NCBI GenBank assembly: GCA_016699465.1 | Contig: CP064977.1 | Span: 542,503-606,502, forward strand | From: Candidatus Campbellbacteria bacterium | GTDB lineage: Bacteria; Patescibacteriota; Minisyncoccia; Phycocordibacterales; EsbW-18 | Reading direction: 5' to 3' | DNA: 64,000 nucleotides | Part shown: positions 1-64,000 of the stretch, in pieces | Layout of the letters: every line of letters begins with the position of its first letter | Position numbering within the stretch: the first letter of the stretch is position 1 | Position numbers and translations under genes: made by a program | The notes under the pieces: generated by a model | Told to the model about the DNA's origin: nothing | The model's database searches: none | What the model saw: the letters and a program-made list of their open reading frames with translations, nothing else

Positions 1-254
1 TGAATATCGCGCACTACTTTTTTTCCAAGTGATTCTTCGAGTTGCTGGAGTATAACTCCCTTTTTTAGGAAGAGTGCGTTTTTTAGTCCACTTTCTGCAA
101 TACAGTATGCTACTGGACCAATTATTCGAATATCTTTTTCTTGTAGTTGTACTGACGTTTTTTCTTCAATAATTTGTATAAGTTTTTTTCGCACCACCAT
201 ATCTGGAGGTGTAATATCTTTATACCGAGAAAGAAAATCGAGTATTCCCTTCAT
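1..254 (-). CDS. hypothetical protein, N-terminal part only (gene runs off the left edge of the window); start codon 3 nt downstream of dnaN stop
   Basis: ATG at 252-254 on minus strand, open frame to position 1 (MKGILDFLSRYKDITPPDMVVRKKLIQ...). Operon-like spacing after dnaN. No family recognised. Confidence 0.35.
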   Translation of the reverse strand, partial: MKGILDFLSRYKDITPPDMVVRKKLIQIIEEKTSVQLQEKDIRIIGPVAYCIAESGLKNALFLKKGVILQQLEESLGKKVVRDI

Positions 255-257
255 AAT

Positions 258-1358
258 TTATCTATTCATTGGCATCACAATGTACACAAACGATTGATCT
301 CCGACACTACGTAGTTGTGTCGGTTTACCGACGCCTGCAAATTGTAATGTTACTGAATCTGTTGCTATTGATTGAAGTGCATCAAGAATGTATGCGTAAT
401 TAAAACTCATTTGAATATCTGGACCAGTAACCGCTACATCAAGTGAAATACTACTCTCTCCAGACTCTGCATTTTGCGTTTGCACAACGCATTGCTTCTT
501 TGCGTGGTCAATCATCACCATAAGCTTATTAAATTGCCCTGAGAAGATTTTAACGTGTTTGAGAGCATCTCCAAGATCTTGCTTGAGTAATGTCATCTCT
601 GTTTCAAACGCTTTAGGAATAATTTGTTTGTAATCTGGAAATACTCCATCAACAGCACGTGATGTTATATACACATTTCCAAGCATAAACCCAATTTGAT
701 TTACATCTCCAAACACTGAAACGTCTCCTGAATAATTTTCAAGGTGACGAATAATTTCTGTTACATTTTTAAGAGGAATAAGTAGTGTTTCGAGTTTTTC
801 TATCTTTGAGATGTTTACTTTTTTTTCAGCAAGACGAAACGAATCTGTTGCAACACACACGAGATGCTCTCCTTCAGGATACAAGTACACACTTGAAAGC
901 TCTGGTTTAATACTTGAAACTGACGCACTCCACCACACACTTTTAAGACCCGTCACAAAATCCTTTGCCTGTATCGTAAAAAGGTTATTTTCAGATATTT
1001 TTGGCAGTCTTGGAAAATCCTCATGAGAAAGTGTTGCGATACGAGTTGTACTTTTTGGCGTCGTGAGTACCACAGAATCCTCAATAACAGAAAGTGTGAG
1101 TGGTCCTTCATACGAAAGTGTTGAAAGAAGTGTTACAAACGTATCTGCTGGAACAGCTACCGTTCCCTCCTCAGAAACATCTGCAGGAATGTGCACTTCA
1201 ATTCCAAGGTCCAAATTTGTAGCTCGCACCACCAGTTCTTTTTTCTCCGCAACAAGAAGAACACATCGAAGAACAGGAAGAGAAAGATTTTTTCCAGTGA
1301 TTCTTTCTGTAGCTAATAGAGCTGTATGTAGTTGTTCTTTTTGTAGGAGTATTTTCAT
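258..1358 (-). CDS. dnaN: DNA polymerase III beta subunit (sliding clamp)
   Basis: 366 aa, three-domain clamp-like length. N-terminus MKILLQKEQLHTALLATERITGKN is typical of DnaN. Lies immediately downstream of dnaA on the same strand. Confidence 0.9.
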   Translation of the reverse strand: MKILLQKEQLHTALLATERITGKNLSLPVLRCVLLVAEKKELVVRATNLDLGIEVHIPADVSEEGTVAVPADTFVTLLSTLSYEGPLTLSVIEDSVVLTTPKSTTRIATLSHEDFPRLPKISENNLFTIQAKDFVTGLKSVWWSASVSSIKPELSSVYLYPEGEHLVCVATDSFRLAEKKVNISKIEKLETLLIPLKNVTEIIRHLENYSGDVSVFGDVNQIGFMLGNVYITSRAVDGVFPDYKQIIPKAFETEMTLLKQDLGDALKHVKIFSGQFNKLMVMIDHAKKQCVVQTQNAESGESSISLDVAVTGPDIQMSFNYAYILDALQSIATDSVTLQFAGVGKPTQLRSVGDQSFVYIVMPMNR

Positions 1359-1593
1359 ATATAAAAAATTATTATTACTATTAAGAGCGTGGATAAGTGA
1401 ATAAGTGTGTACTGATAGATGAAATAAGAGTTTTTAAGAACATGATATTTGAATAAGAATGTATAGAACGGAGATATAAAAGGATAAAAAATAGTGTTCT
1501 TATGTTTAGATACTTTTTATTAACATTTGAAACACATTTTGTAATTCACTTGTACATATGTACTCCACACAGTTATACAAGACATATCCACAC
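1359..1593. promoter_or_regulatory. candidate oriC / dnaA-dnaN intergenic region (AT-rich, DnaA-box-like 9-mers)
   Basis: 235 bp AT-rich spacer between dnaA and dnaN. cTTATCCACg (as gtggataag at about 1391-1399) and aTATCCACA (about 1581-1589) match the TTATCCACA consensus 8/9. AT-rich run atataaaaaattattattactatt at 1359-1385. Confidence 0.3.
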
Positions 1594-2982
1594 TTATAAC
1601 ATCGCACGCAACTGAGTTATCTCTTGCTCTAATTGATGGTCTGTTTTTAATTCATCTTTAATTTTTTCATAGGAATGAATAACTGTTGTGTGATCCCGTC
1701 CTCCAAGTTTTTGTCCAATAGTTGGATATGGAAGTGAAAAATCTTCACGAAGAATGTACATAATCACCTGTCGTGGCTTTACCACCTCTTTTTTACGACT
1801 CTTTTTATATATACTCTCTTCGTCAAGGTTATAAAATCCAGCAACAATCTTTACTACATCTTTCACAGCAACTAGTTTTTTTGGTTTAATATTATTTTTA
1901 ACAACATCTTTTATTTCTTGTATGTTCAAGTCTCTCTTTTTAAGGAGAATTTGGCACATTATTGAGTTGAGAGCCCCTTCAATTTCACGAATGTTTCCTT
2001 CCATAGAATTGGAAAGATACGAAACAATTTCATCTGATAATACAATATTGTTTTCTGCTGCCTTTGTTTTAACAATAGCCATTCTTGATTCAGAGTCCGG
2101 TGCAGGAATATCTACCGTCATACCAGCGTTAAAGCGTGATTTGAGGCGGTCTGCAATACTTTGAATGTAATTAGGGTGTCTATCTGAAGAAAAGATGATT
2201 TGACCATTTTTATCATAGATTTCATTAAATAAATGGAAGAGTTCCTCTTGGGTTTTCTCTTTATTTGAAAGAAACTGAACGTCATCCATGATGAGTACAT
2301 CAAATTTTCTGTATTTTTCTTTAAAAGAACTCGTGGTATTTGTTTGAATAGAGTTTACGAGGTCTTGTGCAAATCGTTCAGATGTTACGTAATACACTTT
2401 TTTATCAGGAAATTTTTTATGAATTTCATTTCCAAGAGCTTGAATAAGGTGTGTTTTTCCGTGTCCTGTCTGTCCATACACAAAAAATGGGTTATAGCGG
2501 GTTCCTGGTCGTTCTAAAATGGCCTGTGCGGCAGCATAGGCCAGCTCATTGAACGAACCAACAACAAACGAGTCGAAGGTATATCGAGGGTTTAGGTTGT
2601 CTGTTTTATTGATATAGAGGTCTTTGAGGGGTAGTTCATCGGAAGGGTTTGTGGGAGAAACTTGTATGTATGACTGTATTTTTGTATCACTTGGGGCTTT
2701 TGTTGAAATAATGTATTCAACAGATCGAATGGTATCTGAAATGTCTCGGAGGCACTTAAGTATTGTTTTATGGTGCTTTTCTGACACCCAATCTTTCGCA
2801 AAGAGGTTTGGAACTCCAACAAACACCACTCCATCCTCTATTTTGACAATATGTGTATCTTTAAACCATGTTCGGAACACAGCTTTGGAGACCGTTAGTT
2901 CGATTATTCCAAGAACGTCCCTCCATAGCGTTTTTGTGTCTGTTGGTGAAATGGAAGTCATAGGTTTTTGGTGCCTGGTCAT
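1594..2982 (-). CDS. dnaA: chromosomal replication initiator protein DnaA
   Basis: AAA+ Walker A GQTGHGKTHLIQALGNEI, Walker B LIMDDVQFL, C-terminal DnaA-box binding helix-turn-helix (TIGQKLGGRDHTTVIHSYEKI). Start placed at internal Met (MTRHQKP...), because the upstream part of the ORF is hydrophobic junk. Confidence 0.9.
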   Translation of the reverse strand: MTRHQKPMTSISPTDTKTLWRDVLGIIELTVSKAVFRTWFKDTHIVKIEDGVVFVGVPNLFAKDWVSEKHHKTILKCLRDISDTIRSVEYIISTKAPSDTKIQSYIQVSPTNPSDELPLKDLYINKTDNLNPRYTFDSFVVGSFNELAYAAAQAILERPGTRYNPFFVYGQTGHGKTHLIQALGNEIHKKFPDKKVYYVTSERFAQDLVNSIQTNTTSSFKEKYRKFDVLIMDDVQFLSNKEKTQEELFHLFNEIYDKNGQIIFSSDRHPNYIQSIADRLKSRFNAGMTVDIPAPDSESRMAIVKTKAAENNIVLSDEIVSYLSNSMEGNIREIEGALNSIMCQILLKKRDLNIQEIKDVVKNNIKPKKLVAVKDVVKIVAGFYNLDEESIYKKSRKKEVVKPRQVIMYILREDFSLPYPTIGQKLGGRDHTTVIHSYEKIKDELKTDHQLEQEITQLRAML

Positions 2983-3174
2983 TATATACTCATTCAAAAA
3001 AGTAAGGGCTTGAGAAAAGGAGAAAACTATGTTAATAATATGGGGACAACAAAAATACAAAACAGGTAACATAAAACACAAAATAAAAAAGTCAATGATT
3101 TTCACCACTTTTACCAACACCTAAGCTAAAACAACCACTAACTTTCAACCTCTAACCTCCCCACACCCACTACT

Positions 3175-3309
3175 ATGAAACGAAAATATCAACCAAAAAA
3201 ACGAAAGCGATCAATGACACACGGATTTCGTGTTCGTATGCGAACATCAACAGGCCGACGAATGATCAAGCGTCGTCGCACAAAAGGACGAAAGAAGATC
3301 TCCGCATAA
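3175..3309 (+). CDS. rpmH: 50S ribosomal protein L34
   Basis: Hand-translated 44 aa [44 protein letters not shown], classic L34. Below the ORF-track size cutoff. Directly upstream of rnpA. Confidence 0.85.
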
Positions 3310-3324
3310 GGCCGCTCTGCCTTC

Positions 3325-3654
3325 ATGCTTCCAAAAAACAAACGACTCGCCACACAACAGTTTGATACAGCCTTTTCAGCTGGACAAGTTATTCGTACGC
3401 CACATTTTCTTATCCGACACCATACTTCCCCACTCAAAAACCAGTGGGCGGTTGTTATTCCTAAAAAACACATTCGCACGGCAGCTGCTCGAAACACACT
3501 TCGAAGACAAATATATTCTGCAATTGAAATGCTTCTAAAAGAAAATAAATCTTTTACGGGTCACTACATTGTTATTCTTACAAAAAAAGAAACGCTATGT
3601 ATTGCAGAAATATATAATGAGATACATAGTGCAGTAACTAGACGCATGCTGTAA
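3325..3654 (+). CDS. rnpA: ribonuclease P protein component
   Basis: 109 aa basic protein immediately after rpmH and before yidC (conserved rpmH-rnpA-yidC synteny). RnpA-like length and charge. Confidence 0.8.
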   Translation: MLPKNKRLATQQFDTAFSAGQVIRTPHFLIRHHTSPLKNQWAVVIPKKHIRTAAARNTLRRQIYSAIEMLLKENKSFTGHYIVILTKKETLCIAEIYNEIHSAVTRRML

Positions 3655-3657
3655 AGC

Positions 3658-4404
3658 GTGTACAATACTCTCATGTCACAAGGATTTTTCTTTACTCTTA
3701 TTACGCAACCGCTCTATAACGGGGTTGTTCTTCTCATGCACGCGCTCCCGTGGGCTGATCTCGGCGTCATTGTTATTGTATTTACTATTATTGTTCGTTT
3801 TATTCTCTTTCCTCTTGCACAAAAAGCACTTCGTACACAAATGGCGATGCAGGAAATTCAACCGGCGATGGATGAAGTACGAACAAAATTTAAAAATGAT
3901 TCGGCCCGACAAGCGCAGGAAATGATGCAGTTGTACAAAACATACAATGTAAATCCATTTGCAAGTATTTTCTTTTTGTTCATTCAAATCCCTATTATTT
4001 TTGGACTCTACTACATGTTTGTACGTACAGGATTACCCCAGATTAATCCAGACTTTTTGTATTCGTTTGTATCAAACCCAGGACCAATTTCAACAATGTT
4101 TCTAGGATTTCTTGATGTTGCACAAAAAAGTCTACCCCTCGCCATTCTTGCGGGTATTGCACAATTCTTTCAAGCGTACTTTATGAAGGCCCCTCAGGTT
4201 GGGTCAAAACAAGGATTTGGTGCTGATTTTGCAAAGAGTATGTCTTTACAAATGAAGTATGTACTTCCTATTGTTATTGTATTTATCTCGTATGCACTTC
4301 CTGCGAGTGTTGCTCTCTATTGGACAACGAGTAACCTTTTTTCAATTGCACAAGAAAAAATGATACGAAGAAAAATAGATATGGAAAAAACACACAACGG
4401 GTAA
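3658..4404 (+). CDS. yidC: membrane protein insertase YidC/Oxa1 family (short form)
   Basis: 248 aa, multiple TM helices. Conserved region QKALRTQMAMQEIQPAMDEVRTKFKND...QEMMQLYKTYNVNPFAS is typical of YidC/SpoIIIJ. Confidence 0.85.
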   Translation: MYNTLMSQGFFFTLITQPLYNGVVLLMHALPWADLGVIVIVFTIIVRFILFPLAQKALRTQMAMQEIQPAMDEVRTKFKNDSARQAQEMMQLYKTYNVNPFASIFFLFIQIPIIFGLYYMFVRTGLPQINPDFLYSFVSNPGPISTMFLGFLDVAQKSLPLAILAGIAQFFQAYFMKAPQVGSKQGFGADFAKSMSLQMKYVLPIVIVFISYALPASVALYWTTSNLFSIAQEKMIRRKIDMEKTHNG

Positions 4405-4430
4405 CAAAAACATATAACATGTAACAAAAA

Positions 4431-4463
4431 GGTCTCGCCCTCACGTGGGGGCGAGACCTTTTT
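4431..4463. terminator. bidirectional rho-independent terminator between yidC and the convergent minus-strand gene
   Basis: ggtctcgccc-tcacgtgg-gggcgagacc followed by ttttt, and T-run on the opposite strand as well. Confidence 0.6.
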
Positions 4464-4469
4464 AATTTC

Positions 4470-5705
4470 TTAATACGTTTGGAGAGTTAAATCAACGAGC
4501 CACAACGAACCATCTTTTTTATTTACAAAGGAAAGGTATGTTTCATCAGAACTTACGTGGAGATCAATGGCGTCAACCCCTTCAGGAACGTACTTTTTTG
4601 GATCAAGAACAAACTCAGAATTCTCTGTTGTTGTATTAATTTTCCAAATTTCATCAGAGAAAGAGATCACACCTTGATACCAATCATCAGGAATACTCCC
4701 CCGTACATTCGTAACAGGAATAGCACAATATACCACCGTTGTGTTTGTCCACGTGCATTTTTCAGGGAGGGTACTGATGTTTATGGGGGTTCGTTCACTG
4801 GTTTTTACATTATACAAGGAAAGTCGTGGAAGGGATTGTGCCAATGAGCCGAGAAGAATAAGAGAGCCGTCAGTGTTAGGAAGTGCCGTGAGGGCAACAA
4901 TACTGTTTGCAACGCGAGTAAATGTGCCTGTTTGTATGTTAAGTAAAAATCCATTTCCACTGGATTGTGCAGATGGTGCTGTGGTCATAAGAATAGATGA
5001 AGGGCCACTCCATGCGACTTGCCACTGTGAAAACGGGTGAGAGAATGCATTTTCGGTTACCCCCTTGTTTACCACATACCCGATACCACCAACATCAGTT
5101 TTCATAAGATAAAACGTTTCAGGAAGTGTTTTGTGAATTGAAAGTGTAGAAATATCTTTCGGAAGATACGAACCCGTTAGTCGAGATTCATTTGTTGGGT
5201 TCGTGCTTGATGCAAGTGTTCCAAGAAATGTTTCGATAGTATCTCCATCCCCAAGGTATCGAAGGGCAACCGTTAATCCATTGTTTCCCCACACCGCCTC
5301 GCGAATACGTGGAATGGTGGTATTTGATATACGAGTTTTTTGTCCAGTTGCTGTTGAGTAGTCAAAAATGTGTCCCGTTTCTCGCTCAACGAAGCGTAAA
5401 AATGTTTCTGTGGATGTTCCGAGCGTTGTTGTTGCAAAGGTTGAACCAGCGACTGCTTTTTCAGAAACAATGGTAACAAATTGTTTTTGTTGTTCACCAA
5501 TACCTGCAGGTTGTCCGTTGGTACTTGTTGCAATGGTGCCCGTCGTGGTTGTGTTTGAAGTGGTATCAAAAAGTCCAAACGGGTTGAATGTTTGTGAAGT
5601 GCCCGTTGCTGTGGACGAAGTATTTCTAGAAAAGAACCACCACATACTCACACCCAATAGAGCAAGAACAATGACAACAACAAGAATGATAAAGATTTTT
5701 TTCAT
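4470..5705 (-). CDS. secreted/membrane-anchored hypothetical protein (N-terminal signal/TM, Thr-rich linker)
   Basis: MKKIFIILVVVIVLALLGVSMWWFF signal-anchor then T/S-rich stretch. First gene of the long minus-strand cluster that contains the VirB4-like ATPase. Confidence 0.55.
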   Translation of the reverse strand: MKKIFIILVVVIVLALLGVSMWWFFSRNTSSTATGTSQTFNPFGLFDTTSNTTTTGTIATSTNGQPAGIGEQQKQFVTIVSEKAVAGSTFATTTLGTSTETFLRFVERETGHIFDYSTATGQKTRISNTTIPRIREAVWGNNGLTVALRYLGDGDTIETFLGTLASSTNPTNESRLTGSYLPKDISTLSIHKTLPETFYLMKTDVGGIGYVVNKGVTENAFSHPFSQWQVAWSGPSSILMTTAPSAQSSGNGFLLNIQTGTFTRVANSIVALTALPNTDGSLILLGSLAQSLPRLSLYNVKTSERTPINISTLPEKCTWTNTTVVYCAIPVTNVRGSIPDDWYQGVISFSDEIWKINTTTENSEFVLDPKKYVPEGVDAIDLHVSSDETYLSFVNKKDGSLWLVDLTLQTY

Positions 5706-5712
5706 ACAAGTC

Positions 5713-6612
5713 TTATAAAGACACCCCGTTAATTCGGCACTTTATTCCTAGACACGAATGCCAGTGAGGCCCAGTACCTGTGGGTTCGTCCCAAAAATAA
5801 CTGTCCCCCCATTTATAAACATGTCCTCCAACAGACGCCTCACCCTTATCTTCTTGGCTTTTTAAAAAAGCATCGAGTTGCATACTGTGCGCTAAATCTA
5901 CCACAGGTTGTCCTGGTCCGTGGGTTGTGTGTCCGCCCTCTGTCCCCCCGTTAATAATCAAATCCCCCCCGACTCGTTGTAATTCTTGAAGTCGACTTAT
6001 TGCTGAAGGGGGTAGATCTCCAACATTCGTACAACCTTGTGTTTGTCCGGCGGGGCAAGCGTCGTGATTTACGGTGATTCCAGGAAGTAGTGAGTTGCGG
6101 ACATTCGCCTCTTGTACGGGGTCGGTTGTGCCATTTCCCCCACTAGTTGGTGGTGTTACTCCAGTTCCACCAGTACCTCCCGCTGGTGCGGTAATTGTAT
6201 TTAATCTGTCAAAAAGACCAAAGTTAATAAGTTGTGGGTTGATAGTGTTGAGAATAATAACAGAACCAAATACGAGAATGAGACCACCTATAATGCTATA
6301 GAATGCTTTTTTTGCTTCTTCTTTTTTTCCAACAACATCTGACATCATGTAGATGACACCGTTGTAGACAAACATAAGAATGGCAAGCGTTACGGCAATT
6401 CCAAGACCAATTTTAAAAATGGTGTTGAGATATCCCGCCACCCCACCACCAGCTCCAGGTGTTACTGATGAGCCGAGTCCTGGGAGATCGCTAACAAGAA
6501 GTTTGTATGCAACTGGGGCCGCCGCGTGTGTAAAAAATATTGGTACGATATATAGAATAAAAAGTGCGACACATAATATGTTTTTTTTGGAGAATAGTGT
6601 CATATTATTCAA
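5713..6612 (-). CDS. membrane protein with pilin-like N-terminal region (signal + 2 TM) and Gly/Thr/Pro-rich linker to a Cys/His-containing C-terminal domain
   Basis: Hydrophobic segments LGIAVTLAILMFVYNGVIYMM and FYSIIGGLILVFGSVIILNTI resemble VirB2/TrbC-type topology. C-terminal ...GGHTTHGPGQPVVDLAHS...HWHSCLGIKC could be a metal-binding/hydrolase-like domain (speculative). Confidence 0.5.
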   Translation of the reverse strand: MNNMTLFSKKNILCVALFILYIVPIFFTHAAAPVAYKLLVSDLPGLGSSVTPGAGGGVAGYLNTIFKIGLGIAVTLAILMFVYNGVIYMMSDVVGKKEEAKKAFYSIIGGLILVFGSVIILNTINPQLINFGLFDRLNTITAPAGGTGGTGVTPPTSGGNGTTDPVQEANVRNSLLPGITVNHDACPAGQTQGCTNVGDLPPSAISRLQELQRVGGDLIINGGTEGGHTTHGPGQPVVDLAHSMQLDAFLKSQEDKGEASVGGHVYKWGDSYFWDEPTGTGPHWHSCLGIKCRINGVSL

Positions 6613-7333
6613 GGGTGATGGTTATACTACTTGATGCGCGTTGAAGAATTTCCGTAACGTGGTTGATTAAAAGTTGCAATTGTATTGTTCGTGGTTCGTC
6701 GCTTTGTATTGCAACACTTGCGCCGGTTGCGCCAGAAACTTTTTGTCCATTTGCGGTCCACGTGTAACTCAACGAACCCTCCTCACGAGCATGTGTTGAT
6801 GAAAAGTAAGGGTACGCCTCGATGATCATATCTTTTTCTGTTGTTGTAAAAGATGTTGGAAGTACGCGTTCGAGAGCAATACCTTCGAGCGGACGATTTT
6901 CATAAAATCGTATAATGGGATTTACTTTCTGCATTTTAACCATCCCGATCTCTTTTGTTTTTCCATTAGAAACTTCAACAACAATGAGGGGTACGTCACC
7001 AAATTGTGAACCTTCAAATGTAAATGACTGTTTACCAACTCCCGAAAGAGATCCTTGGGCCGTGCCATCACGCTTCCATTTATAGGTAAGCGTTGCAGGA
7101 TCACCCATAGAAGCAGGAGGAAGAGCGAGAACCGTTGTCTTGCCACCCACAGGATAGAGTGCCTTTCCTTTATAAAAGGGCGGAATATATGAATTAACCT
7201 CCCATATCATTTCAACTGTTGGCTTAATGAGGTTGGTTGAGACGTTTATTTGTGCGTTTGCGACGTTTCCGTACACAAATAGTTCACATACAAAGAGAAG
7301 GGTGAGAAGTATTATTTTTTGGAATACGCTCAT
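6605..7333 (-). CDS. secreted hypothetical protein (signal peptide)
   Basis: MSVFQKIILLTLLFVCELFVYGNVANAQ signal peptide. No family recognised. Confidence 0.55.
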   Translation of the reverse strand: MSVFQKIILLTLLFVCELFVYGNVANAQINVSTNLIKPTVEMIWEVNSYIPPFYKGKALYPVGGKTTVLALPPASMGDPATLTYKWKRDGTAQGSLSGVGKQSFTFEGSQFGDVPLIVVEVSNGKTKEIGMVKMQKVNPIIRFYENRPLEGIALERVLPTSFTTTEKDMIIEAYPYFSSTHAREEGSLSYTWTANGQKVSGATGASVAIQSDEPRTIQLQLLINHVTEILQRASSSITITLE

Positions 7334-7360
7334 ACGTATATACTATCACCCTTTTTTATT

Positions 7361-8110
7361 TTAAGCGGCTATTTTTTCCTCGTTTTCCACACCGCCAGAT
7401 GAAGGAGAGTAATCATTTAATGGGCCACTATTACTTGCGAGAATTTGGTTTGGGGCTGCTATTTCTTGATTAAAACCTTGTCGTTGAACTAGGTGTGGAC
7501 GATCTTGGACCCGTGTCGATCGCTGGGGATTTTGCGTTTGTTGAGGTGATAAGTTGTTTTGACGAACGGATTCGCGCGGGGTGATGTCTTTCATGGTTTG
7601 TCGACCAGCAAGTGTGGCCGACCCTCCGTTTGTTTGTCGCTCCTTCATTCTTGCAAGTCGCTCACGGGCGCGGGCCACTCGTTCTGGGTTTGCTTCTCGA
7701 CGAACTGTCTTATTTGCTGTGCGGGAAATATCTTTTTTAAGTTGGTCTTTGGGTATTTTTCCTGTTGCTAGTCCGGCCACCCCTATTCCTGTTTTGTCCT
7801 CAATATCAGTCAGTACAATCATAATAATTGTTCCTGTGGTAATAAGGGGAAGTGCACTCACAATCGGAATTGCTTCACCAATGTATTCCACAACAGTTGT
7901 TACAATTTTTTTGGGGCTTATGAATGATACGCCGAGCATTTTAAACCAGATGTAAAACGTGATACCAGCTCCACCAATAGCAAGAAATTGCCCAACGACA
8001 GGAATAATACTGATGAGATCAAATATAATGGCGGTTCCAATCAGTTTGTAACGAGTCACCGGATCGATTCGTCGTGGCTTTTTGTTTTCTTGAGAATCAT
8101 TTTCTGCCAT
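7361..8110 (-). CDS. integral membrane hypothetical protein with charged low-complexity C-terminus
   Basis: Several TM helices (IGTAIIFDLISIIPVVGQFLAIGGAGITFYIWF...) followed by an R/E/Q-rich tail. Confidence 0.5.
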   Translation of the reverse strand: MAENDSQENKKPRRIDPVTRYKLIGTAIIFDLISIIPVVGQFLAIGGAGITFYIWFKMLGVSFISPKKIVTTVVEYIGEAIPIVSALPLITTGTIIMIVLTDIEDKTGIGVAGLATGKIPKDQLKKDISRTANKTVRREANPERVARARERLARMKERQTNGGSATLAGRQTMKDITPRESVRQNNLSPQQTQNPQRSTRVQDRPHLVQRQGFNQEIAAPNQILASNSGPLNDYSPSSGGVENEEKIAA

Positions 8111-8117
8111 AGTGTAG

Positions 8118-10043
8118 TTACTCTATATTCTTTACGTCCATTCCTTGAGTGAGAAGTTCGTTTTGATGTTCTTCGGACCTAGATATTTTTTCTATAAGAG
8201 GTCCTTCATCGGGTACTTGTTGAGAAGTTTGGCGTGACTCTTTGAGCTCCTCGCGCGATTTTTTAAGTGCAAGAATTTGCGATGGGTCTGAGGTGATGAT
8301 TTGATCCTCTGTATATGATGCAATACTTTTTATTGCCACGTGCTTAAGACCTGCAAAGAAAATCCCTTCCCCGCGATCTGATTCAAGGAGTAAGAATTTT
8401 TCTTCATCAGTAAGATTGAATGTTTGTTGCACGAGATCAATGGATGACGGAGACTGCTTTAAAAGGATTTGAATAGATGAGTTGGTAATAATGGGAAGTC
8501 CATACGGAGAATGTAAAAAGTCGCCCACGTCTTGCGTGATGGTTGCAATACCAAGGAAATATTTTCGTCCACGCTTTGCAAGACCAAACAAGAGTGATGC
8601 TGTGTTCTCATCTTTCATCATAAGCCACGCCTCATCAACAACGAGAAGGCGTTTTTTAAGTTCTCGACGAACAGCACTCCAGATGTAGTGCGTAATCAAA
8701 TACATAGCAACAGGCTTAAGCTCGTCTTCCATATCGCGGACAGAAAAGACAATAAACTTCTTATTGATGTCTACGTTCGTTGCGTTATTGATGAAACCCG
8801 CCCACGTTCCTTTGGTGTACTTTGAAAGGCGTTGTACAAGTGACTCCCCTCCCTCCATGCCCGCAAGTACGAGTTCAAAATCAGAAAGAAGTGGCGGTTC
8901 GACTCCGGTGAAGTCGTGTTCACCAGTAATATCCTTGAGTGCATACACCTCGGTAATTGCGCGATCGATGATGGCATCTTCTTCTGGGGTAAGTCCTCCA
9001 AACATAATACGGAAAAGTCCGACGAGTGTAATAATGTTTGAACGAAGTACGTTTGCAGGTGTTTCGTCCTCACGGACAGGTGGCAAATCAAATGGATTGA
9101 TGTGGTGTTGAGACGTGAGAGAAATATCAAAATAGCGCCCACCCATTGCGCTTGCCATGATTTCATATTCACGTTCAGGGTCAATCACAATAACTTCTGT
9201 TTCAAACATAAGCGTACGCAAGATCTCGAGCTTTGTTGCGTAGCTTTTTCCAGCGCCGGCCGTGGCAAACATCACCGAGTTATAGTTTGGCATTGAAAAA
9301 CGATCGAAGAGAATAAGGCCTGAGTTGTGGCGGTTAACTCCGTACAAAATTCCTTTGTTTGATGAAAGATCAAATGATACAAATGGGAAAAAGCTCGAAA
9401 GTGGCGCGGTGTTGAGTTTGTTGTGGATACCAAGTTCGTCGGTGCCAATAGGAAGAATGCTTTTAAATCCTTGTTCTTGTTGAAAGAGTGCTGGTTTGAG
9501 ATAAATAAGACGAGATTCGAGAAGGGATCGAATCTCTGATTCAATTTTATCAAGGTCGTTTTCATTTTCTGAATAAATAGAAATGTAGAGCCCGACATCA
9601 AAAAGTTTTTCTGTTGCCTGTTGGAGTTGGTCGCGGAGTGATTCGAGGTTTTCGTAGGCACTATCAAGCATTGGGTCGCGCACAAGACCTTTTTCCTCGC
9701 GCATGTGAATTTGACTTTGTACTTCGGCAACACGTTTACGGAACTCTTTAAGGACTTGTGCGGTATCAACGGGAATAATGGAGAGTGAGAGATCAAATAT
9801 TTTATCCATATTGATAATTGGCGAGAGCCAGTTATCAGGAAGAAATCGTGGGTATGAAATAACAAAAAAGGTGCGCACTACACTGTCTCCCAAATTGAGC
9901 GCGCGCGGTGTTATCTTGAGCGCAGATGGTGCAATGACATCTTGGAGCTCAAGTACACCCGCCTCATAAATATCTTTTGGAAGCACAGGGGTAATCTGAA
10001 CGGTATCTTTCTTTTTTCCTTTGATGATATCAAAAAGTCCCAT
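8118..10043 (-). CDS. VirB4/TrbE/TraC-like type IV secretion (conjugation) ATPase
   Basis: 641 aa. Walker A FATAGAGKSYATK, Walker B LLVVDEAW, length and motif spacing of VirB4-family ATPases (Gram-positive PrgJ/TcpF-like size). Confidence 0.8.
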   Translation of the reverse strand: MGLFDIIKGKKKDTVQITPVLPKDIYEAGVLELQDVIAPSALKITPRALNLGDSVVRTFFVISYPRFLPDNWLSPIINMDKIFDLSLSIIPVDTAQVLKEFRKRVAEVQSQIHMREEKGLVRDPMLDSAYENLESLRDQLQQATEKLFDVGLYISIYSENENDLDKIESEIRSLLESRLIYLKPALFQQEQGFKSILPIGTDELGIHNKLNTAPLSSFFPFVSFDLSSNKGILYGVNRHNSGLILFDRFSMPNYNSVMFATAGAGKSYATKLEILRTLMFETEVIVIDPEREYEIMASAMGGRYFDISLTSQHHINPFDLPPVREDETPANVLRSNIITLVGLFRIMFGGLTPEEDAIIDRAITEVYALKDITGEHDFTGVEPPLLSDFELVLAGMEGGESLVQRLSKYTKGTWAGFINNATNVDINKKFIVFSVRDMEDELKPVAMYLITHYIWSAVRRELKKRLLVVDEAWLMMKDENTASLLFGLAKRGRKYFLGIATITQDVGDFLHSPYGLPIITNSSIQILLKQSPSSIDLVQQTFNLTDEEKFLLLESDRGEGIFFAGLKHVAIKSIASYTEDQIITSDPSQILALKKSREELKESRQTSQQVPDEGPLIEKISRSEEHQNELLTQGMDVKNIE

Positions 10044-10046
10044 ATA

Positions 10047-10712
10047 TTATTTTTGAAGTCCTTGAAGCACGATTGGTTTTTCTGAATCTCCAGGATTAAA
10101 CATTTTGTAATACAATTCAACGAGTTCTTCGGTGCCAAGTTGTCTGGCGCGAATACCTGTGCGCGCAAGGTTTTGTGTGACTACCCCAATTCGTTGCTCG
10201 AGTTGACTGCGGCTTTCTTCAAACGCGGTGAGTTTTTGTTCTGAATCAGCGGCTTTGTTTTTTGTACCAAACAGGCCACTCAGTGCTCCGCGAATACCGC
10301 CCTTTGATGCTGAAATAATTGCGCCAGTGTATGGTACGACAATATAAAAATATTTTGTCATGATACTGACGTTTTCAGTGAACCCTTTTACGAAATCGAT
10401 ATATTCGCGGGTTTGCATTTTAATGAGGTCAATCGTTTGCTCCTTCATTTGCTCTTCAAGAAGTGCAATGTAGGGGCGAATATCAAGTCGGCGAGATTGC
10501 ACTAGTATTTGAATGGGAAACTCAATAGAGTTGAGCATGTTTTGAAACTGCATAATGATGGCGGATTGCTCATCTTCTGATTTGAGAGCGAAGTTAAGTG
10601 ATGATGCGAGAAGTACTGAACGAAGAGAGCCGTCTTTGAGAATAACGACACCACTACGAATTTCTTTGATAGGCACGAATGCTTGTGTTGATGCAGCTTT
10701 AGGTTGAGCCAT
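10047..10712 (-). CDS. hypothetical protein, T4SS-cluster associated
   Basis: 221 aa soluble protein directly upstream of the VirB4-like gene, stop/start 4 nt apart. No family recognised. Confidence 0.5.
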   Translation of the reverse strand: MAQPKAASTQAFVPIKEIRSGVVILKDGSLRSVLLASSLNFALKSEDEQSAIIMQFQNMLNSIEFPIQILVQSRRLDIRPYIALLEEQMKEQTIDLIKMQTREYIDFVKGFTENVSIMTKYFYIVVPYTGAIISASKGGIRGALSGLFGTKNKAADSEQKLTAFEESRSQLEQRIGVVTQNLARTGIRARQLGTEELVELYYKMFNPGDSEKPIVLQGLQK

Positions 10713-10754
10713 GATATTTCTATTGTAGCCGAGAAACTGCGTCTCACCAATGGG

Positions 10755-11174
10755 CTAGCGTTGCTCTTGGTCTCCACTCAGAGCGTCGTGTACATCCAAA
10801 CTCCACGCGAGGTCACGTAATTTACTATCTGAAATGCGAGGAACGGTAATACCGGGATCTTGCTCGACTATTTCTTTTTCAGCACTTGCTTTTTTTGCTT
10901 CTTTTTTCCAAATGTAGAGTTTATGTGCGAGAGAGTACTTGAATGCTGACTCAATAACGGCAATAAAAGGCTTGTTGTTTATTTTGTAAAATGAAAGAGC
11001 AACACCAAGTGCAATGACAAGCACAATAAGAGGAAGTGCAATAAGGAGCGGTGCAAAAATCCACAGAACCGCAGAAAGCCCTACGCTACCAGCAAGATAG
11101 ATGAACTGTTTAAAAGTAAGTGGTCCAAATACTTTGTCTTCTATGTCGATAAATTGTGGAACTTCGAAACGCAT
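10755..11174 (-). CDS. PrgI/VirB3-like small membrane protein
   Basis: Start at internal Met: MRFEVPQFIDIEDKVFGPLTFKQFIYLAGSVGL... then a two-TM hairpin. This N-terminal motif and the position next to a VirB4-like ATPase are characteristic of PrgI-family proteins. Confidence 0.55.
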   Translation of the reverse strand: MRFEVPQFIDIEDKVFGPLTFKQFIYLAGSVGLSAVLWIFAPLLIALPLIVLVIALGVALSFYKINNKPFIAVIESAFKYSLAHKLYIWKKEAKKASAEKEIVEQDPGITVPRISDSKLRDLAWSLDVHDALSGDQEQR

Positions 11175-11214
11175 GGTGTTTAAAATTACAATAACAAATA
11201 TCAAATGACAAATA

Positions 11215-11619
11215 TCAAAGATTTTTTGATCGTGTTCTTTTAATAATTGATGAGAATATTCTAACCAATTCCTGTGCTTCAGTATACACCATTACACACC
11301 CATCTCGTTTTTCAGGATTAGTTACGTGCAACATATGCGCCCAGTACATTGTTTCTTTTGCTTCTTTTCGCGTAACGGAAAGTTTGTGAATAAAATCTTT
11401 TTGAGATTCCCCACAATCGGCCTCCATGTAATTTGCCCCAATACTTGTTCCTGAACGAACGATCTGCATCAACAGGGGTTTATTTATGTATGTTGGTTGA
11501 ATAGTTTTGACAAACTGTATAATGGTTTTTCCAAACCTTGATGTGCGTTGAGTTAGTGTTGGTATTTTGTAATCAGGCATACCACGTACCTTATACGGTC
11601 GAGATAAAATCCTAATCAA
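11215..11619 (-). CDS. four-helix-bundle protein (23S rRNA intervening-sequence protein family)
   Basis: ...LMQIVRSGTSIGANYMEADCGESQKDFIHKLSVTRKEAKETMYWAHML matches the conserved core of this family. Start codon uncertain. Confidence 0.7.
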   Translation of the reverse strand: MIRILSRPYKVRGMPDYKIPTLTQRTSRFGKTIIQFVKTIQPTYINKPLLMQIVRSGTSIGANYMEADCGESQKDFIHKLSVTRKEAKETMYWAHMLHVTNPEKRDGCVMVYTEAQELVRIFSSIIKRTRSKNL

Positions 11620-11664
11620 TTCAAAATTGATATTTGATATTGGATATTTGTTATTGCACCTCCC

Positions 11665-12291
11665 CTACTCCACCGGCTCTCTGTATGGGTCAATTACCTT
11701 TTGCGATACCGCGGGGCCTTCTTTAATCGTGGTTGCAGATGCTGGAATACGAAAACTTTGTTCAAGTTTTGTTTGTGCGCTATCTTTTGGAAGTGTGTGT
11801 GTTATGGATGCTGATGGTACAGAAGATGGTGTTGGTGTGGCGTGTGGTTGCCGTGGTGCGGGTTGTACGCTTGGTTGAACGATAGGGTGTGGTGTTGCCT
11901 GGATGATTGGTTGGGTTGTTGCTGTGGTGGAACTTTCTACAGATGGCGCATGTTCTCCGGTTGGGAACATCTTCATTAACGATTCTCGTACAGGGTGGAA
12001 AATTTCATTTTCCGTATCAATAACGAGCCTCTCGACAACACTGAGTGAAATGTGTAGTCGAGAAGTAAGATTTGAAACGAATGCATCTGGGTGTTCTAAT
12101 CCCAATAACACAAGCATTACTTCGTCCTCAAACATTCCCCCATCGTCAACACGAAGGCCCTCTTTTGTGATGATTTTTCGGACGCGTCCAAGCAAATCGA
12201 GTTCTGCAAAAGCTTTTCGAAGTGACTCGGGTATTTCGGTAAGTCTTTTTTTGATGATGTCGCGGGATTCTTGGTCCATATTTTTATACAC
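11665..12291 (-). CDS. hypothetical protein with Pro/Thr/Gln-rich C-terminal tail
   Basis: 208 aa. Low-complexity tail ...TQPIIQATPHPIVQPSVQPAPRQPHATPTPSSVP. Confidence 0.5.
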   Translation of the reverse strand: MYKNMDQESRDIIKKRLTEIPESLRKAFAELDLLGRVRKIITKEGLRVDDGGMFEDEVMLVLLGLEHPDAFVSNLTSRLHISLSVVERLVIDTENEIFHPVRESLMKMFPTGEHAPSVESSTTATTQPIIQATPHPIVQPSVQPAPRQPHATPTPSSVPSASITHTLPKDSAQTKLEQSFRIPASATTIKEGPAVSQKVIDPYREPVE

Positions 12292-12306
12292 TACACTTAA
12301 CGTTGA

Positions 12307-14643
12307 CTATGGTTTAAAACCAGCCGGTGCTTTTGGTGGTGGAGTTTCTGCGATTATTTCTGGTTCTTTGTTTTGCTCCATTATTTTTTCAATCTCTTTT
12401 GCAATATTCTCTGATGGTTTTTTCTCGCTTCCTGCACGTAATTTGTCCCCCGCAGTTCTCGTTGCAGAAGTGAGTCCACCTGTATATGCCTCACCAATTT
12501 TTGTCTTAGTCAGTTCATTTGCTGATTTGACTGCGTCGGTAATTTTCTTTGCAGATGATTTTAGTTCAATAAAGTTTATTATGTTTTTATCCTTGCCTTC
12601 TTTGTATCCCCTGAGGTTTGTTTCCGCTCTCTCTTTCTGGGCTTCCAGTTGAGCACGTTTTTCAGGGGTGAGGTTGATATTTTCCAACGCCTTTTCAGTC
12701 TTTTTAATGTATGCATTTTGTGCATCAATAACTGCTGAAGTAGTACTTATCAACTTCCTCTGTTCGTCTGTAAGCGCAGCGCTTGTTCGTGCAAGCTCTG
12801 TGCGTGTTTGTGAGCGACCACCCCTCATTTCAGTGAGTATATCTTGTGCCTCTCTGAGTTTTGTTTCATGCTCTGCTTGTTTATCGGTGCCCAATCCTGC
12901 TCTAAGGTTATCTTGTGCCTCTCGCACCTTTGCCTCTTGTGATGCAACCGCTTGATTCTTTCCGTACATCTCTGCTCTCTCTTGAATTCTCTTTGCACCT
13001 GCTTCACGGGAACCAACGAGACCACCCTTATTACCAACCTTTCCTAAATCAGCACCTGCCATGTCAGCGAGCCCTCCAGCAAGTCGTGTTCCGCGGGCAT
13101 CAAACGTTCCTTTTTGTGCCAAGTTTCCGGTGTATGAAAAGGTTTTGCCGATTCCACGTACCCATTTGCTGTTTGACTCAGTCATTTTGCCAACCGTAGC
13201 AGAGTTTGCTAATCTAGCACCCGCTCGTCCAAGAGAGTTGCGCGCCAAGAATGCTGTTCCTCCAAACACCGCACCACCAGCTAGTGTTGAGCCGAGTTTT
13301 GCGACACCCTTTCCAGCATCACCTGAAACAGATTTTGCGATAACAAGCGCAGAGATGAGGAGATAGATGACGATGAAGTATTTGATAAGATCGACGGCGG
13401 TGGTGCTAAGAAAACCTGTGAGGCCTGTACCGGTGGATGCAATAATAATAGACGGATTATTAAAGTTTGGATCTTTAAGGATTTCAAATACAACTAAAAG
13501 TAACGCAAAAAAGATAGGTGCAAAAAATGCCTGCCCCCAGAGTGTGTCCCACCATTTCCCTGCTTGTGATTTGAGTTGCGGTAAAAGTTCACCAATGAAT
13601 GCAATCGGGGACGTAATTATTAAAATAAGAAAAATGACCAGTCGTCCCAAGAGCATAAATGCCATAACAAGAAACATAAACATGGCAATGAGAACAATAA
13701 TAATTGCCATAATTACATCAGTTAATATACTTTTGTCAGCACTTTTTATATTAGCTTCATTTGCGATACCGTTGTCTGAGAGTTCTCCTTTCATGAACTT
13801 CATAACACCCAACTTGTCCATAAATGCACCAGAAAGACCCTGGCTTTCTTCTACTCCCAAAACTGTGCTCTTTGTATCGTATTTTTGTGTGGCGGTATAG
13901 AGTTCAAGGGTGAGGATGTTTGATGTATCAATCACAATTTTTGTGAACAACATACTGAAGTTGATCAGTAGTGCGGCGAGAATAATTTTGGGAATGAGTT
14001 TTGTATTAAAACCAGAGGACGACCACGATCCAAGAATGGTATTGATACCCACAAAGAGGAGTGCAAAGACAAATACAATATTGACGAGGTCTCGGATAAT
14101 CCCCCAACCAGCATTTATTCCAGCGCCGATCCCCCCTTGGGTGTCCATAAATGCACCCATGTGAACTATGGAGAATGAAATACTAGAATCCAAAATATAG
14201 GCAGCTATAGCAAGAAGCCATCCCAATATCTCAAGAACGATATAGAGCATCCACGCAACCAAAACTCGTGGCATGGTTATGATGTCCCAAAAATTTGCTC
14301 CACCGCCTGTTGTTGACATTGCGCCTTTTGCCTCACCGCCAATGCAGGTACTAGATGAGTTTTGCCACGTTCCACCTTTGGCACGACATTCTTCAGGAGT
14401 GCCTGGCGCAGGTGTTGTTTCTCCAGTTGGAGGGTTGGCCGGGGTTGGAGTAGGTGCAGGTGTTGTTTCATTTACTGTTGAGGTTTCGGCTCGTGCAAGG
14501 TGTGTATTGGTTGGTAGTGGAACAGATACAAGAAGAACAACCACAAGAAGAAGTGGCAGTGCCCAATGTATTCTTTTTTTAATCCCCACGAACATTGTTA
14601 CTTTTATGGTACTACATACTCTGCGTTCTGATGTACGCAACAC
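12307..14643 (-). CDS. VirB6/TrbL-like polytopic membrane protein with long coiled-coil/charged C-terminal extension
   Basis: 778 aa. Signal peptide, Pro/Thr linker, at least 6 TM segments, then a Lys/Glu/Ala-rich hydrophilic tail. This architecture is typical of T4SS inner-membrane channel proteins. Assignment by architecture only. Confidence 0.5.
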   Translation of the reverse strand: MLRTSERRVCSTIKVTMFVGIKKRIHWALPLLLVVVLLVSVPLPTNTHLARAETSTVNETTPAPTPTPANPPTGETTPAPGTPEECRAKGGTWQNSSSTCIGGEAKGAMSTTGGGANFWDIITMPRVLVAWMLYIVLEILGWLLAIAAYILDSSISFSIVHMGAFMDTQGGIGAGINAGWGIIRDLVNIVFVFALLFVGINTILGSWSSSGFNTKLIPKIILAALLINFSMLFTKIVIDTSNILTLELYTATQKYDTKSTVLGVEESQGLSGAFMDKLGVMKFMKGELSDNGIANEANIKSADKSILTDVIMAIIIVLIAMFMFLVMAFMLLGRLVIFLILIITSPIAFIGELLPQLKSQAGKWWDTLWGQAFFAPIFFALLLVVFEILKDPNFNNPSIIIASTGTGLTGFLSTTAVDLIKYFIVIYLLISALVIAKSVSGDAGKGVAKLGSTLAGGAVFGGTAFLARNSLGRAGARLANSATVGKMTESNSKWVRGIGKTFSYTGNLAQKGTFDARGTRLAGGLADMAGADLGKVGNKGGLVGSREAGAKRIQERAEMYGKNQAVASQEAKVREAQDNLRAGLGTDKQAEHETKLREAQDILTEMRGGRSQTRTELARTSAALTDEQRKLISTTSAVIDAQNAYIKKTEKALENINLTPEKRAQLEAQKERAETNLRGYKEGKDKNIINFIELKSSAKKITDAVKSANELTKTKIGEAYTGGLTSATRTAGDKLRAGSEKKPSENIAKEIEKIMEQNKEPEIIAETPPPKAPAGFKP

Positions 14644-14649
14644 TGTGTA

Positions 14650-16398
14650 TTATGGTTGAATTCCTTCGCCGACATACGTCATTTCAACATTCAGATTTGA
14701 GAATTCCCATCCAGGTCCAAGTTTTACTTGGTATTCTCCGTTATCATCAGTTACTCCTCCAATGCTAATGTGGAAACTTTGGTTGTTGTTTTCAATAACA
14801 TCAGCGGTTATTCCATCCCATGCGCTCGCAATAATATCGTTCCCTGACTTTATATCTACACCAGCAACTTTTTCAAGTGTGTCGTAGGTATATTCTATAT
14901 GAAGCGTATCACCTACTGCAGGTTCGAATGAAGTTTGCGTTTCTTTGCATGCGCCCGCCAGGTGTGCTTGTGTGACAAGTTTACTTCCATCGGCTCCTTG
15001 AATTTTTAATCCGACTTCTCCGATGAGGTTGTTCCACCACTTATCTCCACGCGCAAGATAAAAGAGTTCGTGGAAGTTGTAACTACCGTCTATGTTGGTA
15101 AACTCTCCAACTTTGACATCAAAACCAACAATTACCTTTGTGTATTTTGTGTCCGTACTCTCATCGCCAAAGTAATAATCACGAACAGTGTCGTCTGCGG
15201 TTGTGGTGAAGAACGTTCCGTTTTCTGAATACGAGATTGGGTCCCCTGCTCCGGATCCGTTGCCATCTTCTGCGGTTGCCTGACATGAGGCACCAATACC
15301 TCCGGTACCATCAGGAATTTCTGTTGCGGAAGGAAGGTTTGCTGGGAATTTGTCGTTAGCGAAGTCGGCTGGGTCGTATCCTGCAAGTCCTTTTTCGCCC
15401 AAGAGAACGTCACGAATGAGGTATGCCATGATGGCGGTAATCATTTCGTTGAGTTCGTCTGCAAACGAGAGACGGTCCATTTGCAAACCTGTTGATTTTG
15501 CAACTTGTTCTTGAATGTATGAGCCAGGAGTCACCGTCCGTTCCGGGTCACAACTTACAGTTCCTTGAGGTGGGCCTTCTTGCGTTTCGTCATATGGTGC
15601 TGGTGGCCCCATACCATCCGCAGGTGTTAGATAACAATCTTGGACTTTTTTAGATAAAAATCCACTTCCAAGAGAAATATCTTTTGTTTGTTCTCCAGCG
15701 GCGTTGATGAGTCGTATCTTTATTTCCATATCAGACTCAAGGTATGCACCATACGGGTTGTTGTATGGGTTGCTTACCATTTCTACCCACCCGTTCCATC
15801 CTCCGGCGTTAAAATCACCGTTCATAAAGTCATCAATGTTGCTCACCGCTCCTGTGAGAGAACACTGAGATGTTATTCGCCCGCTGTTTTGTTGGTATGA
15901 CCGCATCAGTGCAAGTTGAATCTGTGCTTTAAATGGTGAACAGAGGAGGGGGGCTTTTTCGAGAAGGAGTTGTCCCATAACGGCATCTGCGGTTTGAAGC
16001 ATGTGCTGACTAACATTTGTGACGAATACAGGATTTCCTTCAAAACCACTCTGTGCCCAGACGGTAATACTCTTTATCATGTCTTCAATAATAGTATTGA
16101 CCACTTGATAGAGAATGCAGTCGATGGCTTTCTTAACACCGGTTGAGGCCTCTGATCCAGGAAGTGTTGCTGCCGGCATAAGTGCGACTCCTGCAGAAAT
16201 ATATTTCATTGCGGTTGCGACAACAACACATGAGGCAGCTCCGGCGACAAAACCTTTTCCAAGCTCACCAAGTTGAATTCCACCGGCGGCCTCTAGCCGT
16301 TGTATTTTAAGGCCAGTTGAAAGAGAGAGACTGATGGGCATCACCACAAAAAGTGTGATAAGGAAGAGTGTGAGTAGTTTTGTACAAAAAGAGTTCAT
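14650..16398 (-). CDS. membrane-anchored secreted hypothetical protein (N-terminal TM, large extracytoplasmic domain)
   Basis: 582 aa. N-terminal TM LLTLFLITLFVVMPISLSL. No catalytic motif recognised. Confidence 0.5.
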   Translation of the reverse strand: MNSFCTKLLTLFLITLFVVMPISLSLSTGLKIQRLEAAGGIQLGELGKGFVAGAASCVVVATAMKYISAGVALMPAATLPGSEASTGVKKAIDCILYQVVNTIIEDMIKSITVWAQSGFEGNPVFVTNVSQHMLQTADAVMGQLLLEKAPLLCSPFKAQIQLALMRSYQQNSGRITSQCSLTGAVSNIDDFMNGDFNAGGWNGWVEMVSNPYNNPYGAYLESDMEIKIRLINAAGEQTKDISLGSGFLSKKVQDCYLTPADGMGPPAPYDETQEGPPQGTVSCDPERTVTPGSYIQEQVAKSTGLQMDRLSFADELNEMITAIMAYLIRDVLLGEKGLAGYDPADFANDKFPANLPSATEIPDGTGGIGASCQATAEDGNGSGAGDPISYSENGTFFTTTADDTVRDYYFGDESTDTKYTKVIVGFDVKVGEFTNIDGSYNFHELFYLARGDKWWNNLIGEVGLKIQGADGSKLVTQAHLAGACKETQTSFEPAVGDTLHIEYTYDTLEKVAGVDIKSGNDIIASAWDGITADVIENNNQSFHISIGGVTDDNGEYQVKLGPGWEFSNLNVEMTYVGEGIQP

Positions 16399-16407
16399 GA
16401 AAGAGTG

Positions 16408-17421
16408 TTAGTACATGGTAACAAGTAAAAAGCCGTCTTCCAACTTTGTGTAGGTAACCCTTTTTGAAACAAGGAATGATTTAATGTCGCGCAATTTTGA
16501 TGTTGTTGCCTCAATGTTTCCTTGATATTTTTGTAATACAGGAAGAACAGTCACTGAATCTGCCGAAAGATTCTCAAGGCGTTCAAGTATAAGTGTGTTT
16601 GTTTGTATGCCGTTCATGAAAGCAATATATGTTGGAGCAATCTCTTTTGGTACGGGAATAGAGCGAAGTCTGGCGAGTACGATTTTGTAGTGTTCAATAA
16701 CAGGTGCAAGTTTTTTGAGAGATGATACCGCGCCGGTATTTACAAATTCGGCAAGTGCAAAAAATTCATTATTTTGTTCAGACGAGGTGACCTTAAGTGC
16801 TCCAGCAACGGCATTTCCATACGCATGTAGTTGCTCGGGGGTTGCTTGAGAAATAATCGTAAGGTCGCTCAACTGGACCATTTTTTGATCGAGATTTGCT
16901 GGTGTAACGATGGCGTTGCCTAAAAGTGCTGCTACTTGATTTGCGTCATCGGTAGTAAGTGGAACTCCGGCGTTTTTAAAGGCAATAACTTGTTCAAAAA
17001 GTGCTCGAGAAAGGGCGTCGGTTTTGGTCAGGTTTTTATTTTGTTCAAAAAAGGAAAATAAACTACTTGTTGCCGAACTCACGATTTCCTCCTTTGTTTT
17101 TTCTGCGGTTGCCTTTTGATTTTGTACATAGGCAAAATCACTAACACCATCCCCATTTGAATCGCTCTTGGTAGGATCGGTTCCCCAGAGTGACTCCTCC
17201 CAATCTTTAAGGCCATCTGCATCAGAATCTGTTTCACTAAACGTCGTGCGAGTAGCCGTTGAGTTATTTTTGGGTGTGATGGTTGATTCCGAAGTAGGCG
17301 GGTGTGTTTTTAGGACAATTGTGGCAACAATAATCGCAATGGCAATAATACCAATAGCAAAAACGCGTTTGCCTGGTTTGTGTAACGTTAATTCTGATTC
17401 CATACAATGAAAAGTAAACAC
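16408..17421 (-). CDS. membrane-anchored hypothetical protein with Asp-rich calcium-binding-like repeat
   Basis: 337 aa. TM near N-terminus. SETDSDADGLKDWEESLWGTDPTKSDSNGDGVSDF resembles thrombospondin-type-3 / DxDxDG calcium-binding repeats. Confidence 0.5.
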   Translation of the reverse strand: MFTFHCMESELTLHKPGKRVFAIGIIAIAIIVATIVLKTHPPTSESTITPKNNSTATRTTFSETDSDADGLKDWEESLWGTDPTKSDSNGDGVSDFAYVQNQKATAEKTKEEIVSSATSSLFSFFEQNKNLTKTDALSRALFEQVIAFKNAGVPLTTDDANQVAALLGNAIVTPANLDQKMVQLSDLTIISQATPEQLHAYGNAVAGALKVTSSEQNNEFFALAEFVNTGAVSSLKKLAPVIEHYKIVLARLRSIPVPKEIAPTYIAFMNGIQTNTLILERLENLSADSVTVLPVLQKYQGNIEATTSKLRDIKSFLVSKRVTYTKLEDGFLLVTMY

Positions 17422-17426
17422 ACCAC

Positions 17427-18638
17427 GTGTTGTCGTTCTCCATTCTACGCTATACTATGCGTATGTCTATGCAAAAAAATATTTTCCTGTGTATAGGTAT
17501 GTGCGTCGGTATTTTTTTGACACCACTTTTTTCTAATGCATCAACGGAACTATTTTTTCGTAACTTAACCATTGGTGATTCCGGCTCTGACGTGGTGCAG
17601 TTACAGGTTTTTTTAAATCAAAATTCGGCAACTAAGATTTTGGGAACAGGACCAGGGTCTCCAGGAAAAGAAACGACATATTATGGCGCACTGACAGCCG
17701 ATGCGGTACGGCGATACCAAGAACTGCATTCCCAAGAAATCCTTGTTCCATATGGCTTAAAATCGGGAACGGGTGTTTTTGGTGCGGGAACACGCGCACT
17801 TGTGGGGCTTTCTGTTGGTCTTGGGCAAGGTAATGTGTCCATGGGTGTATCTCCACAACAAACAACCCAAACTAAGGATTCTGGTACGGGTGGTACGAGT
17901 ACATTTAGTGGCATGGTCAAGCCGGTTGTTGTGGATACAGCGGTAGATCCTGACAAAAAGACGAAGGAGCTATTTACCAGCATTATGACAAAAGCTAAGC
18001 CGTCTATTATTTCTCAAAAACAAATAGATGAGGCAAAAAAAGACACGCAGGTTATTTCTGAAACAAAAATAACCCCACCAACGACGCAGGCAATACTAGA
18101 TCTTGAACAAAAACAAAATGAAAAAAATGCAGAACTGTTCATCACACTTCTTCAAGAAGGTGGATATCTAAAAGATATGGATGCAAAAGTACAAGATGCG
18201 GTTAAAAAACAGATTCGTGAAAACTCCAAGAAGGATATTATGTCTCTGGTGAAAGCTACTGAAGATGTTGCGTGGAAAATTCCAGAGGTGCAAAAACCAA
18301 CGACGCTTTTGGCTGGTTTTGGGGATTCTCTACTGAGTATGTTTCGACCAAAACAAGCTGATGCTTTTGCTATACCGATTTTTGGAGGGTATGTATACTA
18401 CCGTTTTTTGTGTACCGCAAGCGGAACGTGGGCAATTGTTGTTGGGTTACCTATGCCGGCATGGCTTGGGTATACGTACGTTCAAAAGTTTGCCTACTGG
18501 CAGATGCCTTTTGCCCTTATAACTGCGGGGTGGTATACGCCAGGAGTTCAGACGTGTTACTTCCAAGCGGGCCCGTACACAGTGTTGATTCCAACGATGG
18601 GAGTGATGACCTTCTTTATGGGGTCTTCATTACCGTAG
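17427..18638 (+). CDS. peptidoglycan-binding domain protein (PG_binding_1-like N-terminal domain), possible cell-wall remodelling factor for the secretion cluster
   Basis: 403 aa. Signal peptide. ...GDSGSDVVQLQVFLNQNSATKILGTGPGSPGKETTYYGALTADAVRRYQ is a typical peptidoglycan-binding domain. C-terminal Cys/Trp-rich domain of unknown function. Confidence 0.55.
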   Translation: MLSFSILRYTMRMSMQKNIFLCIGMCVGIFLTPLFSNASTELFFRNLTIGDSGSDVVQLQVFLNQNSATKILGTGPGSPGKETTYYGALTADAVRRYQELHSQEILVPYGLKSGTGVFGAGTRALVGLSVGLGQGNVSMGVSPQQTTQTKDSGTGGTSTFSGMVKPVVVDTAVDPDKKTKELFTSIMTKAKPSIISQKQIDEAKKDTQVISETKITPPTTQAILDLEQKQNEKNAELFITLLQEGGYLKDMDAKVQDAVKKQIRENSKKDIMSLVKATEDVAWKIPEVQKPTTLLAGFGDSLLSMFRPKQADAFAIPIFGGYVYYRFLCTASGTWAIVVGLPMPAWLGYTYVQKFAYWQMPFALITAGWYTPGVQTCYFQAGPYTVLIPTMGVMTFFMGSSLP

Positions 18639-19410
18639 TCAATGCAACCCAATCCTCGGCGGATAGTTCTTCTGCCCGAGCATTTGGAGAAAAACCACGC
18701 TCGATTAAGAAACGCGAAAGCGTTTCTTTTGGTATGAGGCTCGCAAGATTGGGAACGAGTTGTTTTCGTTTGTGGGCAAATCCTGTTTTAACGAGGGTAA
18801 AGAAGGTTGTTTCGTCGACAGGTGAAAGGTGCGATGTGATGTTGGTGATGAGAAGAATTGCGGAATCAACTTTTGGCGCAGGAGAAAAATATTTTTTTGA
18901 AACATTCATGACAAGCTTCGGTGTGCCAAAGACTTTAACTGACATCGAAAGAATACTCTCCTTTCCATCGTGTGCGACAATACGTTGTGCAACTTCTTTT
19001 TGTACAAGCACTACGATGCGTTCAGGTTTGTGTGTTCCTGCTAAAAATAATTCGAGAATTTCTCCCGTGATGTAGTACGGAATGTTTGCAATTAACTTGT
19101 AACGTGAATCATCTAGCGCGTAATGAGAAAAATCAAACGTGCGAATGTCATCTCGAACAATCTGTAATTGTTTTGATGTAATTTCTGGAGCAAATATTTC
19201 CTGCAGGTATGTAACAAGGTCGGCATCTTTTTCAATCGCGAGCACACGACATCCTGTATCAAGGAGTGCTCGCGTCAGGGCTCCCTTCCCTGGTCCAATT
19301 TCAAGCACAGTGTCTGTTGCGGATAGTTCACCTACCTCAATAATTTTATTGAGTGCAACTTTTGATTTTAAAAAGTTTTGCCCTAGTTCTTTTTTTGCAC
19401 GATGTGTCAT
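18616..19410 (-). CDS. rsmA: 16S rRNA (adenine1518/1519-N6)-dimethyltransferase
   Basis: MTHRAKKELGQNFL...VLEIGPGKGALT SAM-binding motif. 264 aa. Confidence 0.85.
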   Translation of the reverse strand: MTHRAKKELGQNFLKSKVALNKIIEVGELSATDTVLEIGPGKGALTRALLDTGCRVLAIEKDADLVTYLQEIFAPEITSKQLQIVRDDIRTFDFSHYALDDSRYKLIANIPYYITGEILELFLAGTHKPERIVVLVQKEVAQRIVAHDGKESILSMSVKVFGTPKLVMNVSKKYFSPAPKVDSAILLITNITSHLSPVDETTFFTLVKTGFAHKRKQLVPNLASLIPKETLSRFLIERGFSPNARAEELSAEDWVALTTVMKTP

Positions 19411-19574
19411 GTTTAAAAAATTAAAGTAGTTTCTATGTGTGTTTGTGTTTTGTACCGATATATCGGTACAAAATATTTGTGTTATTTTGCTACCACTTAC
19501 TACTTCCTACATTCTACCTTCTATTTTCTAAACCAATCACCAATCTCTCACTCCTAACTCCCCACCCCCACTCT

Positions 19575-21536
19575 TTAAAAGTCTATATCAAGGAGTCCTT
19601 TTCCAAAACCACCTTGCGGTTTCCACTCGTTTGTTGGGGTGACGTCCTCAATAAGATCGGTATCCATTTCGGTAACAAATCGCGAGGGCGTATTGATAGT
19701 CGCCGTTCCATAAATAGTACGAATGAATGCGTAGGAAAGGTGTGCTTGGTGGCGTGCGCGGGTGAGTGCAACGTAAAAAAGTCGGCGCTCCTCCTCACGT
19801 TCTTCTGGCGTATCACGTGTCTCGCTTCGCTCGTCCGGAAACAGCCCTTCTTCGAGTCCGGCAATAAAAACATGAGCAAATTCAAGGCCTTTTGCGGCGT
19901 GGATGGTCATAAGCTTTACGGATGACTCGTCGTTTTTGAGTGCATCTTGATCGCTTGCTAGTGATGCGTTTTCAAGGAATGCACTGATTCCCTCTTCGAG
20001 CGGAAGTGCGTCGTATCGCGTTGCAATCGTTGCAAGCTCTTTCATGTTGGCAAGGCGTTCTATGTCGTCGTCACCTCCGTGTATAAGATCGAGTTCAAGT
20101 CCACTTTCTTTAATTACAAACTTCACCACGTCGGAGGGTTTGTGTGTGCGCGCTACTTCTGCAACGCGTCCGAGAAGTGCACGGAAGCGTTCGATTTTTT
20201 CTTTCATCTTTGCAGGCAAATCGTGTTCTTGGTATGAAAGAATTTTGAGCAGTGTTGTTTTCCCAATTCCGCGTGCGGGCACATTAATGATGCGCGCAAT
20301 GGCGGTGGTGCTGTCTGGGTTGAGTGCGGCGATAATGTACGAGAGAATATCTTTCACCTCTTTTCGTTCAAAAAATCGTACGCCAAGCATTTGATACGGC
20401 ACGTGCGTGTTTAAAAACGCCTCTTCAAGTACACGTGACTGAAAGTTTGCGCGAAAGAGCACAGCAATTTCATTTGCTGGAACCCCGCTCGCAATTAATT
20501 CCTGTGCGCGTGTTGCAACCCACGTTGCTTCATCTGTTTCGTTTGCTGCAGTGTAGAGCTCTATCTTTTCTCCGTTGGAGCTATTGGTAAAAAGATTTTT
20601 TTCTTTTCTAAATTCATTTTGTGCAATGGCACTGTTTGCTGCGGAGAGGATTGTTTGCGTTGAACGATAGTTTTCTTCAAGCATCACGATGGTGACATTT
20701 GCAAAATCTTTTTCAAACCGCGCGAGATTACGCATGTCCGCACTTCGCCATGTGTAAATACACTGGTCATGATCGCCAACAACGCAAATATTTCCATGTC
20801 CGCCTGCTAATAGTTTGGTAAATTCGTACTGCACCGTGTTGGTGTCTTGATACTCGTCAACGTGCACGTGTGACCATCGCTGTTGGTAGTGTTCTAGAAT
20901 ATCTGGATTTTTTTTGAGGAGTTCAAGAGTTGAGAGAAGAAGGTCGTCAAAATCAAATGCCTTTTCTTTGGTGAGTACGTCATTGTATTTTTCCCACACA
21001 GGTACAACCAATCGTTCAAAATAGGACGAACCTGCTTTTTCTTTAAACTTTGAAAGTGTCGTCGCTTCACCTTTGTTTTTTGAAATAACTGAAAGGAATG
21101 CGTTTGGTGAGTGTTGTTTTGGATCCAAACCGAGATCTTTTACAATTCGTTTTATTGCCGAGAGCGAATTATCTCGATCAAAAATGGTGAAGTACTTAGT
21201 TACGCCGAGTCGCGCTGCACTTTCTCGAAGGATTTTGACACCGAGGGAGTGGAAGGTTCCGACGAAGGGAGAAGTGGTAGCTGGTATGTGGTAGCTGGCA
21301 TGTAGGGTCCTTCCAAGGAGGTGGCCGACCCGCTCGCGCATTTCAGTTGCTGCTTTGTTGGTGAACGTAATGGCAAGGATTTTCTCTGGAAGTACCCCAC
21401 TATTAATAAGGTGGAGTATGCGGGTCGTGATAACGCGTGTTTTTCCTGTTCCGGCCCCAGCAATAATCATAAGGGCGCCATCAATATGCTCAACAGCCCT
21501 TCGTTGGGCAGGATTTAAGCTTTCAAGGTAATGCAT
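19575..21536 (-). CDS. pcrA: ATP-dependent DNA helicase, UvrD/PcrA family
   Basis: LNPAQRRAVEHIDGALMIIAGAGTGKTRVIT (helicase motif I), full set of SF1 motifs. Start placed at MHYLESLNP. Confidence 0.85.
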   Translation of the reverse strand: MHYLESLNPAQRRAVEHIDGALMIIAGAGTGKTRVITTRILHLINSGVLPEKILAITFTNKAATEMRERVGHLLGRTLHASYHIPATTSPFVGTFHSLGVKILRESAARLGVTKYFTIFDRDNSLSAIKRIVKDLGLDPKQHSPNAFLSVISKNKGEATTLSKFKEKAGSSYFERLVVPVWEKYNDVLTKEKAFDFDDLLLSTLELLKKNPDILEHYQQRWSHVHVDEYQDTNTVQYEFTKLLAGGHGNICVVGDHDQCIYTWRSADMRNLARFEKDFANVTIVMLEENYRSTQTILSAANSAIAQNEFRKEKNLFTNSSNGEKIELYTAANETDEATWVATRAQELIASGVPANEIAVLFRANFQSRVLEEAFLNTHVPYQMLGVRFFERKEVKDILSYIIAALNPDSTTAIARIINVPARGIGKTTLLKILSYQEHDLPAKMKEKIERFRALLGRVAEVARTHKPSDVVKFVIKESGLELDLIHGGDDDIERLANMKELATIATRYDALPLEEGISAFLENASLASDQDALKNDESSVKLMTIHAAKGLEFAHVFIAGLEEGLFPDERSETRDTPEEREEERRLFYVALTRARHQAHLSYAFIRTIYGTATINTPSRFVTEMDTDLIEDVTPTNEWKPQGGFGKGLLDIDF

Positions 21537-21691
21537 GGACGCATCATACCACGGCGCATGGGCGCCAAATAACAAATATCCAATATCAAATACCAATGAA
21601 ATTAGAAGTTTAAAAAGTAGGAAGTAGTAGGCAAAAAAGAAAAACCGCCGAGCGACGCGGGTGCGTGCTCGGCGGAAGGTGGAAAGAACGG

Positions 21692-21871
21692 CTACTTCTT
21701 GCGGAAGATCTCAATACTGATGCCGATGACCATCATGGTGATTGCCCAGATGACTCCCGCACTTGCAGATAAGAATCTCTCGATTCCCGTGCCCCGAGCC
21801 ATCACTGCCGGCAGAAACAAGAACAGGACCAAACCGAGAAAGAAAAAGACCCTGGATCCGGTAAGCATTTG
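21692..21871 (-). CDS. small two-TM membrane protein (59 aa)
   Basis: GGGAGG RBS 6 nt upstream of ATG. Hydrophobic MLTGSRVFFFLGLVLFLFLPAV... Strong rho-independent terminator just downstream (ccgccgagc...gctcggcgg + T-run). Confidence 0.4.
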   Translation of the reverse strand, partial: QMLTGSRVFFFLGLVLFLFLPAVMARGTGIERFLSASAGVIWAITMMVIGISIEIFRKK

Positions 21872-22270
21872 AAACCTCCCAATTTTTGACCAAACCAAGC
21901 GTAATGCTCGGGTTGGGTACTTTCTGAAGATATTCTATAAGAAAATTGTGTCATGTCAAGACCTCAAAAGTTAGGGAGTAAATGTTTTTTACAATAAAAA
22001 CAGGTGTAATGTCAATGGATAGTGGATGGTCAAAAATTCAAAAAACGGCTCTACAAAGCCATTTTTGACATAATTTTTATCCACGGAGTAGTCCACTTCT
22101 TTATTGCCCCTTTATCCCTATTCCCGTAGAATTATTGATGTTGCAGGAGTTAAGAATGTCCACCCGCATAAGGCGGGTACGCCAGACACCGCGGAATTAC
22201 AATCTAACCCAACTATATAATATCTTCCTATCGTGATTTTGGTTCGTGGTTTTCTCTTTTAACGAACCGA

Positions 22271-23287
22271 ATGAAACATGGTGTTCAGTCAAAGCGCTTC
22301 TGGCGCGCTTTTGTCTTTCGTGTCGTTGTTTCACTACTTCCCTTCGTGACCTACGGTGCGTTGCTTGGTATATATGGTGCATTGCCTTCAGTGGGTGCTC
22401 AGGAAGAATTTCCCGGTATTCGACTCACGTCACTCAACATGCCATTATTGGAAAGTACAGGAAATCCAAATCCAAAACTCGCTGTAGCAACGCCTTCTAA
22501 TATTGTATACGGCGTTGCGCTCGCTTCTGATGAAAACCCAATTGCTGATGGTCGTCGGCTTTCGGCAACATCTGATCAAATTTCTACATACGTTGTTCGC
22601 GAAGGAGACTCCCTTTCAATGATTGCGGACATGTTTAACGTTTCCATAAACACTATTCGTTGGGCAAACAACATGACCGGCAAATCGACGATTCAGCCAG
22701 GACAAACACTCGTCATTCTTCCGGTGACAGGTATTCGTCACATAGTGAAGAAAGGTGACACCATACAAAGTATTGCAAAGAAGTACAAGGGTGATGTTGA
22801 AGAAATTATACAGTACAACGGTTTGGAAGAAGGAACAGCTCTTGTTGTTGCGAGTGAAATTATTATTCCTGACGGTGAGGTTGTTGTGACGTCTTCAAAG
22901 AGTGCTTCGGGTGGTGCATCTCGGGCATACTCAGGGCCAACATACGCTGGATACTACCTACGACCAACACATGGGGTGCGATCTCAAGGGTTGCACGGAC
23001 ACAATGGTATTGATATTGCCGCACCAGTGGGAACACCTGTGTACGCTTCAGCTGCGGGTGAGGTCATTGTTTCTCAAAGCGGTGGATGGAATGGTGGATA
23101 CGGAAACTACATTGTGGTGAAGCACGGTAATGGAACACAGACGCTGTATGCACACTTGAGTAGTACGTCGGTTGCCGTTGGTGATAGTGTTGGACAAGGT
23201 GACGTGATTGGAGCTGTTGGTTCAACAGGACGTTCAACAGGGGCGCACTTGCACTTTGAAGTTCGTGGGGCAACAAACCCTTTCTAA
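22271..23287 (+). CDS. LysM-domain M23 family metallopeptidase (cell-wall endopeptidase)
   Basis: Two LysM repeats (YVVREGDSLSMIADMFNVSINTIRWAN; HIVKKGDTIQSIAKKYKGDVEEIIQYNGL) and M23 motifs HNGIDIAAPVGTPVYA ... GSTGRSTGAHLHFEV. Confidence 0.85.
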   Translation: MKHGVQSKRFWRAFVFRVVVSLLPFVTYGALLGIYGALPSVGAQEEFPGIRLTSLNMPLLESTGNPNPKLAVATPSNIVYGVALASDENPIADGRRLSATSDQISTYVVREGDSLSMIADMFNVSINTIRWANNMTGKSTIQPGQTLVILPVTGIRHIVKKGDTIQSIAKKYKGDVEEIIQYNGLEEGTALVVASEIIIPDGEVVVTSSKSASGGASRAYSGPTYAGYYLRPTHGVRSQGLHGHNGIDIAAPVGTPVYASAAGEVIVSQSGGWNGGYGNYIVVKHGNGTQTLYAHLSSTSVAVGDSVGQGDVIGAVGSTGRSTGAHLHFEVRGATNPF

Positions 23288-23465
23288 GTAGTGGTGGGGT
23301 TAGAGGTGAGGAGTTGGTGATTGGTTTGGTAGTTGGAAAAGGTTGAAGATAGTAAAAATGGTAAGCAGAAAGCACATGAAAAACACAAAAGAGAAGTTCT
23401 AGGGTGAAGCTGGTAGTGTGTGGGGACACGCGCTACGGGTTTTGATCTAGAAATACCCAAAGCAT

Positions 23466-23493
23466 AAAAACCGCCAGTGATGGCGGTTTTTAT
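23466..23493. terminator. rho-independent terminator after the LysM-M23 gene
   Basis: aaaaaccgccagtgatggcggttttta. Confidence 0.6.
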
Positions 23494-23593
23494 GCGAATG
23501 ACCAATCTCAAATATCAAAATTCAAAACTGGTCGGTCTTTAAGGTCGCAATGTGCGACCTTAAAGATTTGCGTGGCGTGTGCTGTAAGAGTTT

Positions 23594-25144
23594 TTATGTC
23601 GTGAACATTTTTGGTCGATACTGGAGTGCTTCGAGGATGTGGTGTTTTTCGATGTGCTCAGCATTTTCTAAATCAGCAATGGTGCGAGCAATTTTTATGA
23701 CGCGATGGTACGCACGGGCCGAGAGGTCTAACTTTTTTGCAGATACATTGAGAATATCTCGCACCTCTTTTGACAGTGGTGTAAACGTATCCAGGTCGCG
23801 CACGTTCATATCACTGTTTTTTCTTCGTGGTGTATTTTCAAATCTTTTTGTTTGGTACGTGCGTGCAGAAAGAACGCGCTCCCGCACGACACTACTTGCC
23901 TCACCATCACTACCGCGTGAGAGGTCTGCATGTTCAACAGGCGCAACTTCAACCCACAAATCAATTCTATCCATAACTGGTCCAGACAGCTTTCGTTGGT
24001 AGTGAAGTAAAATGTGCGGCGAGCACGTGCAGGCTCGTCCACTCCCCCACTTTCCACACGGACATGGATTGAGTGCTGCAACTAAAAGTGTATCGGCGGG
24101 AAACTGTGCGCTTCCGCGGACGCGTGCAACCGACACGACACGATCTTCGAGTGGTTGTCGCAAACTTTCAATGACGCGTCTATCAAATTCAGGAAACTCA
24201 TCTAAAAAAAGCACACCGCGATGTGCGAGAGTGATTTCTCCTGGCTTTGGAAATGCTCCGCCACCAACGAGAGAGACATACGAACTTGTATGGTGTGGGG
24301 AGCGAAATGGTGGGTGTGTGACGGTGTGCTCCTTGAGTAATCCTGCAACAGAATGAATTGCTGTTACTTCCAACATCTCATCAAATGAGAGTGGCGGGAG
24401 AATACCGACGAGCGCTTTTGCAAGAAGTGTTTTTCCTGTTCCGGGCGGACCCCACAACGCAATGTTGTGTCCGCCCGCTGCCGCAATCTCAAGTGCGCGT
24501 TTTGCAGTTGTTTGTCCACGCACGTCCGAGAAATCAATACTGTATGGCGCAACAGTTGGGATGTATTCTGTCTCTGGTGTGACGGCTATTTTTTGTGGCG
24601 CCCTCTTTGGTTCCTCTGGCTTTTTCTTTTCGTTGAGATGCGCGATGAGTTCTGTAAGTGAACGTGCTCCAAACACAGAAATACCACGAACGAGTGCTGC
24701 TTCTGTCGTGTTTTCGGTGGGGACATACACTTCCGTGAATCCCATGTGTTGTGCTTTGATAACAAGTGGAAGGACACCTGCAATACGACGCACGTCTCCA
24801 TCAAGAGAAAGTTCCCCGAGAAATAATTTTTTGTCAGGATTAAAACGAATATCATCTTGCGACAATAGATATGCAAGTGCGATGGCGATATCAAATGATG
24901 GGCCTTCTTTTTTGATGTCAGCGGGTGCGAGAGAAATAACTATTTTTTGGTTTCTACTTTTGGGTGATTCGAAGTTGCTGTTTTTTATTGCTGCAGATAC
25001 TCGGTCGCGCGATTCTTCGACGGCCTTGTCGGGAAGTCCCACGATTGAAAATGCATGCAAGCCATTGGACACATCTACTTCAACAGAAATAATGTGCGCT
25101 GTGAGAAGCGACGTTTGTGCACTGTACACTTTTGCGAAAGACAT
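23594..25144 (-). CDS. YifB/ComM family Mg-chelatase-like AAA+ ATPase
   Basis: 516 aa. LWGPPGTGKTLLAKAL Walker A. N-terminal Lon-like and C-terminal ChlI-like regions typical of ComM/YifB. Confidence 0.85.
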   Translation of the reverse strand: MSFAKVYSAQTSLLTAHIISVEVDVSNGLHAFSIVGLPDKAVEESRDRVSAAIKNSNFESPKSRNQKIVISLAPADIKKEGPSFDIAIALAYLLSQDDIRFNPDKKLFLGELSLDGDVRRIAGVLPLVIKAQHMGFTEVYVPTENTTEAALVRGISVFGARSLTELIAHLNEKKKPEEPKRAPQKIAVTPETEYIPTVAPYSIDFSDVRGQTTAKRALEIAAAGGHNIALWGPPGTGKTLLAKALVGILPPLSFDEMLEVTAIHSVAGLLKEHTVTHPPFRSPHHTSSYVSLVGGGAFPKPGEITLAHRGVLFLDEFPEFDRRVIESLRQPLEDRVVSVARVRGSAQFPADTLLVAALNPCPCGKWGSGRACTCSPHILLHYQRKLSGPVMDRIDLWVEVAPVEHADLSRGSDGEASSVVRERVLSARTYQTKRFENTPRRKNSDMNVRDLDTFTPLSKEVRDILNVSAKKLDLSARAYHRVIKIARTIADLENAEHIEKHHILEALQYRPKMFTT

Positions 25145-25404
25145 ACAGGCACTTTATCAGTTCATCATAAAGAACTGATAAAGTGCCAAGTTCAAATATC
25201 AAATATCAAAATAAAATCCGAAATAACCAATAACCAAGCAGCAATAACCAATGAAAATTCAAAATCCAAATATCAAAAAGTGACGAGTAGAAAGTAGCGT
25301 GCTCCGCTGGAGGCGGGGTAAGTAGAAAGCAATGGTGTGGTGATTGACCGGGGCGACTCTGGCGGGTATAGTCCACGTGGATATATACTGAAAGGAGCTA
25401 CGCC

Positions 25405-25644
25405 GTGCGCATTCTCGTTGAAGGTGATAACACAGAAAACCGCGAAGAGGTTGTAAAAATTCTTCGCGGGGTTTGTCCTGATGCGGAAATCGTCGAGAGA
25501 GATATTCGACCCATTTTGGGATTCGGGTTGGAATTAGGAACCGTCGGGGAGAAATTTGACCTCGTGATTTCTGTTGGTGTAACCAGAATTGGACAGGATC
25601 TGGATGTGCCATACCTCGGATCATTTTTTACAGAGAGGAGATAG
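25405..25644 (+). CDS. hypothetical small protein (79 aa), GC-rich cassette
   Basis: ORF in a locally GC-enriched segment. No motif recognised. Stop is 3 nt before the next ORF's start. Confidence 0.35.
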   Translation: MRILVEGDNTENREEVVKILRGVCPDAEIVERDIRPILGFGLELGTVGEKFDLVISVGVTRIGQDLDVPYLGSFFTERR

Positions 25645-25647
25645 GTC

Positions 25648-26043
25648 ATGAAAGTTGGCAGACAGTTGGTAAAAGAAGACCCATTTGCGAAGGTCAACGC
25701 AAAGTTGGCGAGGTTCAGACAGGCGGTTGAAACCATCCTCCAACAAAAACGTAACATCGCACGAGATATTTCCTTTACATGTGAACACTGCGGACGCAAG
25801 GCCCCTCTATCTCAGTGGGTTTTTATTCAGTCGATGTACTACGTTGCACCGCATGGATGTACAGAGGGTGATTATTGGGTTAACTCTCAAACGAAGGTGT
25901 GTCACCTCTGTTGTCCGATGTGTGAATGGGAAAATTATCTCTACAATCACCCCGAGAGGGAGAAGATTCTCGGTGTGTTTGTTGAGGTCGGAGAAAGTCA
26001 GAAGGAAATGATTTTTGCTCGAATCGAGATTCGTAGGAAGTGA
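25648..26043 (+). CDS. Cys-rich putative zinc-ribbon protein (131 aa)
   Basis: CEHCGRK ... CHLCCPMCEWEN cysteine clusters. Followed by a clean terminator hairpin at about 26066-26095. Confidence 0.45.
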   Translation: MKVGRQLVKEDPFAKVNAKLARFRQAVETILQQKRNIARDISFTCEHCGRKAPLSQWVFIQSMYYVAPHGCTEGDYWVNSQTKVCHLCCPMCEWENYLYNHPEREKILGVFVEVGESQKEMIFARIEIRRK

Positions 26044-26181
26044 TAGGTAGTGGGGTGTTCTTTGTGCAAAACCGTGAGTGCTTTCAGTACTCACGGTTTT
26101 TGTGTATGTGACTAAAAAGTATTGACTTGTTGTGTTTTGACATGTATGTTTCTGTTGGACTTAGTAAGAAAGGAGAACGGT

Positions 26182-26544
26182 ATGGGACTCAGAATTCTCG
26201 TGGTTGAGAGCGACGCAAAAATGCGGGCGACGTTGTGTCGCCAGCTCAAGAAAATCTGGGGAGTGGTGGATGTTGTAGAAGCCCCGTCCTTCGATGAGGC
26301 GGTTGGCGTGTTCAACTCACACAAGGGTATCTTTGACGGGATTGTTCTCGATAGCCCCAAGGTTCTTGGATTTGTTCGTTGTCTCAAGTACACGGGAATC
26401 ATTGTAGCGTCTTCCTCGAGCGACGTTGCAAATGACGTGATGATCGAGTGCGGAGCCAACGGAAAGGCCTGCGCCGTCGATTCCAGAGTCGGAAAGGAGA
26501 CGGCCCTCGGGGTTCTCATGAGCCTTCTCCACAGAAAAAAGTAG
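26182..26544 (+). CDS. stand-alone CheY-like receiver-domain protein (tentative)
   Basis: AAGGAGA RBS. MGLRILVVESDAKMR...FDGIVLDSP...GIIVASSS pattern resembles the receiver-domain acidic pocket / phospho-Asp / conserved Ser-Thr positions. Terminator at about 26556-26586. Confidence 0.4.
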   Translation: MGLRILVVESDAKMRATLCRQLKKIWGVVDVVEAPSFDEAVGVFNSHKGIFDGIVLDSPKVLGFVRCLKYTGIIVASSSSDVANDVMIECGANGKACAVDSRVGKETALGVLMSLLHRKK

Positions 26545-26620
26545 AACACAAAACCCGCCCGGCGTATGCCGAGCGGGTGTTTTGCTACATTCTACATTCT
26601 ATCTTCAACATTCCATTCAC

Positions 26621-26983
26621 TTACACATTTTCTCGCGCTGAAGGATTTGCTTCAAGGCGTTCAACAGAGATTGGTTCACCTGTCTTTTCATCAATGCCAT
26701 ACGTGCCATTTTCTATTCGTGCGAGGGCGTCAGTAACTTCTTTGAGCTGTGTCTCGAGTGTTCCTGAAATTGCAGTGTTTTCTTCTAGGTCTTCAAATTT
26801 ATCTGCGAGTTCGTTTTTGTCTGCGGTTGAAACGTCGATTGCTTCATCAACAATAGGACTCCAGTCGCCTGTCATGTTTGGATTTTTAATACCAATATTT
26901 GAAAGTTCGCTTTCAAGGCGTGCCTTTTCATCGGTTAATACTTGTTTGAAATGAGCGAGTTGCTCGGTAGTTATAGTATTCAT
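26621..26983 (-). CDS. DksA/TraR-family-like protein (YteA-like, no Cys4 finger evident)
   Basis: MNTITTEQLAHFKQVLTDEKARLESEL ... TYGIDEKTGEPISVERLEANPSAR resembles DksA/TraR C-terminal region. Start placed at internal Met. Confidence 0.45.
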   Translation of the reverse strand: MNTITTEQLAHFKQVLTDEKARLESELSNIGIKNPNMTGDWSPIVDEAIDVSTADKNELADKFEDLEENTAISGTLETQLKEVTDALARIENGTYGIDEKTGEPISVERLEANPSARENV

Positions 26984-27047
26984 ACGGGGACATCTTACCA
27001 GATATACACTTAAAGTCCAAAGCACAAAGCTCAAAATCCAAATGAGA

Positions 27048-27081
27048 CATACCGGCTTATTCGTGCGAATAAGCCGGTATG
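27048..27081. repeat. 34-bp palindrome cataccggcttattcgtgcgaataagccggtatg between two minus-strand genes
   Basis: Perfect 15-bp arms. No U-tract, so not a canonical intrinsic terminator. Confidence 0.55.
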
Positions 27082-27118
27082 TGTGAACACCAAAGTAGTC
27101 GTGTGGCAACCTAAAATG

Positions 27119-28633
27119 TTACATCGTAAAGCGGGCGGTGGAAATATAGTCAATAACCGCCGCGAGTGTATCTTCGTCGGGGGCGATGATAAGCAGTTTT
27201 TGTGAAAGGAATGAGTAAAGAACGCGCACACTGCCGTCAGTTCCAAGGAGTGCGCGAGTGTCTTTGTTTTTGATGGTGAGATCTTTAAAGACAGGCGTGA
27301 TTGAAGTCATAACGGGCACAGCAACTGGTACTTGTATTAGTGTGGTTGTTGCGACTGTTGTTGTGGATACGCCTGTGGTTGTTGCAACAGTTGATGTGGA
27401 AACGGGCGGAAGTGTGGGCGCAGGTGGAGGAGGAAGAGGTGCTGGGGTGCGAACCATAAATGCAATATCTTCAGGAAGTGTGTTCTCCCATTCAAGAAGT
27501 CCAGCAAATGCTGATTCGTATGATGTTACTTCAAATGCGAGAAATGGTGAAGTTTTTCCTGCTTTTGACACAACACCAACGTATGAGAGTGTTCCAAGAG
27601 AGCGCGCAAGACGATCCGTGTTGCGTGCGGAGAGTGTTGTAAAAAAATCATCGGGCACCACATTTTTAACTACACGGGTTACATTTCCATCTGCGTCTGT
27701 TGTGTCCGCATATGTTACGAGACGCACAAGCGATATGCCGGTTTTTTGTGTGTATACAGAGGGCAACGCGCCGAGCGTTTGTGAAAGTTTTGTTCGTGAC
27801 ATGTCGGTCACGTCGAGCGTTGTTTCTTCCACACCTGGAATAAGCGCATCGGGTGCGGTCATGGTTATTTGGGTGGTTGGTGTTTGGGTTTGCATGAGAA
27901 ATGCAACGGTTACCACAACTGCACCAAGTACTGCGAGGCCAACTCCCCCGAGAATCCACGGCATACTGTGTGTGCGCTCTTCGTCAGGAAGTGTGTCGTA
28001 CAATTCTTTTTTTGTTGCCTGTTGTTGGGCGAGTGCAATTCCAGAAACAGAAAGATTTTGATTGTGAATAGTTTCTGCGGCGTCTGATTCAAGTGTGCGA
28101 ATAGATGCTCGCCGAGCTGCTTCTGAAACGCGTTCCATTGCAGATGTTGATTGAGAAAATGATGCTTCGGCAGGTGTGCTTTGCGCAGGTGGTGTTGATT
28201 CGGGTGTCAGGCGAGCACTCGTCGGAAGCTTAGCTTCTGAAGGTGACTGTTCTGCAGGGATGCCGAATGCAATTACTTTTTTTGGAGCGTCTTGAATTGC
28301 ATGTTCAAAAGGAGCTTCGACAATGTCTGGCAGTGTTGTTTCAGGAGCAGGTGCTGGAGCAGGTGCTGATTTTGGAACGCCCGATACTGCAAATTGTGTT
28401 GCAGACAGGGGTTCTGGTGTTTGTGTATAGGGTGTAGAAACGGCTTCTGGTCCAAGCACGTCAATGAGTGTTTGTTTTGGCATTGCCGATCGCATTGCTG
28501 GGGTGTCTGACGACGCTTGAGAAGAAGGAGTTGATTGTGCAAACACAACATCATCAGGAACGGGTGTCGATGTTCCTGTTGGAATTTCTGGCGGAAGACC
28601 AAATGATGGATTCGTTGGAAGTGGATCAACCAT
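27119..28633 (-). CDS. Pro/Thr/Ala-rich single-pass membrane hypothetical protein
   Basis: 504 aa, low-complexity N-terminal half, central TM (ILGGVGLAVLGAVVVTVAFL), PPPPAP-rich region. Confidence 0.5.
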   Translation of the reverse strand: MVDPLPTNPSFGLPPEIPTGTSTPVPDDVVFAQSTPSSQASSDTPAMRSAMPKQTLIDVLGPEAVSTPYTQTPEPLSATQFAVSGVPKSAPAPAPAPETTLPDIVEAPFEHAIQDAPKKVIAFGIPAEQSPSEAKLPTSARLTPESTPPAQSTPAEASFSQSTSAMERVSEAARRASIRTLESDAAETIHNQNLSVSGIALAQQQATKKELYDTLPDEERTHSMPWILGGVGLAVLGAVVVTVAFLMQTQTPTTQITMTAPDALIPGVEETTLDVTDMSRTKLSQTLGALPSVYTQKTGISLVRLVTYADTTDADGNVTRVVKNVVPDDFFTTLSARNTDRLARSLGTLSYVGVVSKAGKTSPFLAFEVTSYESAFAGLLEWENTLPEDIAFMVRTPAPLPPPPAPTLPPVSTSTVATTTGVSTTTVATTTLIQVPVAVPVMTSITPVFKDLTIKNKDTRALLGTDGSVRVLYSFLSQKLLIIAPDEDTLAAVIDYISTARFTM

Positions 28634-29004
28634 ATATGCATAGTATACCCCGTGAGATAAATATGTGTATGCCGTGTTGTGTGGATGATTTTCTCACCAA
28701 ATATCTCACGGGGTAAAAATGCAAAGTTCAAAATCCAAAGTCCAAAAAAGGATAAGGCGATACGTGTATGTGGTAGATGGTATGTAGTATGTGGAAAAAT
28801 TCAATATCAAATAACAAATGACGAAGGTGGAAGCGTGCAACATGTAACATGAAGTATGTAACAAAAAGGGTGCTTTTTTATTCGCCTATTCGCGCGAATT
28901 AGAGAGTATAAAACACAGAGAGGTTTAACCTCGCTTATCAGTAAATATAAAAAAAGAACCGCCCGATGAGCGCGGCGGCTCTTCGGGCGGTGGTGGTGGA
29001 AGGG

Positions 29005-29280
29005 TTAATCCTCAAACCACGGGCGTTTCACATATCTTTGTCCAATGACCTCTGACTCCTGACAATCGGCACAGAACTTGATTGTCTGTTTTCGGTACCG
29101 AAAGCAGTGCGTATCTGTTGAGTAGTACCTCGTCGTACTCGTCCAGACAGATATCCTCTTACTTCCGCACGTGCAACGTCTGTAACGGAGGTTCAAATAC
29201 AATCTCTTGAGATAGAAAAAGACAACGATTGCCCCGACGGTGACGAGCAGTACGAGTAGAATCTGTGACAGTGACGGCAT
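29005..29280 (-). CDS. small Cys-containing membrane protein (91 aa)
   Basis: N-terminal TM. Downstream minus-strand terminator accgcccgaagagccgccgcgctcatcgggcggt + T-run. Confidence 0.4.
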   Translation of the reverse strand: MPSLSQILLVLLVTVGAIVVFFYLKRLYLNLRYRRCTCGSKRISVWTSTTRYYSTDTHCFRYRKQTIKFCADCQESEVIGQRYVKRPWFED

Positions 29281-29505
29281 GCTTCACCTCGTTGTGTGAG
29301 TGCACGATATGCGCACGTTGGGTTCAATATTCTGAGAATACCTTATGTCTTATGTGTATACTTGTCAATTTGTCCGTAATGGTTCAACGGTTCAGAATAC
29401 AAAGCACAAAAATCGGCCGCGAAGCAGATTTTTGTGCGAGCAGTTTTCGTAAGGTCGAACTTACGGTGGTTAGTTTTTTTGAACTTTGAGCTTTGGATTT
29501 TGTGC

Positions 29506-31740
29506 TTACCTTCTAGATCCCCCTCGATATCCTCCAGAACCACCAGGACGGCGGAAATCTCCACCAGAACGGAAGTCTCCTGATGGTGCTGCACCTTCCT
29601 TCAAACCTTTGCGAACTGCAAAGTCAGGGTCTGCATCCTTAATGGAGAGTTTAATCTTCCCTTCCTCACCCAGTTCTTTGATTATGACGGGAACCATGTC
29701 TCCAACGTTTGCTACCCCATCCATTGATGCAAGACGAAATGGTGCGATCTCAGAAATGTGTACTAATCCCTCGGTGTCCTTCATTCCAGAAAGAGGAATT
29801 TCATCACCCATGCGGACAAAGAGACCAAAGTCGGCAATGCGTGTGACAACACCTTCAAATTTTTCACCAACATTGTATTCACGCGCAATTCCTTCAATGA
29901 TTTTCTTTGTTTTTTCTGCACCTTCAACATTTCCCGTGATGAATACGGTCCCGTCTTCTTCAATCGTAATTTCTGTTCCGGTGAGTTCACGAATTTGGTT
30001 GATGGTCTTTCCCCCACCACCAATCACGGCACCAATGAATTCTTTTTTAATTTTTGTGACGAGAATACGCGGTGCATTTGGATTCATTTCTGCTCGTGGT
30101 GCAGGAAGCGCCTCTGCGATTTTATCTAAAATGTGGAGGCGCGCCTTCTTCGCTTTTTCAAATGCTTCTGGAAAAACAGAAAGTGGAACTCCAGCAACCT
30201 TTACATCCATTTGCATTGCAGTCACACCATCACGTGTTCCGGCAACTTTGAAATCCATGTCGCCGTAGTGATCTTCTGGTCCTTGAATGTCGGTCAGCAC
30301 GCGGAAGCTGGTTAGCTGACTAGCTTCATTAGCTTCTAGAACAACTCCCATTGCAATACCAGCAACTGGCGCGAGGATTGGTACACCTGCATCAAGAAGT
30401 GCCAGCGTTCCTCCGCACACAGAACCCATTGATGATGAACCGTTTGATGACATCACTTCTGACACAATACGAATCGTATAAGGGAAGGTTTCTTTGGGAG
30501 GAATAACAGCAGAAAGGGCTTTTTCTGCAAGTGCCCCGTGTCCAATCATGCGGCGATTTGTTCCACCCATACGTCCTGTTTCTCCTGTTGAATATGGAGG
30601 AAAGTTGTAGTGCAGCATAAAACTTTTTGCTCCTTTGACCTCCATCCCTTCCATTTCTTGAACTGCTTCTGGACCACCGAGCGTGAGTGCTGCGAGTACG
30701 TGTGTTTCACCTCGGTAGAACACACCCGCTCCGTGAAGCATTGGTGCAACGCCTCCTGCTTGCGTGTAGATTTCTCGCACTTGATCAAAGTCTCGGTTGT
30801 CGGGACGTTTGCCGGCGAGGATTCCAACATCAAACACTGCTTCAACTTTTTCTTCAAAAAATAAATCAGCAAGTTCACGACTTTCATCTGGTGCACTTGT
30901 TTTGAGGAGTTCGTGCCATACGTGGTGGAGTTCGCCCACTTTCTCTCCTCCGGAAATGCCACAGAACACAGCGCTCTCAAGTTGCGGGGCAATCTCTTTT
31001 TCAAACAATGCGAGTGCTGCGTCGGAGAGCGTTGGAAATGTGAATACTTTTTTCTCTTTTCCTAATTCTTTGATGATGTTGTTTTGGAATGTTTCCAATT
31101 TTGTAATTTCCTCAACTGCTTTAGTGAGTCCTTCGATGATGATGTCCTCGGGAACTTGGTGTGCTCCTGTTTCAATCATGTTGACCTTCTGATCTCGTCC
31201 GCAGACAAGTAAATCAAGTACGTTTGTTTTGCGTTGCTCGTAGTTCGGGTTGAGTATCCACGCACCTTCAGGAGTTCTCCCCAGTCGTACTGCACCAACT
31301 GGACCTGCCCATGGAATATCTGACACACCGAGTGCAAGTGATGCGGCAATAGTTGCAATAACATCTGGGTCGTCCTCTCCAATAGAAAGAATAGTAGTGA
31401 CTACTTGTACTTCAATACGAAGGCGTTGATCAAAAAGTGGGCGTACGGTGCGGTCAACAATGCGACCAGAGAGGATTGCTTCGTCCGACGGCTTCCCTTC
31501 TCGGCGCATGTACTTACCTCCAAGAATTTGTCCTGCCGCATAAAACTTTTCTTCATAATCAACAGTGAGAGGAAAATAATCTATTCCTTCACGCTCTTTT
31601 GAACCCATGACCGCAGTGGCAAGAACGGCAGTGTTGCCATAGCGAACAATCACGGAACCATTCGCCTGCATGGCGAGGTCGTTAAACTCTGCGGAGAGGG
31701 TTTTTTCACCAAAAACCGTCTCGAATGTTTTACTTTTCAT
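29506..31740 (-). CDS. pnp: polyribonucleotide nucleotidyltransferase (PNPase)
   Basis: 744 aa. Two RNase PH-like domains, KH and S1 domains (…GKIKLSIKDADPDF…), C-terminal RGG-rich tail. Confidence 0.9.
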   Translation of the reverse strand: MKSKTFETVFGEKTLSAEFNDLAMQANGSVIVRYGNTAVLATAVMGSKEREGIDYFPLTVDYEEKFYAAGQILGGKYMRREGKPSDEAILSGRIVDRTVRPLFDQRLRIEVQVVTTILSIGEDDPDVIATIAASLALGVSDIPWAGPVGAVRLGRTPEGAWILNPNYEQRKTNVLDLLVCGRDQKVNMIETGAHQVPEDIIIEGLTKAVEEITKLETFQNNIIKELGKEKKVFTFPTLSDAALALFEKEIAPQLESAVFCGISGGEKVGELHHVWHELLKTSAPDESRELADLFFEEKVEAVFDVGILAGKRPDNRDFDQVREIYTQAGGVAPMLHGAGVFYRGETHVLAALTLGGPEAVQEMEGMEVKGAKSFMLHYNFPPYSTGETGRMGGTNRRMIGHGALAEKALSAVIPPKETFPYTIRIVSEVMSSNGSSSMGSVCGGTLALLDAGVPILAPVAGIAMGVVLEANEASQLTSFRVLTDIQGPEDHYGDMDFKVAGTRDGVTAMQMDVKVAGVPLSVFPEAFEKAKKARLHILDKIAEALPAPRAEMNPNAPRILVTKIKKEFIGAVIGGGGKTINQIRELTGTEITIEEDGTVFITGNVEGAEKTKKIIEGIAREYNVGEKFEGVVTRIADFGLFVRMGDEIPLSGMKDTEGLVHISEIAPFRLASMDGVANVGDMVPVIIKELGEEGKIKLSIKDADPDFAVRKGLKEGAAPSGDFRSGGDFRRPGGSGGYRGGSRR

Positions 31741-31935
31741 ACCTTGTTACGCGAATGTGCGCGAATGAGAATGCACGCAGATTAACGCAGATTATAGGAG
31801 CTCGTCTTCACATTGCAGATCTGACTTTTGACGTGTCCTCGGCCGAAGGCCTCGGGTGCCTGTTCAAATCCGTATATGCAAAGGCGAGCAATTACCCCTT
31901 TGTAATACTGAAAATATAGCACAAAACACGCTAGT

Positions 31936-31957
31936 GGCTAATTCGTACGAATTAGCC
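31936..31957. repeat. perfect 22-bp palindrome ggctaattcgtacgaattagcc (member of a recurrent hairpin family)
   Basis: Self-complementary. Near-identical copy ggctaattcatgcgaattagcc at 45155-45176. Confidence 0.6.
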
Positions 31958-32235
31958 TGTATACAAGAAGCCCCACAGAAGCGCGGGGCTTCTTGTGGGG
32001 GGGGGTGAAAGAGCTGCGGTTATTCAAGCCATCGGTCTGTGGTTCGATTGGAGCCGTCGGCGTCGCCTCGGGGTTGTTCGAAAGAGGATTCTCCATATCG
32101 ATATGAGTATAGCAAAGTGGGAGGCGTACGGGGGCGTTGCCTTGGTGGTTAGTGTCACTGATTGTCTTTTTGTGTTTTGTGTGGAGAATGGTTCTTGGAA
32201 TGAGGTTCTTCGGGTTCGTGAAAGGAGCTGAGAGT

Positions 32236-32418
32236 ATGGGAGAAGGAAAAACGCCAAGTGCGCGGGTTCAGGAGTATTTGAATAGCGATCAGCCCTCCCG
32301 GTACGTGGTGTTGTACGGAGTGAGGGGTCTCTTCGACCACCTCCCACCCTTTGCCAGCCTCAAGCGGGCATATGCGATGTCCAAGGCGCGTCGTCCGAGG
32401 GCATTGCACAAGAAGTGA
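32236..32418 (+). CDS. hypothetical small basic protein (60 aa) in GC island
   Basis: AGGAG RBS 8 nt upstream of ATG. Terminator hairpin ccccggaccaggttgtccgggg+T-run at about 32441-32468. Confidence 0.3.
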   Translation: MGEGKTPSARVQEYLNSDQPSRYVVLYGVRGLFDHLPPFASLKRAYAMSKARRPRALHKK

Positions 32419-32577
32419 GAGTGGGGGGGGCAGAGTTCCCCCATGCCCCGGACCAGGTTGTCCGGGGTTTTTAGTTCAAAACCAAGGCGTTGTCTTGGTT
32501 GTTGACTTGTCATTTGGCGCGAGCGTGTGTAGAGTGGTGCTTGGACTTGGTCTTCTTACTCGCTAGGGAGGTGTCGA

Positions 32578-32826
32578 GTGCTTGACGAGCGCGACGAGTA
32601 CACTTGGGCGGCAGGGGCGCGGAAGAGACACCGCGAGCGGGGGTGTTTTGGTCACAACCCCCCGCCGGGAACCCCGTCAATTCCGTCTGTGTTTGACGGT
32701 TACCCGACGCCGAGCAAGTGGCGCCGCATCGGGGGAAGTGGCAATGCCGTCAGCTCCGCGGTGGGTGGCGAAGAGCCTGCCCAGACCCCCGAGGAACCGG
32801 AAGATGTTGTTGGTGCCCCCGTGTGA
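32578..32826 (+). CDS. hypothetical small protein (GTG start) in GC island
   Basis: GGGAGG RBS 7 nt upstream of GTG. GC-rich hairpin downstream at about 32886-32925. Weak. Confidence 0.25.
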   Translation: MLDERDEYTWAAGARKRHRERGCFGHNPPPGTPSIPSVFDGYPTPSKWRRIGGSGNAVSSAVGGEEPAQTPEEPEDVVGAPV

Positions 32827-32932
32827 ACGGGGGTTTCGTTTTGTTTGTATGAGGTGTTGCTCTGGGTTTGAATAAAAAAGGAAGCCCCGCGCGATGCGCG
32901 AGGCTCGTGCGGGGGGGGCGAGGATGAAACGG

Positions 32933-33355
32933 TTACTGCCACCGGTCGTAGTAGTACCAATAGAACATCTCTGCGACCTTCTCCGGCTCATCTCGTCCGG
33001 CGATTTGGTCGAGACTTTCTGCTAGATCCTTCTGTGAGAGGTAATCACGGCTAGCGCCCGCGTACTTCACGAGGAACATGGGCGTACCATCATCTAGCGG
33101 TTCTACTGGGTTGATGATGGCAATCAGGGGAGGGCTCGAGATTATTCCCACCGCGGGAAACATGACGTGGTTGAGCTTTTGCTCCATCTCGGCCGTATGG
33201 ACCTTCGCAGCTCTTGTTGTGGCGGGGTCAGGTCCCGTGGCGAGTGTTTTCCAGTTGGGCACTACCCAGTAATACATCATAAACATGATGCAAACCAGGA
33301 AGAACCCCGCAGACACCTTCACGGCGAAGCGAAACCGTCTTGTGTTTGAGTCCAT
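32933..33355 (-). CDS. single-pass membrane hypothetical protein (141 aa) in GC island
   Basis: Start at MDSNTRRF with GGGAGA RBS. TM FFLVCIMFMMYYWVV. Preceded by conserved 80-bp promoter/operator element. Confidence 0.45.
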   Translation of the reverse strand: MDSNTRRFRFAVKVSAGFFLVCIMFMMYYWVVPNWKTLATGPDPATTRAAKVHTAEMEQKLNHVMFPAVGIISSPPLIAIINPVEPLDDGTPMFLVKYAGASRDYLSQKDLAESLDQIAGRDEPEKVAEMFYWYYYDRWQ

Positions 33356-33384
33356 TTTTCTCCCTTGGCCGAAGGCCTTGCGCA

Positions 33385-33464
33385 CTGCATTTTTGTACGA
33401 CAACGAACAACCCAAATCCGCGCAGATTCTGCGCTTAAAATACAAAGAAGTCAATCCGAGGCAA
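33385..33464. repeat. 80-bp conserved upstream element, copy 1 (putative promoter TTGACT...CAGAAT with palindromic operator GCGCAGA-T-TCTGCGC)
   Basis: Identical apart from a GC dinucleotide to copy at 34465-34546. Lies immediately 5' of the 32933-33355 gene on the minus strand. Confidence 0.7.
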
Positions 33465-33529
33465 CGCCTCCGATCAACAAAACAAAGCGCCGACCTCGGG
33501 GAGGTCGGCGTTGGAAGAGGTACATCTGA

Positions 33530-34471
33530 TCAGTCGGCCTTGTTGGTCCCGAGCTTGGCGAGCGCCCACTCGATCCGCCCGCGCCGCTCGAGCGCCCGGT
33601 ACACCTTGTGCTCGATGTGCCCCACGACGGGGCCGAGCACGAGGCCCACCAGCGCGTAGGCAACGAGGTTCTCGTTGAGCCAAGCTCCCACCGCCATGGC
33701 GATGGACAGCGAGAACAGGGTTGCCAACGCCGCCGCTCGCCGTCCTTCCTCGTTCGTGTACTTCACGAAGAGAAGGATGGTGCGGGTGAAGGCGGAGAAC
33801 AACTGTAGGAGGTCACGCAGGATCAGTGTGGGGTGTGCGAGGAGCTCCCGAAGATCTTCGGCGCAGGCCGAGAGGGTGTGGGTGAGACTCTTCGCCAAGG
33901 CCTTGATGAGCCAAAGTAGCGCCCTGCCACCCCAGTACGCAACGGCAATCGGATTGAGGTATTTCAGGAGGGCCTTTCTGTAGAGAGCAACTATGAACCT
34001 CCTAGTAGGAAGGTCGTCAAACGGCCACAACTCCATAGCCGAAAGAAGAAAACCAAATACTGGGGCCAGAAAGGCACCAAGCGCGATTGCTCCGGGCAAT
34101 GTGTTGGCCAAGTTGTCGAACAACCAGAGGGCGCTTGTCATGTACAGGTTGAAGAAGAAAGAGAGGAGGGTCATCCACACGGACAGAGTCAGATAGACTT
34201 TTATCCGTTGCATCTCCTCCGGCATACCGACCATCGTCTCCTTGACCGCGCGCACGAAAGCGACGCACGCGCTCTGCCAGTCGTAGGCGATCCATCCCAC
34301 GACGGCTCCGACGATGGCGGCCAGGGCGAGCGACGCCCACGGCCAGCCGAACTGGGCCACGAAGGCCAGTCCGAGCAGTACACCTGTGAGGCATCCCGTG
34401 AGAATCCCCCAAAACGGACTCTTTTGCACGACTTCCCTTCCTTTCTCGGCCCGTAGGCCATCGAACTGCAT
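33530..34471 (-). CDS. polytopic integral membrane hypothetical protein (313 aa) in GC island
   Basis: At least 7 predicted TM segments, high-GC codon usage. Preceded by conserved 82-bp promoter/operator element. Confidence 0.5.
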   Translation of the reverse strand: MQFDGLRAEKGREVVQKSPFWGILTGCLTGVLLGLAFVAQFGWPWASLALAAIVGAVVGWIAYDWQSACVAFVRAVKETMVGMPEEMQRIKVYLTLSVWMTLLSFFFNLYMTSALWLFDNLANTLPGAIALGAFLAPVFGFLLSAMELWPFDDLPTRRFIVALYRKALLKYLNPIAVAYWGGRALLWLIKALAKSLTHTLSACAEDLRELLAHPTLILRDLLQLFSAFTRTILLFVKYTNEEGRRAAALATLFSLSIAMAVGAWLNENLVAYALVGLVLGPVVGHIEHKVYRALERRGRIEWALAKLGTNKAD

Positions 34472-34546
34472 TTTTGTACGACAACGAACAACCCAAATCC
34501 GCGCAGATTCTGCGCTTAAAATACAAAGAAGTCAATCCGAGGCAAC
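34465..34546. repeat. 82-bp conserved upstream element, copy 2
   Basis: tgcatttttgtacgacaacgaacaacccaaatccgcgcgcagattctgcgcttaaaatacaaagaagtcaatccgaggcaac. A third, degenerate copy lies at about 34945-35030 upstream of the 34604-34927 gene. Confidence 0.7.
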
Positions 34547-34603
34547 ACCTTTGTTCAACAAAACAAAAGCCCCGCGCGAGTGCGGGGCTCGTGCGGGGGC
34601 GCT

Positions 34604-34927
34604 TCAGTCGTTGATTGTTGTGATGGTGAACGGGCTCACCAGAATCGCTTCTGATGCCCCATCGAGTTCGACCGCCACAATTCGTTCGCTTCCCCCATTC
34701 CCGAGATTCCCGTTGCTCCAGATACCAAGGACCTTTCCTTTGAGTCCTTTGGGCAGTTGAGCTTCAGCGGTGGTGATGAACCGATCACCCTCGCGAATGA
34801 CTCGCGTGCTACCTCGTGGAATGATTCCGGCGTAGAACTCGGCGCTATCGAGGATGAGATCTCCCCACATGCAGCGCTTCAGAGTCTCGCCTTCTCGTAG
34901 TTGAATTTGATTCCCGGATTCTGACAT
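34604..34927 (-). CDS. small hypothetical protein (107 aa), paralog of 35078-35395
   Basis: MSESGNQIQLREGETLKRCMWG...IREGDRFITTAEAQLPKGLKGKVLGIW aligns with MSDVQEIRK...GETTSRCLWG...IRIGDRVVSRGIWYIPKGSTGTVVEI. Own promoter-like element and terminator (gccccgccgacgttctgtcggcggggc at about 35042-35071). Confidence 0.45.
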   Translation of the reverse strand: MSESGNQIQLREGETLKRCMWGDLILDSAEFYAGIIPRGSTRVIREGDRFITTAEAQLPKGLKGKVLGIWSNGNLGNGGSERIVAVELDGASEAILVSPFTITTIND

Positions 34928-35077
34928 CGCCCCGCTCCTTGACCCGTAGGCCTCAGTGCTGCGTTTCTTGTACGACAACGAACACGTAAATCTGCGGTGA
35001 TTTTGCACTTCATGTGAGAAGAAGTCAATCCATCGACAAAAAAGAAGCCCCGCCGACGTTCTGTCGGCGGGGCGGGG

Positions 35078-35395
35078 TTAGACACTTTTCGGAAGGATGT
35101 CGTCCGGAATAACATACGCGCGTATGGTTGCCCCATCGAAGAGAACGTTGATGAGGTCTCCTGGAGAGAGTGTGTTCATCTCGATCTCTACCACTGTTCC
35201 GGTACTTCCCTTTGGGATGTACCAGATGCCTCTAGAGACAACGCGGTCTCCAATTCGAATGGTGTATCCTTTTGTGTTGAAGCCGACGCACTTTCCGTTC
35301 GAAACGATGAAAATCCCCCACAGACATCGTGAGGTGGTTTCTCCCGCCAGGAGAACCGGCTCAACTTCTTTGCGGATTTCTTGTACGTCGCTCAT
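35078..35395 (-). CDS. small hypothetical protein (105 aa), paralog of 34604-34927
   Basis: See paralog. Upstream TTGACA-17-TATTGT promoter-like sequence. Downstream terminator. Confidence 0.45.
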   Translation of the reverse strand: MSDVQEIRKEVEPVLLAGETTSRCLWGIFIVSNGKCVGFNTKGYTIRIGDRVVSRGIWYIPKGSTGTVVEIEMNTLSPGDLINVLFDGATIRAYVIPDDILPKSV

Positions 35396-35520
35396 GGGAC
35401 TCCTTTCGAGTCTCTGTGTTGAACAACAATTCTGGCGAAACAATAGTCCGATATGCGTGCTTTGTCAACGAAGATGAAGAAGCCCTGCCGACGTTCTGTC
35501 GGCGGGGCGTTCTTCTTTTG

Positions 35521-36075
35521 TTATTTCTGTTCTTGCGGAGGTCGTTTGCGATCGTTGCGTCCACCTCGGTACCCCATGAGGTACTTACGAGGGTCTTCGT
35601 CGAGGTTTGTGAAATGATCTGCAGCCTCGATGAGTTTTGCGGATGTTGAACGTCCGAATGCGATTGCTTCTACTTGGCACCCTTCACTAATTTGAAGATA
35701 CTGCACAAGTGGAACATAGTCTCCGTCCCCAGATACAATGACAACGGCATCCAATTTTGGTGCGAGTTTCACTGCGTCCATGGCGAGTCCAACGTCCCAG
35801 TCGGCCTTTTTTGCACCTCCTGCGAAAATTTGTAAATCTTTTGTCTTCACCTCAATACCCATCTTGGTAAGAGCTTCAAAAAATGTTTTTTCTTCACCTG
35901 ATTCAGTTGAAATAACGTATGCGATTGCACGAACGAGCGGTCGCTCCCCTATTGCATCTTTAACGATTGCTGCGAAATTAACGCGAGCGTTGTAGAGATG
36001 TCGTGCACTGTGATAGAGATTTTGCGCGTCGATAAAAACGGCAACGCGCTGTGCCTTCTGTTTGATTATGGTCAT
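35521..36075 (-). CDS. NYN-domain (LabA-like, PIN-related) putative RNase
   Basis: RVAVFIDAQNLYHSARHL...VVIVSGDGDYVPLV matches the NYN domain acidic core. 184 aa. Confidence 0.7.
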   Translation of the reverse strand: MTIIKQKAQRVAVFIDAQNLYHSARHLYNARVNFAAIVKDAIGERPLVRAIAYVISTESGEEKTFFEALTKMGIEVKTKDLQIFAGGAKKADWDVGLAMDAVKLAPKLDAVVIVSGDGDYVPLVQYLQISEGCQVEAIAFGRSTSAKLIEAADHFTNLDEDPRKYLMGYRGGRNDRKRPPQEQK

Positions 36076-36192
36076 AAAATGATTTTAATAAGCTCAAAAT
36101 TCAAATTTCAAAATCCAAAAAAGTAATGCTCAATGTGTTATATATGTAAATTTTTTGAGCTTTGGATTTTATACTTTGAGCTTACGGTACGA

Positions 36193-36453
36193 TTACTCTT
36201 TGATCTTCTTCATCAACTCAGTGTACTTTGCTGGGTTTTTCTTTTTGAGGTATGCCAAATGTGTTCGGCGTTGTGCCACCATTCCGAGAAGACCACGTCG
36301 TGAGTGTTTGTCCTTGCGGTTGTCTTTCAGGTGCTTCGAAAGTTCATCAATACGTTTTGAGAGCAAATTGATTTGTACTTCTGGAGAACCAGTGTCAGCA
36401 TCGTGCCGAGCGCTTTCTTTGATAACTTTGATTTTCTTTTTCTTGGATAACAT
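36193..36453 (-). CDS. rpsO: 30S ribosomal protein S15
   Basis: MLSKKKKIKVIKESARHDADTGSPEVQINLLSKRIDELSKHLKDNRKDKHSRRGLLGMVAQRRTHLAYLKKKNPAKYTELMKKIKE, unmistakable S15. Confidence 0.85.
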   Translation of the reverse strand: MLSKKKKIKVIKESARHDADTGSPEVQINLLSKRIDELSKHLKDNRKDKHSRRGLLGMVAQRRTHLAYLKKKNPAKYTELMKKIKE

Positions 36454-36856
36454 ATGAATAGAATATGGGTGGATAGTATGTGGTATGTAGAATGTGGAAT
36501 GAGGTATATGGAATGTGGGGCGGTGATACAAAAATGTTGGGGTTAGGGCCTCCAACGGAAAATACTATATCAAAACTTTGGACATATCGCAAGTTAGGGT
36601 GTGTGTCGCTGGTGTGTAGGGAAAATGTGTCTGGATACGTGTGGAAGGTATTGTTTATCTTGTTTTGGTGTTGTGTAGTTTTTGAAGGTACGTTCTTCGG
36701 ATCCACCGTATTTCTGGGCCGTGTCTAGTATACAGTGGACCCTTTCGCGGGGTCAGAAAAAACTCATCATTCACTGACCCCGCGTTTTTATATACCAAAA
36801 GAAAAAGCCGGCATGCTCTGTTGAAAAACAGTGTGCACACCGGCCGGAGGAGTGAT

Positions 36857-37099
36857 TTATTTGAACCCGTTGGCAATCCAGATAACTGCGAAAACGAGTC
36901 CTCTAGCGAGAGCAATTATAGACGCGAACCCGAAGGAGAGTGGCCAGATAAGAGCGGTAGACGGCTGAGGCCGGTACATCCAAGGGGTTCCGGATCCCGT
37001 TGTGCCCCCAGACTTTCGAAGTGCCCACACCCAACACCCACCGAGAAAGATGTACCCAAATGCTCCGACTATCCAACACAGCGCAATTATCCAGTTCAT
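36857..37099 (-). CDS. small Trp-rich membrane protein (80 aa)
   Basis: Two TM helices. AAGGGG RBS-like. Minus-strand terminator at about 36796-36848. Confidence 0.4.
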   Translation of the reverse strand: MNWIIALCWIVGAFGYIFLGGCWVWALRKSGGTTGSGTPWMYRPQPSTALIWPLSFGFASIIALARGLVFAVIWIANGFK

Positions 37100-37485
37100 C
37101 TCGCACCCCTTTTGTTAGTGAGGCGTAATTGTCTGTTGAACTATCTAGCGTTGTTTATATGCTTGTACAAAGGCATTGTCAATGTATTTCTTTTTTAACA
37201 GATGTGTCGCACAATATCACATAGAGATATATTGTGACGGCAAAAGTTTTTGAATAGAAAAAGACCCGCCACAGGAGGACGGGTCTGAAGAACTGGGGTT
37301 CGGGACGCTCACACTCGAGAGATTCTAGGCACCTTGCGTTTTGTGTCGACCGAGAACTCGGGCCGAACGCGACAGGTGGTGTACCCAGGTCTCGAGTTTA
37401 GGCAACTTCTCCCCAAACCCTTTTCCATATACACACTATCACAGTACAAAAATATGTCCACATCCATTAGTATTTTTCATATTAT

Positions 37486-38412
37486 ATGATCAAAGATGTT
37501 GAAACATTAAAAAGAGAATTTCTTGAATACCTCGAGATTGAGCGAGGTCGTTCTATTAAGACAATAGAAAACTACGACCGGTACCTCTCTCGATTTATTG
37601 CATTTTCGAAGGTGTCCAAGACGAGTGATATTACCGAGACATCTGTTCGTGAATTTCGTTTGTGGTTGAACCGCCAAACATCGCGTGTCCAGAAAAAAGA
37701 TGCAGGTAACACCTTGAAAAAGAATACACAGAACTACTACCTCATCGCCCTCCGTGCATTTTTAAAGTTTCTACGTAAACGAAACGTGGAAACACTTCAA
37801 CCAGAAGCAATTGAACTCGCAAAAGTCGGCGAACGTGATCTTGATTTAATTACACCAGTGGAGCTTGGTCGTATTATGGATGCCCCAAAAGGAAGCTCTG
37901 TGCAAGCACTGCGAGATAAGGCGTTGTTGGAGCTACTCTTTTCAACAGGTATGCGTGTATCGGAGCTCGTATCACTTCCGCGCGATGTTGATTTGTCGCG
38001 AGGCGAATTCTCTATTCGTGGAAAGGGTGAAAAGGTTCGTGTGGTCTTCGTTTCCCCTTCTGCACGAGATGCGGTTAATGCGTATTTAGAAAAAAGAACT
38101 GACATGGACGATGCACTCTTTATCCAGTTTGGAAAGGCGTCAAAAAATGCAAAAGACTTGAGGTTAACGGCTCGTTCTGTTGAGCGTTTGGTAAAACGAT
38201 ATGCAGTGAAATCAGGTATCAGTAAGAAAGTAACACCACACGTCATTCGCCACTCGTTTGCGACCGATTTACTTGAGAATGGTGCTGATTTACGAAGTGT
38301 GCAGGCACTCCTCGGTCATGCAAATATCACCACGACGCAAGTGTACACGCACGTGACCGACAAACATTTGAAAGAGGTGCACAACAAATTCCACGGCCAA
38401 CAAAAACAATAG
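37486..38412 (+). CDS. tyrosine recombinase XerC/XerD family
   Basis: 308 aa. N-terminal core-binding domain. C-terminal catalytic ...HVIRHSFATDLLENGADLRSVQALLGHANITTTQVYTHV (R..HxxR..Y). Confidence 0.85.
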   Translation: MIKDVETLKREFLEYLEIERGRSIKTIENYDRYLSRFIAFSKVSKTSDITETSVREFRLWLNRQTSRVQKKDAGNTLKKNTQNYYLIALRAFLKFLRKRNVETLQPEAIELAKVGERDLDLITPVELGRIMDAPKGSSVQALRDKALLELLFSTGMRVSELVSLPRDVDLSRGEFSIRGKGEKVRVVFVSPSARDAVNAYLEKRTDMDDALFIQFGKASKNAKDLRLTARSVERLVKRYAVKSGISKKVTPHVIRHSFATDLLENGADLRSVQALLGHANITTTQVYTHVTDKHLKEVHNKFHGQQKQ

Positions 38413-38436
38413 TACAATACACGTATCGTTATCGGC

Positions 38437-39617
38437 GCTTTTATTTTTTATGAAAAAATATTACATACTCGTACTTTTTGTCTGTGTTATAAGTCCACTC
38501 TTTGCTCGTGCGGAAGACGTTATTTTTCAAAAAGTACTTCGAACCTATGATCAAAATGGATATAACTCTTCCTGGGGCTCCCGTGCTTTTGAAGGTACAG
38601 CGTGGCTTTCAGGAGGAGATTTGATAGTCACAGGAAGTTGCAAACAGGACCACACAGGAGGCGCATTTCTCTTCGGAAGTGATGGTGTATATAAAGGAAT
38701 TGGAAACACATGTAGTGATACAAGCTCTATTAGGTTGGGCTGTTCGGAGGCGGGAGGATGTCAATTGGGGACCGCTATTGCTGAGCGCCCAGATGGTTCA
38801 ATTGTACGTTTAGGACAAAGCCGCAATTTTGTTCGACGCTCTCCTGCTGTCTACACTATTGCATCAGACGGGCTCTCGTTTGTATCTCGACTCTTTTTTT
38901 CAAAATCAAGCGATGAGTATATGTATCCCCAAGGTCCAGAAAATGACTGGAATACATGGGCAAGCTACTACGATCCTGTTGTTACCTCGGATGACATACT
39001 GGTGATGAGGAAAGGTGGAGATGGGTACTTTCCACAACTAGACCGTCTTGTTGCGTTTAGTCTGCCAGAGTTCGGTGCGCTGTGGACAAAAAATTTAACG
39101 GGAGAGATCGTTGGTGGTATTAAAGATATGTTCATTCAAACCAACGCACGAAATTATCCCAAAGAACTCGTTGTATATCGCGTGAGTCGTGGTGGGGTAA
39201 CTGAAATTGACCGAGAACCAATCAATGGATTATGGAAATCATCGTGGGGCACATCCGCTTTGAAAAAAGATCCTAGTGATGCATCGGTGTTTGCTATTAA
39301 AACAGGAACAGGTCCACGAGATACAAAAATAGTTCGCTACCGAGCGAGTGCTTCAGGTATACAAAAAATTGATGAGAGAACTATACCTAGTGATGTGTAT
39401 GGCGCTGACTTTTCAATCTTTGGTGACTACCTAGCATTTGCTACAGGTGGCCCTCGCGTGTGGAAGGGTACGAAGGAGCTAACGATTGGAAGCGCCCCTG
39501 CAGGCACACTGTGGAATGTTTCAAGTGTTTCGTTTGGTCGTGATGGAAAACTCGCCGTCGCAAATGCTAAAAATGTGTTGTTGTACGCGCTTAGTGGAAC
39601 GGTTACACCTCCGGTTT
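38437..39617. repeat. 1.18 kb direct repeat, copy A (covers 5' UTR and first about 390 codons of the secreted-protein gene)
   Basis: About 100% nucleotide identity to 39925-41107 except two single-base homopolymer length differences. Confidence 0.8.
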
Positions 39618-39793
39618 CCATTCCTCCACCAGGTGGCTCGGGGAAAGGTGCTCCATTATATGATTTGAAGTATGGGAATTGTACATTAAAGATGACTACG
39701 GGCGATGTTCAATTTAACTCACCCATCACAAGTGCATTTTTTAATTGTATGCTCAATAGTGCTCTTCAAGGATTTACAACAAGTAAACGCTAG
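38450..39793 (+). CDS. secreted hypothetical protein (447 aa), intact short paralog
   Basis: Signal peptide MKKYYILVLFVCVISPLFARA. Gly/Ser-rich beta-rich protein. 37 nt downstream of the recombinase gene. Confidence 0.7.
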   Translation: MKKYYILVLFVCVISPLFARAEDVIFQKVLRTYDQNGYNSSWGSRAFEGTAWLSGGDLIVTGSCKQDHTGGAFLFGSDGVYKGIGNTCSDTSSIRLGCSEAGGCQLGTAIAERPDGSIVRLGQSRNFVRRSPAVYTIASDGLSFVSRLFFSKSSDEYMYPQGPENDWNTWASYYDPVVTSDDILVMRKGGDGYFPQLDRLVAFSLPEFGALWTKNLTGEIVGGIKDMFIQTNARNYPKELVVYRVSRGGVTEIDREPINGLWKSSWGTSALKKDPSDASVFAIKTGTGPRDTKIVRYRASASGIQKIDERTIPSDVYGADFSIFGDYLAFATGGPRVWKGTKELTIGSAPAGTLWNVSSVSFGRDGKLAVANAKNVLLYALSGTVTPPVSIPPPGGSGKGAPLYDLKYGNCTLKMTTGDVQFNSPITSAFFNCMLNSALQGFTTSKR

Positions 39794-39924
39794 ATAAAAT
39801 TCAAGTACATCTCTAATAAGGCCCCGCTCAAGTACGAGTGGGGCTTTGTGTTCTTGTGTGAAGTAGGTCGAGAAGAATAGCGAACCAATATTTCACGGGG
39901 TACAATGTGTGTGTCATTATTCAT

Positions 39925-41107
39925 TTTTATTTTTTATGAAAAAATATTACATACTCGTACTTTTTGTCTGTGTTATAAGTCCACTCTTTGCTCGTGCGGA
40001 AGACGTTATTTTTCAAAAAGTACTTCGAACCTATGATCAAAATGGATATAACTCTTCCTGGGGCTCCCGTGCTTTTGAAGGTACAGCGTGGCTTTCAGGA
40101 GGAGATTTGATAGTCACAGGAAGTTGCAAACAGGACCACACAGGAGGCGCATTTCTCTTCGGAAGTGATGGTGTATATAAAGGAATTGGAAACACATGTA
40201 GTGATACAAGCTCTATTAGGTTGGGCTGTTCGGAGGCGGGAGGATGTCAATTGGGGACCGCTATTGCTGAGCGCCCAGATGGTTCAATTGTACGTTTAGG
40301 ACAAAGCCGCAATTTTGTTCGACGCTCTCCTGCTGTCTACACTATTGCATCAGACGGGCTCTCGTTTGTATCTCGACTCTTTTTTCAAAATCAAGCGATG
40401 AGTATATGTATCCCCAAGGTCCAGAAAATGACTGGAATACATGGGCAAGCTACTACGATCCTGTTGTTACCTCGGATGACATACTGGTGATGAGGAAAGG
40501 TGGAGATGGGTACTTTCCACAACTAGACCGTCTTGTTGCGTTTAGTCTGCCAGAGTTCGGTGCGCTGTGGACAAAAAATTTAACGGGAGAGATCGTTGGT
40601 GGTATTAAAGATATGTTCATTCAAACCAACGCACGAAATTATCCCAAAGAACTCGTTGTATATCGCGTGAGTCGTGGTGGGGTAACTGAAATTGACCGAG
40701 AACCAATCAATGGATTATGGAAATCATCGTGGGGCACATCCGCTTTGAAAAAGATCCTAGTGATGCATCGGTGTTTGCTATTAAAACAGGAACAGGTCCA
40801 CGAGATACAAAAATAGTTCGCTACCGAGCGAGTGCTTCAGGTATACAAAAAATTGATGAGAGAACTATACCTAGTGATGTGTATGGCGCTGACTTTTCAA
40901 TCTTTGGTGACTACCTAGCATTTGCTACAGGTGGCCCTCGCGTGTGGAAGGGTACGAAGGAGCTAACGATTGGAAGCGCCCCTGCAGGCACACTGTGGAA
41001 TGTTTCAAGTGTTTCGTTTGGTCGTGATGGAAAACTCGCCGTCGCAAATGCTAAAAATGTGTTGTTGTACGCGCTTAGTGGAACGGTTACACCTCCGGTT
41101 TCAATTT
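39925..41107. repeat. 1.18 kb direct repeat, copy B
   Basis: See copy A. Confidence 0.8.
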
Positions 41108-42522
41108 TACCACCGACGGGTGTGGGAAGTGGTTTTAATGGATTGCCTCCAGGAACAACCGAAAAAGAACTCACTACGGTAACAAAAAGTATTTTGCAAC
41201 AAATGGGAATTGGTAACTGTCCCCTTCCACCATCATCAGGTGCAACAATCAACACGACAGGACCAGCACAATTGAGTGCGTTTCTTAATTGTTTACTCCA
41301 AACATCACTAAGTGGTCCATATACAAGTCCTCCAATCTCATCAAATACACCAACATCACTGCAACGACATCCAATACCGCTGATGCCTCCTCAGGTATCA
41401 AACGCTGTTTCGTTAAGCAAGACGCTTATTACTCAGCCAGGATTTTCTGCTACTACAGGTTCATCTGATGTAGCACTAGTTGGTGCTCGGTGGGTTGATG
41501 GAAAATTTGTTCTCTCGAGTTTTTGTAGCGCTACTGGAAATAATAAAGGTCTCTGGATTTTCAGCGAGAGTGGCACGCAGATTGCCGAACGCAATGCGTG
41601 TCGTGATGCTGGTGAGGATCAAAATGGTTCCACAGATCACACGTGGGGCGTTACGCCAAACGTACAATTGGTTGGTAATGGTCAATTTCTAAAAGAAATG
41701 GGACCATACAATAATCGTCCACCACTTCTCTACCACGTTTCTAATGGCGATTTAATTTCCAAAGCGTGGAATGCGCGAGGAATGAGTGGTAATGGCACTG
41801 ATGTTACGAGTGACATAGCGGGAATACCTGGGTATGCAGTTGTTATTGAAAATGGAACGGACAATGTGCTCTATGCGTTGCCGGATTGGAATGTGCTCCA
41901 ACGTGTTTCAAGAAAGTTCCAACCAATTACGGGTGTCGGAAATTATATCGTCGGAACACCAACTCCTGGAAATAAAGATCTGGTTTTGTATAAGGTAGCA
42001 AATAACACATTGGAATTAGTAAACAAAGTAACGACGAATATTCGCCCTGTTGCTGCTGCAGTTGACCCGTCTTCAAACGGTACACGTGTTGGATTCTTGT
42101 TTATAAATGATGGTGGTACAGGAAAAAATCACGCAGATATCTACACTGTTGGTAGTACGGGGCTTAAGTTTGTAAAAAAGGTAACACTCCCTTCGACAAC
42201 AACATTTACCTCTACAGGATGGCAGAATGCATTTGCACTAACCGGTGAGTACGTTGCTTTCAATGATTGTGGATTACCTGCACTTCCTGCGCCTAGCGGA
42301 ACAGGAGACAATCTATCTTCTGCAAAATGCGGTCTCGCTGTTTTGAAAGGTACAACACGTATGACTGTACAACGAATACCTAATGCAACGACGAACGACG
42401 GTTCACAAATTCTTCCACCGGCTATTCGTGGTATTGCGATTTCTCCAAGTGGCGCTGTTATTGTTACAAATAGTTACGGTGCATACCTCTACAAAATTGG
42501 TGGAGGTGGTGTTGGCAACTAA
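39939..42522 (+). pseudogene. long paralog (about 860 aa if repaired) of the secreted protein, interrupted by two +/-1 frameshifts in homopolymer runs (T-run near 40380, A-run near 40748); alternatively phase-variable or sequencing error
   Basis: ORF track splits it into 39909-40490, 40406-40816 and 40717-42522. Each piece is 100% identical in amino acids to the corresponding part of 38450-39793, then continues into a unique about 470-aa C-terminal region. Confidence 0.6.
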
Positions 42523-42540
42523 AAACAAAAGCAAAAATAA

Positions 42541-42572
42541 AAAGCCCCGCTCGTTCTCGAGCGGGGCTTTTT
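42541..42572. terminator. bidirectional rho-independent terminator
   Basis: aaaagccccgctcgttctcgagcggggcttttt between convergent genes. Confidence 0.65.
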
Positions 42573-42592
42573 GTATCTGATTTTTTCTATTA

Positions 42593-42853
42593 CTACATCT
42601 GCTGTGTTGGTGCTTGCTTCACTTCGCATGAGTTGCACTTGCTACACTTGCAGCTGAAGATTGACATCACACCTGCAACACCGACGAGAATGTAGACAAC
42701 ACCCTCGAGCCATGACCAATTACCAAAGATAAGGTTTACGAGGTTCCAATTGCTTCCAAAGAAACCACCAAGACCAACGAGACCCCAGTTAACTGCACCA
42801 ACAATGACCAAAATCCACGTTACCATTGCAATACCACATTTTCCTTTCATCAT
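42593..42853 (-). CDS. DUF378-like small membrane protein
   Basis: ...VIVGAVNWGLVGLGGFFGSNWNLVNLIFG... matches the NWGL(I/V)G core of the DUF378 family. C-terminal CxxC pairs. Confidence 0.55.
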   Translation of the reverse strand: MMKGKCGIAMVTWILVIVGAVNWGLVGLGGFFGSNWNLVNLIFGNWSWLEGVVYILVGVAGVMSIFSCKCSKCNSCEVKQAPTQQM

Positions 42854-43082
42854 ATTTTTTTGGAGATCGGATTCCCAATCTCTAGGTTATATAAATAATG
42901 TTATAAGCAGTTCTATTGTATCAGAAAAAATCTCGTGCAATATTACTGATAAGTGAACAAATGATATACTCAGAGGATACGTCTCGTTAGACATTCTTTT
43001 AATCGGAGTGTCGTGGCGGGTCGTCTTATAAAAGTTGTAACTTAAGATGTGAAAATGTCTCTCATTTTCTATCTCTAATGGG

Positions 43083-43853
43083 ATGCAAATCATTTCATGG
43101 AACGTAAATGGACTCCGTGCCCTCTTCAATCAGGGTTACTGGGATTGGTTTGAACAAGAAAAACCGGATATTTTTTGTCTTCAAGAAACAAAGGCGGAAG
43201 AAAGCCAACTTGCTCCTGAGGTTCAAAAACCACTCGGATACTTCGCCTACTTCAACTCATCAAAAGAACGAAAGGGATATAGTGGTGTTGCTCTGTACAC
43301 AAAAATAGAGCCCAAAAACGTGTCCTTCGACGTGCTTCCAGAAAGATTCAACACCCAAGGGCGTCTCATTGAGGCCGTTTTTGATGATTTCGTACTTTTG
43401 AACGTCTATTTTCCGAATGGTGGCGGTTCTCCCGAGAAGCTCCAGTACAAGCTTGATTTTTATGATGCTTTTCTAGAACACATTCAAAAACTCAGAAAAG
43501 ATGGCAAAAAGGTGATTTTTTGTGGGGACGTCAATGTTGCCCATGAAGAAATTGATATCGCTCGACCAAAAGAGAACGAGGGACATGTTGGATTTTTGCC
43601 TGAGGAGCGTGCGTGGATGGATGAAGTACTTTCTGCGGGGTTTGTTGATACATTTAGACACTTCTATCCTGACAGGAAAAACGCATATTCATACTGGGAT
43701 ACGGTTACTCGCGCTCGCGATAGAAATGTTGGATGGCGACTTGATTATTTCATTGTTTCACAAGATATACTCCCTAAAATCAAGCGATCGGAGATACTGA
43801 CTGATGTATTTGGTTCGGATCATTGCCCTGTGGGGATAGAGTTGGGAATGTAG
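43083..43853 (+). CDS. xth: exodeoxyribonuclease III (AP endonuclease, Xth family)
   Basis: MQIISWNVNGLRA... and ...RLDYFIVSQ...GSDHCPV match ExoIII/APE1 family motifs. Confidence 0.85.
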   Translation: MQIISWNVNGLRALFNQGYWDWFEQEKPDIFCLQETKAEESQLAPEVQKPLGYFAYFNSSKERKGYSGVALYTKIEPKNVSFDVLPERFNTQGRLIEAVFDDFVLLNVYFPNGGGSPEKLQYKLDFYDAFLEHIQKLRKDGKKVIFCGDVNVAHEEIDIARPKENEGHVGFLPEERAWMDEVLSAGFVDTFRHFYPDRKNAYSYWDTVTRARDRNVGWRLDYFIVSQDILPKIKRSEILTDVFGSDHCPVGIELGM

Positions 43854-44186
43854 AATATAGAATGCAGTCATTGTTGTTGTAGTAAAATACGAGACATTTG
43901 ACTTTTATTTTTGTTTATGTTACAAAGGAGCTAGGCCTGAGCCATTCGCAAGGAGACGTTCATTCTCTGGCGAATAAGTGCCGGTACACAGACGATGCTC
44001 AGGTGGGGAGATCGGTCCGGTCGGACGCTCCCAAACGGCGGAAGCCTCCAGTCCTAGGAAACTGGTCGACTCCGCGCCTCGGAACATGGTTCTGGGGTTT
44101 TTCTTTTAGAAATTTTTTGGTGTATTCAAAAAAGCGTTGTTTTTAGGCCATATTTTTGCTGTATTCTCAACTTAACGCAAAAACAC

Positions 44187-44215
44187 TTGACTTTTTATTT
44201 ATATTGTATATAATA
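44187..44215 (+). promoter_or_regulatory. consensus sigma70-like promoter TTGACT-N16-TATAAT
   Basis: cacTTGACTttttatttatattgtaTATAATac. Confidence 0.45.
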
Positions 44216-44221
44216 CTTTTC

Positions 44222-44500
44222 GGACAGTGAGTGAGGGTGCTGGGATGTCGGGGGCTTAACCCCCTAGTTCCCTTGCGAGGCCGATTTCCGTTGCGGAATC
44301 AATTGAGGAACAAAACCTCGAAGGTTCTTGCCGAGAACGGATACACAGGTCCAGCTTTCATTCACTGTTCGCTGTTCTTTTACCTCTGCGAGATGACCTC
44401 GCGGAGAAAACGTGAAGGAGGACGGTCATGGCGCAGGCCATCGCGACCCCGCCCGCAAGAGGCCCGCCGGACAAGCAGTACCCTATCGAATATGATAGGG
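44222..44500 (+). ncRNA. candidate structured RNA / leader transcript (about 280 nt) ending in an intrinsic terminator; contains a 28-codon ORF with perfect RBS
   Basis: Bounded by the promoter above and terminator ccctatcgaatatgataggg+TTTTTATTTT. GC-rich stems (gggggcttaaccccc; ctctgcgagatgacctcgcggag). gaAGGAGGacggtcATG ... 28 codons. Not assignable to a known RNA family by eye. Confidence 0.3.
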
Positions 44501-45154
44501 TTTTTATTTTATAAAGGACATTATGTCCTTTATATATTTAAACATACGGAACGAGGCTATATTTTCAAGAAGGGACCCACGGAAAGCGAAGAGCTTGAGT
44601 GTGATCGCCATTTCAGCAGAAATGGACGCGTGCCCTTGAAAATATAGGCGAGTGGAGAGTTATCCACTTCATGTCCTTTACAACCATAAGCATGTCCTTT
44701 ACACTTACTACCAGAAGTCAGTGAACGGGCCTAATTAAATATATACCCCACACAACAATCTCCTTGCCCGTTTGTGACACTTTGTTCTTTCCCAGCTGGA
44801 TAGGGATCGAGGAAAACAATCGTCAACGGTTTCGCGTGAATCTCTCGCGGGACACAGCACGAGAATAGTGCGCACCACTTTCGCACCTCAAGCTATACGT
44901 TTAGATCTTTCTTACCCCACATCCACACACTAAGGATTTCTCACTGAGAGGTCCTGAAGCCAAGGCCGTCTTGCACTGTTACAGAAGGTTATTCTTCACC
45001 GAATTACGTTCCGTGACTCCAAGGCGGCTTTTTGCATGTGGTTGATTTTATTAGCAAGCGATAGCGAGATGCATAAAATCACCACCCCGCCATGGCGGGG
45101 TTCTCAAAAATTATATTCGCTATGCTCATTAATTTTTGGAAGAAGTTGGAAGAG

Positions 45155-45176
45155 GGCTAATTCATGCGAATTAGCC
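45155..45176. repeat. 22-bp near-perfect palindrome ggctaattcatgcgaattagcc (hairpin family member)
   Basis: Compare 31936-31957. Confidence 0.55.
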
Positions 45177-45180
45177 GATA

Positions 45181-45209
45181 TTGACACGGACAAAAAATGT
45201 AATATAATA
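45181..45209 (+). promoter_or_regulatory. consensus sigma70-like promoter TTGACA-N16-TATAAT
   Basis: TTGACAcggacaaaaaatgtaaTATAAT immediately 5' of the small membrane-peptide ORF. Confidence 0.45.
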
Positions 45210-45262
45210 CTAACGAATGTTCTCGAGCAACCATGCTCGAAAAAACAACAGGAGACAAGACG

Positions 45263-45430
45263 ATGTACTCTCTTGGTTTTCAGACGATGGCTATTCTCAT
45301 AGCCGTACCGTTCCTGGCCCAATTTTTCAGTGGGAAGTGCAACTGGAAGGCCGCTGTGGGTTATGCCTACAGGTATGTGGCTGGCGTTGCGTTCTTCATG
45401 TGGGTGTTGCACCAGGGGGGATACAAGTAG
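45263..45430 (+). CDS. small hydrophobic peptide (about 55 aa), own promoter and terminator
   Basis: Frame of ORF-track entry 45233-45430 (…MYSLGFQTMAILIAVPFLAQFF…), AGGAGA RBS. Terminator gcccgaaacttcggtttcgggc+T-rich at about 45459-45495. Coordinates +/-1 nt (see noticed_but_rejected). Confidence 0.4.
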   Translation: MYSLGFQTMAILIAVPFLAQFFSGKCNWKAAVGYAYRYVAGVAFFMWVLHQGGYK

Positions 45431-45535
45431 AATCCCTCGACCAAGCAACGTACATTTGCCCGAAACTTCGGTTTCGGGCAGATTTTCTTTTCTCTCAACC
45501 TAAAAAGCTACGAAGCTATAAGTTAGCACTCCCCG

Positions 45536-46999
45536 CTATTCAACGTGGTGTTTTGAGCGAATTTTTTTGACTTCTTTTTCCTCGGCTTCTTCTTGCGCAT
45601 CTCTCCCCTTTTCACCAAGCACGCGGAGTTCTGTATCAGGTAGTTTTGCAAGCGCGTGTGCACGAGTTTCCAAATACTCTTTTGTATTTTGTGTTGGGTC
45701 ATCAAGTACATCTTCAAGAAGTGCGTGGAGAATCCATCCTATACGTGGTCCAGGGCGCTCTCCAAGGAGCTCCATGAGTTGTTTTCCATCAATCTGTAGC
45801 ATTCCTACCGAAACAGGATCACGCATCACCTCATCAATCATCGCTTTATACTTACGCAAACGATACGGTTGTTCTTTTGGTCGTCCTGTCCCGATTCGGT
45901 CGCACACACGCATGTTTAAAATATCTTCAACGTTCTCTGGTCCAACATTTCGAATGAGACGACGCACTGCGGAGTGCGTAATTTGTTCTGTGTCTGAGAA
46001 AAACATGTGCCACCGAACAAGTTTCACTACTTTATCAACAACCTCTGTTGGAAATCGCAATTCTTGCATGCGTTTGCGTGCAAGTCGTGAGCCAACAACT
46101 TCGTGTCCATGGAATGACCAATCGTTTTTCTTTGTATCCATTGCCTTTGTGTGTGGTTTTGCAATGTCGTGGAAGAGTGCCGCGAGACGAAGCTCAAGTG
46201 AGAACTTTTTATCAGCAGCCGCTTGCAGAGTACGTCCAATGTGCTCAAAAACCGTGTACGAATGGGCCTGATTCTGGCCTACCCCAATTCCCTTTTCTAA
46301 TTCTGGAACAACATATGAAAGCAATTTGTGTTCATGGAGAAGCTGTATTCCTCGAAATGGACTGTCTGACAAAAGCATTTTAGTAAATTCATCACGAATT
46401 CGTTCAGCTGAGATGTGTGCAAGATCATCTGCATGTTTGAGAATTGCATCTGATGTCTTTTTTTCAATTTCAAAACTAAGTTCTGTTGCAAAACGAACAG
46501 CACGCAACATGCGAAGTGCATCTTCGTTAAATCGTTTTTCTGCGTCACCAATCGCACGGATCAGTGTATCTTCTAAATCTTTTTTTCCATCGTACAAATC
46601 AACGAGTGTGTTGGTTGTTGTATCAAATGCAAACGCATTAATAGTAAAATCACGTCGTGCCAAGTCTTCTTCAAGTGATGTACCAAAAGAAACCTCGTCA
46701 GGGTGTCGTTTGTCGCTATACCCACTCTCCTTTCGATACGGTGTGACCTCAATTGCTTTGAGTGTTGCATCTTCTGTTTCATCGTTGACTACACCAACGG
46801 TTCCATATTCGTTTTCGTAGAAGGTGTGCGGAAAAAGCGCCTGGATTTGTTCAGGTGTTGCGTTTGTGGTCACATCCCAATCTTTTGGTGTTCGATCAAG
46901 ATACATATCTCGAACACAACCACCAACAAGATATGCTTCATACCCACTATGTTGGAGAAGAGCCACAATTCCACGCGCTTCTTTTGGTAGATCTTTCAT
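45536..46999 (-). CDS. cca: CCA-adding tRNA nucleotidyltransferase with C-terminal HD domain
   Basis: GGCVRDMYLDRTPKDWDVTT (pol-beta-like NT motif), HD domain HDIAKP. 487 aa. Confidence 0.85.
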   Translation of the reverse strand: MKDLPKEARGIVALLQHSGYEAYLVGGCVRDMYLDRTPKDWDVTTNATPEQIQALFPHTFYENEYGTVGVVNDETEDATLKAIEVTPYRKESGYSDKRHPDEVSFGTSLEEDLARRDFTINAFAFDTTTNTLVDLYDGKKDLEDTLIRAIGDAEKRFNEDALRMLRAVRFATELSFEIEKKTSDAILKHADDLAHISAERIRDEFTKMLLSDSPFRGIQLLHEHKLLSYVVPELEKGIGVGQNQAHSYTVFEHIGRTLQAAADKKFSLELRLAALFHDIAKPHTKAMDTKKNDWSFHGHEVVGSRLARKRMQELRFPTEVVDKVVKLVRWHMFFSDTEQITHSAVRRLIRNVGPENVEDILNMRVCDRIGTGRPKEQPYRLRKYKAMIDEVMRDPVSVGMLQIDGKQLMELLGERPGPRIGWILHALLEDVLDDPTQNTKEYLETRAHALAKLPDTELRVLGEKGRDAQEEAEEKEVKKIRSKHHVE

Positions 47000-47155
47000 G
47001 ACTTTATTGTAAGAGATTCGACCGAACTTTCGAAGGATTCGCCCGCGCCTCTCAGCTCGTCGTCGCTCGCTTCGGACTGGGCACCAACTCGTTGTTCGAA
47101 TCCCTCACGGTCGTGCATTAAAGCACGACCTCAGGAACACCTCGCTTCGCTTCAG

Positions 47156-47227
47156 TGCCCCCGGAGGGATTCGAACCCCCAACAACAGGTTCGAAGCCTG
47201 TCGTGATATCCATTTCACCACGGGAGC
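47156..47227 (-). tRNA. tRNA-Arg (anticodon TCG), CCA not encoded
   Basis: Hand-folded cloverleaf: acceptor GCTCCCG/CGGGGGC, D stem GTGA/TCAC, anticodon stem ACAGG/CCTGT with loop CTTCGAA, T arm GGGGG-TTCGAAT-CCCTC. Confidence 0.85.
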
Positions 47228-47449
47228 AATACTATTGCCCAAGAATAATACAGGTGAATCGGTCACGAGTTTCTAGCTTCCTCACTGTGCTTCGCACAAT
47301 TCCGTCGCAAGAACTCTCGACTCCAGCTCGTCCCCACCTTCAGCGGATGACTGCGCTTTTCGATTCTCCACGCAAACAAAGTAGTTTGTTTGCTCTGCTT
47401 CGCAAAACATAAGAAAAAACCGGAAGATATCAGATTTTTTCTTAGTTTG

Positions 47450-47520
47450 TGCGGGCAGGGAGAATCGAACTCCCGTCTCGTCCTTGGCAAGGACGTGTTC
47501 TACCACTAAACCATGCCCGC
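47450..47520 (-). tRNA. tRNA-Gly (anticodon GCC), CCA not encoded
   Basis: Acceptor GCGGGCA/TGCCCGC, anticodon loop TTGCCAA, T arm GGGAG-TTCGATT-CTCCC. Confidence 0.9.
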
Positions 47521-47868
47521 TTTTATTGATGCTTTGATGGACACGTCCACCACAAAGAACAGTATATCTATTTTTCGTCAATTTACCATATGTTTATAAC
47601 AATTTTAGGATACTAGTATATTCTTCGACCATGCATTTTTGAGAGTCGGTCACTGTTAAAGGTCTTTATATTAAAAGACAGTTAGTTTTTCATATGGTCT
47701 TTAATGAATGCGTATTTTAAAGGGTAAAATGTGGAAAACTGTGGACAATTAGGGGGATATGTGTAAAAGACAGGCAATTGGACACATGTAAAATGGTGGC
47801 AAAAATGACAATAATATAGCCTAGTTAAGCCGTTTTATGTATTTTGTCTCTGATAATGTCCGATATAT

Positions 47869-48318
47869 ATGTTTCACGTGAAACAACCACTAAACTGTTA
47901 CACGTGTAACGGTATTTTTATGAAAAATGACCCAAAACACATACAAATAGGGAAAATTGGAGAAGAATTGGCTTGTCTGTTTCTTGTGAAACGAGGATTT
48001 AAGATCGTGGAAAGACACTATTTAAAGAAATGTGGAGAGATAGATATTATTGCAAACAAAGACAAAGTTTTAAGATTTGTTGAAGTTAAGTGCGTTTCAC
48101 GCGAAACAGGGAATAGTGTAGTTTCACGTGAAACACAGAAAAGGCCAGAGGAAAACGTTACACGTGAAAAGCTTGAGCGACTTTCTCGAACAATTCAAAC
48201 ATATTTAGCAGAGAAACGTATTTCACGTGAAACACGGTATCAGGTAGATGTGGTTGCTATTCGCCTCAATCTAAAGGACAAAACAGCGCGCACACTATTT
48301 ATTGAGAATGTCCTTTAA
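47869..48318 (+). CDS. YraN-family (UPF0102) putative endonuclease carrying in-frame palindrome-derived VSRET-type repeats
   Basis: IGKIGEELACLFLVKRGFKIVERHYLKKCGEIDIIANKDKVLRFVEVK is the YraN core. Start may be the internal MKNDPKH. Six GTTWCACGTGWAAC palindromes lie in and just upstream of the gene. Confidence 0.55.
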   Translation: MFHVKQPLNCYTCNGIFMKNDPKHIQIGKIGEELACLFLVKRGFKIVERHYLKKCGEIDIIANKDKVLRFVEVKCVSRETGNSVVSRETQKRPEENVTREKLERLSRTIQTYLAEKRISRETRYQVDVVAIRLNLKDKTARTLFIENVL

Positions 48319-48488
48319 AAATAATAGAGGTTGGAAGTTAGAGGTGAGAGGTTAGAGATTAGTTTGGGAGTTGGTTTAGAAAAGAAAACAGCCCCCGGTT
48401 TCCCGTTGGCTGTGCGTGAGCTTCGGCTCACGACTTCGGAGATTCTGTTGCCAGGCTCTCCGCGGGCTCCGTAAGTGCTGGGTCAGGA

Positions 48489-48812
48489 TCATGCGCTGAC
48501 CTCAATTTCGAGGGTGGCATCCGGAAAGTGACGTCGAACAATTTCTTCGGTCACTTCACGCGGTTCCATCCCGAAATCCGCACTTTCCTCGAAAATCCAA
48601 ATGTGCTTGAAGTCGGCAAATGCTTGAATCTTACCTCCTCCAAGACACTGGATTTTCTGGTTACCCACCTCCTCGCGGAGCTTCTTGAAGAGTTCTCTGT
48701 GGTAGCCCTCTCCGATACGAAGCACCACAAGGGGTGACGACCCAACCTCGGCGAGAATGAACTTGCGGTCAATCTGGCCGAAATCGTTCCAAACCACGAG
48801 TTCGTTGGTCAT
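48489..48812 (-). CDS. hypothetical protein (107 aa)
   Basis: Clean ORF with plausible hairpin downstream. No family recognised. Confidence 0.45.
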   Translation of the reverse strand: MTNELVVWNDFGQIDRKFILAEVGSSPLVVLRIGEGYHRELFKKLREEVGNQKIQCLGGGKIQAFADFKHIWIFEESADFGMEPREVTEEIVRRHFPDATLEIEVSA

Positions 48813-49020
48813 TTTCTTCTCCTCAAAGATCTCGATGTGCGTTATTGCTCATCGTTCTGGACACAGTGTACATGAGTTTGAATATATTGTCAAACAAGAT
48901 GACTAAAATGTTTAGTGGTGATATCTATAAAATAGCCCTAAATAATGGTTTATATAGATTTCCACTTTAAGTTGTCAATAATATTGACTATTATACTTTC
49001 TTCGTATATGCTGTTTCTAT

Positions 49021-49764
49021 ATGGAATTTCAAGAACTCGTTGAATCACTCGGCTTTTCCGAGAAAGAGGCATCCGTCTATCTTGCCCTACTAAAGCGAGG
49101 GGCTGTGTCTGCCTATGGAGTTGCCGTCGCTAGTGGGCTCAAGCGACCAACGGCATATGTCATTCTTGATGAGTTGGTCCGAAAGGGTGCAGCAATTTTA
49201 GTCCCTCGCACTACAAAGAAGTTGTATCGTGCAGTACCACCCGAGAATCTTCTTGAACGTGCACGAGCAAGGCTTGAACGTGTCGAAGAGGCGCTCCCAA
49301 AAATAAAAGCACTTGAAAAAGTTGGCACAGAGAAACCACAGGTGTTGTATTTTGAAGGTGTTGAGGGTGTCAAAGAAGCACTGCGCTATGGTTTGAGTAC
49401 ACTTGAGAACAAAACTATTAAAGGATTCTACGCAAAAACATCCCCCGAGGTCATGAAAACATTTGGCGGATATACCGATTACAATGACGCGTTGAAAGAA
49501 CATAATGTGCACATGCAAGGGATTGCACCAAAAGATTCTTCCTTGAAATCATTTAGAGAAAAGGATACAGAATACGGACGAGAGTTCGTTGAGGTGTCTG
49601 AAAAAGAATACTCATCAGACATTGCTGTTGAAATTGGTCCAACATTTGTGCGCTTTTTTGATCCACTTAATTTGCAAGGACTTATTATTGAAAATCCCGC
49701 AATCACTAAAACAATGCGTGAGATTTTTGAAATCGTGTGGAAGTCATTGGAAAACGGTAAATAA
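49021..49764 (+). CDS. TrmB-family transcriptional regulator
   Basis: N-terminal wHTH LGFSEKEASVYLALLKRGAVSAYGVAVASGLKRPTAYVILDELVRKGA typical of TrmB. 247 aa. Confidence 0.6.
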   Translation: MEFQELVESLGFSEKEASVYLALLKRGAVSAYGVAVASGLKRPTAYVILDELVRKGAAILVPRTTKKLYRAVPPENLLERARARLERVEEALPKIKALEKVGTEKPQVLYFEGVEGVKEALRYGLSTLENKTIKGFYAKTSPEVMKTFGGYTDYNDALKEHNVHMQGIAPKDSSLKSFREKDTEYGREFVEVSEKEYSSDIAVEIGPTFVRFFDPLNLQGLIIENPAITKTMREIFEIVWKSLENGK

Positions 49765-49787
49765 AATGTTAGAGTGTTTGGGCATTT

Positions 49788-49861
49788 CGGGGCGTAGTAT
49801 ACCGGTAGTACGTCTGCTTTGGGAGCAGATAGACCGAGTTCGATTCTCGGCGCCCCGACCA
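49788..49861 (+). tRNA. tRNA-Pro (anticodon TGG), CCA encoded
   Basis: Acceptor CGGGGCG/CGCCCCG, anticodon stem TCTGC/GCAGA with loop TTTGGGA (G37), T arm CCGAG-TTCGATT-CTCGG, 3' ACCA. Confidence 0.85.
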
Positions 49862-49984
49862 TGAATCCTGTTAGAGATTACTCAGTTTGTTTCTCTCTGT
49901 AATAAGAGGAGATGTTTTTTGTCTCTCTATTTTATGAACGTACAATAACTACGGAAATAAGAAGTATTTCCTATCTCTAACGGG

Positions 49985-50299
49985 ATGAAAGACGAATCAT
50001 TTAAAGACTTTGTATTGGATCAACTTGTTGATATCCCTGATGTAACAGAACGGAAGATGTTTGGGGCATTTGGGTTATATTCTGAAGGAAACTTTTTTGC
50101 GATTATTGATGACGGTGTTTTGTATTTAAAAACGGACGCTGAAAGCAAGCAGAAATTTATTGACGCAGGTATGGATTGTTTTCGCCCGAGTAAAGACCAG
50201 GTGTTAAAAAATTATTACGAAGTTCCAGCAGACGTACTTGAAGACAAAGAAATACTCGCGCGGTGGGCATCTGAATCTATCACTCCTTTTCAAAAGTAA
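49985..50299 (+). CDS. TfoX/Sxy N-terminal-domain-like protein
   Basis: ...VTERKMFGAFGLYSEGNFFAIIDDGVLYLKTDAESKQKF resembles the TfoX N-domain core (competence-regulator family). 104 aa. Confidence 0.5.
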   Translation: MKDESFKDFVLDQLVDIPDVTERKMFGAFGLYSEGNFFAIIDDGVLYLKTDAESKQKFIDAGMDCFRPSKDQVLKNYYEVPADVLEDKEILARWASESITPFQK

Positions 50300-50440
50300 A
50301 TAGTATGTGTGGTGTGTGTGTTTTATCGTTGTTAAAGAAAGATAAAATGGTTGTGCGGGTGTTGTTGACTCTGTAGGGGTGCGTTGCTATACTCGTGCGC
50401 ATTCGCATACGGCGAATCATATTAATTAATATACGTACAT

Positions 50441-50596
50441 ATGTCAGATTTAGATGATGTTGTGCTTCCAACGGATGGAGATGAGGAGGAGGTCTCGAAG
50501 GACCTTAAAAGGGGTCTAGATCTCGAAGGTGAAGGGATTGAAGATGAAGAAGAGGTGGATGAATTTTTTGACGATGAGACAACGGACGAAGAGTAA
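50441..50596 (+). CDS. highly acidic micro-protein (51 aa), below ORF-track cutoff
   Basis: Hand-translated MSDLDDVVLPTDGDEEEVSKDLKRGLDLEGEGIEDEEEVDEFFDDETTDEE. No obvious RBS, so weak. Confidence 0.25.
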   Translation: MSDLDDVVLPTDGDEEEVSKDLKRGLDLEGEGIEDEEEVDEFFDDETTDEE

Positions 50597-50719
50597 TTTG
50601 TATAAAATACAGAGCCGATACGCCTACCTTGTAATGGTGGGCGTTGTCGTTTTTGCATTTTTTGGTACTATGCTTCTATAGCATTGTTTAATGGGGTACC
50701 CGTTTGAGCTTTAACAGAT

Positions 50720-50790
50720 GCGGGCATGGTTTAGTGGTAGAATGACTGCCTTCCAAGCAGTAGACGGGAGTTCGATTCTCCCTGCCCGCA
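50720..50790 (+). tRNA. tRNA-Gly (anticodon TCC), CCA not encoded
   Basis: Same acceptor/D/T arms as the GCC isoacceptor. Anticodon stem ACTGC/GCAGT loop CTTCCAA. Followed by terminator gccggatatgtgtccggc+TTTTT. Confidence 0.9.
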
Positions 50791-50950
50791 CAAACAAAGA
50801 AAAAGCCGGATATGTGTCCGGCTTTTTCTTATGTTTTGCGAGGTAGAGCAAACAAATTTCTTTGTTTGTGTGGAGAATCGAACGACGGAGCATGTTGCGA
50901 AGCAACTGTGAGTCGCGTCCAGCGAATCTTATGATCGAAGCGAATTAGAT

Positions 50951-50967
50951 ATCGCGGGACGATTCTC
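50951..50967. repeat. duplicated tRNA-Gly 3' end (17 nt, gattctccctgcccgca), att-site-like scar
   Basis: Exact copy of the last 17 nt of tRNA-Gly(TCC) 161 bp downstream of the intact gene. A further 12-nt partial copy lies at 51222-51233, adjacent to a repeated 22-mer gcgaattagatatcgcRggacg (50930-50951 and 51232-51253). Confidence 0.5.
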
Positions 50968-51360
50968 CCTGCCCGCACAGAAATAAAAATACTCCAGCAT
51001 CACGCTGGGGTATTTTTATTTCTGCCGTTGGAGAGAATCGAAAGTCGCAGGTGCGCGTCCTGTGGACGAGGAAGCACCGACCCAGTAGGTCAATGTACTC
51101 ATTGAGACGGGCAATCAGTAGATTGTGCCGAAGAAGGCTGAGAGAACACTTTGTATTTTTGAGCGTATGCGAAAAAATACTTAGTGATTTGTGGGCGATT
51201 CTCTTTGAAAAACTCGTGACTGATTCTCCCTGCGAATTAGATATCGCAGGACGGCTCTCCTTGTCCATAAAATTTTGTGATCAATTCTCCTAACACTTTA
51301 TTTTCTTAAAAACAAAAATACCACCATGCGGTGGTATTTTTGTATGTGAGACAATGAAGT

Positions 51361-51639
51361 TTATTTTCCCTTCACTGCTTCTTTGAGCGCCTTTGCTGCT
51401 GTGAACTTTGGTACTTTTGTTGCTGGAACTTGTACCATCGCTCCTGTGCGTGGGTTGCGTGCTGTTCGTGCTGCGCGTGCGCGAACTTTGAATGCACCCA
51501 ATCCTGCGATTGCAACTTCACCTCCGCTTTTGAGCGTTGATGTAATTGAATCAATGACTGTGTCCATGATGCGCTCTGCGTCTGCCTTGGTAACTCCGTG
51601 GCGTTCTGCAATGCGCTCAACAAGTGCTGCTTTATTCAT
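51361..51639 (-). CDS. hup: HU-family nucleoid DNA-binding protein
   Basis: MNKAALVERIAERHGVTKADAERIMDTVIDSITSTLKSGGEVAIAGLGAFKVRARAARTARNPRTG is a canonical HU/IHF fold sequence. Confidence 0.8.
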   Translation of the reverse strand: MNKAALVERIAERHGVTKADAERIMDTVIDSITSTLKSGGEVAIAGLGAFKVRARAARTARNPRTGAMVQVPATKVPKFTAAKALKEAVKGK

Positions 51640-51839
51640 ATGATTTTTTATAACCACTAGTGGTTGGTAATGGTTTGTGTTCGACCGTATATAAAAGTAT
51701 AGCAACGAAGCCGTTTTTTTAGCAATAGCTGTAGCATTTTGTGTGGATAGAGAATGTGGTTTGACAAAATATATTGATTAAGTTATAACTGTCGCCAGAC
51801 GAGTCGCTTGAACGACTCACGTGCTGATAGAGGGAAATA

Positions 51840-52067
51840 ATGATCTGGGTTCAGAAACCGCTGGAGAGGGGGACGCCTGTGTGGTGTCAAAGTACCACGC
51901 ACGATCGAGTACGCGGTATTGTGCTCGGTTCGAGAGAGGTCAAATTCAACGGCGCCGTGTGTGCCGTTGACTATGTCGTCGCTGACACAAGGACTTTCAA
52001 TGTCCTTGAGATCAGTGGGGACTGGGTTTTCCCCGAGGTGCTTACATTTCAGGAGGGATACTCATGA
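51840..52067 (+). CDS. hypothetical small protein (75 aa), GC-rich mini-cassette, translationally coupled (ATGA overlap) to next ORF
   Basis: Locally elevated GC. 4-nt overlap with 52064 start. Confidence 0.35.
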   Translation: MIWVQKPLERGTPVWCQSTTHDRVRGIVLGSREVKFNGAVCAVDYVVADTRTFNVLEISGDWVFPEVLTFQEGYS

Positions 52068-52402
52068 TGGTCATTACTGGACAGTCGTTCTTGGTGGGTG
52101 AGCACGAGTTCGTTTGGAGCCCGCCGAGATACTGCCAGGAGTTCAAGAGGAATGTTCTTGGATTCTGGTACGGCACCCCGGAAACCACGTGGGTTGGTCT
52201 CTTGAGAATTTACCCTTACGGGGAAAGTTTCAGGGCCTTCAATCTCCGCACGAGTGAGGAGATGAGGGATCTCAACGAGAGGGCACTTCTTGAGGTCCTC
52301 TCTCGATGGCTCCACGAGGTGGAACATCAGGAGAAGATGGCCAAAGCTCGCCAGCGAGCTACTCTTCCCGAAGTCCGCCAAGCTAGTGGAATCATTGCCT
52401 GA
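52064..52402 (+). CDS. hypothetical protein (112 aa), GC-rich mini-cassette
   Basis: Followed by terminator aggtcggctctcacgagtcgacct+TTTTT at about 52427-52455. Confidence 0.4.
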   Translation: MMVITGQSFLVGEHEFVWSPPRYCQEFKRNVLGFWYGTPETTWVGLLRIYPYGESFRAFNLRTSEEMRDLNERALLEVLSRWLHEVEHQEKMAKARQRATLPEVRQASGIIA

Positions 52403-52505
52403 TCTACCACGTTCTTTCACAACGACAGAGGTCGGCTCTCACGAGTCGACCTTTTTGCTATCCAATACGTTTTCTGTTACATGTTATACGTTGCGTGTAA
52501 CATGA

Positions 52506-54035
52506 CTACCGGGCGTATTCAATAACACGATTTTCTCTAATCACATTGACCTTTATTTCACCAGGGAACTTCAATTCTTTTTCAATACGATCAGCAATGG
52601 CACGTGCCATCGTTTTTGCTTCGATATCAGTAATCTTTTCAGGATTGATGAAGATACGAATCTCGCGTCCTGCTTGAATTGCGTATGCTTTCTCAACACC
52701 GTCGAATGATGTGGCAATATTTTCCAAATCACTCAAACGCTTGAGGTAATTTTCAACCGTATCACGTCGTGCGCCAGGACGACTTCCAGAAACTGAGTCG
52801 GCGACCTGCACAATGATTGATTCAATTGTTTCGTACGGATATTCCTCGTGGTGTGCTTGCATCGCTTTGATGATTGCTTCATCGGCACCAAACTTTTGCA
52901 AAATACGTCGTCCAATTTCAACGTGTGTTCCTTGAATTTCGTGGTCAACCGCTTTCCCGATGTCGTGCACGAGTGCTCCTGCTTTTGCCACGGCAACATC
53001 TGCACCCAATTCTTCTGCAAGCATACCTGCAAGATGTGCCATTTCAACCGAATGTTGCAACACGTTTTGCCCGTAACTTGTTCGGAAGTGAAGACGTCCG
53101 AGAATGGAAATAACGCGCGGGTCAAGTGTGAAGACACCGGCATCGTATGCGGCTTGTTCTCCTTTTTCTTTAATGATGTTGTTCACTTCAAGTCGCGCTT
53201 TCTCAACTTCTTCTTCGATGCGCGATGGTTGGATGCGCCCGTCTTTGATGAGGCGCTCCAATGCTAATTTGGCAACTGCACGTCGAACGGGATCAAATGA
53301 TGAGAGAATAATCATTCCCGGTGTGTCATCAACAACAACCTCAACACCAGACGCACGTTCAAATGCCTTGATGTTGCGCCCTTCTTTTCCGATAATCTTT
53401 CCCTTCATGTCGTCGCTTGGCAATTCAACGGATGATGACATCACGTCGGATGACACATTGCTTCCAAGTCGGTGAATAGAGGTAACCAAAATATCCTGCG
53501 CTTTTTTCTCAAGTTGTTCTTTACCAACAATCTCAAGTTTGTGCATGCGCACCATGAGATCTTCTTCGTATTTTTTCTCAACTTCTTTAATGAAGAGATC
53601 TTTTGCTTCTTCTTCAGTGAGGTGTGAGAGTGATTGCAATTCGTGTTGACGTTTTTCGGTCAACTGTTCTGCATCCGCGCGCAATCCTTTCACTTCCTCA
53701 ATTTTTTGTTTGAGTTCTTCACCTGTCTGATCAATGTCTGTTTGGCGCTTATCAAGAAATTCTTCCTTTTTGATAAGACGGTCTTCAGTCTTTTTTAATT
53801 TTTCCTCAAGTTCGCGTGCTTCAGCGCGGGTATTAGTGAGTGTTTCGTGTGATTTTTTTTCGGCGCTCTCGAGGACTTTGTTTGCTTCTTCTTGTGCTTC
53901 GAGTAACTTACGTTTTATTTCAAGCTCAACGGATCCGCGCTGACCAAGAGAAACAAGGTAGCGTAGGAAATATCCGAGAGCGATGCCGACCAAACCCGCA
54001 GCGGCGAGAAGGAAGGCGACAAGTTTTAAATCCAT
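52506..54035 (-). CDS. rny: ribonuclease Y
   Basis: N-terminal TM, long coiled coil, KH domain, HD domain (HSVEMAHLAGMLAEELGADVAVAKAGALVHDIGKA). 509 aa. Confidence 0.85.
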   Translation of the reverse strand: MDLKLVAFLLAAAGLVGIALGYFLRYLVSLGQRGSVELEIKRKLLEAQEEANKVLESAEKKSHETLTNTRAEARELEEKLKKTEDRLIKKEEFLDKRQTDIDQTGEELKQKIEEVKGLRADAEQLTEKRQHELQSLSHLTEEEAKDLFIKEVEKKYEEDLMVRMHKLEIVGKEQLEKKAQDILVTSIHRLGSNVSSDVMSSSVELPSDDMKGKIIGKEGRNIKAFERASGVEVVVDDTPGMIILSSFDPVRRAVAKLALERLIKDGRIQPSRIEEEVEKARLEVNNIIKEKGEQAAYDAGVFTLDPRVISILGRLHFRTSYGQNVLQHSVEMAHLAGMLAEELGADVAVAKAGALVHDIGKAVDHEIQGTHVEIGRRILQKFGADEAIIKAMQAHHEEYPYETIESIIVQVADSVSGSRPGARRDTVENYLKRLSDLENIATSFDGVEKAYAIQAGREIRIFINPEKITDIEAKTMARAIADRIEKELKFPGEIKVNVIRENRVIEYAR

Positions 54036-54310
54036 ACGGTTTTAGGAAACCGCGTGAAATTTTTGGAAAAATTAGAAAACCACAGCGAGAATTGGTAGAA
54101 AAGAAAAACGTTTCGAGAATTGAGCTGAATGGGTTGTCATATAGTTGCAAAAAGTTTCAAGCGGACTTCACGGTTTATTGTTGTAATGCGTACATCATAC
54201 GCCCTTTTTTGACATGTGACAAGGTGTTGGGTCCGTGTTGTGATGGATCAAAAAAGAAGCCCGCCTTTGAGAGTAATGGACTCTTTTGGCGGGCTGTGGG
54301 CTAGATCGCT

Positions 54311-54574
54311 CTAGCGGATAGTGACTCGGTCAAGTCGACGAAGGAGAGACTTTGTGCGTGCGAAGAGTTCCTCTCTCAAGGCGATGTCGGCTGTCAGAAG
54401 ATGAAGAACCGTTTGACCCCCCGTGGCAGGCCTGGTGTATAGTGCTTGCCGGACTTCGTTGATTTCCACATCAACACGTGCCCACTCAGCTTGCGTGCTT
54501 TTGAGTTGGGCTTGTAGTCGCCGACGCAGCCGCCATCGTTGCAGAAACTTCTGGAAGGGCATAAGAAGACGCAT
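54311..54574 (-). CDS. hypothetical basic coiled-coil-like small protein (87 aa), GC-rich
   Basis: AAGGAGG RBS 6 nt before MRLLMPF start. Minus-strand terminator gcccgccaaaagagtccattactctcaaaggcgggc+T-run downstream. Confidence 0.4.
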   Translation of the reverse strand: MRLLMPFQKFLQRWRLRRRLQAQLKSTQAEWARVDVEINEVRQALYTRPATGGQTVLHLLTADIALREELFARTKSLLRRLDRVTIR

Positions 54575-54647
54575 TGGTGCCTCCTTTGGTGTGGGCATCT
54601 GATAGTGTTATAGCCCAGGTGTAGTGTGAAAGTCAATCTGTATACGA

Positions 54648-54687
54648 AACCTACCGGCTTATTTGCACGAATAAGCCGGTAGGTTTA
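54648..54687. repeat. 40-bp palindrome aaacctaccggcttatttgcacgaataagccggtaggttt downstream of clpP
   Basis: Core arms ccggcttatt / aataagccgg shared with the palindrome at 27048-27081. Confidence 0.55.
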
Positions 54688-54703
54688 TGTGATTTTCGTA
54701 CGG

Positions 54704-55294
54704 TTATTTTTTCGTCGTCTTCTTTGTCAAAATAGAATCAATCACACCATACTTCTTTGCTTCTTCAGCTGACATAAAGAAGTCGCGCTCAATATCTTTC
54801 GTTACTTTTTCTTTTGATTGGCCCGTGTTTGCTGCCATGAGCGATGCGAGTTTGTCTTTCATCTTCAAGATGTGCTCTGCAGTAATCGCAATGTCGGTTG
54901 CCTGACCTTCAACACCACCAAGTGGTTGGTGAATCATCACTTCGGCGTTTGGAAGTGCGTGTCGTTTTCCTTTTGTACCTGATGAAAGAATCCATGCAGC
55001 ACCAGATGCCGCCATGCCGACACACACCGTTGCCACGTCGGGCTTCACATGGTTCATCGTATCAATAATTGCCATGGTTGCGGTGACAGAACCCCCAGGA
55101 GAGTTGATGTAAAACCACACATCCTTGTCTGTTTCTTGTGATTCAAGATGAAGGAGTTGGGCAATGATAATATTTGCCGCGTGGTCGTCAATTGGTCCAC
55201 CTAAAAAGATGATGCGGTCTTTGAGTAGGCGAGAATAGATGTCATACGCACGCTCACCAAATTGGGACTTTTCAATAACTGTTGGGATTAACAT
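54704..55294 (-). CDS. clpP: ATP-dependent Clp protease proteolytic subunit
   Basis: ...[38 protein letters not shown] (catalytic Ser and His region). Start placed at [11 protein letters not shown]. Confidence 0.85.
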
Positions 55295-55677
55295 ATAAGT
55301 AGAGACTAGATATTGGATATTAGAGACTTGGCTAATAAGTTTAAGACAAGTATAACAGAAACACAAAATATTGACAATAGTGTTTTATACGTTATAATTC
55401 TTTCTAGAAAATCGTGGCATTGGAGTCACGTGTAAAACCCCAAGGAGAAGAGGTGTCCGAGTATAACTTGCGCATCGTCAAGGGAGGCGTAGGGAGGCGT
55501 CTTGTTCAAGATGCCCGAGAAATCGCAGAAGTCGCCGATCCACGGCGTCACCATCATCGAGATTCCGATGAACGGTCTGGCGGACGCCCTCTTTGGCCGG
55601 CACTAGTCGGCTACACGTTCTTCAGCGGTGAGAAAAAGGCCCGGTGCGTTCGCGTGCCGGGCCTCTCTTGTTTCTAT

Positions 55678-56082
55678 TTATTTTTTCTGTAATAAGTCCG
55701 GAAGTTTTTTAATACTTGGATCAAGTGGTAACTTGGAAATTTCTTCAGGAGAGAAAAAGCGATATTCAACCGCTTCATCGGAAGGAATGAAATTCATTTG
55801 TTTGAGGGTGGTTTGATAGAGAAGTATCATAACCCATGTTCCTTTTGGTGTTGGTCCCGCTGTCCAAACATAGCTTGGTACTGATGAAACCGATTCAACA
55901 TCAAATCCGCATTCTTCTTTTACTTCACGCCTGACTGTTTCCTGAGCATTTTCACCGTGCTCAATACCTCCACCGGGTAATTCCCACACACCCTTTTTTT
56001 CAAGCACTAACAAAACACGTCCATCGTTGTCGCGCACAAGTGCCTTTGCTGAAACACGATACATTTTGTTGTCGATGTTCAT
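55678..56082 (-). CDS. NUDIX hydrolase
   Basis: Nudix box GGGIEHGENAQETVRREVKEECGF (GX5EX7REUXEEXGU). Confidence 0.7.
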   Translation of the reverse strand: MNIDNKMYRVSAKALVRDNDGRVLLVLEKKGVWELPGGGIEHGENAQETVRREVKEECGFDVESVSSVPSYVWTAGPTPKGTWVMILLYQTTLKQMNFIPSDEAVEYRFFSPEEISKLPLDPSIKKLPDLLQKK

Positions 56083-56197
56083 GGTGGTTGTTTTTAAGTA
56101 CTACTAGAGTTTGATAATACTATATTTTCAGGTATAGTGCCCTCGGATGCTTTGTGTTCGTGTTGTACGCACAATTCACGCAGAAAAGGAATGCATA

Positions 56198-56512
56198 ATG
56201 ACAAGTAAAAGCCCCGCATGGTTTCGTGGTGGCATTGACCACGAATTTCTTCGTGATGTTGCTGAAATCTCAAACACACAACAGGTGCGCTTCATCATTC
56301 CGAGGTCGCTCCACGAGGAGATTCTGAATTTCTCGGGTGTGATGGGGTACAAAGGAAGCATTATGCGTACGCTCATCGCGAGCTTCGCTATTGCGCGAAG
56401 GATATACCACCTTGTTCGTGATGGTGGGAAGATCCTCTGTCTTTTCGAGAAGAATGGAAAGAAGGAAGTTGTCGAGTTGTTCTTCGACTTCAAGCCGTCA
56501 ACGGAGGTATAG
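56198..56512 (+). CDS. hypothetical protein (about 104 aa), GC-rich mini-cassette
   Basis: Start taken at MTSKSPAWF. Strong terminator acccgtccgctatcatgcgcgacgggt+TTTTT at about 56536-56566. Confidence 0.4.
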   Translation: MTSKSPAWFRGGIDHEFLRDVAEISNTQQVRFIIPRSLHEEILNFSGVMGYKGSIMRTLIASFAIARRIYHLVRDGGKILCLFEKNGKKEVVELFFDFKPSTEV

Positions 56513-56613
56513 AGCTGGTACACCGAACACACAAAAACCCGTCCGCTATCATGCGCGACGGGTTTTTCTATACAATCATTCGCTTCTTCGTATGAATGAG
56601 AAAACGGAAGGGA

Positions 56614-57660
56614 TTATGCGTTTTTTTGTTTTTCCAAAAATTCCAAGACTTTTTGGTTGCCGAGTGTTGTGGCAACGTACGCCTCAACATTTGGTCGCTT
56701 TGCGTCTGGGTAGTGTTCAAGAATATGATCGGTTTCTTTTTTAATTTCCTCGGGAGATGGCTGAATGTTTTCTTTTAGACCAATTTCGTGAAGAATGAGT
56801 TGTTGTTTCGCGCTTTTTTCTGCGTCACTTCGCCACTCTTTTCGCAAATCAGCCTCTGTTTTCTTAAGGTGCTCCATGTATTCGTCTGGTTTGATTCCAA
56901 AACGCTCAATATCTCCTCTAAACTGCGCGTACATTTTGTCGAGCTCAGCTTCAATGAGAATATCAGGAAGCGTGACGTTTGTGTGCGCAAGAATATCATT
57001 CATGATATCGATGCGAAGTGCGTCTTGCGCCTTGTGTCGTTTGTCATACATGATGCCTTCGCGGATTTTTTGTTTGAAATCGTCCACATCTTTGAATGTG
57101 CCGAAATTTTTAACGAGATCATCGGTGAGTTCTGGGAGCGCGTCATCTGTTTTTGTTTCGACGCCATTCTTTTTATTTTCTGCATCACGGTATTGTCGGA
57201 GCGCATTGTCGATGAATATTTGAACATCTTCATCAGTTACCACAACTTCTTTGTTTCCGTGTTCTTTGACGTGTTTTTGTGCGAGGTCTTTATAAGAGGG
57301 AAGGTCAAATTTTGGAAAAACTGCCGTAGTGATTTTAAACCCGAGAGGATTTCCGGCAGCTAATTTTGTAATCGTAATATCAGGGCGTCCAATTGCGTCG
57401 ATGTCGTGGTGCATGAGCATTTTTGGATAGTGTTCAGAAAGTGCATGCTCGGCCATTTCTGTAAAAAGTGCTTGCTCACCAACACGTTCTATAACAATTT
57501 TTTCAGGAACGTGCCCTTTGCGAAAGCCATCAATGCTGATGTCTTGTCCGAGTTCTTTAATCACATGTTCGCGGTGCTTATGGAGTTCTTCGTGTGGAAG
57601 TTCACCTTCAATAGTGACGGTGCTGTTGTCGTTTTTTGTTACGGTGTAGTTTGTGTACAT
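56614..57660 (-). CDS. tig: trigger factor
   Basis: MYTNYTVTKNDNSTVTIEGELPHEEL... ribosome-binding N-domain, PPIase-like middle and C-terminal arm regions. Classic tig-upstream-of-clpP arrangement, here interrupted by three small genes. Confidence 0.85.
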   Translation of the reverse strand: MYTNYTVTKNDNSTVTIEGELPHEELHKHREHVIKELGQDISIDGFRKGHVPEKIVIERVGEQALFTEMAEHALSEHYPKMLMHHDIDAIGRPDITITKLAAGNPLGFKITTAVFPKFDLPSYKDLAQKHVKEHGNKEVVVTDEDVQIFIDNALRQYRDAENKKNGVETKTDDALPELTDDLVKNFGTFKDVDDFKQKIREGIMYDKRHKAQDALRIDIMNDILAHTNVTLPDILIEAELDKMYAQFRGDIERFGIKPDEYMEHLKKTEADLRKEWRSDAEKSAKQQLILHEIGLKENIQPSPEEIKKETDHILEHYPDAKRPNVEAYVATTLGNQKVLEFLEKQKNA

Positions 57661-57867
57661 GATTGATTTTATTAGTGAGCAATAGCGAGACTTTGAAAAT
57701 TTATCCAGCACTCAGGCGGTTTCTTTTCTGGGTGCTGGATGCTCAAAAATCATAGTCGCTGTGCTCCTTGATTTTTGGCAGTGTACCAGTATCAGTAGAA
57801 AATGAAAAGACCCGTCTTCCAACGCGCGATGCTTTGGAGGGCGGGTCTTTTCGAAAGAGTACTGTGG

Positions 57868-58182
57868 TTAGAGAGTGTTCAACTCAGTATCAAGTGCCTT
57901 AAGATCTGCGTCTGTTTGTGTATTGAGTGTGTCGAGATCTTTTTGTTGTGTCTGAATATCTGTTTGGATATCAGAAACTTCTGTTGATGTTGAGCCCGTG
58001 GTGGTGTCACCTTGCAGTTGTTGGATCTGGTCGGCGTCGCGTTGTAGCTTTTGTGCTTGTAGTTGTGCGAAGAGGTAGTATCCTCCAATCGCAAGAACAA
58101 TGATGACAATAATAATTCCGACGACAGGACCGTTTTGATTGTCCGACTTCGGCATACCTTCTATGTTTTGCATTTGATCCAT
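57868..58182 (-). CDS. small membrane-anchored coiled-coil protein (104 aa)
   Basis: TM VVGIIIVIIVLAIGGYYLF then Q/D/T-rich coiled coil. Terminator gacccgtcttccaacgcgcgatgctttggagggcgggtc downstream. Confidence 0.45.
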   Translation of the reverse strand: MDQMQNIEGMPKSDNQNGPVVGIIIVIIVLAIGGYYLFAQLQAQKLQRDADQIQQLQGDTTTGSTSTEVSDIQTDIQTQQKDLDTLNTQTDADLKALDTELNTL

Positions 58183-58292
58183 ATGCTGTAAGGGTTACCT
58201 ATAATGAGTACAGTGTACTCTAAATACGAGAAGTTGAAAGTGGTGGTTGGTATCAGGATGATATGTATACGCACCCTGATTGCCTAGCGGTA

Positions 58293-58940
58293 TTATCGGT
58301 TGTCAGTGTCGTTGTCAGATTGACCATTATTTTCTTTGTCACCATCTGACACACCCTTCTTGATTGAGCTGATTGCATCAGCAAGTTTTGTGTGGGCACT
58401 CTTAAGCAATTCTTTGAGTGCTTTGAATTCTGATCGAATTGTTTGTACGGATGCTTTTGTTGTTGTAGCTGTTGTACTTGCACCAACTCCGTCAAAATTG
58501 ATAGCGTCGAGTGCTTTTTGTGCATCACCGAGAATGTGTGTTGCTGAATCGAGATTTGTTTGAGCTTCAGTAAGTGTTGCTCCACCTTGCTCGAGCGTGT
58601 CGATGCGTCCTTGAATACGAGCAGCTACGGTATTCATTTTAGTAATTGTTTCTTGAAATCGTTTCTCCAATCTTCCGAGAATGTCGCTGATAACTGTTGC
58701 ACGTTTTTCATCAAAACGTGAGCGCATTTCTTCTCGACGTACTTCTACTTTTTGTTTTAGATTTTCAAGACGATCTTTCCCCGTTTGTATCTTTTCTTGC
58801 AAATTAACACGCCACTCTTTATGGTCTTCTTTGCGAAGTGTTTTTGTTGATGTTGATGTTGTCGCGTCTTCTGCATGGAGAAGTGCGAGTGGGCTTACAA
58901 GGATAAATGTCATGAGAGTTCCTACAAATATTTTTTTCAT
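58293..58940 (-). CDS. secreted coiled-coil hypothetical protein (215 aa)
   Basis: Signal peptide MKKIFVGTLMTFILVSPLALLHA. Heptad-like K/E-rich sequence. Confidence 0.5.
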   Translation of the reverse strand: MKKIFVGTLMTFILVSPLALLHAEDATTSTSTKTLRKEDHKEWRVNLQEKIQTGKDRLENLKQKVEVRREEMRSRFDEKRATVISDILGRLEKRFQETITKMNTVAARIQGRIDTLEQGGATLTEAQTNLDSATHILGDAQKALDAINFDGVGASTTATTTKASVQTIRSEFKALKELLKSAHTKLADAISSIKKGVSDGDKENNGQSDNDTDNR

Positions 58941-59082
58941 ATGATTTCACAAAATCACGTCGCGCAACTGTCCGCTAAGGCGCGACGTAGATATTATGCA
59001 TTAGTAATTAAAATAATAATTTAAGGATAGTATACCCCTACCAACGGTATGAAGACAATGACGTGTAACGTTACATGATGCA

Positions 59083-59628
59083 CTAGAGTTCCATCTTTTC
59101 TTGGTAGAGTCGAGCGGCGCGTTCTACTGCTTTAATAGCATCTGCTTTTCCTGTGAATCCTGCAACGATGACTTTATTATGCTCAGGAGTGTCGTCTTTG
59201 AGTGCCTTGTATGTTTCGAAGAAGTGTTGAATTTCACGAAGGGTGTGTTTGTTGAGGTCTTCTAAGTTCTGTACATCTTCCCAACGTTTGTCGTGGACGG
59301 GTACGGCAATAACTTTATGGTCTGGCTGTCCACCATCAACCATGTCCATAAATCCAACAGGACGAACTGTTGCGAGAATTCCTGTTGCGAGAGGATAGGT
59401 GGTGAGGACAACCACATCGAGTGCATCGCCATCATCCCACAATGTTTGTGGAACAAATCCGTAATCGAACGGATATCCAGACGCATTAAAGTTTGCGCGA
59501 TCAAGTGCAATGAGTCCTGTTTCTTTATCTATCTCATATTTATTATTTGATCCCTTTGGAATTTCAATAATAGTATTGAATTCTTCGGGGGCATTTTCTC
59601 CAATTGGAACGTCGTGCCAGTAGTTCAT
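59083..59628 (-). CDS. ppa: inorganic pyrophosphatase (family I)
   Basis: MNYWHDVPIGENAPEEFNTIIEIPKGSNNKYEIDKETG...DGDALDVVVL, canonical family-I PPase motifs. Confidence 0.85.
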   Translation of the reverse strand: MNYWHDVPIGENAPEEFNTIIEIPKGSNNKYEIDKETGLIALDRANFNASGYPFDYGFVPQTLWDDGDALDVVVLTTYPLATGILATVRPVGFMDMVDGGQPDHKVIAVPVHDKRWEDVQNLEDLNKHTLREIQHFFETYKALKDDTPEHNKVIVAGFTGKADAIKAVERAARLYQEKMEL

Positions 59629-59798
59629 ATAAAGTGGAAGTTAGATGTGAGAAGTTGGTAATTGATTTTAGTTTTGCAGAAGGTGTGGTCTCGAAAGCCC
59701 CAGACGTTTCACGGCATGGTGTGAAACGAGAAATCTTGACTGTAGTATATTGTGTGATGGACTTTATCTAGATTTTATCTCTGTCGATATATCCTTAT

Positions 59799-61160
59799 TT
59801 ATTCCCCCTTTTCAGAAGGGCTGTTTTCTGTTTCCTGTGTAGGTGTTTCATCCGAGTCTTTTGTTGTTTCAGGTTGTGTTTCGGGTGCAGCGTCGCTATC
59901 GGGTGTGACAGGCGTTTCATTCTCCGGCGTCACTACTTCTGAGGAACGAGTTTCTTCAGGTGCAACACCAGCTTCATCTGTCCCTGCGGATTGAATGTCG
60001 ATACGCCAGCCAGTAAGTTTTGCTGCAAGGCGAACGTTTTGTCCTCCGCGTCCGATGGCGAGAGATTGTTGATCTTCGGTGACACGAACAATGGCGCTGT
60101 GTGCTTCTTCGTCGGTGATTTCAACGGACAATACTTTTGCTGGTGAGAGTGCGTCTTCGATAAAGTGTTCAGGGGTTTCAGACCATTCAATGACATCAAT
60201 TTTTTCTCCAGCGAGTTCACTCATAACAGTTGAGACACGAACACCGCGTTGACCAACAAGTGAACCAACGGGGTCGATGTGTTCGTCGTTTGAGAAGACG
60301 GCAACTTTTGAACGACTTCCCGGTTCGCGTGCAATTGCTTTTATTTCAACAATACCTTGCGCAACTTCTGGTGACTCTGCTTCAAAAAGACGAACAAGAA
60401 ATTGTGGGTGTGATCGTGACATGCGCAAGAAGACACCGCGAGGTGTTTCTTCTACTTTGAAAAGATATGCGCGAATGCGTTCACCTGCACGAAATCGTTC
60501 GCCGGGAATTTGTTCATCGTACGGCAAAATTCCAACAGCGCGACCGAGATCAACAAATACGTTTCCGCGCTCAACTCGTTGTACTGTTCCTGCAAGAATT
60601 TCTCCTTCGCGTTCTCCGTATTCGTGTGAAAGATGTTCTTTCTCTGCCTCGCGAATTTTTTGAATGATAACTTGTTTTGCTGTTTGTGCAGCGATGCGCC
60701 CGAAGTCGTCGTGCATTTCAAGAGGGAATACAATTTCATCACCAACTTGCGCGCCTTTTTTAATTTTTTTTGCATCGTCGAGCAACATGTGTTTTTCGGT
60801 GTTGAACAAAGGAAGTTTTATTTCATCTTCAACTACGTCCGAACTCGTTGGTGCGTCGCCAGTTGCGGCGAGTATTTTTTTTGTTTGCGATTCGTCTGTT
60901 TCGGCAACAGCTTCGTCACCCACATCTTCTTTGAAGCGGACAGTGGTGTCGTCAACAATTGTTTTAATTTGTTCGAACTCTGTTGTTCCTGTGTTGATAT
61001 CAAATCGTGCGCGAACAACTTGGTCACGTTTTCCGTACTCTTTTTTGTATGCAGTTGCGAGAGCAAATTCAATTGCTTCTAATACTTTTTCTTTTGTAAC
61101 TCCGCGTTCCTCCTCGAGCTCTCCAAGAACGGTTGTTAATGCTTTGAGATCAAATTGCAT
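59799..61160 (-). CDS. nusA: transcription termination/antitermination factor NusA
   Basis: N-terminal RNAP-binding domain (MQFDLKALTTVLGELEEERGVTKEKVLEAIEFAL), S1 and two KH domains, acidic C-terminal tail. Confidence 0.85.
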   Translation of the reverse strand: MQFDLKALTTVLGELEEERGVTKEKVLEAIEFALATAYKKEYGKRDQVVRARFDINTGTTEFEQIKTIVDDTTVRFKEDVGDEAVAETDESQTKKILAATGDAPTSSDVVEDEIKLPLFNTEKHMLLDDAKKIKKGAQVGDEIVFPLEMHDDFGRIAAQTAKQVIIQKIREAEKEHLSHEYGEREGEILAGTVQRVERGNVFVDLGRAVGILPYDEQIPGERFRAGERIRAYLFKVEETPRGVFLRMSRSHPQFLVRLFEAESPEVAQGIVEIKAIAREPGSRSKVAVFSNDEHIDPVGSLVGQRGVRVSTVMSELAGEKIDVIEWSETPEHFIEDALSPAKVLSVEITDEEAHSAIVRVTEDQQSLAIGRGGQNVRLAAKLTGWRIDIQSAGTDEAGVAPEETRSSEVVTPENETPVTPDSDAAPETQPETTKDSDETPTQETENSPSEKGE

Positions 61161-61578
61161 ATATGTGTGTGATTAGTGAATAGTATGTGGTAGCTAGTAT
61201 GTGGAATATAGGCAGTGGTATGTGGGAAGAAGCAAGCTTCCAACTTCACACTCCCAACCTCCAACACCCAGTACTTTAAACAAAAATCGCGACCGTTACG
61301 GCGCGACATTCAGTACTGCACTGACGGCTCTAGAATACTATTGGGTAAAATAAAAGTCAATCCCGACAGTGTTTTGTACAGCTGATTTCTTTTTTAAAAA
61401 CTTTCTCGCGCGTGTTTTCTAAAAAGAAGTCGTGTGTCTCAAAAGAAGACTGATTTCTTCGAAGACATTTATCAACACTGCAGGTATGGTAGTTGCTCGT
61501 GGGAGTGTACTATGTATGTATATCAGTGCACACCAACGTGCACAGGCACATCATTACCTAGTAACTTACATACTTTAT

Positions 61579-62127
61579 ATGGAAGACATGTACACACCAT
61601 CACAACCATCACAACCACTTGCGTCCACTGTTCAAAATGGAATGATGCAACCGCCACTTCACCACTCGTCAAAACCACTCCGAATCTTTCTTGTCATTCT
61701 AGTTGTGATTCTTGTTGGGTGGGGATTGTTCGTACTATTGAACCAAAAGGCCGTCACATACGACGATCAGGGTAATCCTATTACAACGGCAGACGCAGGA
61801 ACGCTGGTGAGCGGATTTCCTGAGGCACTCCTTGCATTTGAGCCAAACGCAGCTATTTCAGAAAGTTTTCGTATTGATTATCTAAACAAGAACCAATCAC
61901 TACCATTTGCCCGCTACACATCAGCAAAGACCTACCAAGAAAATATCGATGGATTCAAGACACTGTTGCAGGAGCAGGCGTGGGCTGTTACCAAACAAGG
62001 TTCTATTCTCGAGACACCCGTAACGAACTTTTATGCAGTAAAGGAAAAAGAACAATTAAATATAACACTTACTCAAAATGAAGACAGTACCGTTACTGTG
62101 CAAATCGCCTACTCACTTACCAATTAA
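61579..62127 (+). CDS. membrane-anchored hypothetical protein
   Basis: Start chosen at MEDMYTPSQ. TM IFLVILVVILVGWGLFVLL. No family recognised. Confidence 0.45.
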   Translation: MEDMYTPSQPSQPLASTVQNGMMQPPLHHSSKPLRIFLVILVVILVGWGLFVLLNQKAVTYDDQGNPITTADAGTLVSGFPEALLAFEPNAAISESFRIDYLNKNQSLPFARYTSAKTYQENIDGFKTLLQEQAWAVTKQGSILETPVTNFYAVKEKEQLNITLTQNEDSTVTVQIAYSLTN

Positions 62128-62141
62128 TTTCTACTAGTACT

Positions 62142-64000
62142 ATGCATTTCAAACAAGTATTCAAAATAAGCCTCTGTGTAGTTCTTTTGGCAACCTTTTT
62201 TGGCTTAGGTTCTACACAGCACGTATTTGCGGCACCAGCGTGTGGTTCTTCAAACGGTTACCTCGTTGGTTCGGCAAGTCCAAACCCTGTGGATACCAGC
62301 GTTACGCTTTCGGTGGTTGGAAATCTGTCTGTTGGCAGATGTTGGTGTGAGCGGACTGGTGGCCCCGCGTATCAATATGTGTCTGGTTTTGGAACACAAA
62401 CACAACCAGTGGACACAGCAACAATCACAGCTGGCCCATCTGGTTTCGTTGGTCAAACAATTCCACTCTCCATTCTTCCAGGAACTGTTGGTGTGTGTGA
62501 TGAAGGCGCATCGGCGCTTGGTGACCCGACAAACTTTAATGGATCACACACCTTTAACACAACAGGTCTTACAAATGGATCGTACACCGTTACAGTGACG
62601 GTTGTTGAGGCGGGGGGCACTGCAAGTAAGACAGCAAATATTACTTTTACCGTTGAACATCCGGTAGCCCCAACCCTCCCAACGGTCTCACTCTCAGCAA
62701 CTCCGTCATCGGTTTCCCAAGGGCAAACAACAACTCTCTCGTGGACTTCAACGAATGCAACGTCGTGTGCGGCAACGGGAGGCACAGGATTTTCAACAGG
62801 AAACACAACGTCGGGGAGCGACACATCGAGCGTCTTGATGTCCAACACAACCTTTTCAATTTCATGTACAGGTGCGGGTGGAACAGCAACTGACAGCGCA
62901 ACAGTAACAGTGGGTGCATCTTCGGCTCCAACAGCAACGCTTTCGGTTTCTCCAGCAACAACAACAACAGGTGGCACTGTTACACTAACGTGGACCTCGA
63001 CAAACGCAACATCGTGTACAGGAGTTGGCCCTGGATTTTCAACGGGAGGAGCAATATCAGGAAGTGACATATCCAGTCCTTTGACAACAAATACCACGTT
63101 TACTGTCTCGTGCACAGGACCGGGGGGAGGGGCAGGGGCACCCCCCGTTGATGTTTCGGTGACAGGAGATTCTGTCACAGGTTCGTGTTCGGTAACCCCA
63201 ACCTCTATTACAACAGGACAAAACGCAACATGGAGTGCGTCGCCATCAGGAGGGAATGGCTCATACACCTATTCGTGGAGCGGAACTGATTCTCTTTCAG
63301 GAGCGTCACAAACAATTGTAAAGACGTATGGAACATCAGGGACAAAAAATGGAAGTGTTACTATTTCATCAAATGGAGAATCAACAGGGGCACTTAGTTG
63401 TGGAACGGTAATGGTAAGTACTCCAGAAGGTTTTGATATAGGTCAATGTTTAACACCACCAGATGGAGGAACGTATGCAACCGCACCAACTCCTGCATGT
63501 TATATAGGAACACCGTCGAGTATTTCAGGAAGTGGTCCATGGACGTGGACGTGTGTAGGAAGTGCAGGGACAGATAGTTGTATTGCATATAAAGCAACAA
63601 CTCCAACAAATGGTGTGTGTGCGGCTCCTCCGGATGGGGGCACCTACACAACCGCACCAACGCCTGCGTGTCAGGTAGGAACAGCGTCGAGTATTTCAGG
63701 AAGTGGTCCATGGACGTGGACGTGTGCAGGAATCGCTGGAGGGACCACGGCAAATTGTACGGCATATAAAACAACCGCAAATCCAATAATTTGGGTCACC
63801 TCAAACATAGGAACAACCTATACAATTACTCAGGGTGTGAACACGGTAGTAGATCAAACAACTCCAGTAACGTTTAAAGGACACTATAATTTAGGTTCAG
63901 GAACATACACTATTCATCCTGCGACAAAAGATGGATACGGAACTCCGACAGTGGCACCATCTGCTACGCAGGACATGACAGAAGCTGATATTACCTTTGC
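62142..64000 (+). CDS. large secreted Thr/Gly/Ser-rich surface protein with internal tandem Ig-like and Cys-containing repeats; 3' end beyond window
   Basis: Hand-translated open frame from ATG 62142 to the window end with no stop (missed by the ORF track because open-ended). Signal peptide MHFKQVFKISLCVVLLATFFGLGSTQHVFA. Two about 84-aa repeats (…TLSWTSTNATSC…SCTG…) and two about 60-aa repeats (CLTPPDGGTY.TAPTPAC..GT.SSISGSGPWTWTC.G), the latter with a 40-nt identical core. Confidence 0.7.
   Translation, partial: MHFKQVFKISLCVVLLATFFGLGSTQHVFAAPACGSSNGYLVGSASPNPVDTSVTLSVVGNLSVGRCWCERTGGPAYQYVSGFGTQTQPVDTATITAGPSGFVGQTIPLSILPGTVGVCDEGASALGDPTNFNGSHTFNTTGLTNGSYTVTVTVVEAGGTASKTANITFTVEHPVAPTLPTVSLSATPSSVSQGQTTTLSWTSTNATSCAATGGTGFSTGNTTSGSDTSSVLMSNTTFSISCTGAGGTATDSATVTVGASSAPTATLSVSPATTTTGGTVTLTWTSTNATSCTGVGPGFSTGGAISGSDISSPLTTNTTFTVSCTGPGGGAGAPPVDVSVTGDSVTGSCSVTPTSITTGQNATWSASPSGGNGSYTYSWSGTDSLSGASQTIVKTYGTSGTKNGSVTISSNGESTGALSCGTVMVSTPEGFDIGQCLTPPDGGTYATAPTPACYIGTPSSISGSGPWTWTCVGSAGTDSCIAYKATTPTNGVCAAPPDGGTYTTAPTPACQVGTASSISGSGPWTWTCAGIAGGTTANCTAYKTTANPIIWVTSNIGTTYTITQGVNTVVDQTTPVTFKGHYNLGSGTYTIHPATKDGYGTPTVAPSATQDMTEADITF

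What the first reader, a model, noticed from the sequence alone, without database searches (positions are those of the whole stretch)
37486..42522. Tyrosine recombinase followed by a freshly duplicated secreted-protein gene pair; second copy carries two homopolymer frameshifts
A 1.18 kb direct repeat (38437-39617 and 39925-41107) is about 100% identical. It covers the promoter-proximal region plus about 390 codons of a signal-peptide protein. Copy 1 is an intact 447-aa gene. Copy 2 would encode about 860 aa, with a unique C-terminal half, but is broken at a T-run (about 40380) and an A-run (about 40748), each one base shorter than in copy 1. Perfect identity implies very recent duplication or ongoing gene conversion. 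Homopolymer-located frameshifts are consistent with slipped-strand phase variation of a surface protein, recent pseudogenisation, or read errors. Long identical direct repeats next to a recombinase gene also permit recA-mediated copy-number changes.
Basis: seen in the sequence. Interest (0 to 1): 0.65.

Follow-up and report, generated by a model that had tools for sequence, protein, structure and literature searches.

The report
Gene-converted propeller gene pair, probable polishing errors
Two neighbouring genes for secreted beta-propeller proteins in a tiny wastewater bacterium share a real, perfectly identical 1.18-kb stretch made by recent gene conversion between old paralogues, and the two "frameshifts" in the second gene are most likely leftover Nanopore sequencing errors rather than biology.

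Summary
Window 38439-39618 and 39925-41102 are identical apart from two 1-nt homopolymer deletions in copy 2 (T7→T6 at 40380, A6→A5 at 40748). Short-read contigs of the same strain break exactly 30 nt (k−1) inside both outer repeat boundaries, so the repeat is real.

It is not a fresh duplication. Relatives carry the same tandem pair (g1 + g2) between a conserved Xer recombinase and DUF378/ExoIII, with diverged first modules (24-54% identity). Only this strain has them homogenised, so this is a recent gene-conversion tract running from 11 nt upstream of the ATG to a conserved "PPVSI" linker patch. The proteins are signal-peptide beta-propeller modules of a small uncharacterised family. The locus is also a mosaic between lineages (linker + domain B dS 0.03-0.09, against 0.25-0.46 in flanking genes).

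The source is CP064977, a Flye assembly of R9.4.1 Nanopore reads with one Racon/Illumina polishing round. Both deletions lie in the short-read-blind interior of the window's only long exact repeat. There are no other frameshifts in 64 kb. All three short-read-assembled orthologues are intact, and the repaired gene aligns without gaps to one of them. The deletions are most likely unpolished errors (~75%). The Xer gene is a syntenic bystander.

The parts
37486..38412 (+). Xer-type tyrosine recombinase (308 aa), a conserved syntenic neighbour and probably a bystander
   Evidence: Pfam Phage_integrase plus SAM-like N-terminal domains. NCBIfam XerD 3.4e-73 and XerC 9.5e-72 over the full length; XerA_Arch 233 bits, above its cutoff of 220. 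Same position (rpsO-Xer-propeller gene) in L002-L006, L008 and L009.
38439..39618 (+). Repeat copy 1 (1180 nt), the conversion tract in g1. It runs from 11 nt upstream of the ATG to codon 390.
   Evidence: 0 mismatches to copy 2. The short-read contig L009 ends at 38468, which is k-1 inside the repeat.
38450..39793 (+). g1 (copy 1 gene), intact, 447 aa: Sec signal peptide, beta-propeller module A, then a 56-aa two-Cys tail
   Evidence: ORF. Propeller model pLDDT 79.5, pTM 0.82. The tail is nearly identical to the g1 tails of L008, L001 and L007.
38894..38900 (+). T7 tract in copy 1 (in frame)
   Evidence: The tract is not conserved in relatives (TTCTTC or TTTCTTTC).
39263..39268 (+). A6 tract in copy 1 (in frame)
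   Evidence: The same in-frame A6 is present in L008 g2.
39619..39793 (+). g1-specific tail, not converted; 35% aa identity to the g2 linker
   Evidence: blastp E 3e-9. Nucleotide alignment shows the switch from g2-type to g1-type right after CACCTCCGGTTTC.
39816..39849 (+). Intrinsic-terminator-like hairpin of g1; paralogous (76%) to the one after g2
   Evidence: The same hairpin follows g1 in L008, L001 and L007.
39925..41102 (+). Repeat copy 2 (1178 nt), the 5' part of g2
   Evidence: The short-read contig L010 starts at 41073, which is k-1 before the repeat end.
39936..42522 (+). g2 (copy 2 gene): 862 aa once 2 bases are restored. Signal peptide, propeller A, two-Cys linker, then propeller B. 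As deposited it is broken into 3 frames.
   Evidence: The repaired gene aligns to L008 g2 with 0 gaps over 2589 nt and 94.5% aa identity. omega is 0.14-0.28.
40380..40385 (+). T6 tract, 1 nt shorter than in copy 1: the first frameshift. It lies 455 nt from the nearest unique sequence.
40748..40752 (+). A5 tract, 1 nt shorter than in copy 1: the second frameshift. It lies 354 nt from the nearest unique sequence.
41103..42519 (+). g2 linker plus propeller module B. It is 97-100% identical to L008, far above the genomic background.
   Evidence: dS 0.087 (linker) and 0.027 (B), against 0.25-0.46 in pnp, ExoIII and CCA. Fisher p 1e-14 to 1e-26. B is 21% identical to A.
42537..42574 (.). Bidirectional terminator hairpin between g2 and the convergent DUF378 gene

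Best explanation
**What is there.** The locus holds two old tandem paralogues, g1 and g2, that encode secreted proteins built from ~370-aa beta-propeller modules. Each gene has its own paralogous upstream box, signal peptide and terminator. They sit in a fixed chromosomal slot (rpsO - Xer - g1 - g2 - DUF378 - ExoIII) of a Paceibacteria ('Ca. Campbellbacteria') genome, CP064977.

**How the repeat arose.** In this strain the first propeller module of one gene very recently overwrote that of the other, by non-reciprocal homologous recombination (gene conversion). The tract runs from the conserved leader (TTTTATTTTTT-ATGAAAAAATAT) to a conserved 13-nt patch in the PPVSI linker. This produced the 1.18-kb exact direct repeat. 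The repeat itself is shown. Conversion, as opposed to a duplication-plus-deletion route, is inferred.

**The frameshifts.** The two 1-nt homopolymer deletions that break g2 are most likely not biological. The genome was assembled from R9.4.1 Nanopore reads and polished once with Racon, using one-location-per-read Illumina alignments. When one copy of an exact repeat carries a homopolymer error, all short reads align to the error-free copy, so the error is never corrected. On this reading g2 is an intact 862-aa gene in the cell (inferred).

**The recombinase.** The Xer gene next door is the conserved chromosomal Xer and plays no part.
For: **The repeat is real.**
- There are 0 mismatches over 1178 nt.
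- Short-read k=31 contigs of the same strain, 100% identical over 6.9 kb, break exactly k-1 inside both outer boundaries.

**The pair is old.**
- L008 has g1 (642 aa, a different body at 24-30% identity, the same tail) and g2 (862 aa).
- L001 and L007 have a g1 tail, terminator and conserved upstream box ahead of g2. In L001 the A-type modules of g1 and g2 are only 54% identical.
- In the window, the sequences just outside the tract are homologous but diverged: about 75% upstream, 35% aa between tail and linker, and 76% between the terminators.

**The frameshifts look like an artefact.**
- The source MAG is EsbW_18-Q3-R4-48_MAXAC.283_fly_man = CP064977. It was assembled with Flye from raw Nanopore reads (R9.4.1, Guppy 2.2.3), then Racon (ONT), medaka and one Racon round with 2x150 Illumina reads, run with --include-unpolished.
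- The published failure mode is exactly this one, and Racon is among the alignment-based tools named (PMC8812927).
- Both differences are deletions, one in the longest tract and one in another of the long tracts of the repeat. They lie 354-455 nt from unique sequence, beyond the 150-nt read length.
- No other repairable frameshift was found among 195 runs of >=6 nt in 64 kb.
- All short-read-assembled orthologues (862, 883 and 1198 aa) are intact.
- Repaired g2 aligns without gaps to L008 g2, and omega is 0.14-0.28.
- The T7 tract is not conserved in relatives.

**Xer is a bystander.** It shows conserved synteny and a Xer-type profile.
Against: - No reads could be inspected, so the tract lengths in copy 2 are not directly verified.
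- Systematic Nanopore errors would be expected to hit both identical copies alike, which short reads would then fix. The error must therefore have fallen in one copy only, twice, and both times in copy 2.
- Homopolymers are also the fastest-mutating sites in vivo. A redundant, freshly converted paralogue could relax selection on g2.
- The 184-aa and 136-aa fragment ORFs are absent from the contig index. This says nothing either way, because neither the deposited genome nor cut genes are indexed.
- The direction of conversion and the pre-conversion state of g1 (A-type as in L001, or C-type as in L008) are not resolved.
- If g1 was C-type, the end homologies (about 6-23 nt and 13 nt) are short for RecA-type conversion.
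Confidence: 0.7

Rival explanations
1. The frameshifts are real. After the A module was copied into g1, the two-propeller gene g2 was inactivated by two slipped-strand deletions. This would be either incipient pseudogenisation or an 'off' state of a phase-variable surface-protein gene, with the chimeric g1 as the expressed A-module protein.
For: Both lesions are in homopolymers, which are the most mutable sites. The gene encodes a secreted, fast-evolving protein, with the variable part of module A at dS 0.62 and down to 73% nt identity. The assembly had 359x Illumina coverage and is error-free where it could be checked.
Against: The tracts are short (6-7 nt), and the T tract is not conserved in relatives. 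Two independent lesions with zero substitutions are not what a one-switch contingency locus looks like. Both fall in the only 1.18-kb stretch of the window where short-read polishing is blind. Orthologues are intact and under purifying selection. No other pseudogenes were seen in 64 kb.
Confidence: 0.22
2. The identical repeat arose as a true recent tandem duplication followed by a deletion, rather than by gene conversion. Unequal crossing-over at the PPVSI patch would duplicate [tail - spacer - module A]. A deletion between the two homologous leader regions would then remove the old g1 body.
For: The repeat period (1486 nt) equals module A plus tail plus spacer. The 5' and 3' joints coincide with short patches shared by g1 and g2. 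If the old g1 body was C-type, as in L008, the homology is too short for classical conversion.
Against: This needs two events where conversion needs one. L001 shows that A-type g1 genes exist (72% identical to the window's A). Ordinary homology-driven conversion between two A-type modules is therefore available. The end product is identical, so the sequence alone cannot separate the two routes.
Confidence: 0.15
3. The repeat is an assembly artefact: either alleles of two strains stacked in tandem, or a Flye/manual-editing duplication.
For: The MAG was hand-edited at one locus, and metagenome assemblies can stack haplotypes.
Against: An independent short-read de Bruijn assembly branches exactly at both outer boundaries. 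The inner junction (tail - terminator - spacer) is collinear with L008, L001 and L007. The population is clonal, with 3 polymorphic sites genome-wide. 557x Nanopore coverage easily spans 2.7 kb. The documented manual edit concerned a 40-kb prophage, which is not at this locus.
Confidence: 0.03
4. The adjacent tyrosine recombinase drives site-specific cassette exchange or copy-number change at this locus, in a shufflon- or integron-like way.
For: Adjacency, and a score above the cutoff for the NCBIfam XerA/integron-integrase-type model.
Against: The same Xer gene sits there in relatives with a single propeller gene. There are no inverted repeats or att-like sites at the tract ends; the ends are the coding leader and linker patches. 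The repeats are direct and 1.18 kb long, which is a substrate for homologous rather than site-specific recombination.
Confidence: 0.03

Closest known systems
Gene conversion between tandem or dispersed paralogues in bacteria (for example tufA/tufB homogenisation, or opa/pil and other surface-protein families). Recalled from general knowledge, not tested here.
   Same: There is an exact identity tract with sharp ends, embedded in older and clearly diverged paralogous sequence. Orthologous pairs in relatives are not homogenised. The genes affected encode secreted proteins.
   Different: The tract replaces one whole structural module (signal peptide plus propeller) between two conserved joints. 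The recipient keeps its own tail and terminator. There is no evidence of a silent-cassette archive or a programmed mechanism.
Residual homopolymer errors in repeats after short-read polishing of Nanopore assemblies (Wick & Holt 2022, Polypolish, PMC8812927)
   Same: The assembly is long-read-first and polished with a tool that uses one alignment per read (Racon). The differences are restricted to homopolymer length, both are deletions, and they occur in one copy of an exact repeat further than a read length from unique sequence. The result is apparent frameshifts.
   Different: This is not verified with reads here. Two errors fell in the same copy and none in the other.
Slipped-strand phase-variable contingency loci (homopolymer tracts in surface-protein genes of Neisseria, Haemophilus, Campylobacter and Mycoplasma). 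Recalled from general knowledge.
   Same: Frameshifts located in homopolymers of a secreted-protein gene in a host-associated, reduced-genome bacterium.
   Different: The tracts are only 5-7 nt. The T tract is absent from relatives. There are two lesions at once. No population heterogeneity is known, and all orthologues are in frame.
Secreted beta-propeller proteins (WD40-, NHL- or YxaL/PQQ-like folds)
   Same: The predicted fold is all-beta and propeller-like. Foldseek gives probability 1.0 and TM about 0.55 to Sec12, G-beta, Brat-NHL and YxaL. The protein has a Sec signal peptide.
   Different: Sequence identity is at most 14%. There is no Pfam or NCBIfam match. The family is tiny, at 112 representative clusters out of 1.84 billion. 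One to three propeller modules are joined by a two-Cys linker.

Membership tests
Gene-conversion tract between paralogues | Identity tract with sharp ends, flanked on both sides by homologous but diverged sequence | tested here: met
   0 of 1178 mismatches inside the tract. Outside it: about 75% identity upstream, 35% aa between tail and linker, and 76% between terminators.
Gene-conversion tract between paralogues | The paralogues are older than the tract, i.e. relatives carry the pair without homogenisation | tested here: met
   L008 g1 vs g2 is 24% identical. L001 g1 vs g2 A-type modules are 54% identical. L007 also has a g1 tail ahead of g2.
Gene-conversion tract between paralogues | Donor and recipient identifiable; non-reciprocal | tested here: inconclusive
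   The A module is orthologous to L008 g2 (88% nt), which suggests g2 to g1. But A-type g1 genes exist in L001, and the PPVSI patch of window g2 carries the g1-type GG.
Unpolished Nanopore homopolymer error in a repeat | Long-read-first assembly polished with one-location-per-read short-read alignments | tested here: met
   CP064977 was built with Flye on raw ONT R9.4.1 reads, then Racon, medaka and one Racon/Illumina round with --include-unpolished. The failure mode is described in PMC8812927.
Unpolished Nanopore homopolymer error in a repeat | Differences limited to homopolymer length, located in an exact repeat further than a read length from unique sequence | tested here: met
   T7 to T6 and A6 to A5 only. 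The sites are 455 and 354 nt from the nearest boundary, against 150-nt reads.
Unpolished Nanopore homopolymer error in a repeat | Sequence outside repeats is error-free | tested here: met
   6.9 kb is 100% identical to short-read contigs. No other repairable frameshift was found in 64 kb.
Unpolished Nanopore homopolymer error in a repeat | Raw short reads show only the in-frame tract length | not testable with these tools
The repeat-interior Logan contig could not be retrieved.
Phase-variable contingency locus | Long simple-sequence tract, conserved as a tract among relatives | tested here: not met
   The tracts are 5-7 nt. The T tract is interrupted in L008, L001 and L002. The A6 tract is shared only with L008.
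Phase-variable contingency locus | Tract-length heterogeneity within the population | not testable with these tools
   This needs reads. The published polymorphism figure counts substitutions only.
XerC/XerD-type chromosomal tyrosine recombinase | Full-length profile match and conserved chromosomal synteny, with no mobile-element context | tested here: met
   XerD 3.4e-73 and XerC 9.5e-72 end to end (below the equivalog cutoffs); XerA_Arch 233 bits against a cutoff of 220. The rpsO-Xer synteny holds in L002, L008 and L009. The neighbours are housekeeping genes.
Beta-propeller fold | All-beta toroidal repeat fold | tested here: met
   AF2 model pLDDT 79.5 and pTM 0.82, with about 28 strands. 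Foldseek top hits are WD40, NHL and YxaL propellers at probability 1.0.
Any named propeller family (WD40, NHL, PQQ, Kelch and others) | Significant match to the family's sequence profile | tested here: not met
   There are no Pfam or NCBIfam hits for g1, repaired g2 or the 601-aa fragment.
Site-specific cassette systems (shufflon or integron) | Recombinase core sites or inverted repeats at cassette borders | tested here: not met
   Only direct repeats are present. The inverted-repeat hits are the terminators or weak 72% matches. The tract ends lie in the coding leader and linker.

The most novel reading that the evidence does not exclude
The slot between Xer and DUF378 is a dedicated variation locus of these ultra-small, probably host-attached Paceibacteria. 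Interchangeable beta-propeller 'cassettes' (A-, C- and B-type) would be swapped within and between genomes at two conserved joints, the leader/MKKY start and the PP[VI]SI two-Cys linker. This would give 1-, 2- or 3-module secreted proteins. On this reading the identical repeat is a snapshot of one such swap, and the homopolymer frameshifts are real on/off switching of the long form.
Probability: 0.12. Interest if true: 0.6.

Novelty: new member of a known kind. Interest (0 to 1): 0.27.

Why it matters
There are three practical points.

1. **Annotation of CP064977.** IPJ70_03250 is currently a 601-aa 'hypothetical protein'. It is most likely the 3' part of an intact 862-aa two-propeller secreted protein and should be re-polished with a repeat-aware tool. 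The same blind spot probably affects other exact repeats in the >1000 MAGs made with this pipeline.

2. **A recombination hotspot.** The locus shows a recent intragenomic gene conversion. It also shows a mosaic of divergence between lineages (module A at dS 0.6, linker + module B at dS 0.03, flanks at 0.25-0.46). This marks a recombination-prone, fast-evolving secreted-protein locus in the most abundant Patescibacteria population of that wastewater plant (5.9% of reads). Such proteins are candidates for host attachment in organisms whose host interactions are unknown.

3. **Method.** Short-read contigs that end exactly k-1 inside a repeat are a cheap, read-free way to validate repeats in long-read assemblies.

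Tried and rejected
- **Fresh duplication.** Rejected once L008, L001 and L007 showed an old g1/g2 pair.
- **L007 as a deletion product.** I first read the 1198-aa protein of L007 as the deletion product of unequal crossing-over at the PPVSI patch. I withdrew this because L007 still has a g1 tail and terminator upstream.
- **L008 g1 as the ancestral state.** I first took L008's C-type g1 body as ancestral. This was weakened by L001's A-type g1, so the direction is left open.
- **Retrieving the repeat-interior short-read contig.** The 184-aa and 136-aa frameshift products, the 447-aa g1 and the 601-aa fragment are not in the contig index. This is uninformative.
- **Collection scans.** Scans of GTDB genomes and JGI metagenome contigs for relatives found nothing. 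The profile word-index search added nothing.
- **Other frameshifts.** Candidates at 18379/18404, 26535, 34406/34696, 45562/45999, 53163, 60656 and 11227 are gene ends or opposite-strand shadows.
- **Promoter scan.** No more hits than in shuffled sequence.
- **The paper's 'tandem repeat flanking a 40-kb prophage'.** Considered as possibly this locus. Rejected because the copies here are 306 nt apart with no phage between them.
- **afdb50 fold library.** Unavailable.

Full report
**1.

A local alignment of the two regions gives three gap-free blocks with zero mismatches: 38439-38893 / 39925-40379, 38895-39262 / 40380-40747, and 39264-39618 / 40748-41102. They are separated by two single-base gaps in copy 2. 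The gaps fall in a T7 tract (38894-38900, T6 in copy 2 at 40380-40385) and an A6 tract (39263-39268, A5 at 40748-40752).

Copy 1 is an intact 447-aa ORF (38450-39793). Copy 2 is split over three frames. It becomes one 862-aa ORF when the two bases are restored, and its first 391 residues are then identical to copy 1.

The identity ends at 39618/41102. It also starts only 11 nt upstream of the ATG, so the promoter-proximal region is not part of the repeat.

**2. The repeat is real, not an assembly artefact.**

The window's Xer and ExoIII proteins occur in a Logan (k=31 de Bruijn) assembly of run SRR11674038. Contig L009 is 100% identical to window 34517-38468, and contig L010 is 100% identical to 41073-44031. 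L009 stops exactly 30 nt into the repeat, and L010 starts exactly 30 nt before its end. This k-1 signature is what a graph produces when one sequence has two different left contexts and two different right contexts. An independent data type therefore supports both outer boundaries to the base. It also shows that the deposited sequence is error-free over 6.9 kb of unique flank.

**3. Source of the window.**

The 601-aa fragment is QQR82274.1 (IPJ70_03250) of a 'Candidatus Campbellbacteria bacterium', on an 811,376-bp contig. Supplementary Data 3 of Singleton et al. 2021 (PMC8012365) lists exactly one such genome. It is EsbW_18-Q3-R4-48_MAXAC.283_fly_man, CP064977, circular, assigned to Patescibacteria; Paceibacteria; UBA9983_A; family 21-14-all-36-13. 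It has 359x Illumina and 557x Nanopore coverage, 5.9% relative abundance and a polymorphic rate of 3.7e-6, with 'only three bp' polymorphic.

The methods were as follows:
- PromethION R9.4.1 sequencing with Guppy 2.2.3 flip-flop basecalling.
- Flye assembly with --nano-raw.
- Racon with Nanopore reads, then medaka.
- One Racon round with HiSeq X 2x150 reads (insert 300-400 bp), mapped by minimap2, with --include-unpolished.

**4. What the genes are.**

Neither protein matches Pfam or NCBIfam. Both start with a Sec-type signal peptide (MKKYYILVLFVCVISPLFARA|ED), as read directly from the sequence.

Repaired g2 consists of module A (residues ~22-391), a two-Cys linker, and module B. B is a distant copy of A (21% identity, E 2e-5). 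AlphaFold2 on a 7-sequence alignment gives an all-beta model for module A (pLDDT 79.5, pTM 0.82). Its best PDB matches are beta-propellers (Sec12, G-beta, Brat-NHL, YxaL), with TM about 0.55 and at most 14% identity.

A full HMM scan of 1.84 billion cluster representatives finds only 112 clusters at E<=1e-3. The ten checked are all unnamed metagenome proteins. So this is a small, uncharacterised family of secreted proteins with one to three propeller modules.

**5. The pair is old; the identity is a conversion tract.**

Relatives keep the same chromosomal slot (NYN - rpsO - Xer - [propeller gene(s)] - DUF378 - ExoIII - CCA).

| Genome | g1 | g2 |
|---|---|---|
| Window | A + tail (447 aa) | A + linker + B (862 aa repaired); A identical to g1's |
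| L008 (closest; flanks 85-94% nt) | C-type body + tail (642 aa) | A + linker + B (862 aa, intact) |
| L001 | A-type + tail (3' end visible) | A-type + linker + B (883 aa) |
| L007 | unknown body + tail | N-terminal extension + C-type + linker + B (1198 aa) |
| L002-L006 | no g1/g2 pair: a single 474-aa gene, A plus a different tail | none |

The supporting details are these:
- The body of L008 g1 is only 24-30% identical to module A. Its last ~60 residues equal the tail of the window's copy 1.
- In L001 and L007 the contig start shows the 3' end of a g1 gene with the same tail. This is followed by the same terminator hairpin and a conserved upstream box ahead of g2.
- In L001 the g1 body is A-type but only 54% identical to the A module of its neighbour g2.
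- In the window, the sequence just outside the repeat is homologous between the two genes but diverged. It is about 75% identical in the 45 nt upstream, 35% at the amino-acid level between tail and linker (E 3e-9), and 76% between the two terminators.
- The nucleotide alignment places the 5' switch in CTTTTA, 6-11 nt before the ATG. It places the 3' switch directly after the shared patch CACCTCCGGTTTC (PPVS).

A block of perfect identity with sharp ends, embedded in old diverged paralogues, is the signature of gene conversion. A formally equivalent route is unequal crossing-over followed by deletion, which the sequence cannot exclude. The direction (probably g2 to g1) is not settled.

**6. The locus is also a mosaic between lineages.**

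Repaired g2 aligns to L008 g2 without a single gap over 2589 nt, but identity varies from 73% to 100%. Nei-Gojobori estimates are below.

| Segment | dS |
|---|---|
| Variable part of module A | 0.62 |
| Rest of module A | 0.21 |
| Linker | 0.087 |
| Module B | 0.027 |
| pnp (flank) | 0.25 |
| ExoIII (flank) | 0.42 |
| CCA (flank) | 0.46 |

omega is 0.14-0.28 throughout g2. The deficit of synonymous differences in linker + B is highly significant (Fisher p 1e-14 to 1e-26). The 3' half of g2 has therefore been exchanged recently between lineages, while module A is at least as diverged as the flanking genes at synonymous sites. All parts have been under purifying selection.

**7. The frameshifts are probably polishing errors.**

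Arguments for an artefact:
- **Assembly type.** The assembly is Nanopore-first, and residual errors of such assemblies are mostly homopolymer indels (PMC8812927).
[quoted passage not shown] It names Racon among the alignment-based polishers concerned.
- **Position.** Both sites lie 354-455 nt from the nearest unique base, well beyond a 150-nt read.
- **Direction.** Both differences are deletions.
- **Density.** From my own knowledge, not a tool result, an ONT-only consensus of that period carries roughly one error per kb. Two in 1.18 kb fits that.
- **Control.** A scan that edits every homopolymer of >=5 nt by +/-1 finds no other site where two ORFs with demonstrable homology fuse. The window holds 195 runs of >=6 nt. 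The only two lesions thus sit in the only long exact repeat of the window.
- **Orthologues.** All three orthologues from short-read assemblies are intact (862, 883 and 1198 aa). The two deletions are the only indels relative to L008 g2.
- **Tract conservation.** The T7 tract is not a conserved feature. L008 and L002 have TTCTTC and L001 has TTTCTTTC. The A6 tract is in frame in L008.

Arguments against:
- I could not see the reads.
- Systematic Nanopore errors should hit both identical copies equally.
- Homopolymers are also where real slippage occurs.

I put the artefact at about 75% and a real inactivation or phase-off state at about 20-25%.

**8. The recombinase.**

The 308-aa protein matches the XerD and XerC models end to end (E 1e-72 to 1e-73). 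It exceeds the cutoff of the XerA-type model. It sits next to rpsO in every relative, including those with a single propeller gene. No inverted repeats or att-like sites bound the tract. It is a neighbour, not a cause.

**9. Verdict.**

This is a real and very recent gene-conversion tract between old tandem paralogues for secreted beta-propeller proteins, in a clonal bloom of a wastewater Paceibacteria. The 'double frameshift' is most probably an unpolished Nanopore artefact.

The mechanisms are known kinds, while the protein family and its modular, recombination-prone locus are undescribed. Interest is modest. It would rise only if reads showed that the tract lengths truly vary.

Noticed in passing
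window 41103-42519 vs L008 11036-12454: Linker + propeller module B of g2 is 97-100% identical to the relative L008 (dS 0.03-0.09), while flanking housekeeping genes have dS 0.25-0.46 and module A reaches 0.62. This points to a recent exchange of the 3' half of the gene between lineages.
   Followed up: yes
L001:5-430, L007:1-110, L008:7798-9726: Across relatives, the first module of both g1 and g2 can be A-type or a quite different C-type propeller, some with an extra N-terminal extension. It is always joined at the same leader and PP[VI]SI linker. L002-L006 carry only one 474-aa gene in the slot. The module content of this slot is highly variable.
   Followed up: partly
window ~32000-35500: GC-rich island (0.52-0.58, against about 0.43) with tandem small paralogous minus-strand ORFs (32933-33454, 33530-34471, 34604-35008, 35078-35443). 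One has a weak SH3_12 hit. A 106-nt 95% direct repeat (33381-33486 / 34462-34567) coincides with the start of short-read contig L009 (34517).
   Followed up: partly
window 43854-45535: A 1.7-kb stretch without convincing ORFs between ExoIII and the CCA-adding enzyme. It is partly conserved in L008 (99% at 44692-44941) but has large indels. There is no Rfam family at E<=0.1 except a chance-level SmY hit.
   Followed up: partly
window 47359-47533 and 50707-50882: Inverted repeats (79-91%) around the tRNA-Gly(GCC) and tRNA-Gly(UCC) genes. They include about 66 nt beyond the tRNAs themselves.
   Followed up: no
window 36466-36515 and 43829-43864: GGAATG/GTAGAATGT-rich short repeat motif upstream of rpsO (minus strand), and again at the 3' end of ExoIII.
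   Followed up: no
source genome CP064977 (outside this window): The source paper reports that half of this clonal population carries a 40-kb prophage inserted between a tandem repeat, and that the deposited sequence was hand-edited there. There is no sign of it in this window.
   Followed up: partly
window 38450-39793: The intact 447-aa g1 protein was not found in the protein collection even though neighbouring proteins of the same GenBank record were. It may be annotated as a pseudogene or partial in the record.
   Followed up: no

What the first reader, a model, noticed from the sequence alone, without database searches (positions are those of the whole stretch)
47340..51300. Divergent tRNA-Gly pair with conserved inverted downstream elements and multiple tRNA 3' end fragments, bracketing an accessory gene patch
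tRNA-Gly(GCC) (47450-47520, minus) and tRNA-Gly(TCC) (50720-50790, plus) share identical acceptor, D and T arms. Each is followed, in its own orientation, by a terminator and a conserved 55-60 nt element, with 47359-47413 the inverted homolog of 50828-50882. That element contains a CAAACAAA…TTTGTTTG hairpin and ends in a T-arm-like GTGGAGAATCGAA. Further downstream of the TCC gene lie an exact 17-nt copy of the tRNA 3' end (50951-50967), a 12-nt partial copy (51222-51233) and a repeated 22-mer GCGAATTAGATATCGCRGGACG. This is the kind of scarring left by successive integrase-mediated insertions and excisions at a tRNA attachment site. The 3.2 kb between the two tRNAs (YraN-like gene, hypothetical gene, TrmB regulator, tRNA-Pro, TfoX-N-like gene, acidic micro-protein) is flanked by inverted homology and could invert.
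Basis: seen in the sequence. Interest (0 to 1): 0.55.

Follow-up and report, generated by a model that had tools for sequence, protein, structure and literature searches.

The report
tRNA-anchored structured RNA cassette family
The supposed integration scars beside two glycine tRNA genes are copies of a widespread, apparently undescribed structured element of ultra-small (CPR) bacteria that sits behind tRNA genes and closes its fold with a copy of that tRNA's own 3' end, so it looks like a new kind of tRNA-linked RNA or mobile cassette.

Summary
The window holds four copies (47028-47110 -, 47248-47374 -, 50867-50973 +, 51027-51209 +) and three 3' fragments of a ~100-350 nt element family. I found this family behind at least 11 tRNA species in ~45 metagenome/MAG loci of Minisyncoccota/Patescibacteria. 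Each unit lies in the tRNA's orientation behind a hairpin or terminator. It has a 5' arm that is the reverse complement of the tRNA's own positions 54-65(-74), a conserved core, and a 3' arm copying tRNA positions 56-74, always starting at C56 (25/25). Arms and core form a three-way junction with strong covariation: 94% paired vs 72% shuffled, 20/24 pairs with double changes, and G·U 51 vs A·C 17, which places the fold on the tRNA-sense strand. No Rfam 15 family or paper matches, and no integrase or RT lies nearby. Close relatives differ in presence/absence. A 62-nt core module is 97% identical behind tRNA-Arg in one genome and tRNA-Gly here, so modules move and arms are re-tailored. Best reading: tRNA-mimicking structured RNA cassettes of unknown function. 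The Gly(TCC) gene plus flank is a remoulded copy of Gly(GCC). The proposed 3.2-kb inversion is unsupported.

The parts
47028..47110 (-). Unit 'W-Arg', behind tRNA-Arg(TCG) and forming the leader of the CCA-adding enzyme gene (start codon at 46999). The 5' arm GAGGGATTCGAA is at 47095-47106 and the 3' arm CGAATCCTTC at 47032-47041. A second partial arm lies at 47009-47020.
   Evidence: Covariance model R1 gives 14.6 bits, E 0.034. The arms are complementary to and copy tRNA-Arg's own T arm. Units occupy the same place in L082, L083 and L085 (28.7-66 bits).
47155..47227 (-). tRNA-Arg(TCG). Its positions 56-73 supply the arm sequence of unit W-Arg.
47248..47404 (-). Unit 'W-A', between tRNA-Gly(GCC) and tRNA-Arg. 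Distal 5' arm A' at 47395-47404; inserted hairpin at 47372-47393; proximal 5' arm GGAGAATCGAA at 47359-47369; core at 47262-47358; decayed 3' arm CGATTCACCTG at 47251-47261.
   Evidence: R1 gives 52.9 bits, E 5e-13 for 47248-47374. The MFE reproduces P1/P2/P3, z -3.3. Coordinates. An orthologous unit is present in L083 (76.5 bits) and absent in L082 and L085.
47411..47443 (-). A/U-rich hairpin between tRNA-Gly(GCC) and unit W-A. It is homologous to the Gly(TCC) terminator. Its stem extends into the tRNA 3' end and the 5' arm.
   Evidence: (I8)
47449..47520 (-). tRNA-Gly(GCC)
50720..50792 (+). tRNA-Gly(TCC) on a GCC-type backbone, i.e. a remoulded copy of the GCC gene. Positions 56-75 (50773-50792) are direct repeat copy 1.
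   Evidence: L082/L083 carry a different Gly(TCC) backbone.
50797..50830 (+). Intrinsic terminator-type hairpin between the tRNA and unit W-B
50837..50979 (+). Unit 'W-B', the best-preserved copy.
   Evidence: R1 gives 79.3 bits, E 2e-20. The MFE gives acceptor-like stem + hairpin + P1 + P2 + P3, z -5.1. Alignment and covariation.
50978..51024 (+). Second terminator-type hairpin, between units W-B and W-C
   Evidence: (I7)
51027..51209 (+). Unit 'W-C', a mosaic unit. 5' arm GGAGAGAATCGAA at 51030-51042; 3' arm CGATTCTCTTTG at 51196-51207, which pairs through G·U. Segment 51078-51139 is 97% identical to the core of the tRNA-Arg unit of L082.
   Evidence: R1 gives 36.5 bits, E 2e-8. MFE z -4.45. 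Module identity.
51208..51294 (+). Three tandem 3'-terminal fragments of units, each a P3 3' strand plus a partial 3' arm.
   Evidence: (D1). Homologous fragments occur in a different order in L007 and in L076 and L008.
51308..51343 (.). Bidirectional terminator hairpin that closes the array and the convergent HU gene (51361-51639 -)
   Evidence: (I4)
49788..49861 (+). tRNA-Pro(TGG), the one tRNA of the window without a unit (context)

Best explanation
The region contains four members and three fragments of a family of tRNA-anchored structured elements typical of Minisyncoccota/Patescibacteria.

Anatomy (shown). In the orientation of the tRNA, a unit reads as follows:
1. The tRNA.
2. A hairpin, often an intrinsic terminator.
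3. A 5' arm that is the reverse complement of that tRNA's own positions 54-65. Sometimes it extends to 74, and then it is split exactly at the T-stem/acceptor boundary by a 23-28 nt hairpin.
4. A conserved core: J 'AAA', then P2 (GAC..GUC with a GGA/GA internal loop), then J 'GG', then P3.
5. A 3' arm that is a direct copy of tRNA positions 56-74.

The two arms pair (P1) and close a three-way junction. The pairing constraints lie on the tRNA-sense strand.

Mechanism (inferred).
- The unit is transcribed with the tRNA, by read-through or as part of the same transcription unit, which usually ends at a second terminator.
- It folds into an RNA whose closing helix imitates the coaxial acceptor/T-stem stack of the neighbouring tRNA. 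The T loop is replaced by the conserved junction domain.
- This tRNA-like end is the likely handle for excision and stabilisation by the tRNA-processing machinery (RNase P, RNase Z, CCA-adding enzyme).
- What the junction domain binds or catalyses is unknown.

Evolution (shown).
- The units behave as cassettes. They are gained, lost, tandemly duplicated and truncated.
- Core modules are exchanged between different tRNA loci while the arms match the local tRNA.
- The 19-20 nt direct repeats offer an obvious route for precise loss and for array expansion.

The window's inverted 'pair' exists because the Gly(TCC) gene and its 91-nt flank are a remoulded copy of the Gly(GCC) gene and its flank.
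For: Family and anatomy:
- A pattern from the window's unit found 73 metagenome loci, about 45 of them real. Each real one lies 42-90 nt behind a same-strand tRNA, never an opposite-strand one. The tRNAs are Gly, Glu, His, Arg, Thr, Met, Leu, Ala, Val, Tyr and Phe.
- A GTDB MAG hit shows two units behind tRNA-His whose arms are His-specific.
- The direct repeat starts exactly at C56 in 25/25 first units. Its modal exact length is 19-20 nt.
- A 5' arm of 7-19 nt followed by AA lies behind 35 of 56 tRNAs in the loci.
- In 8 of 31 units the 5' arm is split; in 7 of these by a 23-28 nt hairpin at tRNA position 64-66.

Structure:
- RNAalifold predicts a three-way junction in which 14/24 pairs have compensatory changes.
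- On 48 distinct units, 94.2% of cells are paired against 72% in shuffles (0/500 reach it) and 29-51% when slid. 20/24 pairs have double changes, including in P2 and P3, which are unrelated to the tRNA.
- G·U/U·G count is 51 against A·C/C·A 17.
- C-to-U changes in the 3' arms of W-C and W-Arg keep pairing as G·U.
- Single-sequence folds of the window copies reproduce the model, z -2.9 to -5.1.
- The CM finds only these four sites in 64 kb.

Cassette behaviour:
- Presence/absence differs among relatives.
- Core identity of 85-91% occurs between units on different tRNA species, while units within one genome differ.
- A 62-nt module is 97% identical at tRNA-Arg in L082 and at tRNA-Gly(TCC) in the window.
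- Tandem duplicates occur in L013 and L023.

Not previously catalogued:
- No Rfam 15 hit at E<=10 or E<=1.
- Seven full-text searches found nothing.
- TIGR arrays were read and excluded.
Against: - No expression data exist. Transcription, processing and the RNA (rather than single-stranded DNA) nature are inferred.
- An intrinsic terminator usually separates the tRNA from the unit, so expression depends on read-through or on an unrecognised promoter.
- In 20 of 31 units the 5' arm covers only positions 56-63..71, so the acceptor part of the mimic is often unpaired. Even so, the 3' arm keeps full identity with the tRNA there. A pure 'P1 pairing' constraint does not explain this.
- Nothing explains how both an inverted and a direct copy of a new tRNA's 3' end are generated when a core changes locus.
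- The alignment used for the large pair count was fitted to the model, which inflates pairing somewhat.
- W-Arg is a weak CM hit on its own (E 0.034; fold z -0.7).
Confidence: 0.6

Rival explanations
1. Non-autonomous DNA mobile element whose conserved fold is a single-stranded DNA structure. This would be comparable to integron attC sites, the CTX-phage folded attP, or IS200/IS605-type PATE ends. It would be moved in trans by a recombinase or HUH enzyme encoded elsewhere, which cuts at T55|C56 of the T loop. The element would carry its own replacement tRNA 3' end plus terminator.
For: - The left repeat boundary is invariant at C56.
- The topology tRNA[56-74] - hairpin - inverted copy - core - [56-74] is what a Campbell-type or peel-and-paste insertion of a circle carrying one att copy would give.
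- There are arrays, truncated copies and presence/absence polymorphism.
- Modules move between loci.
- GCGAAGC-type mini-hairpins, which are also very stable in DNA, are frequent in the loops.
- The strand bias of G·U(T) pairs fits a folded top strand as well as it fits RNA.
Against: - No transposase, HUH, integrase or RT recurs within 4 kb of units, and none was found in the 64-kb window apart from Xer.
- There are no hits in viral contigs.
- An element hopping to a different tRNA would create a chimeric tRNA unless all three tRNA-specific segments were rewritten.
- The hairpin inserted exactly at the acceptor/T-stem boundary, and the modular peripheral domains of up to 350 nt, look like RNA tertiary architecture rather than a recombination site.
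- Units sit strictly inside tRNA transcription units.
Confidence: 0.15
2. Cis-acting (or trans-acting) riboregulator of the tRNA itself. The 5' arm can pair either with the tRNA's real 3' half (through the extended terminator hairpin) or with the decoy 3' arm. The conserved junction would act as a sensor that decides which pairing forms, and so controls folding or maturation of that tRNA.
For: - This is the only model that requires all arm segments to match the neighbouring tRNA.
- The tRNA 3' end, terminator and 5' arm form one long near-perfect palindrome (I6/I8, 30).
- In the MFE of the read-through RNA, the tRNA 5' strands pair with the decoy while the real 3' end pairs with the 5' arm.
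- Where repeat copies differ, the 5' arm more often still matches the tRNA than the decoy (31 vs 11 positions; the alignment is noisy).
Against: - The tRNA is transcribed and folds first, and it is normally cut from its trailer.
- A terminator precedes the 5' arm.
- Second and third units in arrays, and units whose arms have co-drifted away from the tRNA (W-C), have no tRNA to regulate.
- There is no ligand or protein candidate.
Confidence: 0.12
3. One reading: passive scars (attL/attR remnants) left by successive integrase-mediated insertion and excision of genomic islands at tRNA-Gly.
For: - There are direct repeats of the tRNA 3' end starting in the T loop, a classical sublocation for tRNA-targeting integrases (established knowledge).
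- The gene patch between the tRNAs is variable.
- L085 shows a tRNA-Gly gene nested between 5' and 3' fragments of another.
- In L023, two identical units bracket 3.6 kb of accessory genes.
Against: - The sequences between the repeats are a conserved family with covarying helices, found behind many tRNA species.
- There is no integrase at any of about 40 loci and none adjacent in the window.
- The inverted copy of the tRNA end is not expected from integrase scars.
Confidence: 0.05
4. Decayed tandem tRNA genes or tRNA pseudogene debris, with the similarity to T arms arising only from former tRNA genes in both orientations.
For: - T-arm-like strings occur in both orientations.
- tRNA gene turnover at the locus is real: a remoulded Gly(TCC), and fragments in L085.
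Against: - The core has no tRNA homology and is conserved across tRNA species.
- ARAGORN and Rfam call no tRNA in it.
- The 5' arm includes the complement of T-loop positions 56-60, and in the contiguous long-arm cases of positions 73-74 and the trailer. A tRNA 5' half would not contain these.
Confidence: 0.02

Closest known systems
tRNA-targeting integrative elements and their att repeats (including integrase-less CIME-type remnants)
   Same: - Direct repeat of the tRNA 3' end that begins in the T loop and runs to the end of the gene.
- An intact tRNA is kept at the left junction.
- Tandem arrays and presence/absence polymorphism.
   Different: - No integrase.
- The 'insert' is 100-350 nt of conserved, covarying structure.
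- It contains an inverted copy of the same tRNA segment.
- The same core occurs with many different tRNAs, with the arms rewritten.
Integron cassettes / attC sites (CALIN arrays)
   Same: - Arrays of units separated by imperfect palindromes.
- The fold on one strand, rather than the sequence, is what is conserved.
- Cassette-like exchange.
   Different: - No IntI and no R/L box consensus.
- The conserved part is the 'cargo' rather than the site.
- Anchored to tRNA genes and co-oriented with them.
- No ORFs.
tRNA-like non-coding RNAs (tmRNA tRNA-like domain, bacterial YrlA Y RNA, mascRNA, viral 3' tRNA-like structures)
   Same: - RNA that imitates the acceptor/T-stem part of a tRNA, with a foreign domain inserted.
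- Expected use of tRNA-processing enzymes.
   Different: - Here the insertion replaces the T loop, not the anticodon arm.
- The mimic copies the sequence of the adjacent tRNA rather than one fixed identity.
- There are many copies per genome.
- No Rfam model matches. A tmRNA_permuted hit of 14.4 bits, E 8.5, is noise.
IS200/IS605-derived PATEs and REP/BIME elements
   Same: Small, ORF-less, strand-specific structured repeats that could be moved in trans by a single-copy enzyme.
   Different: - No TnpA/RAYT was seen.
- The ends are target-derived and tRNA-specific.
- There is a three-way junction core with long peripheral domains.
Neurospora Mauriceville/Varkud retroplasmids (3' tRNA-like tag; integration next to mitochondrial tRNA genes through hybrid cDNAs). 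Recalled knowledge, not tested.
   Same: - A selfish nucleic acid ending in a tRNA-like 3' structure.
- Its DNA copies end up joined to tRNA gene 3' ends.
   Different: - Those are eukaryotic organelle plasmids of 3.6 kb that encode their own RT.
- No RT was found here, and no CCA is encoded.
Functional RNAs from tRNA 3' external transcribed spacers (e.g. E. coli 3'ETS-leuZ). Recalled knowledge.
   Same: Non-coding RNA produced from the 3' flank of a tRNA transcription unit.
   Different: - 3'ETS RNAs lie before the terminator.
- They are not tRNA mimics, not a multi-copy family, and have no repeats of the tRNA.

Membership tests
Integrase-generated att scars / genomic island at a tRNA gene | Tyrosine (or serine) integrase gene next to the tRNA or inside the repeat-bounded segment | tested here: not met
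   Pfam/NCBIfam scans of 47 window ORFs found only a Xer-type recombinase, at 37486-38412, 9 kb away. No recombinase cluster appears among ORFs within 4 kb of units in 37 loci.
Integrase-generated att scars / genomic island at a tRNA gene | Direct repeat of the tRNA 3' end bounding the inserted DNA | tested here: met
   A 20-nt exact repeat at 50773-50792 / 50960-50979. The repeat starts at C56 in 25/25 units.
Integrase-generated att scars / genomic island at a tRNA gene | The sequence between the repeats is unrelated cargo or debris, not itself a conserved structured family | tested here: not met
   The core is conserved with covariation across about 48 units.
MITE (miniature inverted-repeat transposable element) | Element-specific terminal inverted repeats that are the same at every insertion, plus a short target-site duplication | tested here: not met
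   The inverted arms differ with the adjacent tRNA (Gly, His, Arg, Glu and others) and equal its 3' end. No short TSD is present.
Integron attC / CALIN | attC consensus (R''/L''..L'/R' boxes) and an Rfam attC-type match; IntI in the genome | tested here: not met
   No Rfam hit at E<=10. The arms are tRNA-derived. Whether IntI exists elsewhere in the genome is not testable here.
tmRNA / permuted tmRNA | Match to the tmRNA models, an intact T arm, and a tag reading frame | tested here: not met
   ARAGORN finds no tmRNA. The Rfam tmRNA_permuted hit is 14.4 bits against a gathering score of 47, E 8.5. The T loop is absent from the units.
Any Rfam 15 family | cmscan hit at or near the gathering score | tested here: not met
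   Only tRNA hits in the window and in six loci with strong units.
TIGR (tandem interspaced guide RNA) arrays of Patescibacteria | 36-nt units with two 8-12 nt repeats and 9-nt spacers next to a Nop-domain Tas gene | tested here: not met
   Units here are 100-350 nt, tRNA-linked, with no Tas/Nop gene nearby. Description taken from PMC12045711; neighbours.
tRNA-like (acceptor/T-stem mimic) RNA, used here as a working description rather than a curated family | Helix made of acceptor-type and T-stem-type strands, with any insertion tolerated only at the junction between them | tested here: met
   Split 5' arms are interrupted at tRNA position 64-66 in 8/8 split cases, 7 of them by a 23-28 nt hairpin. 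The fold of 50838-50980 gives acceptor-like stem + hairpin + T-stem-like P1.
tRNA-like (acceptor/T-stem mimic) RNA, used here as a working description rather than a curated family | The molecule exists as RNA and is processed by RNase P, RNase Z or the CCA-adding enzyme | not testable with these tools
   No transcriptome data. The only indirect support is strand bias and placement inside tRNA transcription units.

The most novel reading that the evidence does not exclude
There are two unconventional possibilities that the evidence does not exclude.

(a) The units are self-propagating, tRNA-tagged elements. An RNA (or its cDNA/ssDNA copy) would use the host tRNA's 3' end as its own terminal 'genomic tag'. 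At each new tRNA gene it would rewrite both a direct and an inverted copy of that end, by a copying mechanism that has no known counterpart.

(b) Alternatively, every tRNA in these reduced genomes carries its own sequence-matched anti-tRNA/decoy riboregulator.

Either way this would be a new class of tRNA-coupled RNA biology in Patescibacteria.
Probability: 0.25. Interest if true: 0.9.

Novelty: categorically new. Interest (0 to 1): 0.8.

Why it matters
- **Scale.** Patescibacteria have tiny, gene-dense genomes. Yet here a majority of the tRNA transcription units I could inspect carry 100-400 nt of conserved structured sequence: 3 of 4 tRNAs in the window, 4 of 4 in one MAG fragment, and 35 of 56 overall (the last sample is biased).
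- **If it is an RNA.** It would be a new, abundant, modular non-coding RNA class whose closing helix is copied from the neighbouring tRNA. That raises testable questions. Is it cut out by RNase P/Z? Is it CCA-tailed or even aminoacylated? What does the invariant junction bind?
- **If it is a mobile element.** Its target-copying arms imply an unknown insertion chemistry at T-loop position 55/56.
- **Practical consequences.**
  - The family explains recurrent assembly breaks and 'tRNA fragment' calls in CPR MAGs.
  - It gives a covariance model to annotate them.
  - It warns against reading tRNA 3'-end repeats automatically as integrase scars.
- **tRNA gene turnover.** The locus also documents isoacceptor remoulding and single-gene flips in these lineages.

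Tried and rejected
- **Rfam.** I searched at gathering and E-value thresholds on the window and on six loci. Only tRNAs matched; the weak miRNA, sRNA and tmRNA_permuted hits are noise caused by long hairpins.
- **tmRNA idea.** Some motifs look tmRNA-like (GGAUUCGAC-like, GAC before the T-arm part). I rejected it because there is no model hit, no tag ORF, and the elements are multi-copy.
- **5S rRNA, Y RNA, hammerhead, K-turn.** Resemblances seen by eye have no model support and the motifs do not fit, so I did not pursue them.
- **Viral origin.** Two scans of IMG/VR with core patterns gave 0 hits.
- **Linked enzyme.** All-against-all clustering of ORFs within 4 kb of units in 37 loci gave only housekeeping synteny groups: HU, RNase Y, CCA enzyme, YraN.
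- **ORF in long units.** The 360-nt L069 unit contains none.
- **5'-truncation bias**, as a retrotransposition signature. A motif count was uninformative because my regular expression was too crude. The tandem 3' fragments are real but I draw no mechanistic conclusion from them.
- **Within-genome similarity of cores**, as a sign of recent intragenomic bursts. It is not elevated (0.60 vs 0.57) apart from local tandem duplicates.
- **Exact-sequence look-ups** of the window's TrmB, CCA enzyme and TfoX proteins were not on record, and P0002 was not on record either.
- **TIGR-Tas arrays** were read and excluded.
- **The genome-contig scan** with a 21-nt pattern returned a single MAG, so per-genome copy number could not be measured.

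Full report
**1. What is in the sequence**

ARAGORN and Rfam find four tRNAs in the window:
- Arg(TCG) at 47155-47227 (-)
- Gly(GCC) at 47449-47520 (-)
- Pro(TGG) at 49788-49861 (+)
- Gly(TCC) at 50720-50791 (+)

The two Gly genes are 62/72 identical, and every difference lies in the anticodon arm. Read in its own orientation, each is followed by 91 nt that are 87% identical between the two loci (E 2e-24; 66 nt at 91% as an inverted repeat).

The only notable correction is that the exact copy of the tRNA 3' end is 20 nt at 50960-50979, matching 50773-50792.

- GGAGAATCGAA is the exact reverse complement of the T-loop/T-stem 3' strand of the same tRNA.
- tRNA-Arg is followed by the analogous string built from its own, different T arm (GAGGGATTCGAA, 47095-47106).

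**2. It is a family**

I searched a 21-nt pattern from the conserved element in 185,579 species genomes. It hit one MAG contig of a Minisyncoccia bacterium.

On that contig, tRNA-His is followed by two tandem units with the same internal motifs. Their flanking strings, however, are His-specific:
- CCTAGAGAGAATCG on the left
- CGATTCTCTCTAGGCACCCA on the right, the latter present three times as a direct repeat of the tRNA end

I then searched a core pattern (GAATCGAAMGACGGAG..GTGAG) in the metagenome collection. It gave 73 loci.
- About 28 are chance hits in GC-rich coding DNA.
- About 45 are true units.
- Wherever the contig extends far enough, the true units lie 42-90 nt behind a tRNA on the same strand, never behind one on the opposite strand.
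- The tRNAs are Gly, Glu, His, Arg, Thr, Met, Leu, Ala, Val, Tyr and Phe.

The organism context is CPR/Patescibacteria:
- TrmB and CCA-enzyme homologues are named Ca. Campbellbacteria, Kaiserbacteria, Wolfebacteria and Paceibacterota.
- Minisyncoccia is a class of Minisyncoccota.

**3. Anatomy**

In tRNA orientation a unit is made of five parts:
1. A hairpin, often a good intrinsic terminator.
2. A 5' arm that is the reverse complement of the tRNA's positions 54-65, sometimes up to 74.
3. A core beginning with AA(A/C)GACGGAG in the main family.
4. Two helices with variable tips.
5. A 3' arm that is a direct copy of tRNA positions 56-74.

The left edge of the direct repeat is at C56 in 25 of 25 first units. 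This includes tRNAs with other T-loop sequences. The modal exact length is 19-20 nt, and three cases run on into a duplicated terminator.

The 5' arm falls into three classes among 31 first units:
- contiguous over 17-19 nt in 3 units
- covering only the T-loop/T-stem part in 20 units
- split in 8 units

In all 8 split cases the interruption maps to tRNA position 64-66, the acceptor/T-stem boundary. In 7 of them it is a 23-28 nt 'AG-hairpin-GT' module. The window's CAAACAAA..TTTGTTTG hairpin is this module.

A 5' arm of at least 7 nt followed by AA lies behind 35 of 56 tRNAs in the collected loci, including all four tRNAs of the MAG fragment. Several of these have other core types (AAGCC.., AAGTCC.., AAGNCGCAG..), so the architecture is broader than the one core family I modelled.

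**4. Structure**

An alignment of 17 units, including window 50867-50973, gives an RNAalifold three-way junction:
- P1 is formed by the two arms.
- P2 is GAC..GUC, enclosing a GGA/GA internal loop and a variable hairpin.
- P3 is GUCGCGAG..CUCGUGAC-type with a variable hairpin.
- 14 of 24 pairs carry compensatory changes.

A covariance model built from it finds exactly four sites in the 64-kb window:

| Site | Strand | Bits | E-value |
|---|---|---|---|
| 50867-50973 | + | 79 | 1.7e-20 |
| 47248-47374 | - | 53 | 5.1e-13 |
| 51027-51209 | + | 36.5 | 2.2e-8 |
| 47028-47110 | - | 14.6 | 0.034 |

The model also finds 66 sites in the loci.

Pair counts on 48 distinct units:
- 94.2% of cells pair, against 72% in column shuffles (0/500 reach it).
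- Pairing falls to 29-51% when the partners are slid.
- 20 of 24 pairs show double changes, including all pairs of the distal part of P3, which owes nothing to the tRNA.
- Caveat: this alignment was fitted to the model.

Non-Watson-Crick cells are G·U/U·G 51 times and A·C/C·A 17 times. The constraint is therefore on the tRNA-sense strand.

In the window, the 3' arms of the third unit and of the Arg unit differ from the tRNA by C-to-U changes that keep pairing as G·U.

Single-sequence folds of the window copies reproduce the model, with z from -2.9 to -5.1. The Arg unit is weak at z -0.7.

- The '55-60 nt conserved element' is the 5' arm with its inserted hairpin.
- The 22-mer is the tip and 3' strand of P3 of one core subtype.
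- The 17/20-mer is the 3' arm.
- The 12-mer and the second 22-mer belong to three tandem 3'-terminal unit fragments (51208-51294).

**5. Not a known family**

- Rfam 15 reports nothing but tRNAs, even at E<=10.
- ARAGORN finds no tmRNA.
- Seven full-text searches found no description.
- TIGR arrays of Patescibacteria are a different thing: 36-nt units next to Tas genes (PMC12045711).
- Two scans of viral contigs were empty.

**6. Not integrase scars**

The genes around the finding are:
- CCA-adding enzyme
- UPF0102/YraN
- Ocnus-family protein
- TrmB
- TfoX_N
- HU
- RNase Y

In 47 ORFs of the window, the only recombinase is a Xer-type enzyme at 37486-38412. There is no RT and no transposase. 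ORFs within 4 kb of units in 37 loci share only housekeeping synteny.

**7. Dynamics**

Four syntenic relatives were recovered through TrmB, HU and the CCA enzyme.

*The unit behind tRNA-Arg.* It is directly in front of the cca start codon and is present in all of them.

*The unit between Gly(GCC) and Arg.*
- Present in the window and in L083 (76.5 bits, 3' arm 19/19).
- Absent in L082, the closest relative at 94% CCA-enzyme identity, which has a 38-nt spacer.
- Absent in L085, which has an 18-nt spacer.

*Behind Gly(TCC).*
- L082 and L083 have no unit.
- L001 has only remnants.
- L007 has the same modules in another order.

*Exchange between loci.*
- Cores that are 85-91% identical occur on different tRNA species in different genomes. 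Units within one genome are usually of different subtypes.
- Most directly, 62 nt of the core of L082's tRNA-Arg unit are 97% identical to window 51078-51139, which lies inside the second unit behind tRNA-Gly(TCC).
- The window's own Arg unit lacks that module.
- The 3' part of the same window unit resembles L083's Gly(GCC) unit.

Core modules therefore move or recombine between tRNA loci, and the arms always fit the local tRNA.

*Other events.*
- Tandem duplication occurs in L013.
- In L023, two identical units 3.7 kb apart bracket pyrophosphatase, 2H-phosphoesterase and membrane-protein genes.

**8. The Gly pair and the inversion idea**

L082 and L083 carry a Gly(TCC) gene with a different backbone (GCGGGAT..GGTCCGATTCCGGCATCCCGCA). 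The window, L001, L007 and L085 carry a TCC gene on the GCC backbone.

The window's 'divergent pair with conserved inverted downstream elements' is therefore best explained by remoulding. A copy of the GCC gene with its 3' flank (terminator plus 5' arm module) replaced the TCC gene.

In L085 the TCC gene lies on the opposite strand relative to its neighbours. It is flanked by a 33-nt 5' fragment identical to the window's TCC gene and by a 24-nt 3' fragment. In L082, Pro(GGG) is flipped. In all relatives the protein genes between the Gly genes keep their orientation.

Local tRNA-gene rearrangement is thus real. There is no comparative support for inversion of the whole 3.2-kb segment, and inversion isomers in the population remain untested.

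**9. How it most likely works**

*Shown:*
- A conserved, strand-specific three-way-junction fold.
- Its closing helix is made from the neighbouring tRNA's 3' segment and its complement.
- It sits inside the tRNA transcription unit.
- It turns over like a cassette.

*Inferred:*
- It acts as RNA, made by read-through from the tRNA. A second terminator commonly follows the unit, which makes sense only if polymerase gets there.
- Its closing helix imitates the acceptor/T-stem stack. An optional hairpin sits where the D and anticodon arms leave a real tRNA, and the conserved junction sits in place of the T loop.
- The tRNA-like end is the probable handle for RNase P, RNase Z and CCA-adding enzyme.
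- The invariant junction nucleotides are the functional site, with partner unknown.
- Loss and array growth are readily explained by recombination between the 19-20 nt direct repeats.

*Unexplained:*
- How the direct and inverted copies of a new tRNA end are written when a core changes locus.
- Why the 3' arm keeps full identity with the tRNA's acceptor strand where the 5' arm does not pair with it.
- Why the read-through RNA has two equivalent topologies, one of which uses the decoy as the tRNA's 3' half.

These open points keep two rivals alive:
- a single-stranded-DNA mobile element cut at T55|C56
- a tRNA-specific switch in which the 5' arm alternates between the real and the decoy 3' end

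**10. Verdict**

- The interpretation as integrase scars is not supported, although the tRNA-3'-anchored, polymorphic, array-forming nature was correctly sensed.
- What is there is a widespread and apparently undescribed tRNA-anchored structured element family.
- I rate it high in interest because of three things: its abundance in streamlined genomes, its unprecedented rule that the arms copy the neighbouring tRNA, and its ready testability.

Noticed in passing
window 48413-48471 (+): A ~59-nt element (GTGCGTGAGCTTCGGCTCACGACTTCGGAGATTCTGTTGCC...) with a UUCG hairpin, just 3' of the Ocnus-family gene. It is 95-100% identical in L001-L003 and L005/L006 (two places in L005/L006), although the flanking coding DNA is only ~74% identical. 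Many Logan contigs break exactly there, which suggests a multi-copy repeat.
   Followed up: partly
window 47869-48318 (+): The UPF0102/YraN-family gene carries five to six copies of the palindrome GTTTCACGTGAAAC / GTTACACGTG inside its reading frame, translated as V-S-R-E-T repeats (families D2, D3, I12, I19-I21, I25).
   Followed up: no
window 46999-47110 (-); L082 9858-10000, L083 9862-10000, L085 9859-10000: The unit behind tRNA-Arg is the immediate leader of the CCA-adding enzyme gene in all four genomes: tRNA-Gly, tRNA-Arg, unit and cca are co-oriented, and the start codon lies about 5-25 nt after the 3' arm. A CCA-less tRNA-end mimic in front of cca invites an autoregulation hypothesis.
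   Followed up: partly
L085 5975-6190: A complete tRNA-Gly(TCC) gene sits between a 33-nt 5' fragment and a 24-nt 3' fragment (positions 50-74) of another tRNA-Gly(TCC) allele. The gene is inverted relative to its orientation in L082, L083, L001 and the window.
   Followed up: partly
L082 8728-8800 vs L083 8124-8197 and L085 7197-7268: tRNA-Pro(GGG) is on the opposite strand in L082 compared with L083 and L085, while the neighbouring genes keep their orientation. This is a second single-tRNA-gene flip.
   Followed up: no
L023 7378-11196: Two identical units (68.8 bits each) lie 3.7 kb apart and bracket accessory genes (by eye: two inorganic pyrophosphatase-like, a 2H-phosphoesterase-like, membrane proteins, a DUF305-like protein; not domain-scanned) with no recombinase.
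   Followed up: partly
L003 1354-1740; L009 ~5000-5170: Small HNH-endonuclease-like ORFs lie next to tRNA genes or units: between tRNA-Pro(GGG) and tRNA-Pro(TGG) in L003, and directly upstream of a unit in L009.
   Followed up: no
L008 2330-2560, 3028-3270, 5420-5580: Other core families share the same arm architecture. Their cores start with AAGCCCCA, AAGTCCGA or AAGCCTGT, and one is a composite with an R1-type core nested inside. In the Leu(GAG) unit, the 3' arm has a generic AGATT T-loop part joined to the local T-stem and acceptor strand.
   Followed up: partly
window 50720-50980: In the minimum-free-energy fold of the tRNA-plus-unit read-through RNA, the tRNA's 5' acceptor and T-stem strands pair with the downstream copy. 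Meanwhile the tRNA's real 3' end pairs with the 5' arm through the terminator hairpin, giving a tRNA with a ~190-nt insertion in its T loop (z -9.5).
   Followed up: no
window 258-10043: The start of the window holds dnaN, dnaA and yidC, followed by a type IV secretion-like cluster (T4SS pilin, TraG/VirB4-type ATPase). The window therefore lies near the replication origin.
   Followed up: no

What the first reader, a model, noticed from the sequence alone, without database searches (positions are those of the whole stretch)
47860..48240. Six copies of a CACGTG-core 14-16 bp palindrome inside and just upstream of a YraN-like gene, translated as VSRET-type peptide repeats
The palindromes TGTTTCACGTGAAACA (47873-47888), GTTACACGTGTAAC (47897-47910), GTTTCACGCGAAAC (about 48097), GTTTCACGTGAAAC (about 48122), GTTACACGTGAAAA (about 48156) and ATTTCACGTGAAAC (about 48218) occur within 370 bp. 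Two lie in the putative promoter/N-terminus. The rest fall in-frame in the middle of the coding region, where GTT TCA CGT GAA ACA reads as VSRET. They expand the usual YraN core by about 10 aa. A dense array of identical palindromes is unexpected inside a conserved small gene. It suggests invasion by a miniature palindromic element, an embedded regulator-binding array (the adjacent TrmB-like regulator is a candidate), or restriction-site-like selfish repeats.
Basis: seen in the sequence. Interest (0 to 1): 0.6.

Follow-up and report, generated by a model that had tools for sequence, protein, structure and literature searches.

The report
Chromosome centromere (parS) array inside yraN
The repeated palindrome is the standard bacterial centromere sequence (parS, the docking site of the chromosome-segregation protein ParB), packed four to seven times into and just upstream of a small gene near the replication origin of a Candidatus Campbellbacteria genome. 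The same gene carries these sites in most related species, so this is an ordinary kind of element in a neat, previously undescribed setting.

Summary
Six of the seven matches to TGTTTCACGTGAAACA (≤3 mismatches) in 64 kb lie in 47870-48234 (0.77 expected for the whole window).

That 16-mer is exactly the canonical chromosomal parS, the ParB-binding centromere. The host is a Candidatus Campbellbacteria (Patescibacteria) chromosome. The array lies about 46 kb from dnaA-dnaN, the probable oriC.

In 80 related species, 191 of 192 parS-like sites in 1.2 Mb lie between -3 kb and +1 kb of the yraN start. They fall in yraN, in its non-coding leader and in the divergent CCA-enzyme gene.

Selection acts on the DNA, not the peptide:
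- In the palindromes Arg is CGT in 28 of 34 cases (background 18%) and Val is GTT in 89%, while a neighbouring invariant Val uses mixed codons.
- Synonymous recoding of the genes predicts 3.4 in-gene sites; 79 are observed.

Only two reading frames of parS lack a stop codon (VSRET and FHVK), and both are used. The VSRET segments sit in loops that make this YraN 10-13 residues longer than the family profiles.

The TrmB-like neighbour is not conserved (10 of 80 species). The mobile-element and restriction-site readings fail.

I could not test whether the genome encodes ParB. No ParA or ParB lies in the window or within 10 kb of yraN in the relatives.

Verdict: a canonical parS array, a new member of a known kind, of moderate interest.

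The parts
47870..47885 (.). S1: perfect 16-bp parS (TGTTTCACGTGAAACA) in the non-coding leader, 35-50 nt upstream of the yraN ATG
   Evidence: 0 mismatches. A ≤2-mismatch site lies in the 150 nt upstream of yraN in 42 of 81 species, against 9 of 1098 control upstream regions.
47896..47911 (.). S2: symmetric parS variant TGTTACACGTGTAACG (T>A at position 5, A>T at position 12, plus the outermost base), 9-24 nt upstream of the ATG
   Evidence: 3 mismatches. Positions 5 and 12 are the tolerant ones in the clade consensus and in the B. subtilis consensus TGTTNCACGTGAAACA. The same variant recurs in L013. It was also flagged as a hairpin followed by a T-run.
47978..47993 (.). S3: degenerate parS-like site TGTTTCTTGTGAAACG read as F21-L-V-K (second open register). 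Probably weak or non-binding because the core is CTTGTG.
   Evidence: 3 mismatches. The orthologous '+34' site (GTTTCTCGTGAAACA) recurs in many species. Val23 is GTG in 75% of species against a 22% background.
48093..48108 (.). S4: parS CGTTTCACGCGAAACA, read as V59-S-R-E-T63
   Evidence: 2 mismatches. Orthologous '+149' site. Val59 is GTT in 89% of 81 species, while the invariant Val56 uses mixed codons.
48120..48135 (.). S5: parS AGTTTCACGTGAAACA, read as V68-S-R-E-T72, in the lineage-specific loop
   Evidence: 1 mismatch. Orthologous '+173' site. Val68 is GTT in 84%. In the model the loop 62-75 has pLDDT below 50 at residues 64-73.
48156..48171 (.). S6: weak parS-like site CGTTACACGTGAAAAG (4 mismatches), read as V80-T-R-E-K84. 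It overlaps a conserved YraN motif (family consensus NVHxxK) and is the least convincing binding site.
   Evidence: Read directly from the sequence. Thr81-Arg82-Glu83 are His-Pro-Trp in most homologues. VTREK is limited to the closest relatives.
48219..48234 (.). S7: parS TATTTCACGTGAAACA, read as I101-S-R-E-T105, in the loop between helix 82-98 and strand 106-117
   Evidence: 1 mismatch. Orthologous '+278' site in L001-L003 and L037. Structure model.
47920..48318 (+). yraN (UPF0102 family, predicted PD-(D/E)xK nuclease fold), the host gene of the in-frame sites
   Evidence: Pfam PF02021 E = 7.4e-20. NCBIfam YraN profiles. 100% identical to P0001, 'YraN family protein [Candidatus Campbellbacteria bacterium]'.
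45536..46999 (-). Divergent CCA-adding enzyme gene, the conserved partner of yraN. In many relatives it carries further parS-like sites at about residues 77-103, read as [D/N]VSxET. It has none in this window.
   Evidence: Pfam PolyA_pol, PolyA_pol_RNAbd and HD domains. Adjacent and divergent in 67 of 80 loci. Sites within it.
1359..1593 (.). Probable oriC (the dnaA-dnaN spacer: 30% GC, DnaA-box-like 9-mers at 1388 and 1584). Context only; it sets the distance of about 46 kb to the array.
   Evidence: dnaN 258-1358 and dnaA 1594-3120. Boxes. Sequence and composition. rpmH-rnpA-yidC diverge from dnaA.

Best explanation
The array is the chromosomal centromere of this Campbellbacteria genome: a cluster of parS sites.

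Shown here:
- The repeat is the canonical parS 16-mer.
- It is tightly clustered and essentially unique in 64 kb.
- It lies in the origin domain.
- It is conserved at orthologous positions across the Parcubacteria/Paceibacteria.
- It is maintained by selection on the DNA itself, in non-coding leader positions and at synonymous codon positions.

Inferred from established knowledge of ParABS systems:
- ParB dimers recognise each palindrome through their helix-turn-helix domains, bind CTP, close into clamps and slide onto flanking DNA. This builds a partition complex over the cca-yraN region.
- That complex is moved by ParA and/or recruits SMC condensin, so the newly replicated origin regions are organised and separated.

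Why the sites look like peptide repeats: one of the three reading frames of the palindrome contains TGA on either strand. A site inside a gene can therefore only be read as V-S-R-E-T or F-H-V-K. yraN holds sites in both registers. The VSRET copies sit in surface loops, including a lineage-specific loop that lengthens the protein by about 10-13 residues, where they are tolerated.

Sites S1, S4, S5 and S7 (0-2 mismatches) and probably S2 are the likely binders. S3 and S6 are probably weak.
For: - Identity: S1 equals TGTTTCACGTGAAACA, which the literature gives as the chromosomal parS. The B. subtilis consensus is TGTTNCACGTGAAACA.
- Clustering: 6 of 7 window matches fall within 365 bp, against 0.77 expected.
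- Origin domain: dnaN, dnaA and rpmH-rnpA-yidC are in the same window. The array is about 46 kb from the dnaA-dnaN spacer, about 5.7% of the 811,376-bp contig. dnaA-dnaN lies 3.7-8 kb from yraN in L008, L011 and L075. [quoted passage not shown]
- Clade-wide conservation: in 80 species-representative loci, sites at ≤2 mismatches reach 2.97 per kb at yraN against 0.059 per kb in the flanks. 191 of 192 lie between -3 kb and +1 kb. 73 of 81 species have at least one.
- Non-coding evidence: a ≤2-mismatch site lies in the 150 nt upstream of yraN in 42 of 81 species, against 9 of 1098 controls.
- Codon evidence: within V-S-R-E-T/N motifs, Arg is CGT in 28 of 34 (background 0.18; AGA, background 0.26, is never used), Val is GTT in 28 of 29 (0.35), Ser is TCA in 20 of 27 (0.23) and Thr is ACA in 17 of 21 (0.35). 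The third position of Val59 and Val68 is T in 89% and 84%, while the invariant Val56 is mixed.
- Recoding simulation: 79 in-gene sites (≤2 mismatches) observed against 3.4 +/- 1.7, maximum 9.
- Central residue: it varies among R, H, C, W, G, D, P and Q while the palindrome arms stay constant.
- Clade consensus: tGTT(T/a)CA(C/t)(G/a)TGA(A/t)ACa is the same in non-coding and coding copies.
- Position in the protein: the sites map to loops of the predicted structure.
Against: - No ParB or ParA gene was found. There is no Pfam hit among about 50 window ORFs. There is no tblastn hit at E < 0.01 with validated Spo0J and Soj probes in the window plus 1.2 Mb of related loci, and no GERRxRA motif.
- In many bacteria parAB lies next to parS and oriC, so this absence is mildly unexpected. 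I could not examine the rest of the genome.
- No paper in the searched library documents ParB or parS in Patescibacteria.
- Binding is not demonstrated.
- Several copies (S3, S6, and many orthologous sites with CATGTG or CACATG cores) may bind poorly. Part of the 'array' may be decaying or serve as half-sites.
- Retrieval of the loci used one peptide pattern ending in 'VS' and kept the 80 best matches. This slightly favours proteins with the first motif, though not particular codons.
Confidence: 0.85

Rival explanations
1. The repeats are a functional peptide motif of the YraN protein (VSRET-type repeats selected at the protein level), and the palindromic DNA is a by-product.
For: VSRE[TN]-type peptides occur at fixed alignment positions in 83 of 120 homologues, and the family consensus reads VEVKTVSRExxxxVSRET. 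S6 (VTREK) overlaps a conserved YraN motif region.
Against: - Synonymous recoding of the same proteins gives 3.4 +/- 1.7 sites against 79 observed.
- Codons are fixed to the parS bases, while neighbouring invariant residues use mixed codons.
- The best-conserved copy is non-coding.
- The same DNA motif recurs in the unrelated cca gene and in a second reading register (FLVK).
- The central residue varies radically while the arms are kept.
- The segments lie in low-confidence loops.
Confidence: 0.03
2. The array is an operator for a transcription factor other than ParB that controls yraN. Candidates are the adjacent TrmB-like regulator or YraN itself.
For: Two copies lie between the candidate promoter region and the start codon. 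A TrmB-family gene lies 700 bp downstream. Dimeric regulators bind palindromes.
Against: - A TrmB-like gene is near yraN in only 10 of 80 species, at variable distance and on either strand.
- The sequence is identical to the pan-bacterial parS rather than to any clade-specific operator.
- Sites extend through the coding region and into the neighbouring cca gene, up to 2-3 kb away. That pattern fits a centromere zone better than an operator.
- YraN has a nuclease-like fold with no known sequence-specific DNA-binding role.
Confidence: 0.05
3. The genome has no canonical ParB. The conserved palindromes are read by a different, unidentified protein, or act through DNA structure (cruciforms) at the origin domain.
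For: No ParA or ParB in the 64 kb origin-proximal window, nor within 10 kb of yraN in 80 species. No literature on ParB in this phylum.
Against: - Exact identity with a consensus that ParB proteins of many phyla recognise would be an unlikely coincidence.
- The variation pattern (outer bases, positions 5 and 12, transitions in the central CG) matches that of known parS sets.
- Only about 8% of this genome, and about 3% of each relative, could be inspected.
Confidence: 0.06
4. The copies are a miniature palindromic mobile element or restriction-site-like selfish repeats that invaded the gene.
For: Short perfect palindromes with a CACGTG core, at locally high density.
Against: - Copies are at orthologous codon positions across species with 44-66% identical YraN.
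- There are no dispersed copies: 1 chance-level match elsewhere in the window, and 1 site in about 0.85 Mb of outer flanks.
- 16 bp is far below the size of a MITE, and there are no flanking repeats.
- CACGTG outside the cluster is at the expected frequency.
Confidence: 0.01

Closest known systems
Bacillus subtilis parS sites (Spo0J/ParB binding; consensus TGTTNCACGTGAAACA; 10 sites, 8 in the origin domain)
   Same: Same 16-bp palindrome, several copies in the origin domain, and tolerance of 1-2 mismatches. From my own knowledge: the founding parS lies inside a coding sequence, spo0J itself, and is read in the same register (N-V-P-R-E-T). That peptide is visible in the Spo0J sequence validated.
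   Different: The B. subtilis sites are spread over hundreds of kb, one per locus. Here 4-7 copies are packed into 365 bp of one small gene and its leader. No parAB operon is nearby.
Tight origin-proximal parS clusters, e.g. Pseudomonas aeruginosa parS1-4 and Streptococcus pneumoniae's four sites (documented in the review); Caulobacter, Myxococcus and Corynebacterium clusters are from my own knowledge
   Same: Several near-consensus sites close to oriC act together as one nucleation zone. ParB spreads over tens of kb from them (a 50-kb peak for P. aeruginosa parS1-4).
   Different: Those clusters span several kb to tens of kb and usually adjoin parAB. Here spacings are 26-115 bp, the sites lie inside coding sequence, and the host genes (cca, yraN) are conserved carriers across a whole class of Patescibacteria.
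Half-parS sites (GTTTCAC/GTTCCAC) bound by some ParBs
   Same: Degenerate copies here (S3, S6, and orthologous sites with a damaged core) keep one or both heptamer arms.
   Different: Half-sites in P. aeruginosa are dispersed genome-wide in the hundreds. Here GTTTCAC occurs only 11 times in 64 kb, and the degenerate copies are confined to the centromere zone.
Noc-binding sites (NBS) and plasmid or phage centromere repeat arrays
   Same: Arrays of short palindromes or iterons that nucleate a ParB-family protein.
   Different: From my own knowledge, the NBS consensus (ATTTCCCGGGAAAT) and plasmid centromeres differ in sequence, and NBS are dispersed away from the terminus. The sequence here is the chromosomal parS, and the context is chromosomal housekeeping genes.

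Membership tests
Chromosomal parS (centromere of a type Ia ParABS system) | 16-bp inverted repeat matching TGTTNCACGTGAAACA | tested here: met
   S1 has 0 mismatches, S5 and S7 have 1, S4 has 2. The consensus is as given in the literature.
Chromosomal parS (centromere of a type Ia ParABS system) | [quoted passage not shown] | tested here: met
   dnaA, dnaN and rpmH-rnpA-yidC lie in the same window. The distance is about 46 kb on an 811,376-bp contig. dnaA lies 3.7-8 kb from yraN in three relatives. oriC itself is inferred, not proven.
Chromosomal parS (centromere of a type Ia ParABS system) | Rare in the genome, far above chance locally, and under purifying selection as DNA | tested here: met
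   (79 observed against 3.4 expected after synonymous recoding). Only 64 kb of this genome could be counted.
Chromosomal parS (centromere of a type Ia ParABS system) | A cognate ParB (ParBc N-terminal domain plus HTH) encoded in the same genome | not testable with these tools
   None in the window or within 10 kb of yraN in 80 relatives (probes validated).
Chromosomal parS (centromere of a type Ia ParABS system) | Specific ParB binding and CTP-dependent spreading from the site | not testable with these tools
   Needs EMSA or BLI, or ChIP-seq.
Miniature inverted-repeat transposable element / dispersed palindromic repeat | Many dispersed copies, non-orthologous insertion sites, flanking target duplications | tested here: not met
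   Copies are confined to one zone and sit at orthologous codon positions across 81 species.
Operator array of the neighbouring TrmB-family regulator | Conserved co-occurrence of the regulator gene with the sites | tested here: not met
   TrmB-like gene in 10 of 80 loci at variable positions, against sites in 73 of 81.
YraN / UPF0102 protein family (the host gene) | Match to PF02021 and the NCBIfam YraN profiles, with the conserved G-E-x-D ... E-V-K core | tested here: met
   Pfam 71.5 bits against a cut-off of 23.6. The NCBIfam hits are below their equivalog cut-offs but span the full length. Invariant G39, E40, D42, E55, V56 and K57. PDB 3FOV matches at E = 4e-7.

The most novel reading that the evidence does not exclude
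The link between the centromere and yraN is functional rather than incidental. One version: Paceibacteria lack a canonical ParB, and another protein reads the palindromes. Another version: ParB occupancy of the leader and body of yraN couples expression of this Hjc-like predicted nuclease (and of the divergent CCA enzyme) to the state of the partition complex. Either would make yraN part of the segregation or origin-maintenance machinery. In both versions, a cis-acting DNA element kept inside two housekeeping genes across a whole bacterial class has created and fixed a lineage-specific protein loop.
Probability: 0.1. Interest if true: 0.7.

Novelty: new member of a known kind. Interest (0 to 1): 0.38.

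Why it matters
- It identifies the probable chromosomal centromere of a Candidate Phyla Radiation lineage. The searched literature holds nothing on ParB/parS in this phylum.
- It gives a simple marker for the origin domain in fragmented Parcubacteria genomes assembled from metagenomes: the cca-yraN pair carrying parS.
- It is a clean, quantifiable case of a DNA-binding site constraining codon choice, and apparently loop content, of a protein over deep evolutionary time.
- It explains the recurrent VSRET and MFHVK(Q/H) peptides, and the spurious N-terminal extensions, that gene callers produce at such sites.
- It does not reveal a new mechanism.

Tried and rejected
- Contig look-ups to walk along the genome failed for dnaN, the 271-aa ORF, NusA and P0001. 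All four were 'not on record'.
- The single genome-contig scan went to yraN loci, so ParB could not be sought genome-wide. I ran no further search on a typed ParB. Only the 120 best hits are listed, and those would be close relatives of the probe rather than Patescibacteria proteins.
- Literature searches for parS or ParB with Patescibacteria, Parcubacteria or CPR, and for YraN with parS, found nothing relevant. One candidate paper referred to host genes. Livny et al. 2007 is not held.
- Rfam found no RNA family at the array or in the spacer after yraN.
- The promoter and terminator scan was not significant. It only flagged S2 and S7 as hairpins followed by T-runs. An RNA-hairpin or attenuator role for S2 is possible, but it does not explain the in-gene and cca copies.
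- DnaA boxes do not cluster at the array beyond one adjacent pair, so I do not read the yraN leader as oriC.
- The peptide-repeat, MITE, restriction-site and TrmB readings were rejected, as set out under the rival explanations.
Full report
**1. The observation**

I scored them against TGTTTCACGTGAAACA.

| Site | Coordinates | Sequence | Mismatches |
|---|---|---|---|
| S1 | 47870-47885 | TGTTTCACGTGAAACA | 0 |
| S2 | 47896-47911 | TGTTACACGTGTAACG | 3 |
| S3 | 47978-47993 | TGTTTCTTGTGAAACG | 3 |
| S4 | 48093-48108 | CGTTTCACGCGAAACA | 2 |
| S5 | 48120-48135 | AGTTTCACGTGAAACA | 1 |
| S6 | 48156-48171 | CGTTACACGTGAAAAG | 4 |
| S7 | 48219-48234 | TATTTCACGTGAAACA | 1 |

S6 was read directly from the sequence.
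- At ≤3 mismatches the whole 64-kb window has 7 matches, 6 of them here. Dinucleotide-preserving shuffles give 0.77 +/- 0.93, and none reaches 7.
- The bare hexamer CACGTG is unremarkable outside the cluster: 22 copies against 17 +/- 4 expected.
Otherwise the description is accurate.

**2. The host gene and the frames**

- The gene is yraN, 47920-48318 on the + strand (Pfam UPF0102, E = 7.4e-20). It is 100% identical to an NCBI protein of a Candidatus Campbellbacteria bacterium on an 811,376-bp contig.
- S1 and S2 lie upstream of that start codon. S4, S5, S6 and S7 are read as V59SRET, V68SRET, V80TREK and I101SRET.
- S3 is read in a different register, as F21LVK.
- This follows from the palindrome itself. 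The register TGT-TTC-ACG-TGA contains a stop on either strand, so only V-S-R-E-T and F-H-V-K are possible inside a gene.
- The protein spans 10-13 more residues than the NCBIfam YraN profiles. Its alignment to the solved homologue 3FOV stops at residue 61.
- In an AlphaFold model (mean pLDDT 85.6) residues 62-75 form a low-confidence loop (pLDDT below 50 at 64-73). ISRET lies in the loop between helix 82-98 and strand 106-117.

**3. What the sequence is**

- TGTTTCACGTGAAACA is the canonical chromosomal parS, the centromere-like site bound by ParB/Spo0J. Thirteen papers in the library use exactly this string for parS.
- The review PMC7022226 gives the B. subtilis consensus as TGTTNCACGTGAAACA. 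[quoted passage not shown]
- The window also holds dnaN (258-1358), dnaA (1594-3120), rpmH (3176-3310), rnpA and yidC.
- The dnaA-dnaN spacer is 30% GC and has DnaA-box-like 9-mers.
- The array is therefore about 46 kb from the probable origin, about 5.7% of the contig length.

**4. Related genomes**

- A scan of species-representative genomes with a YraN alignment returned 80 loci with up to 10 kb of flank on each side. All are from Parcubacteria/Paceibacteria-type Patescibacteria: Campbell-, Kaiser-, Nomura-, Wolfe-, Adler-, Taylor- and Zambryskibacteria, among others.
- parS-like sites (≤2 mismatches) occur at 2.97 per kb in yraN and its leader, against 0.059 per kb in the flanks.
- Of 192 such sites in 1.2 Mb, 191 lie between -3 kb and +1 kb of the yraN start. 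None lies beyond +1 kb.
- 73 of 81 species have at least one site. The window's array (4 sites at ≤2 mismatches, 6 at ≤3) is at the dense end of the distribution.
- The sites recur at fixed places: the non-coding leader, the FLVK codons, the two VSRE[TN] positions, the ISRET position, and about residues 77-103 of the divergently transcribed CCA-adding enzyme gene. That gene neighbours yraN in 67 of 80 species.
- dnaA-dnaN lies 3.7-8 kb from yraN in three of the species.

**5. DNA or peptide?**

VSRET-type peptides are widespread in the homologues (83 of 120; consensus VEVKTVSRExxxxVSRET). Four results show that the DNA is the selected object.

- The best-conserved copy is non-coding. A ≤2-mismatch site lies within 150 nt upstream of yraN in 42 of 81 species, against 9 of 1098 control upstream regions.
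- Codon choice is fixed to the parS bases:

| Residue | parS codon | Observed | Background |
|---|---|---|---|
| Arg | CGT | 28 of 34 | 0.18 (AGA, 0.26, never used) |
| Val | GTT | 28 of 29 | 0.35 |
| Ser | TCA | 20 of 27 | 0.23 |
| Thr | ACA | 17 of 21 | 0.35 |

  In the codon alignment Val59 and Val68 are GTT in 89% and 84% of species, and Val23 is GTG in 75%. The invariant Val56 three codons away uses mixed codons.
- Recoding each gene synonymously with its own locus's codon usage gives far fewer in-gene sites than observed:

| Mismatches allowed | Expected after recoding | Observed |
|---|---|---|
| ≤1 | 0.4 | 14 |
| ≤2 | 3.4 | 79 |
| ≤3 | 14.7 | 147 |

- The middle residue of the peptide varies radically (R, H, C, W, G, D, P, Q) while the palindrome arms are kept. 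The site consensus is the same for coding and non-coding copies: tGTT(T/a)CA(C/t)(G/a)TGA(A/t)ACa.

**6. Mechanism**

- The best-supported reading is that this is the parS cluster, the centromere, of the chromosome.
- By analogy with characterised systems, ParB dimers nucleate on the strong sites: S1, S5, S7, S4 and probably S2, whose changes are at the tolerant positions 5 and 12. They close into CTP-bound clamps and slide onto neighbouring DNA. The resulting complex is segregated by ParA and/or loads SMC.
- These steps are inferred, not shown.
- S1 and S2 lie between a weak promoter-like region and the start codon. ParB could therefore also dampen yraN transcription; that is speculation.

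**7. The main gap**

- No ParA or ParB gene is in the window (about 50 ORFs scanned).
- tblastn with Spo0J and Soj found none in the window or the 80 loci. No GERRxRA motif is present.
- The rest of the genome could not be reached, and the searched literature is silent on ParB in this phylum.
- A reader protein is therefore inferred only from the identity and conservation of the site.

**8. Rivals**

- The TrmB-like neighbour is not a conserved partner: 10 of 80 species, at variable positions.
- A mobile-element origin conflicts with the orthologous, in-frame, non-dispersed copies.
- A restriction-related origin conflicts with normal CACGTG frequencies.
- A protein-motif origin conflicts with the codon and recoding tests.

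**9. Comparison and novelty**

- The element is a member of the chromosomal parS class by sequence, position and selection. ParB presence and binding remain untested.
- Precedents exist for coding parS. From my own knowledge, the B. subtilis site inside spo0J is read N-V-P-R-E-T, a peptide present in the validated Spo0J sequence. Tight origin-proximal clusters are also known.
- What appears undescribed is the clade-wide anchoring of the centromere in the cca-yraN gene pair of Parcubacteria, the packing of 4-7 sites into 365 bp, and the imprint on the YraN loop sequence.
- I rate it a new member of a known kind, of moderate interest.

Noticed in passing
window 31900-35500: A GC-rich block (0.50-0.64 against about 0.43 elsewhere) has only short overlapping ORFs in all six frames under code 11. 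With TGA read as sense, a 714-codon frame opens on the - strand (32936-35077): three ORFs separated by single in-frame TGAs. There are no Pfam or Rfam matches. A NYN-domain gene (35524-36084, -) sits at its edge. Unexplained; it could be foreign DNA, a decayed gene or an unknown large RNA.
   Followed up: partly
window 48319-48488 (- strand): The convergent spacer between yraN and the Ocnus/Janus-like gene folds into three stable hairpins (one with a C(UUCG)G loop, two with GNRA-like loops) followed by a U-run. MFE is -44.3 kcal/mol, z = -3.2 against shuffles. No Rfam family matches. It is probably a terminator, possibly a small RNA.
   Followed up: partly
window 47730-47748 (- strand): Two adjacent DnaA-box-like 9-mers (TTTTCCACA and TTGTCCACA, one mismatch each) lie about 120 bp upstream of the first parS, in the tRNA-Gly-yraN spacer. 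They could be chance or a DnaA-box cluster next to the centromere.
   Followed up: no
window 5713-17421: A type IV secretion-like cluster (T4SS pilin 5713-6612, TraG/VirB4-like P-loop ATPase 8118-10043, several large ORFs without family matches) lies directly beside rpmH-rnpA-yidC and dnaA.
   Followed up: no
window 51361-51705 (-): An HU-family nucleoid protein gene is a conserved downstream neighbour of yraN (37 of 80 loci, mostly 1.3-7 kb away). It belongs to a conserved block XerC-ExoIII-cca / yraN ... HU-RNase Y-ClpP-trigger factor.
   Followed up: partly
window 47869-47919: An ATG inside S1 opens an in-frame N-terminal extension (MFHVKQPLNCYTCNGIF) of yraN. This 'MFHVK' start is created by the parS palindrome and can mislead gene callers. 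NCBI's protein starts at 47920.
   Followed up: yes
L057 440-1078: In one relative a SAM-methyltransferase-like ORF (motif VLELGCGNGRD) lies immediately upstream of yraN, on the same strand. It carries three parS-like sites read as IVSRET, VFHVKD and DVSLET. This shows that whichever gene occupies the zone acquires sites in both open registers.
   Followed up: partly
window 59706-59727: The two parS half-sites GTTTCAC and GTGAAAC occur 8 nt apart, as a split palindrome, in the spacer between the pyrophosphatase and nusA genes. It is not a parS match and may be a terminator hairpin.
   Followed up: no
window 48489-48812 (-): A Janus/Ocnus-family protein (PF05005, E = 1.3e-10; from my own knowledge, the family of the eukaryote-type 14-kDa phosphohistidine phosphatase) is encoded next to yraN. 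It is absent from all 80 related loci.
   Followed up: no
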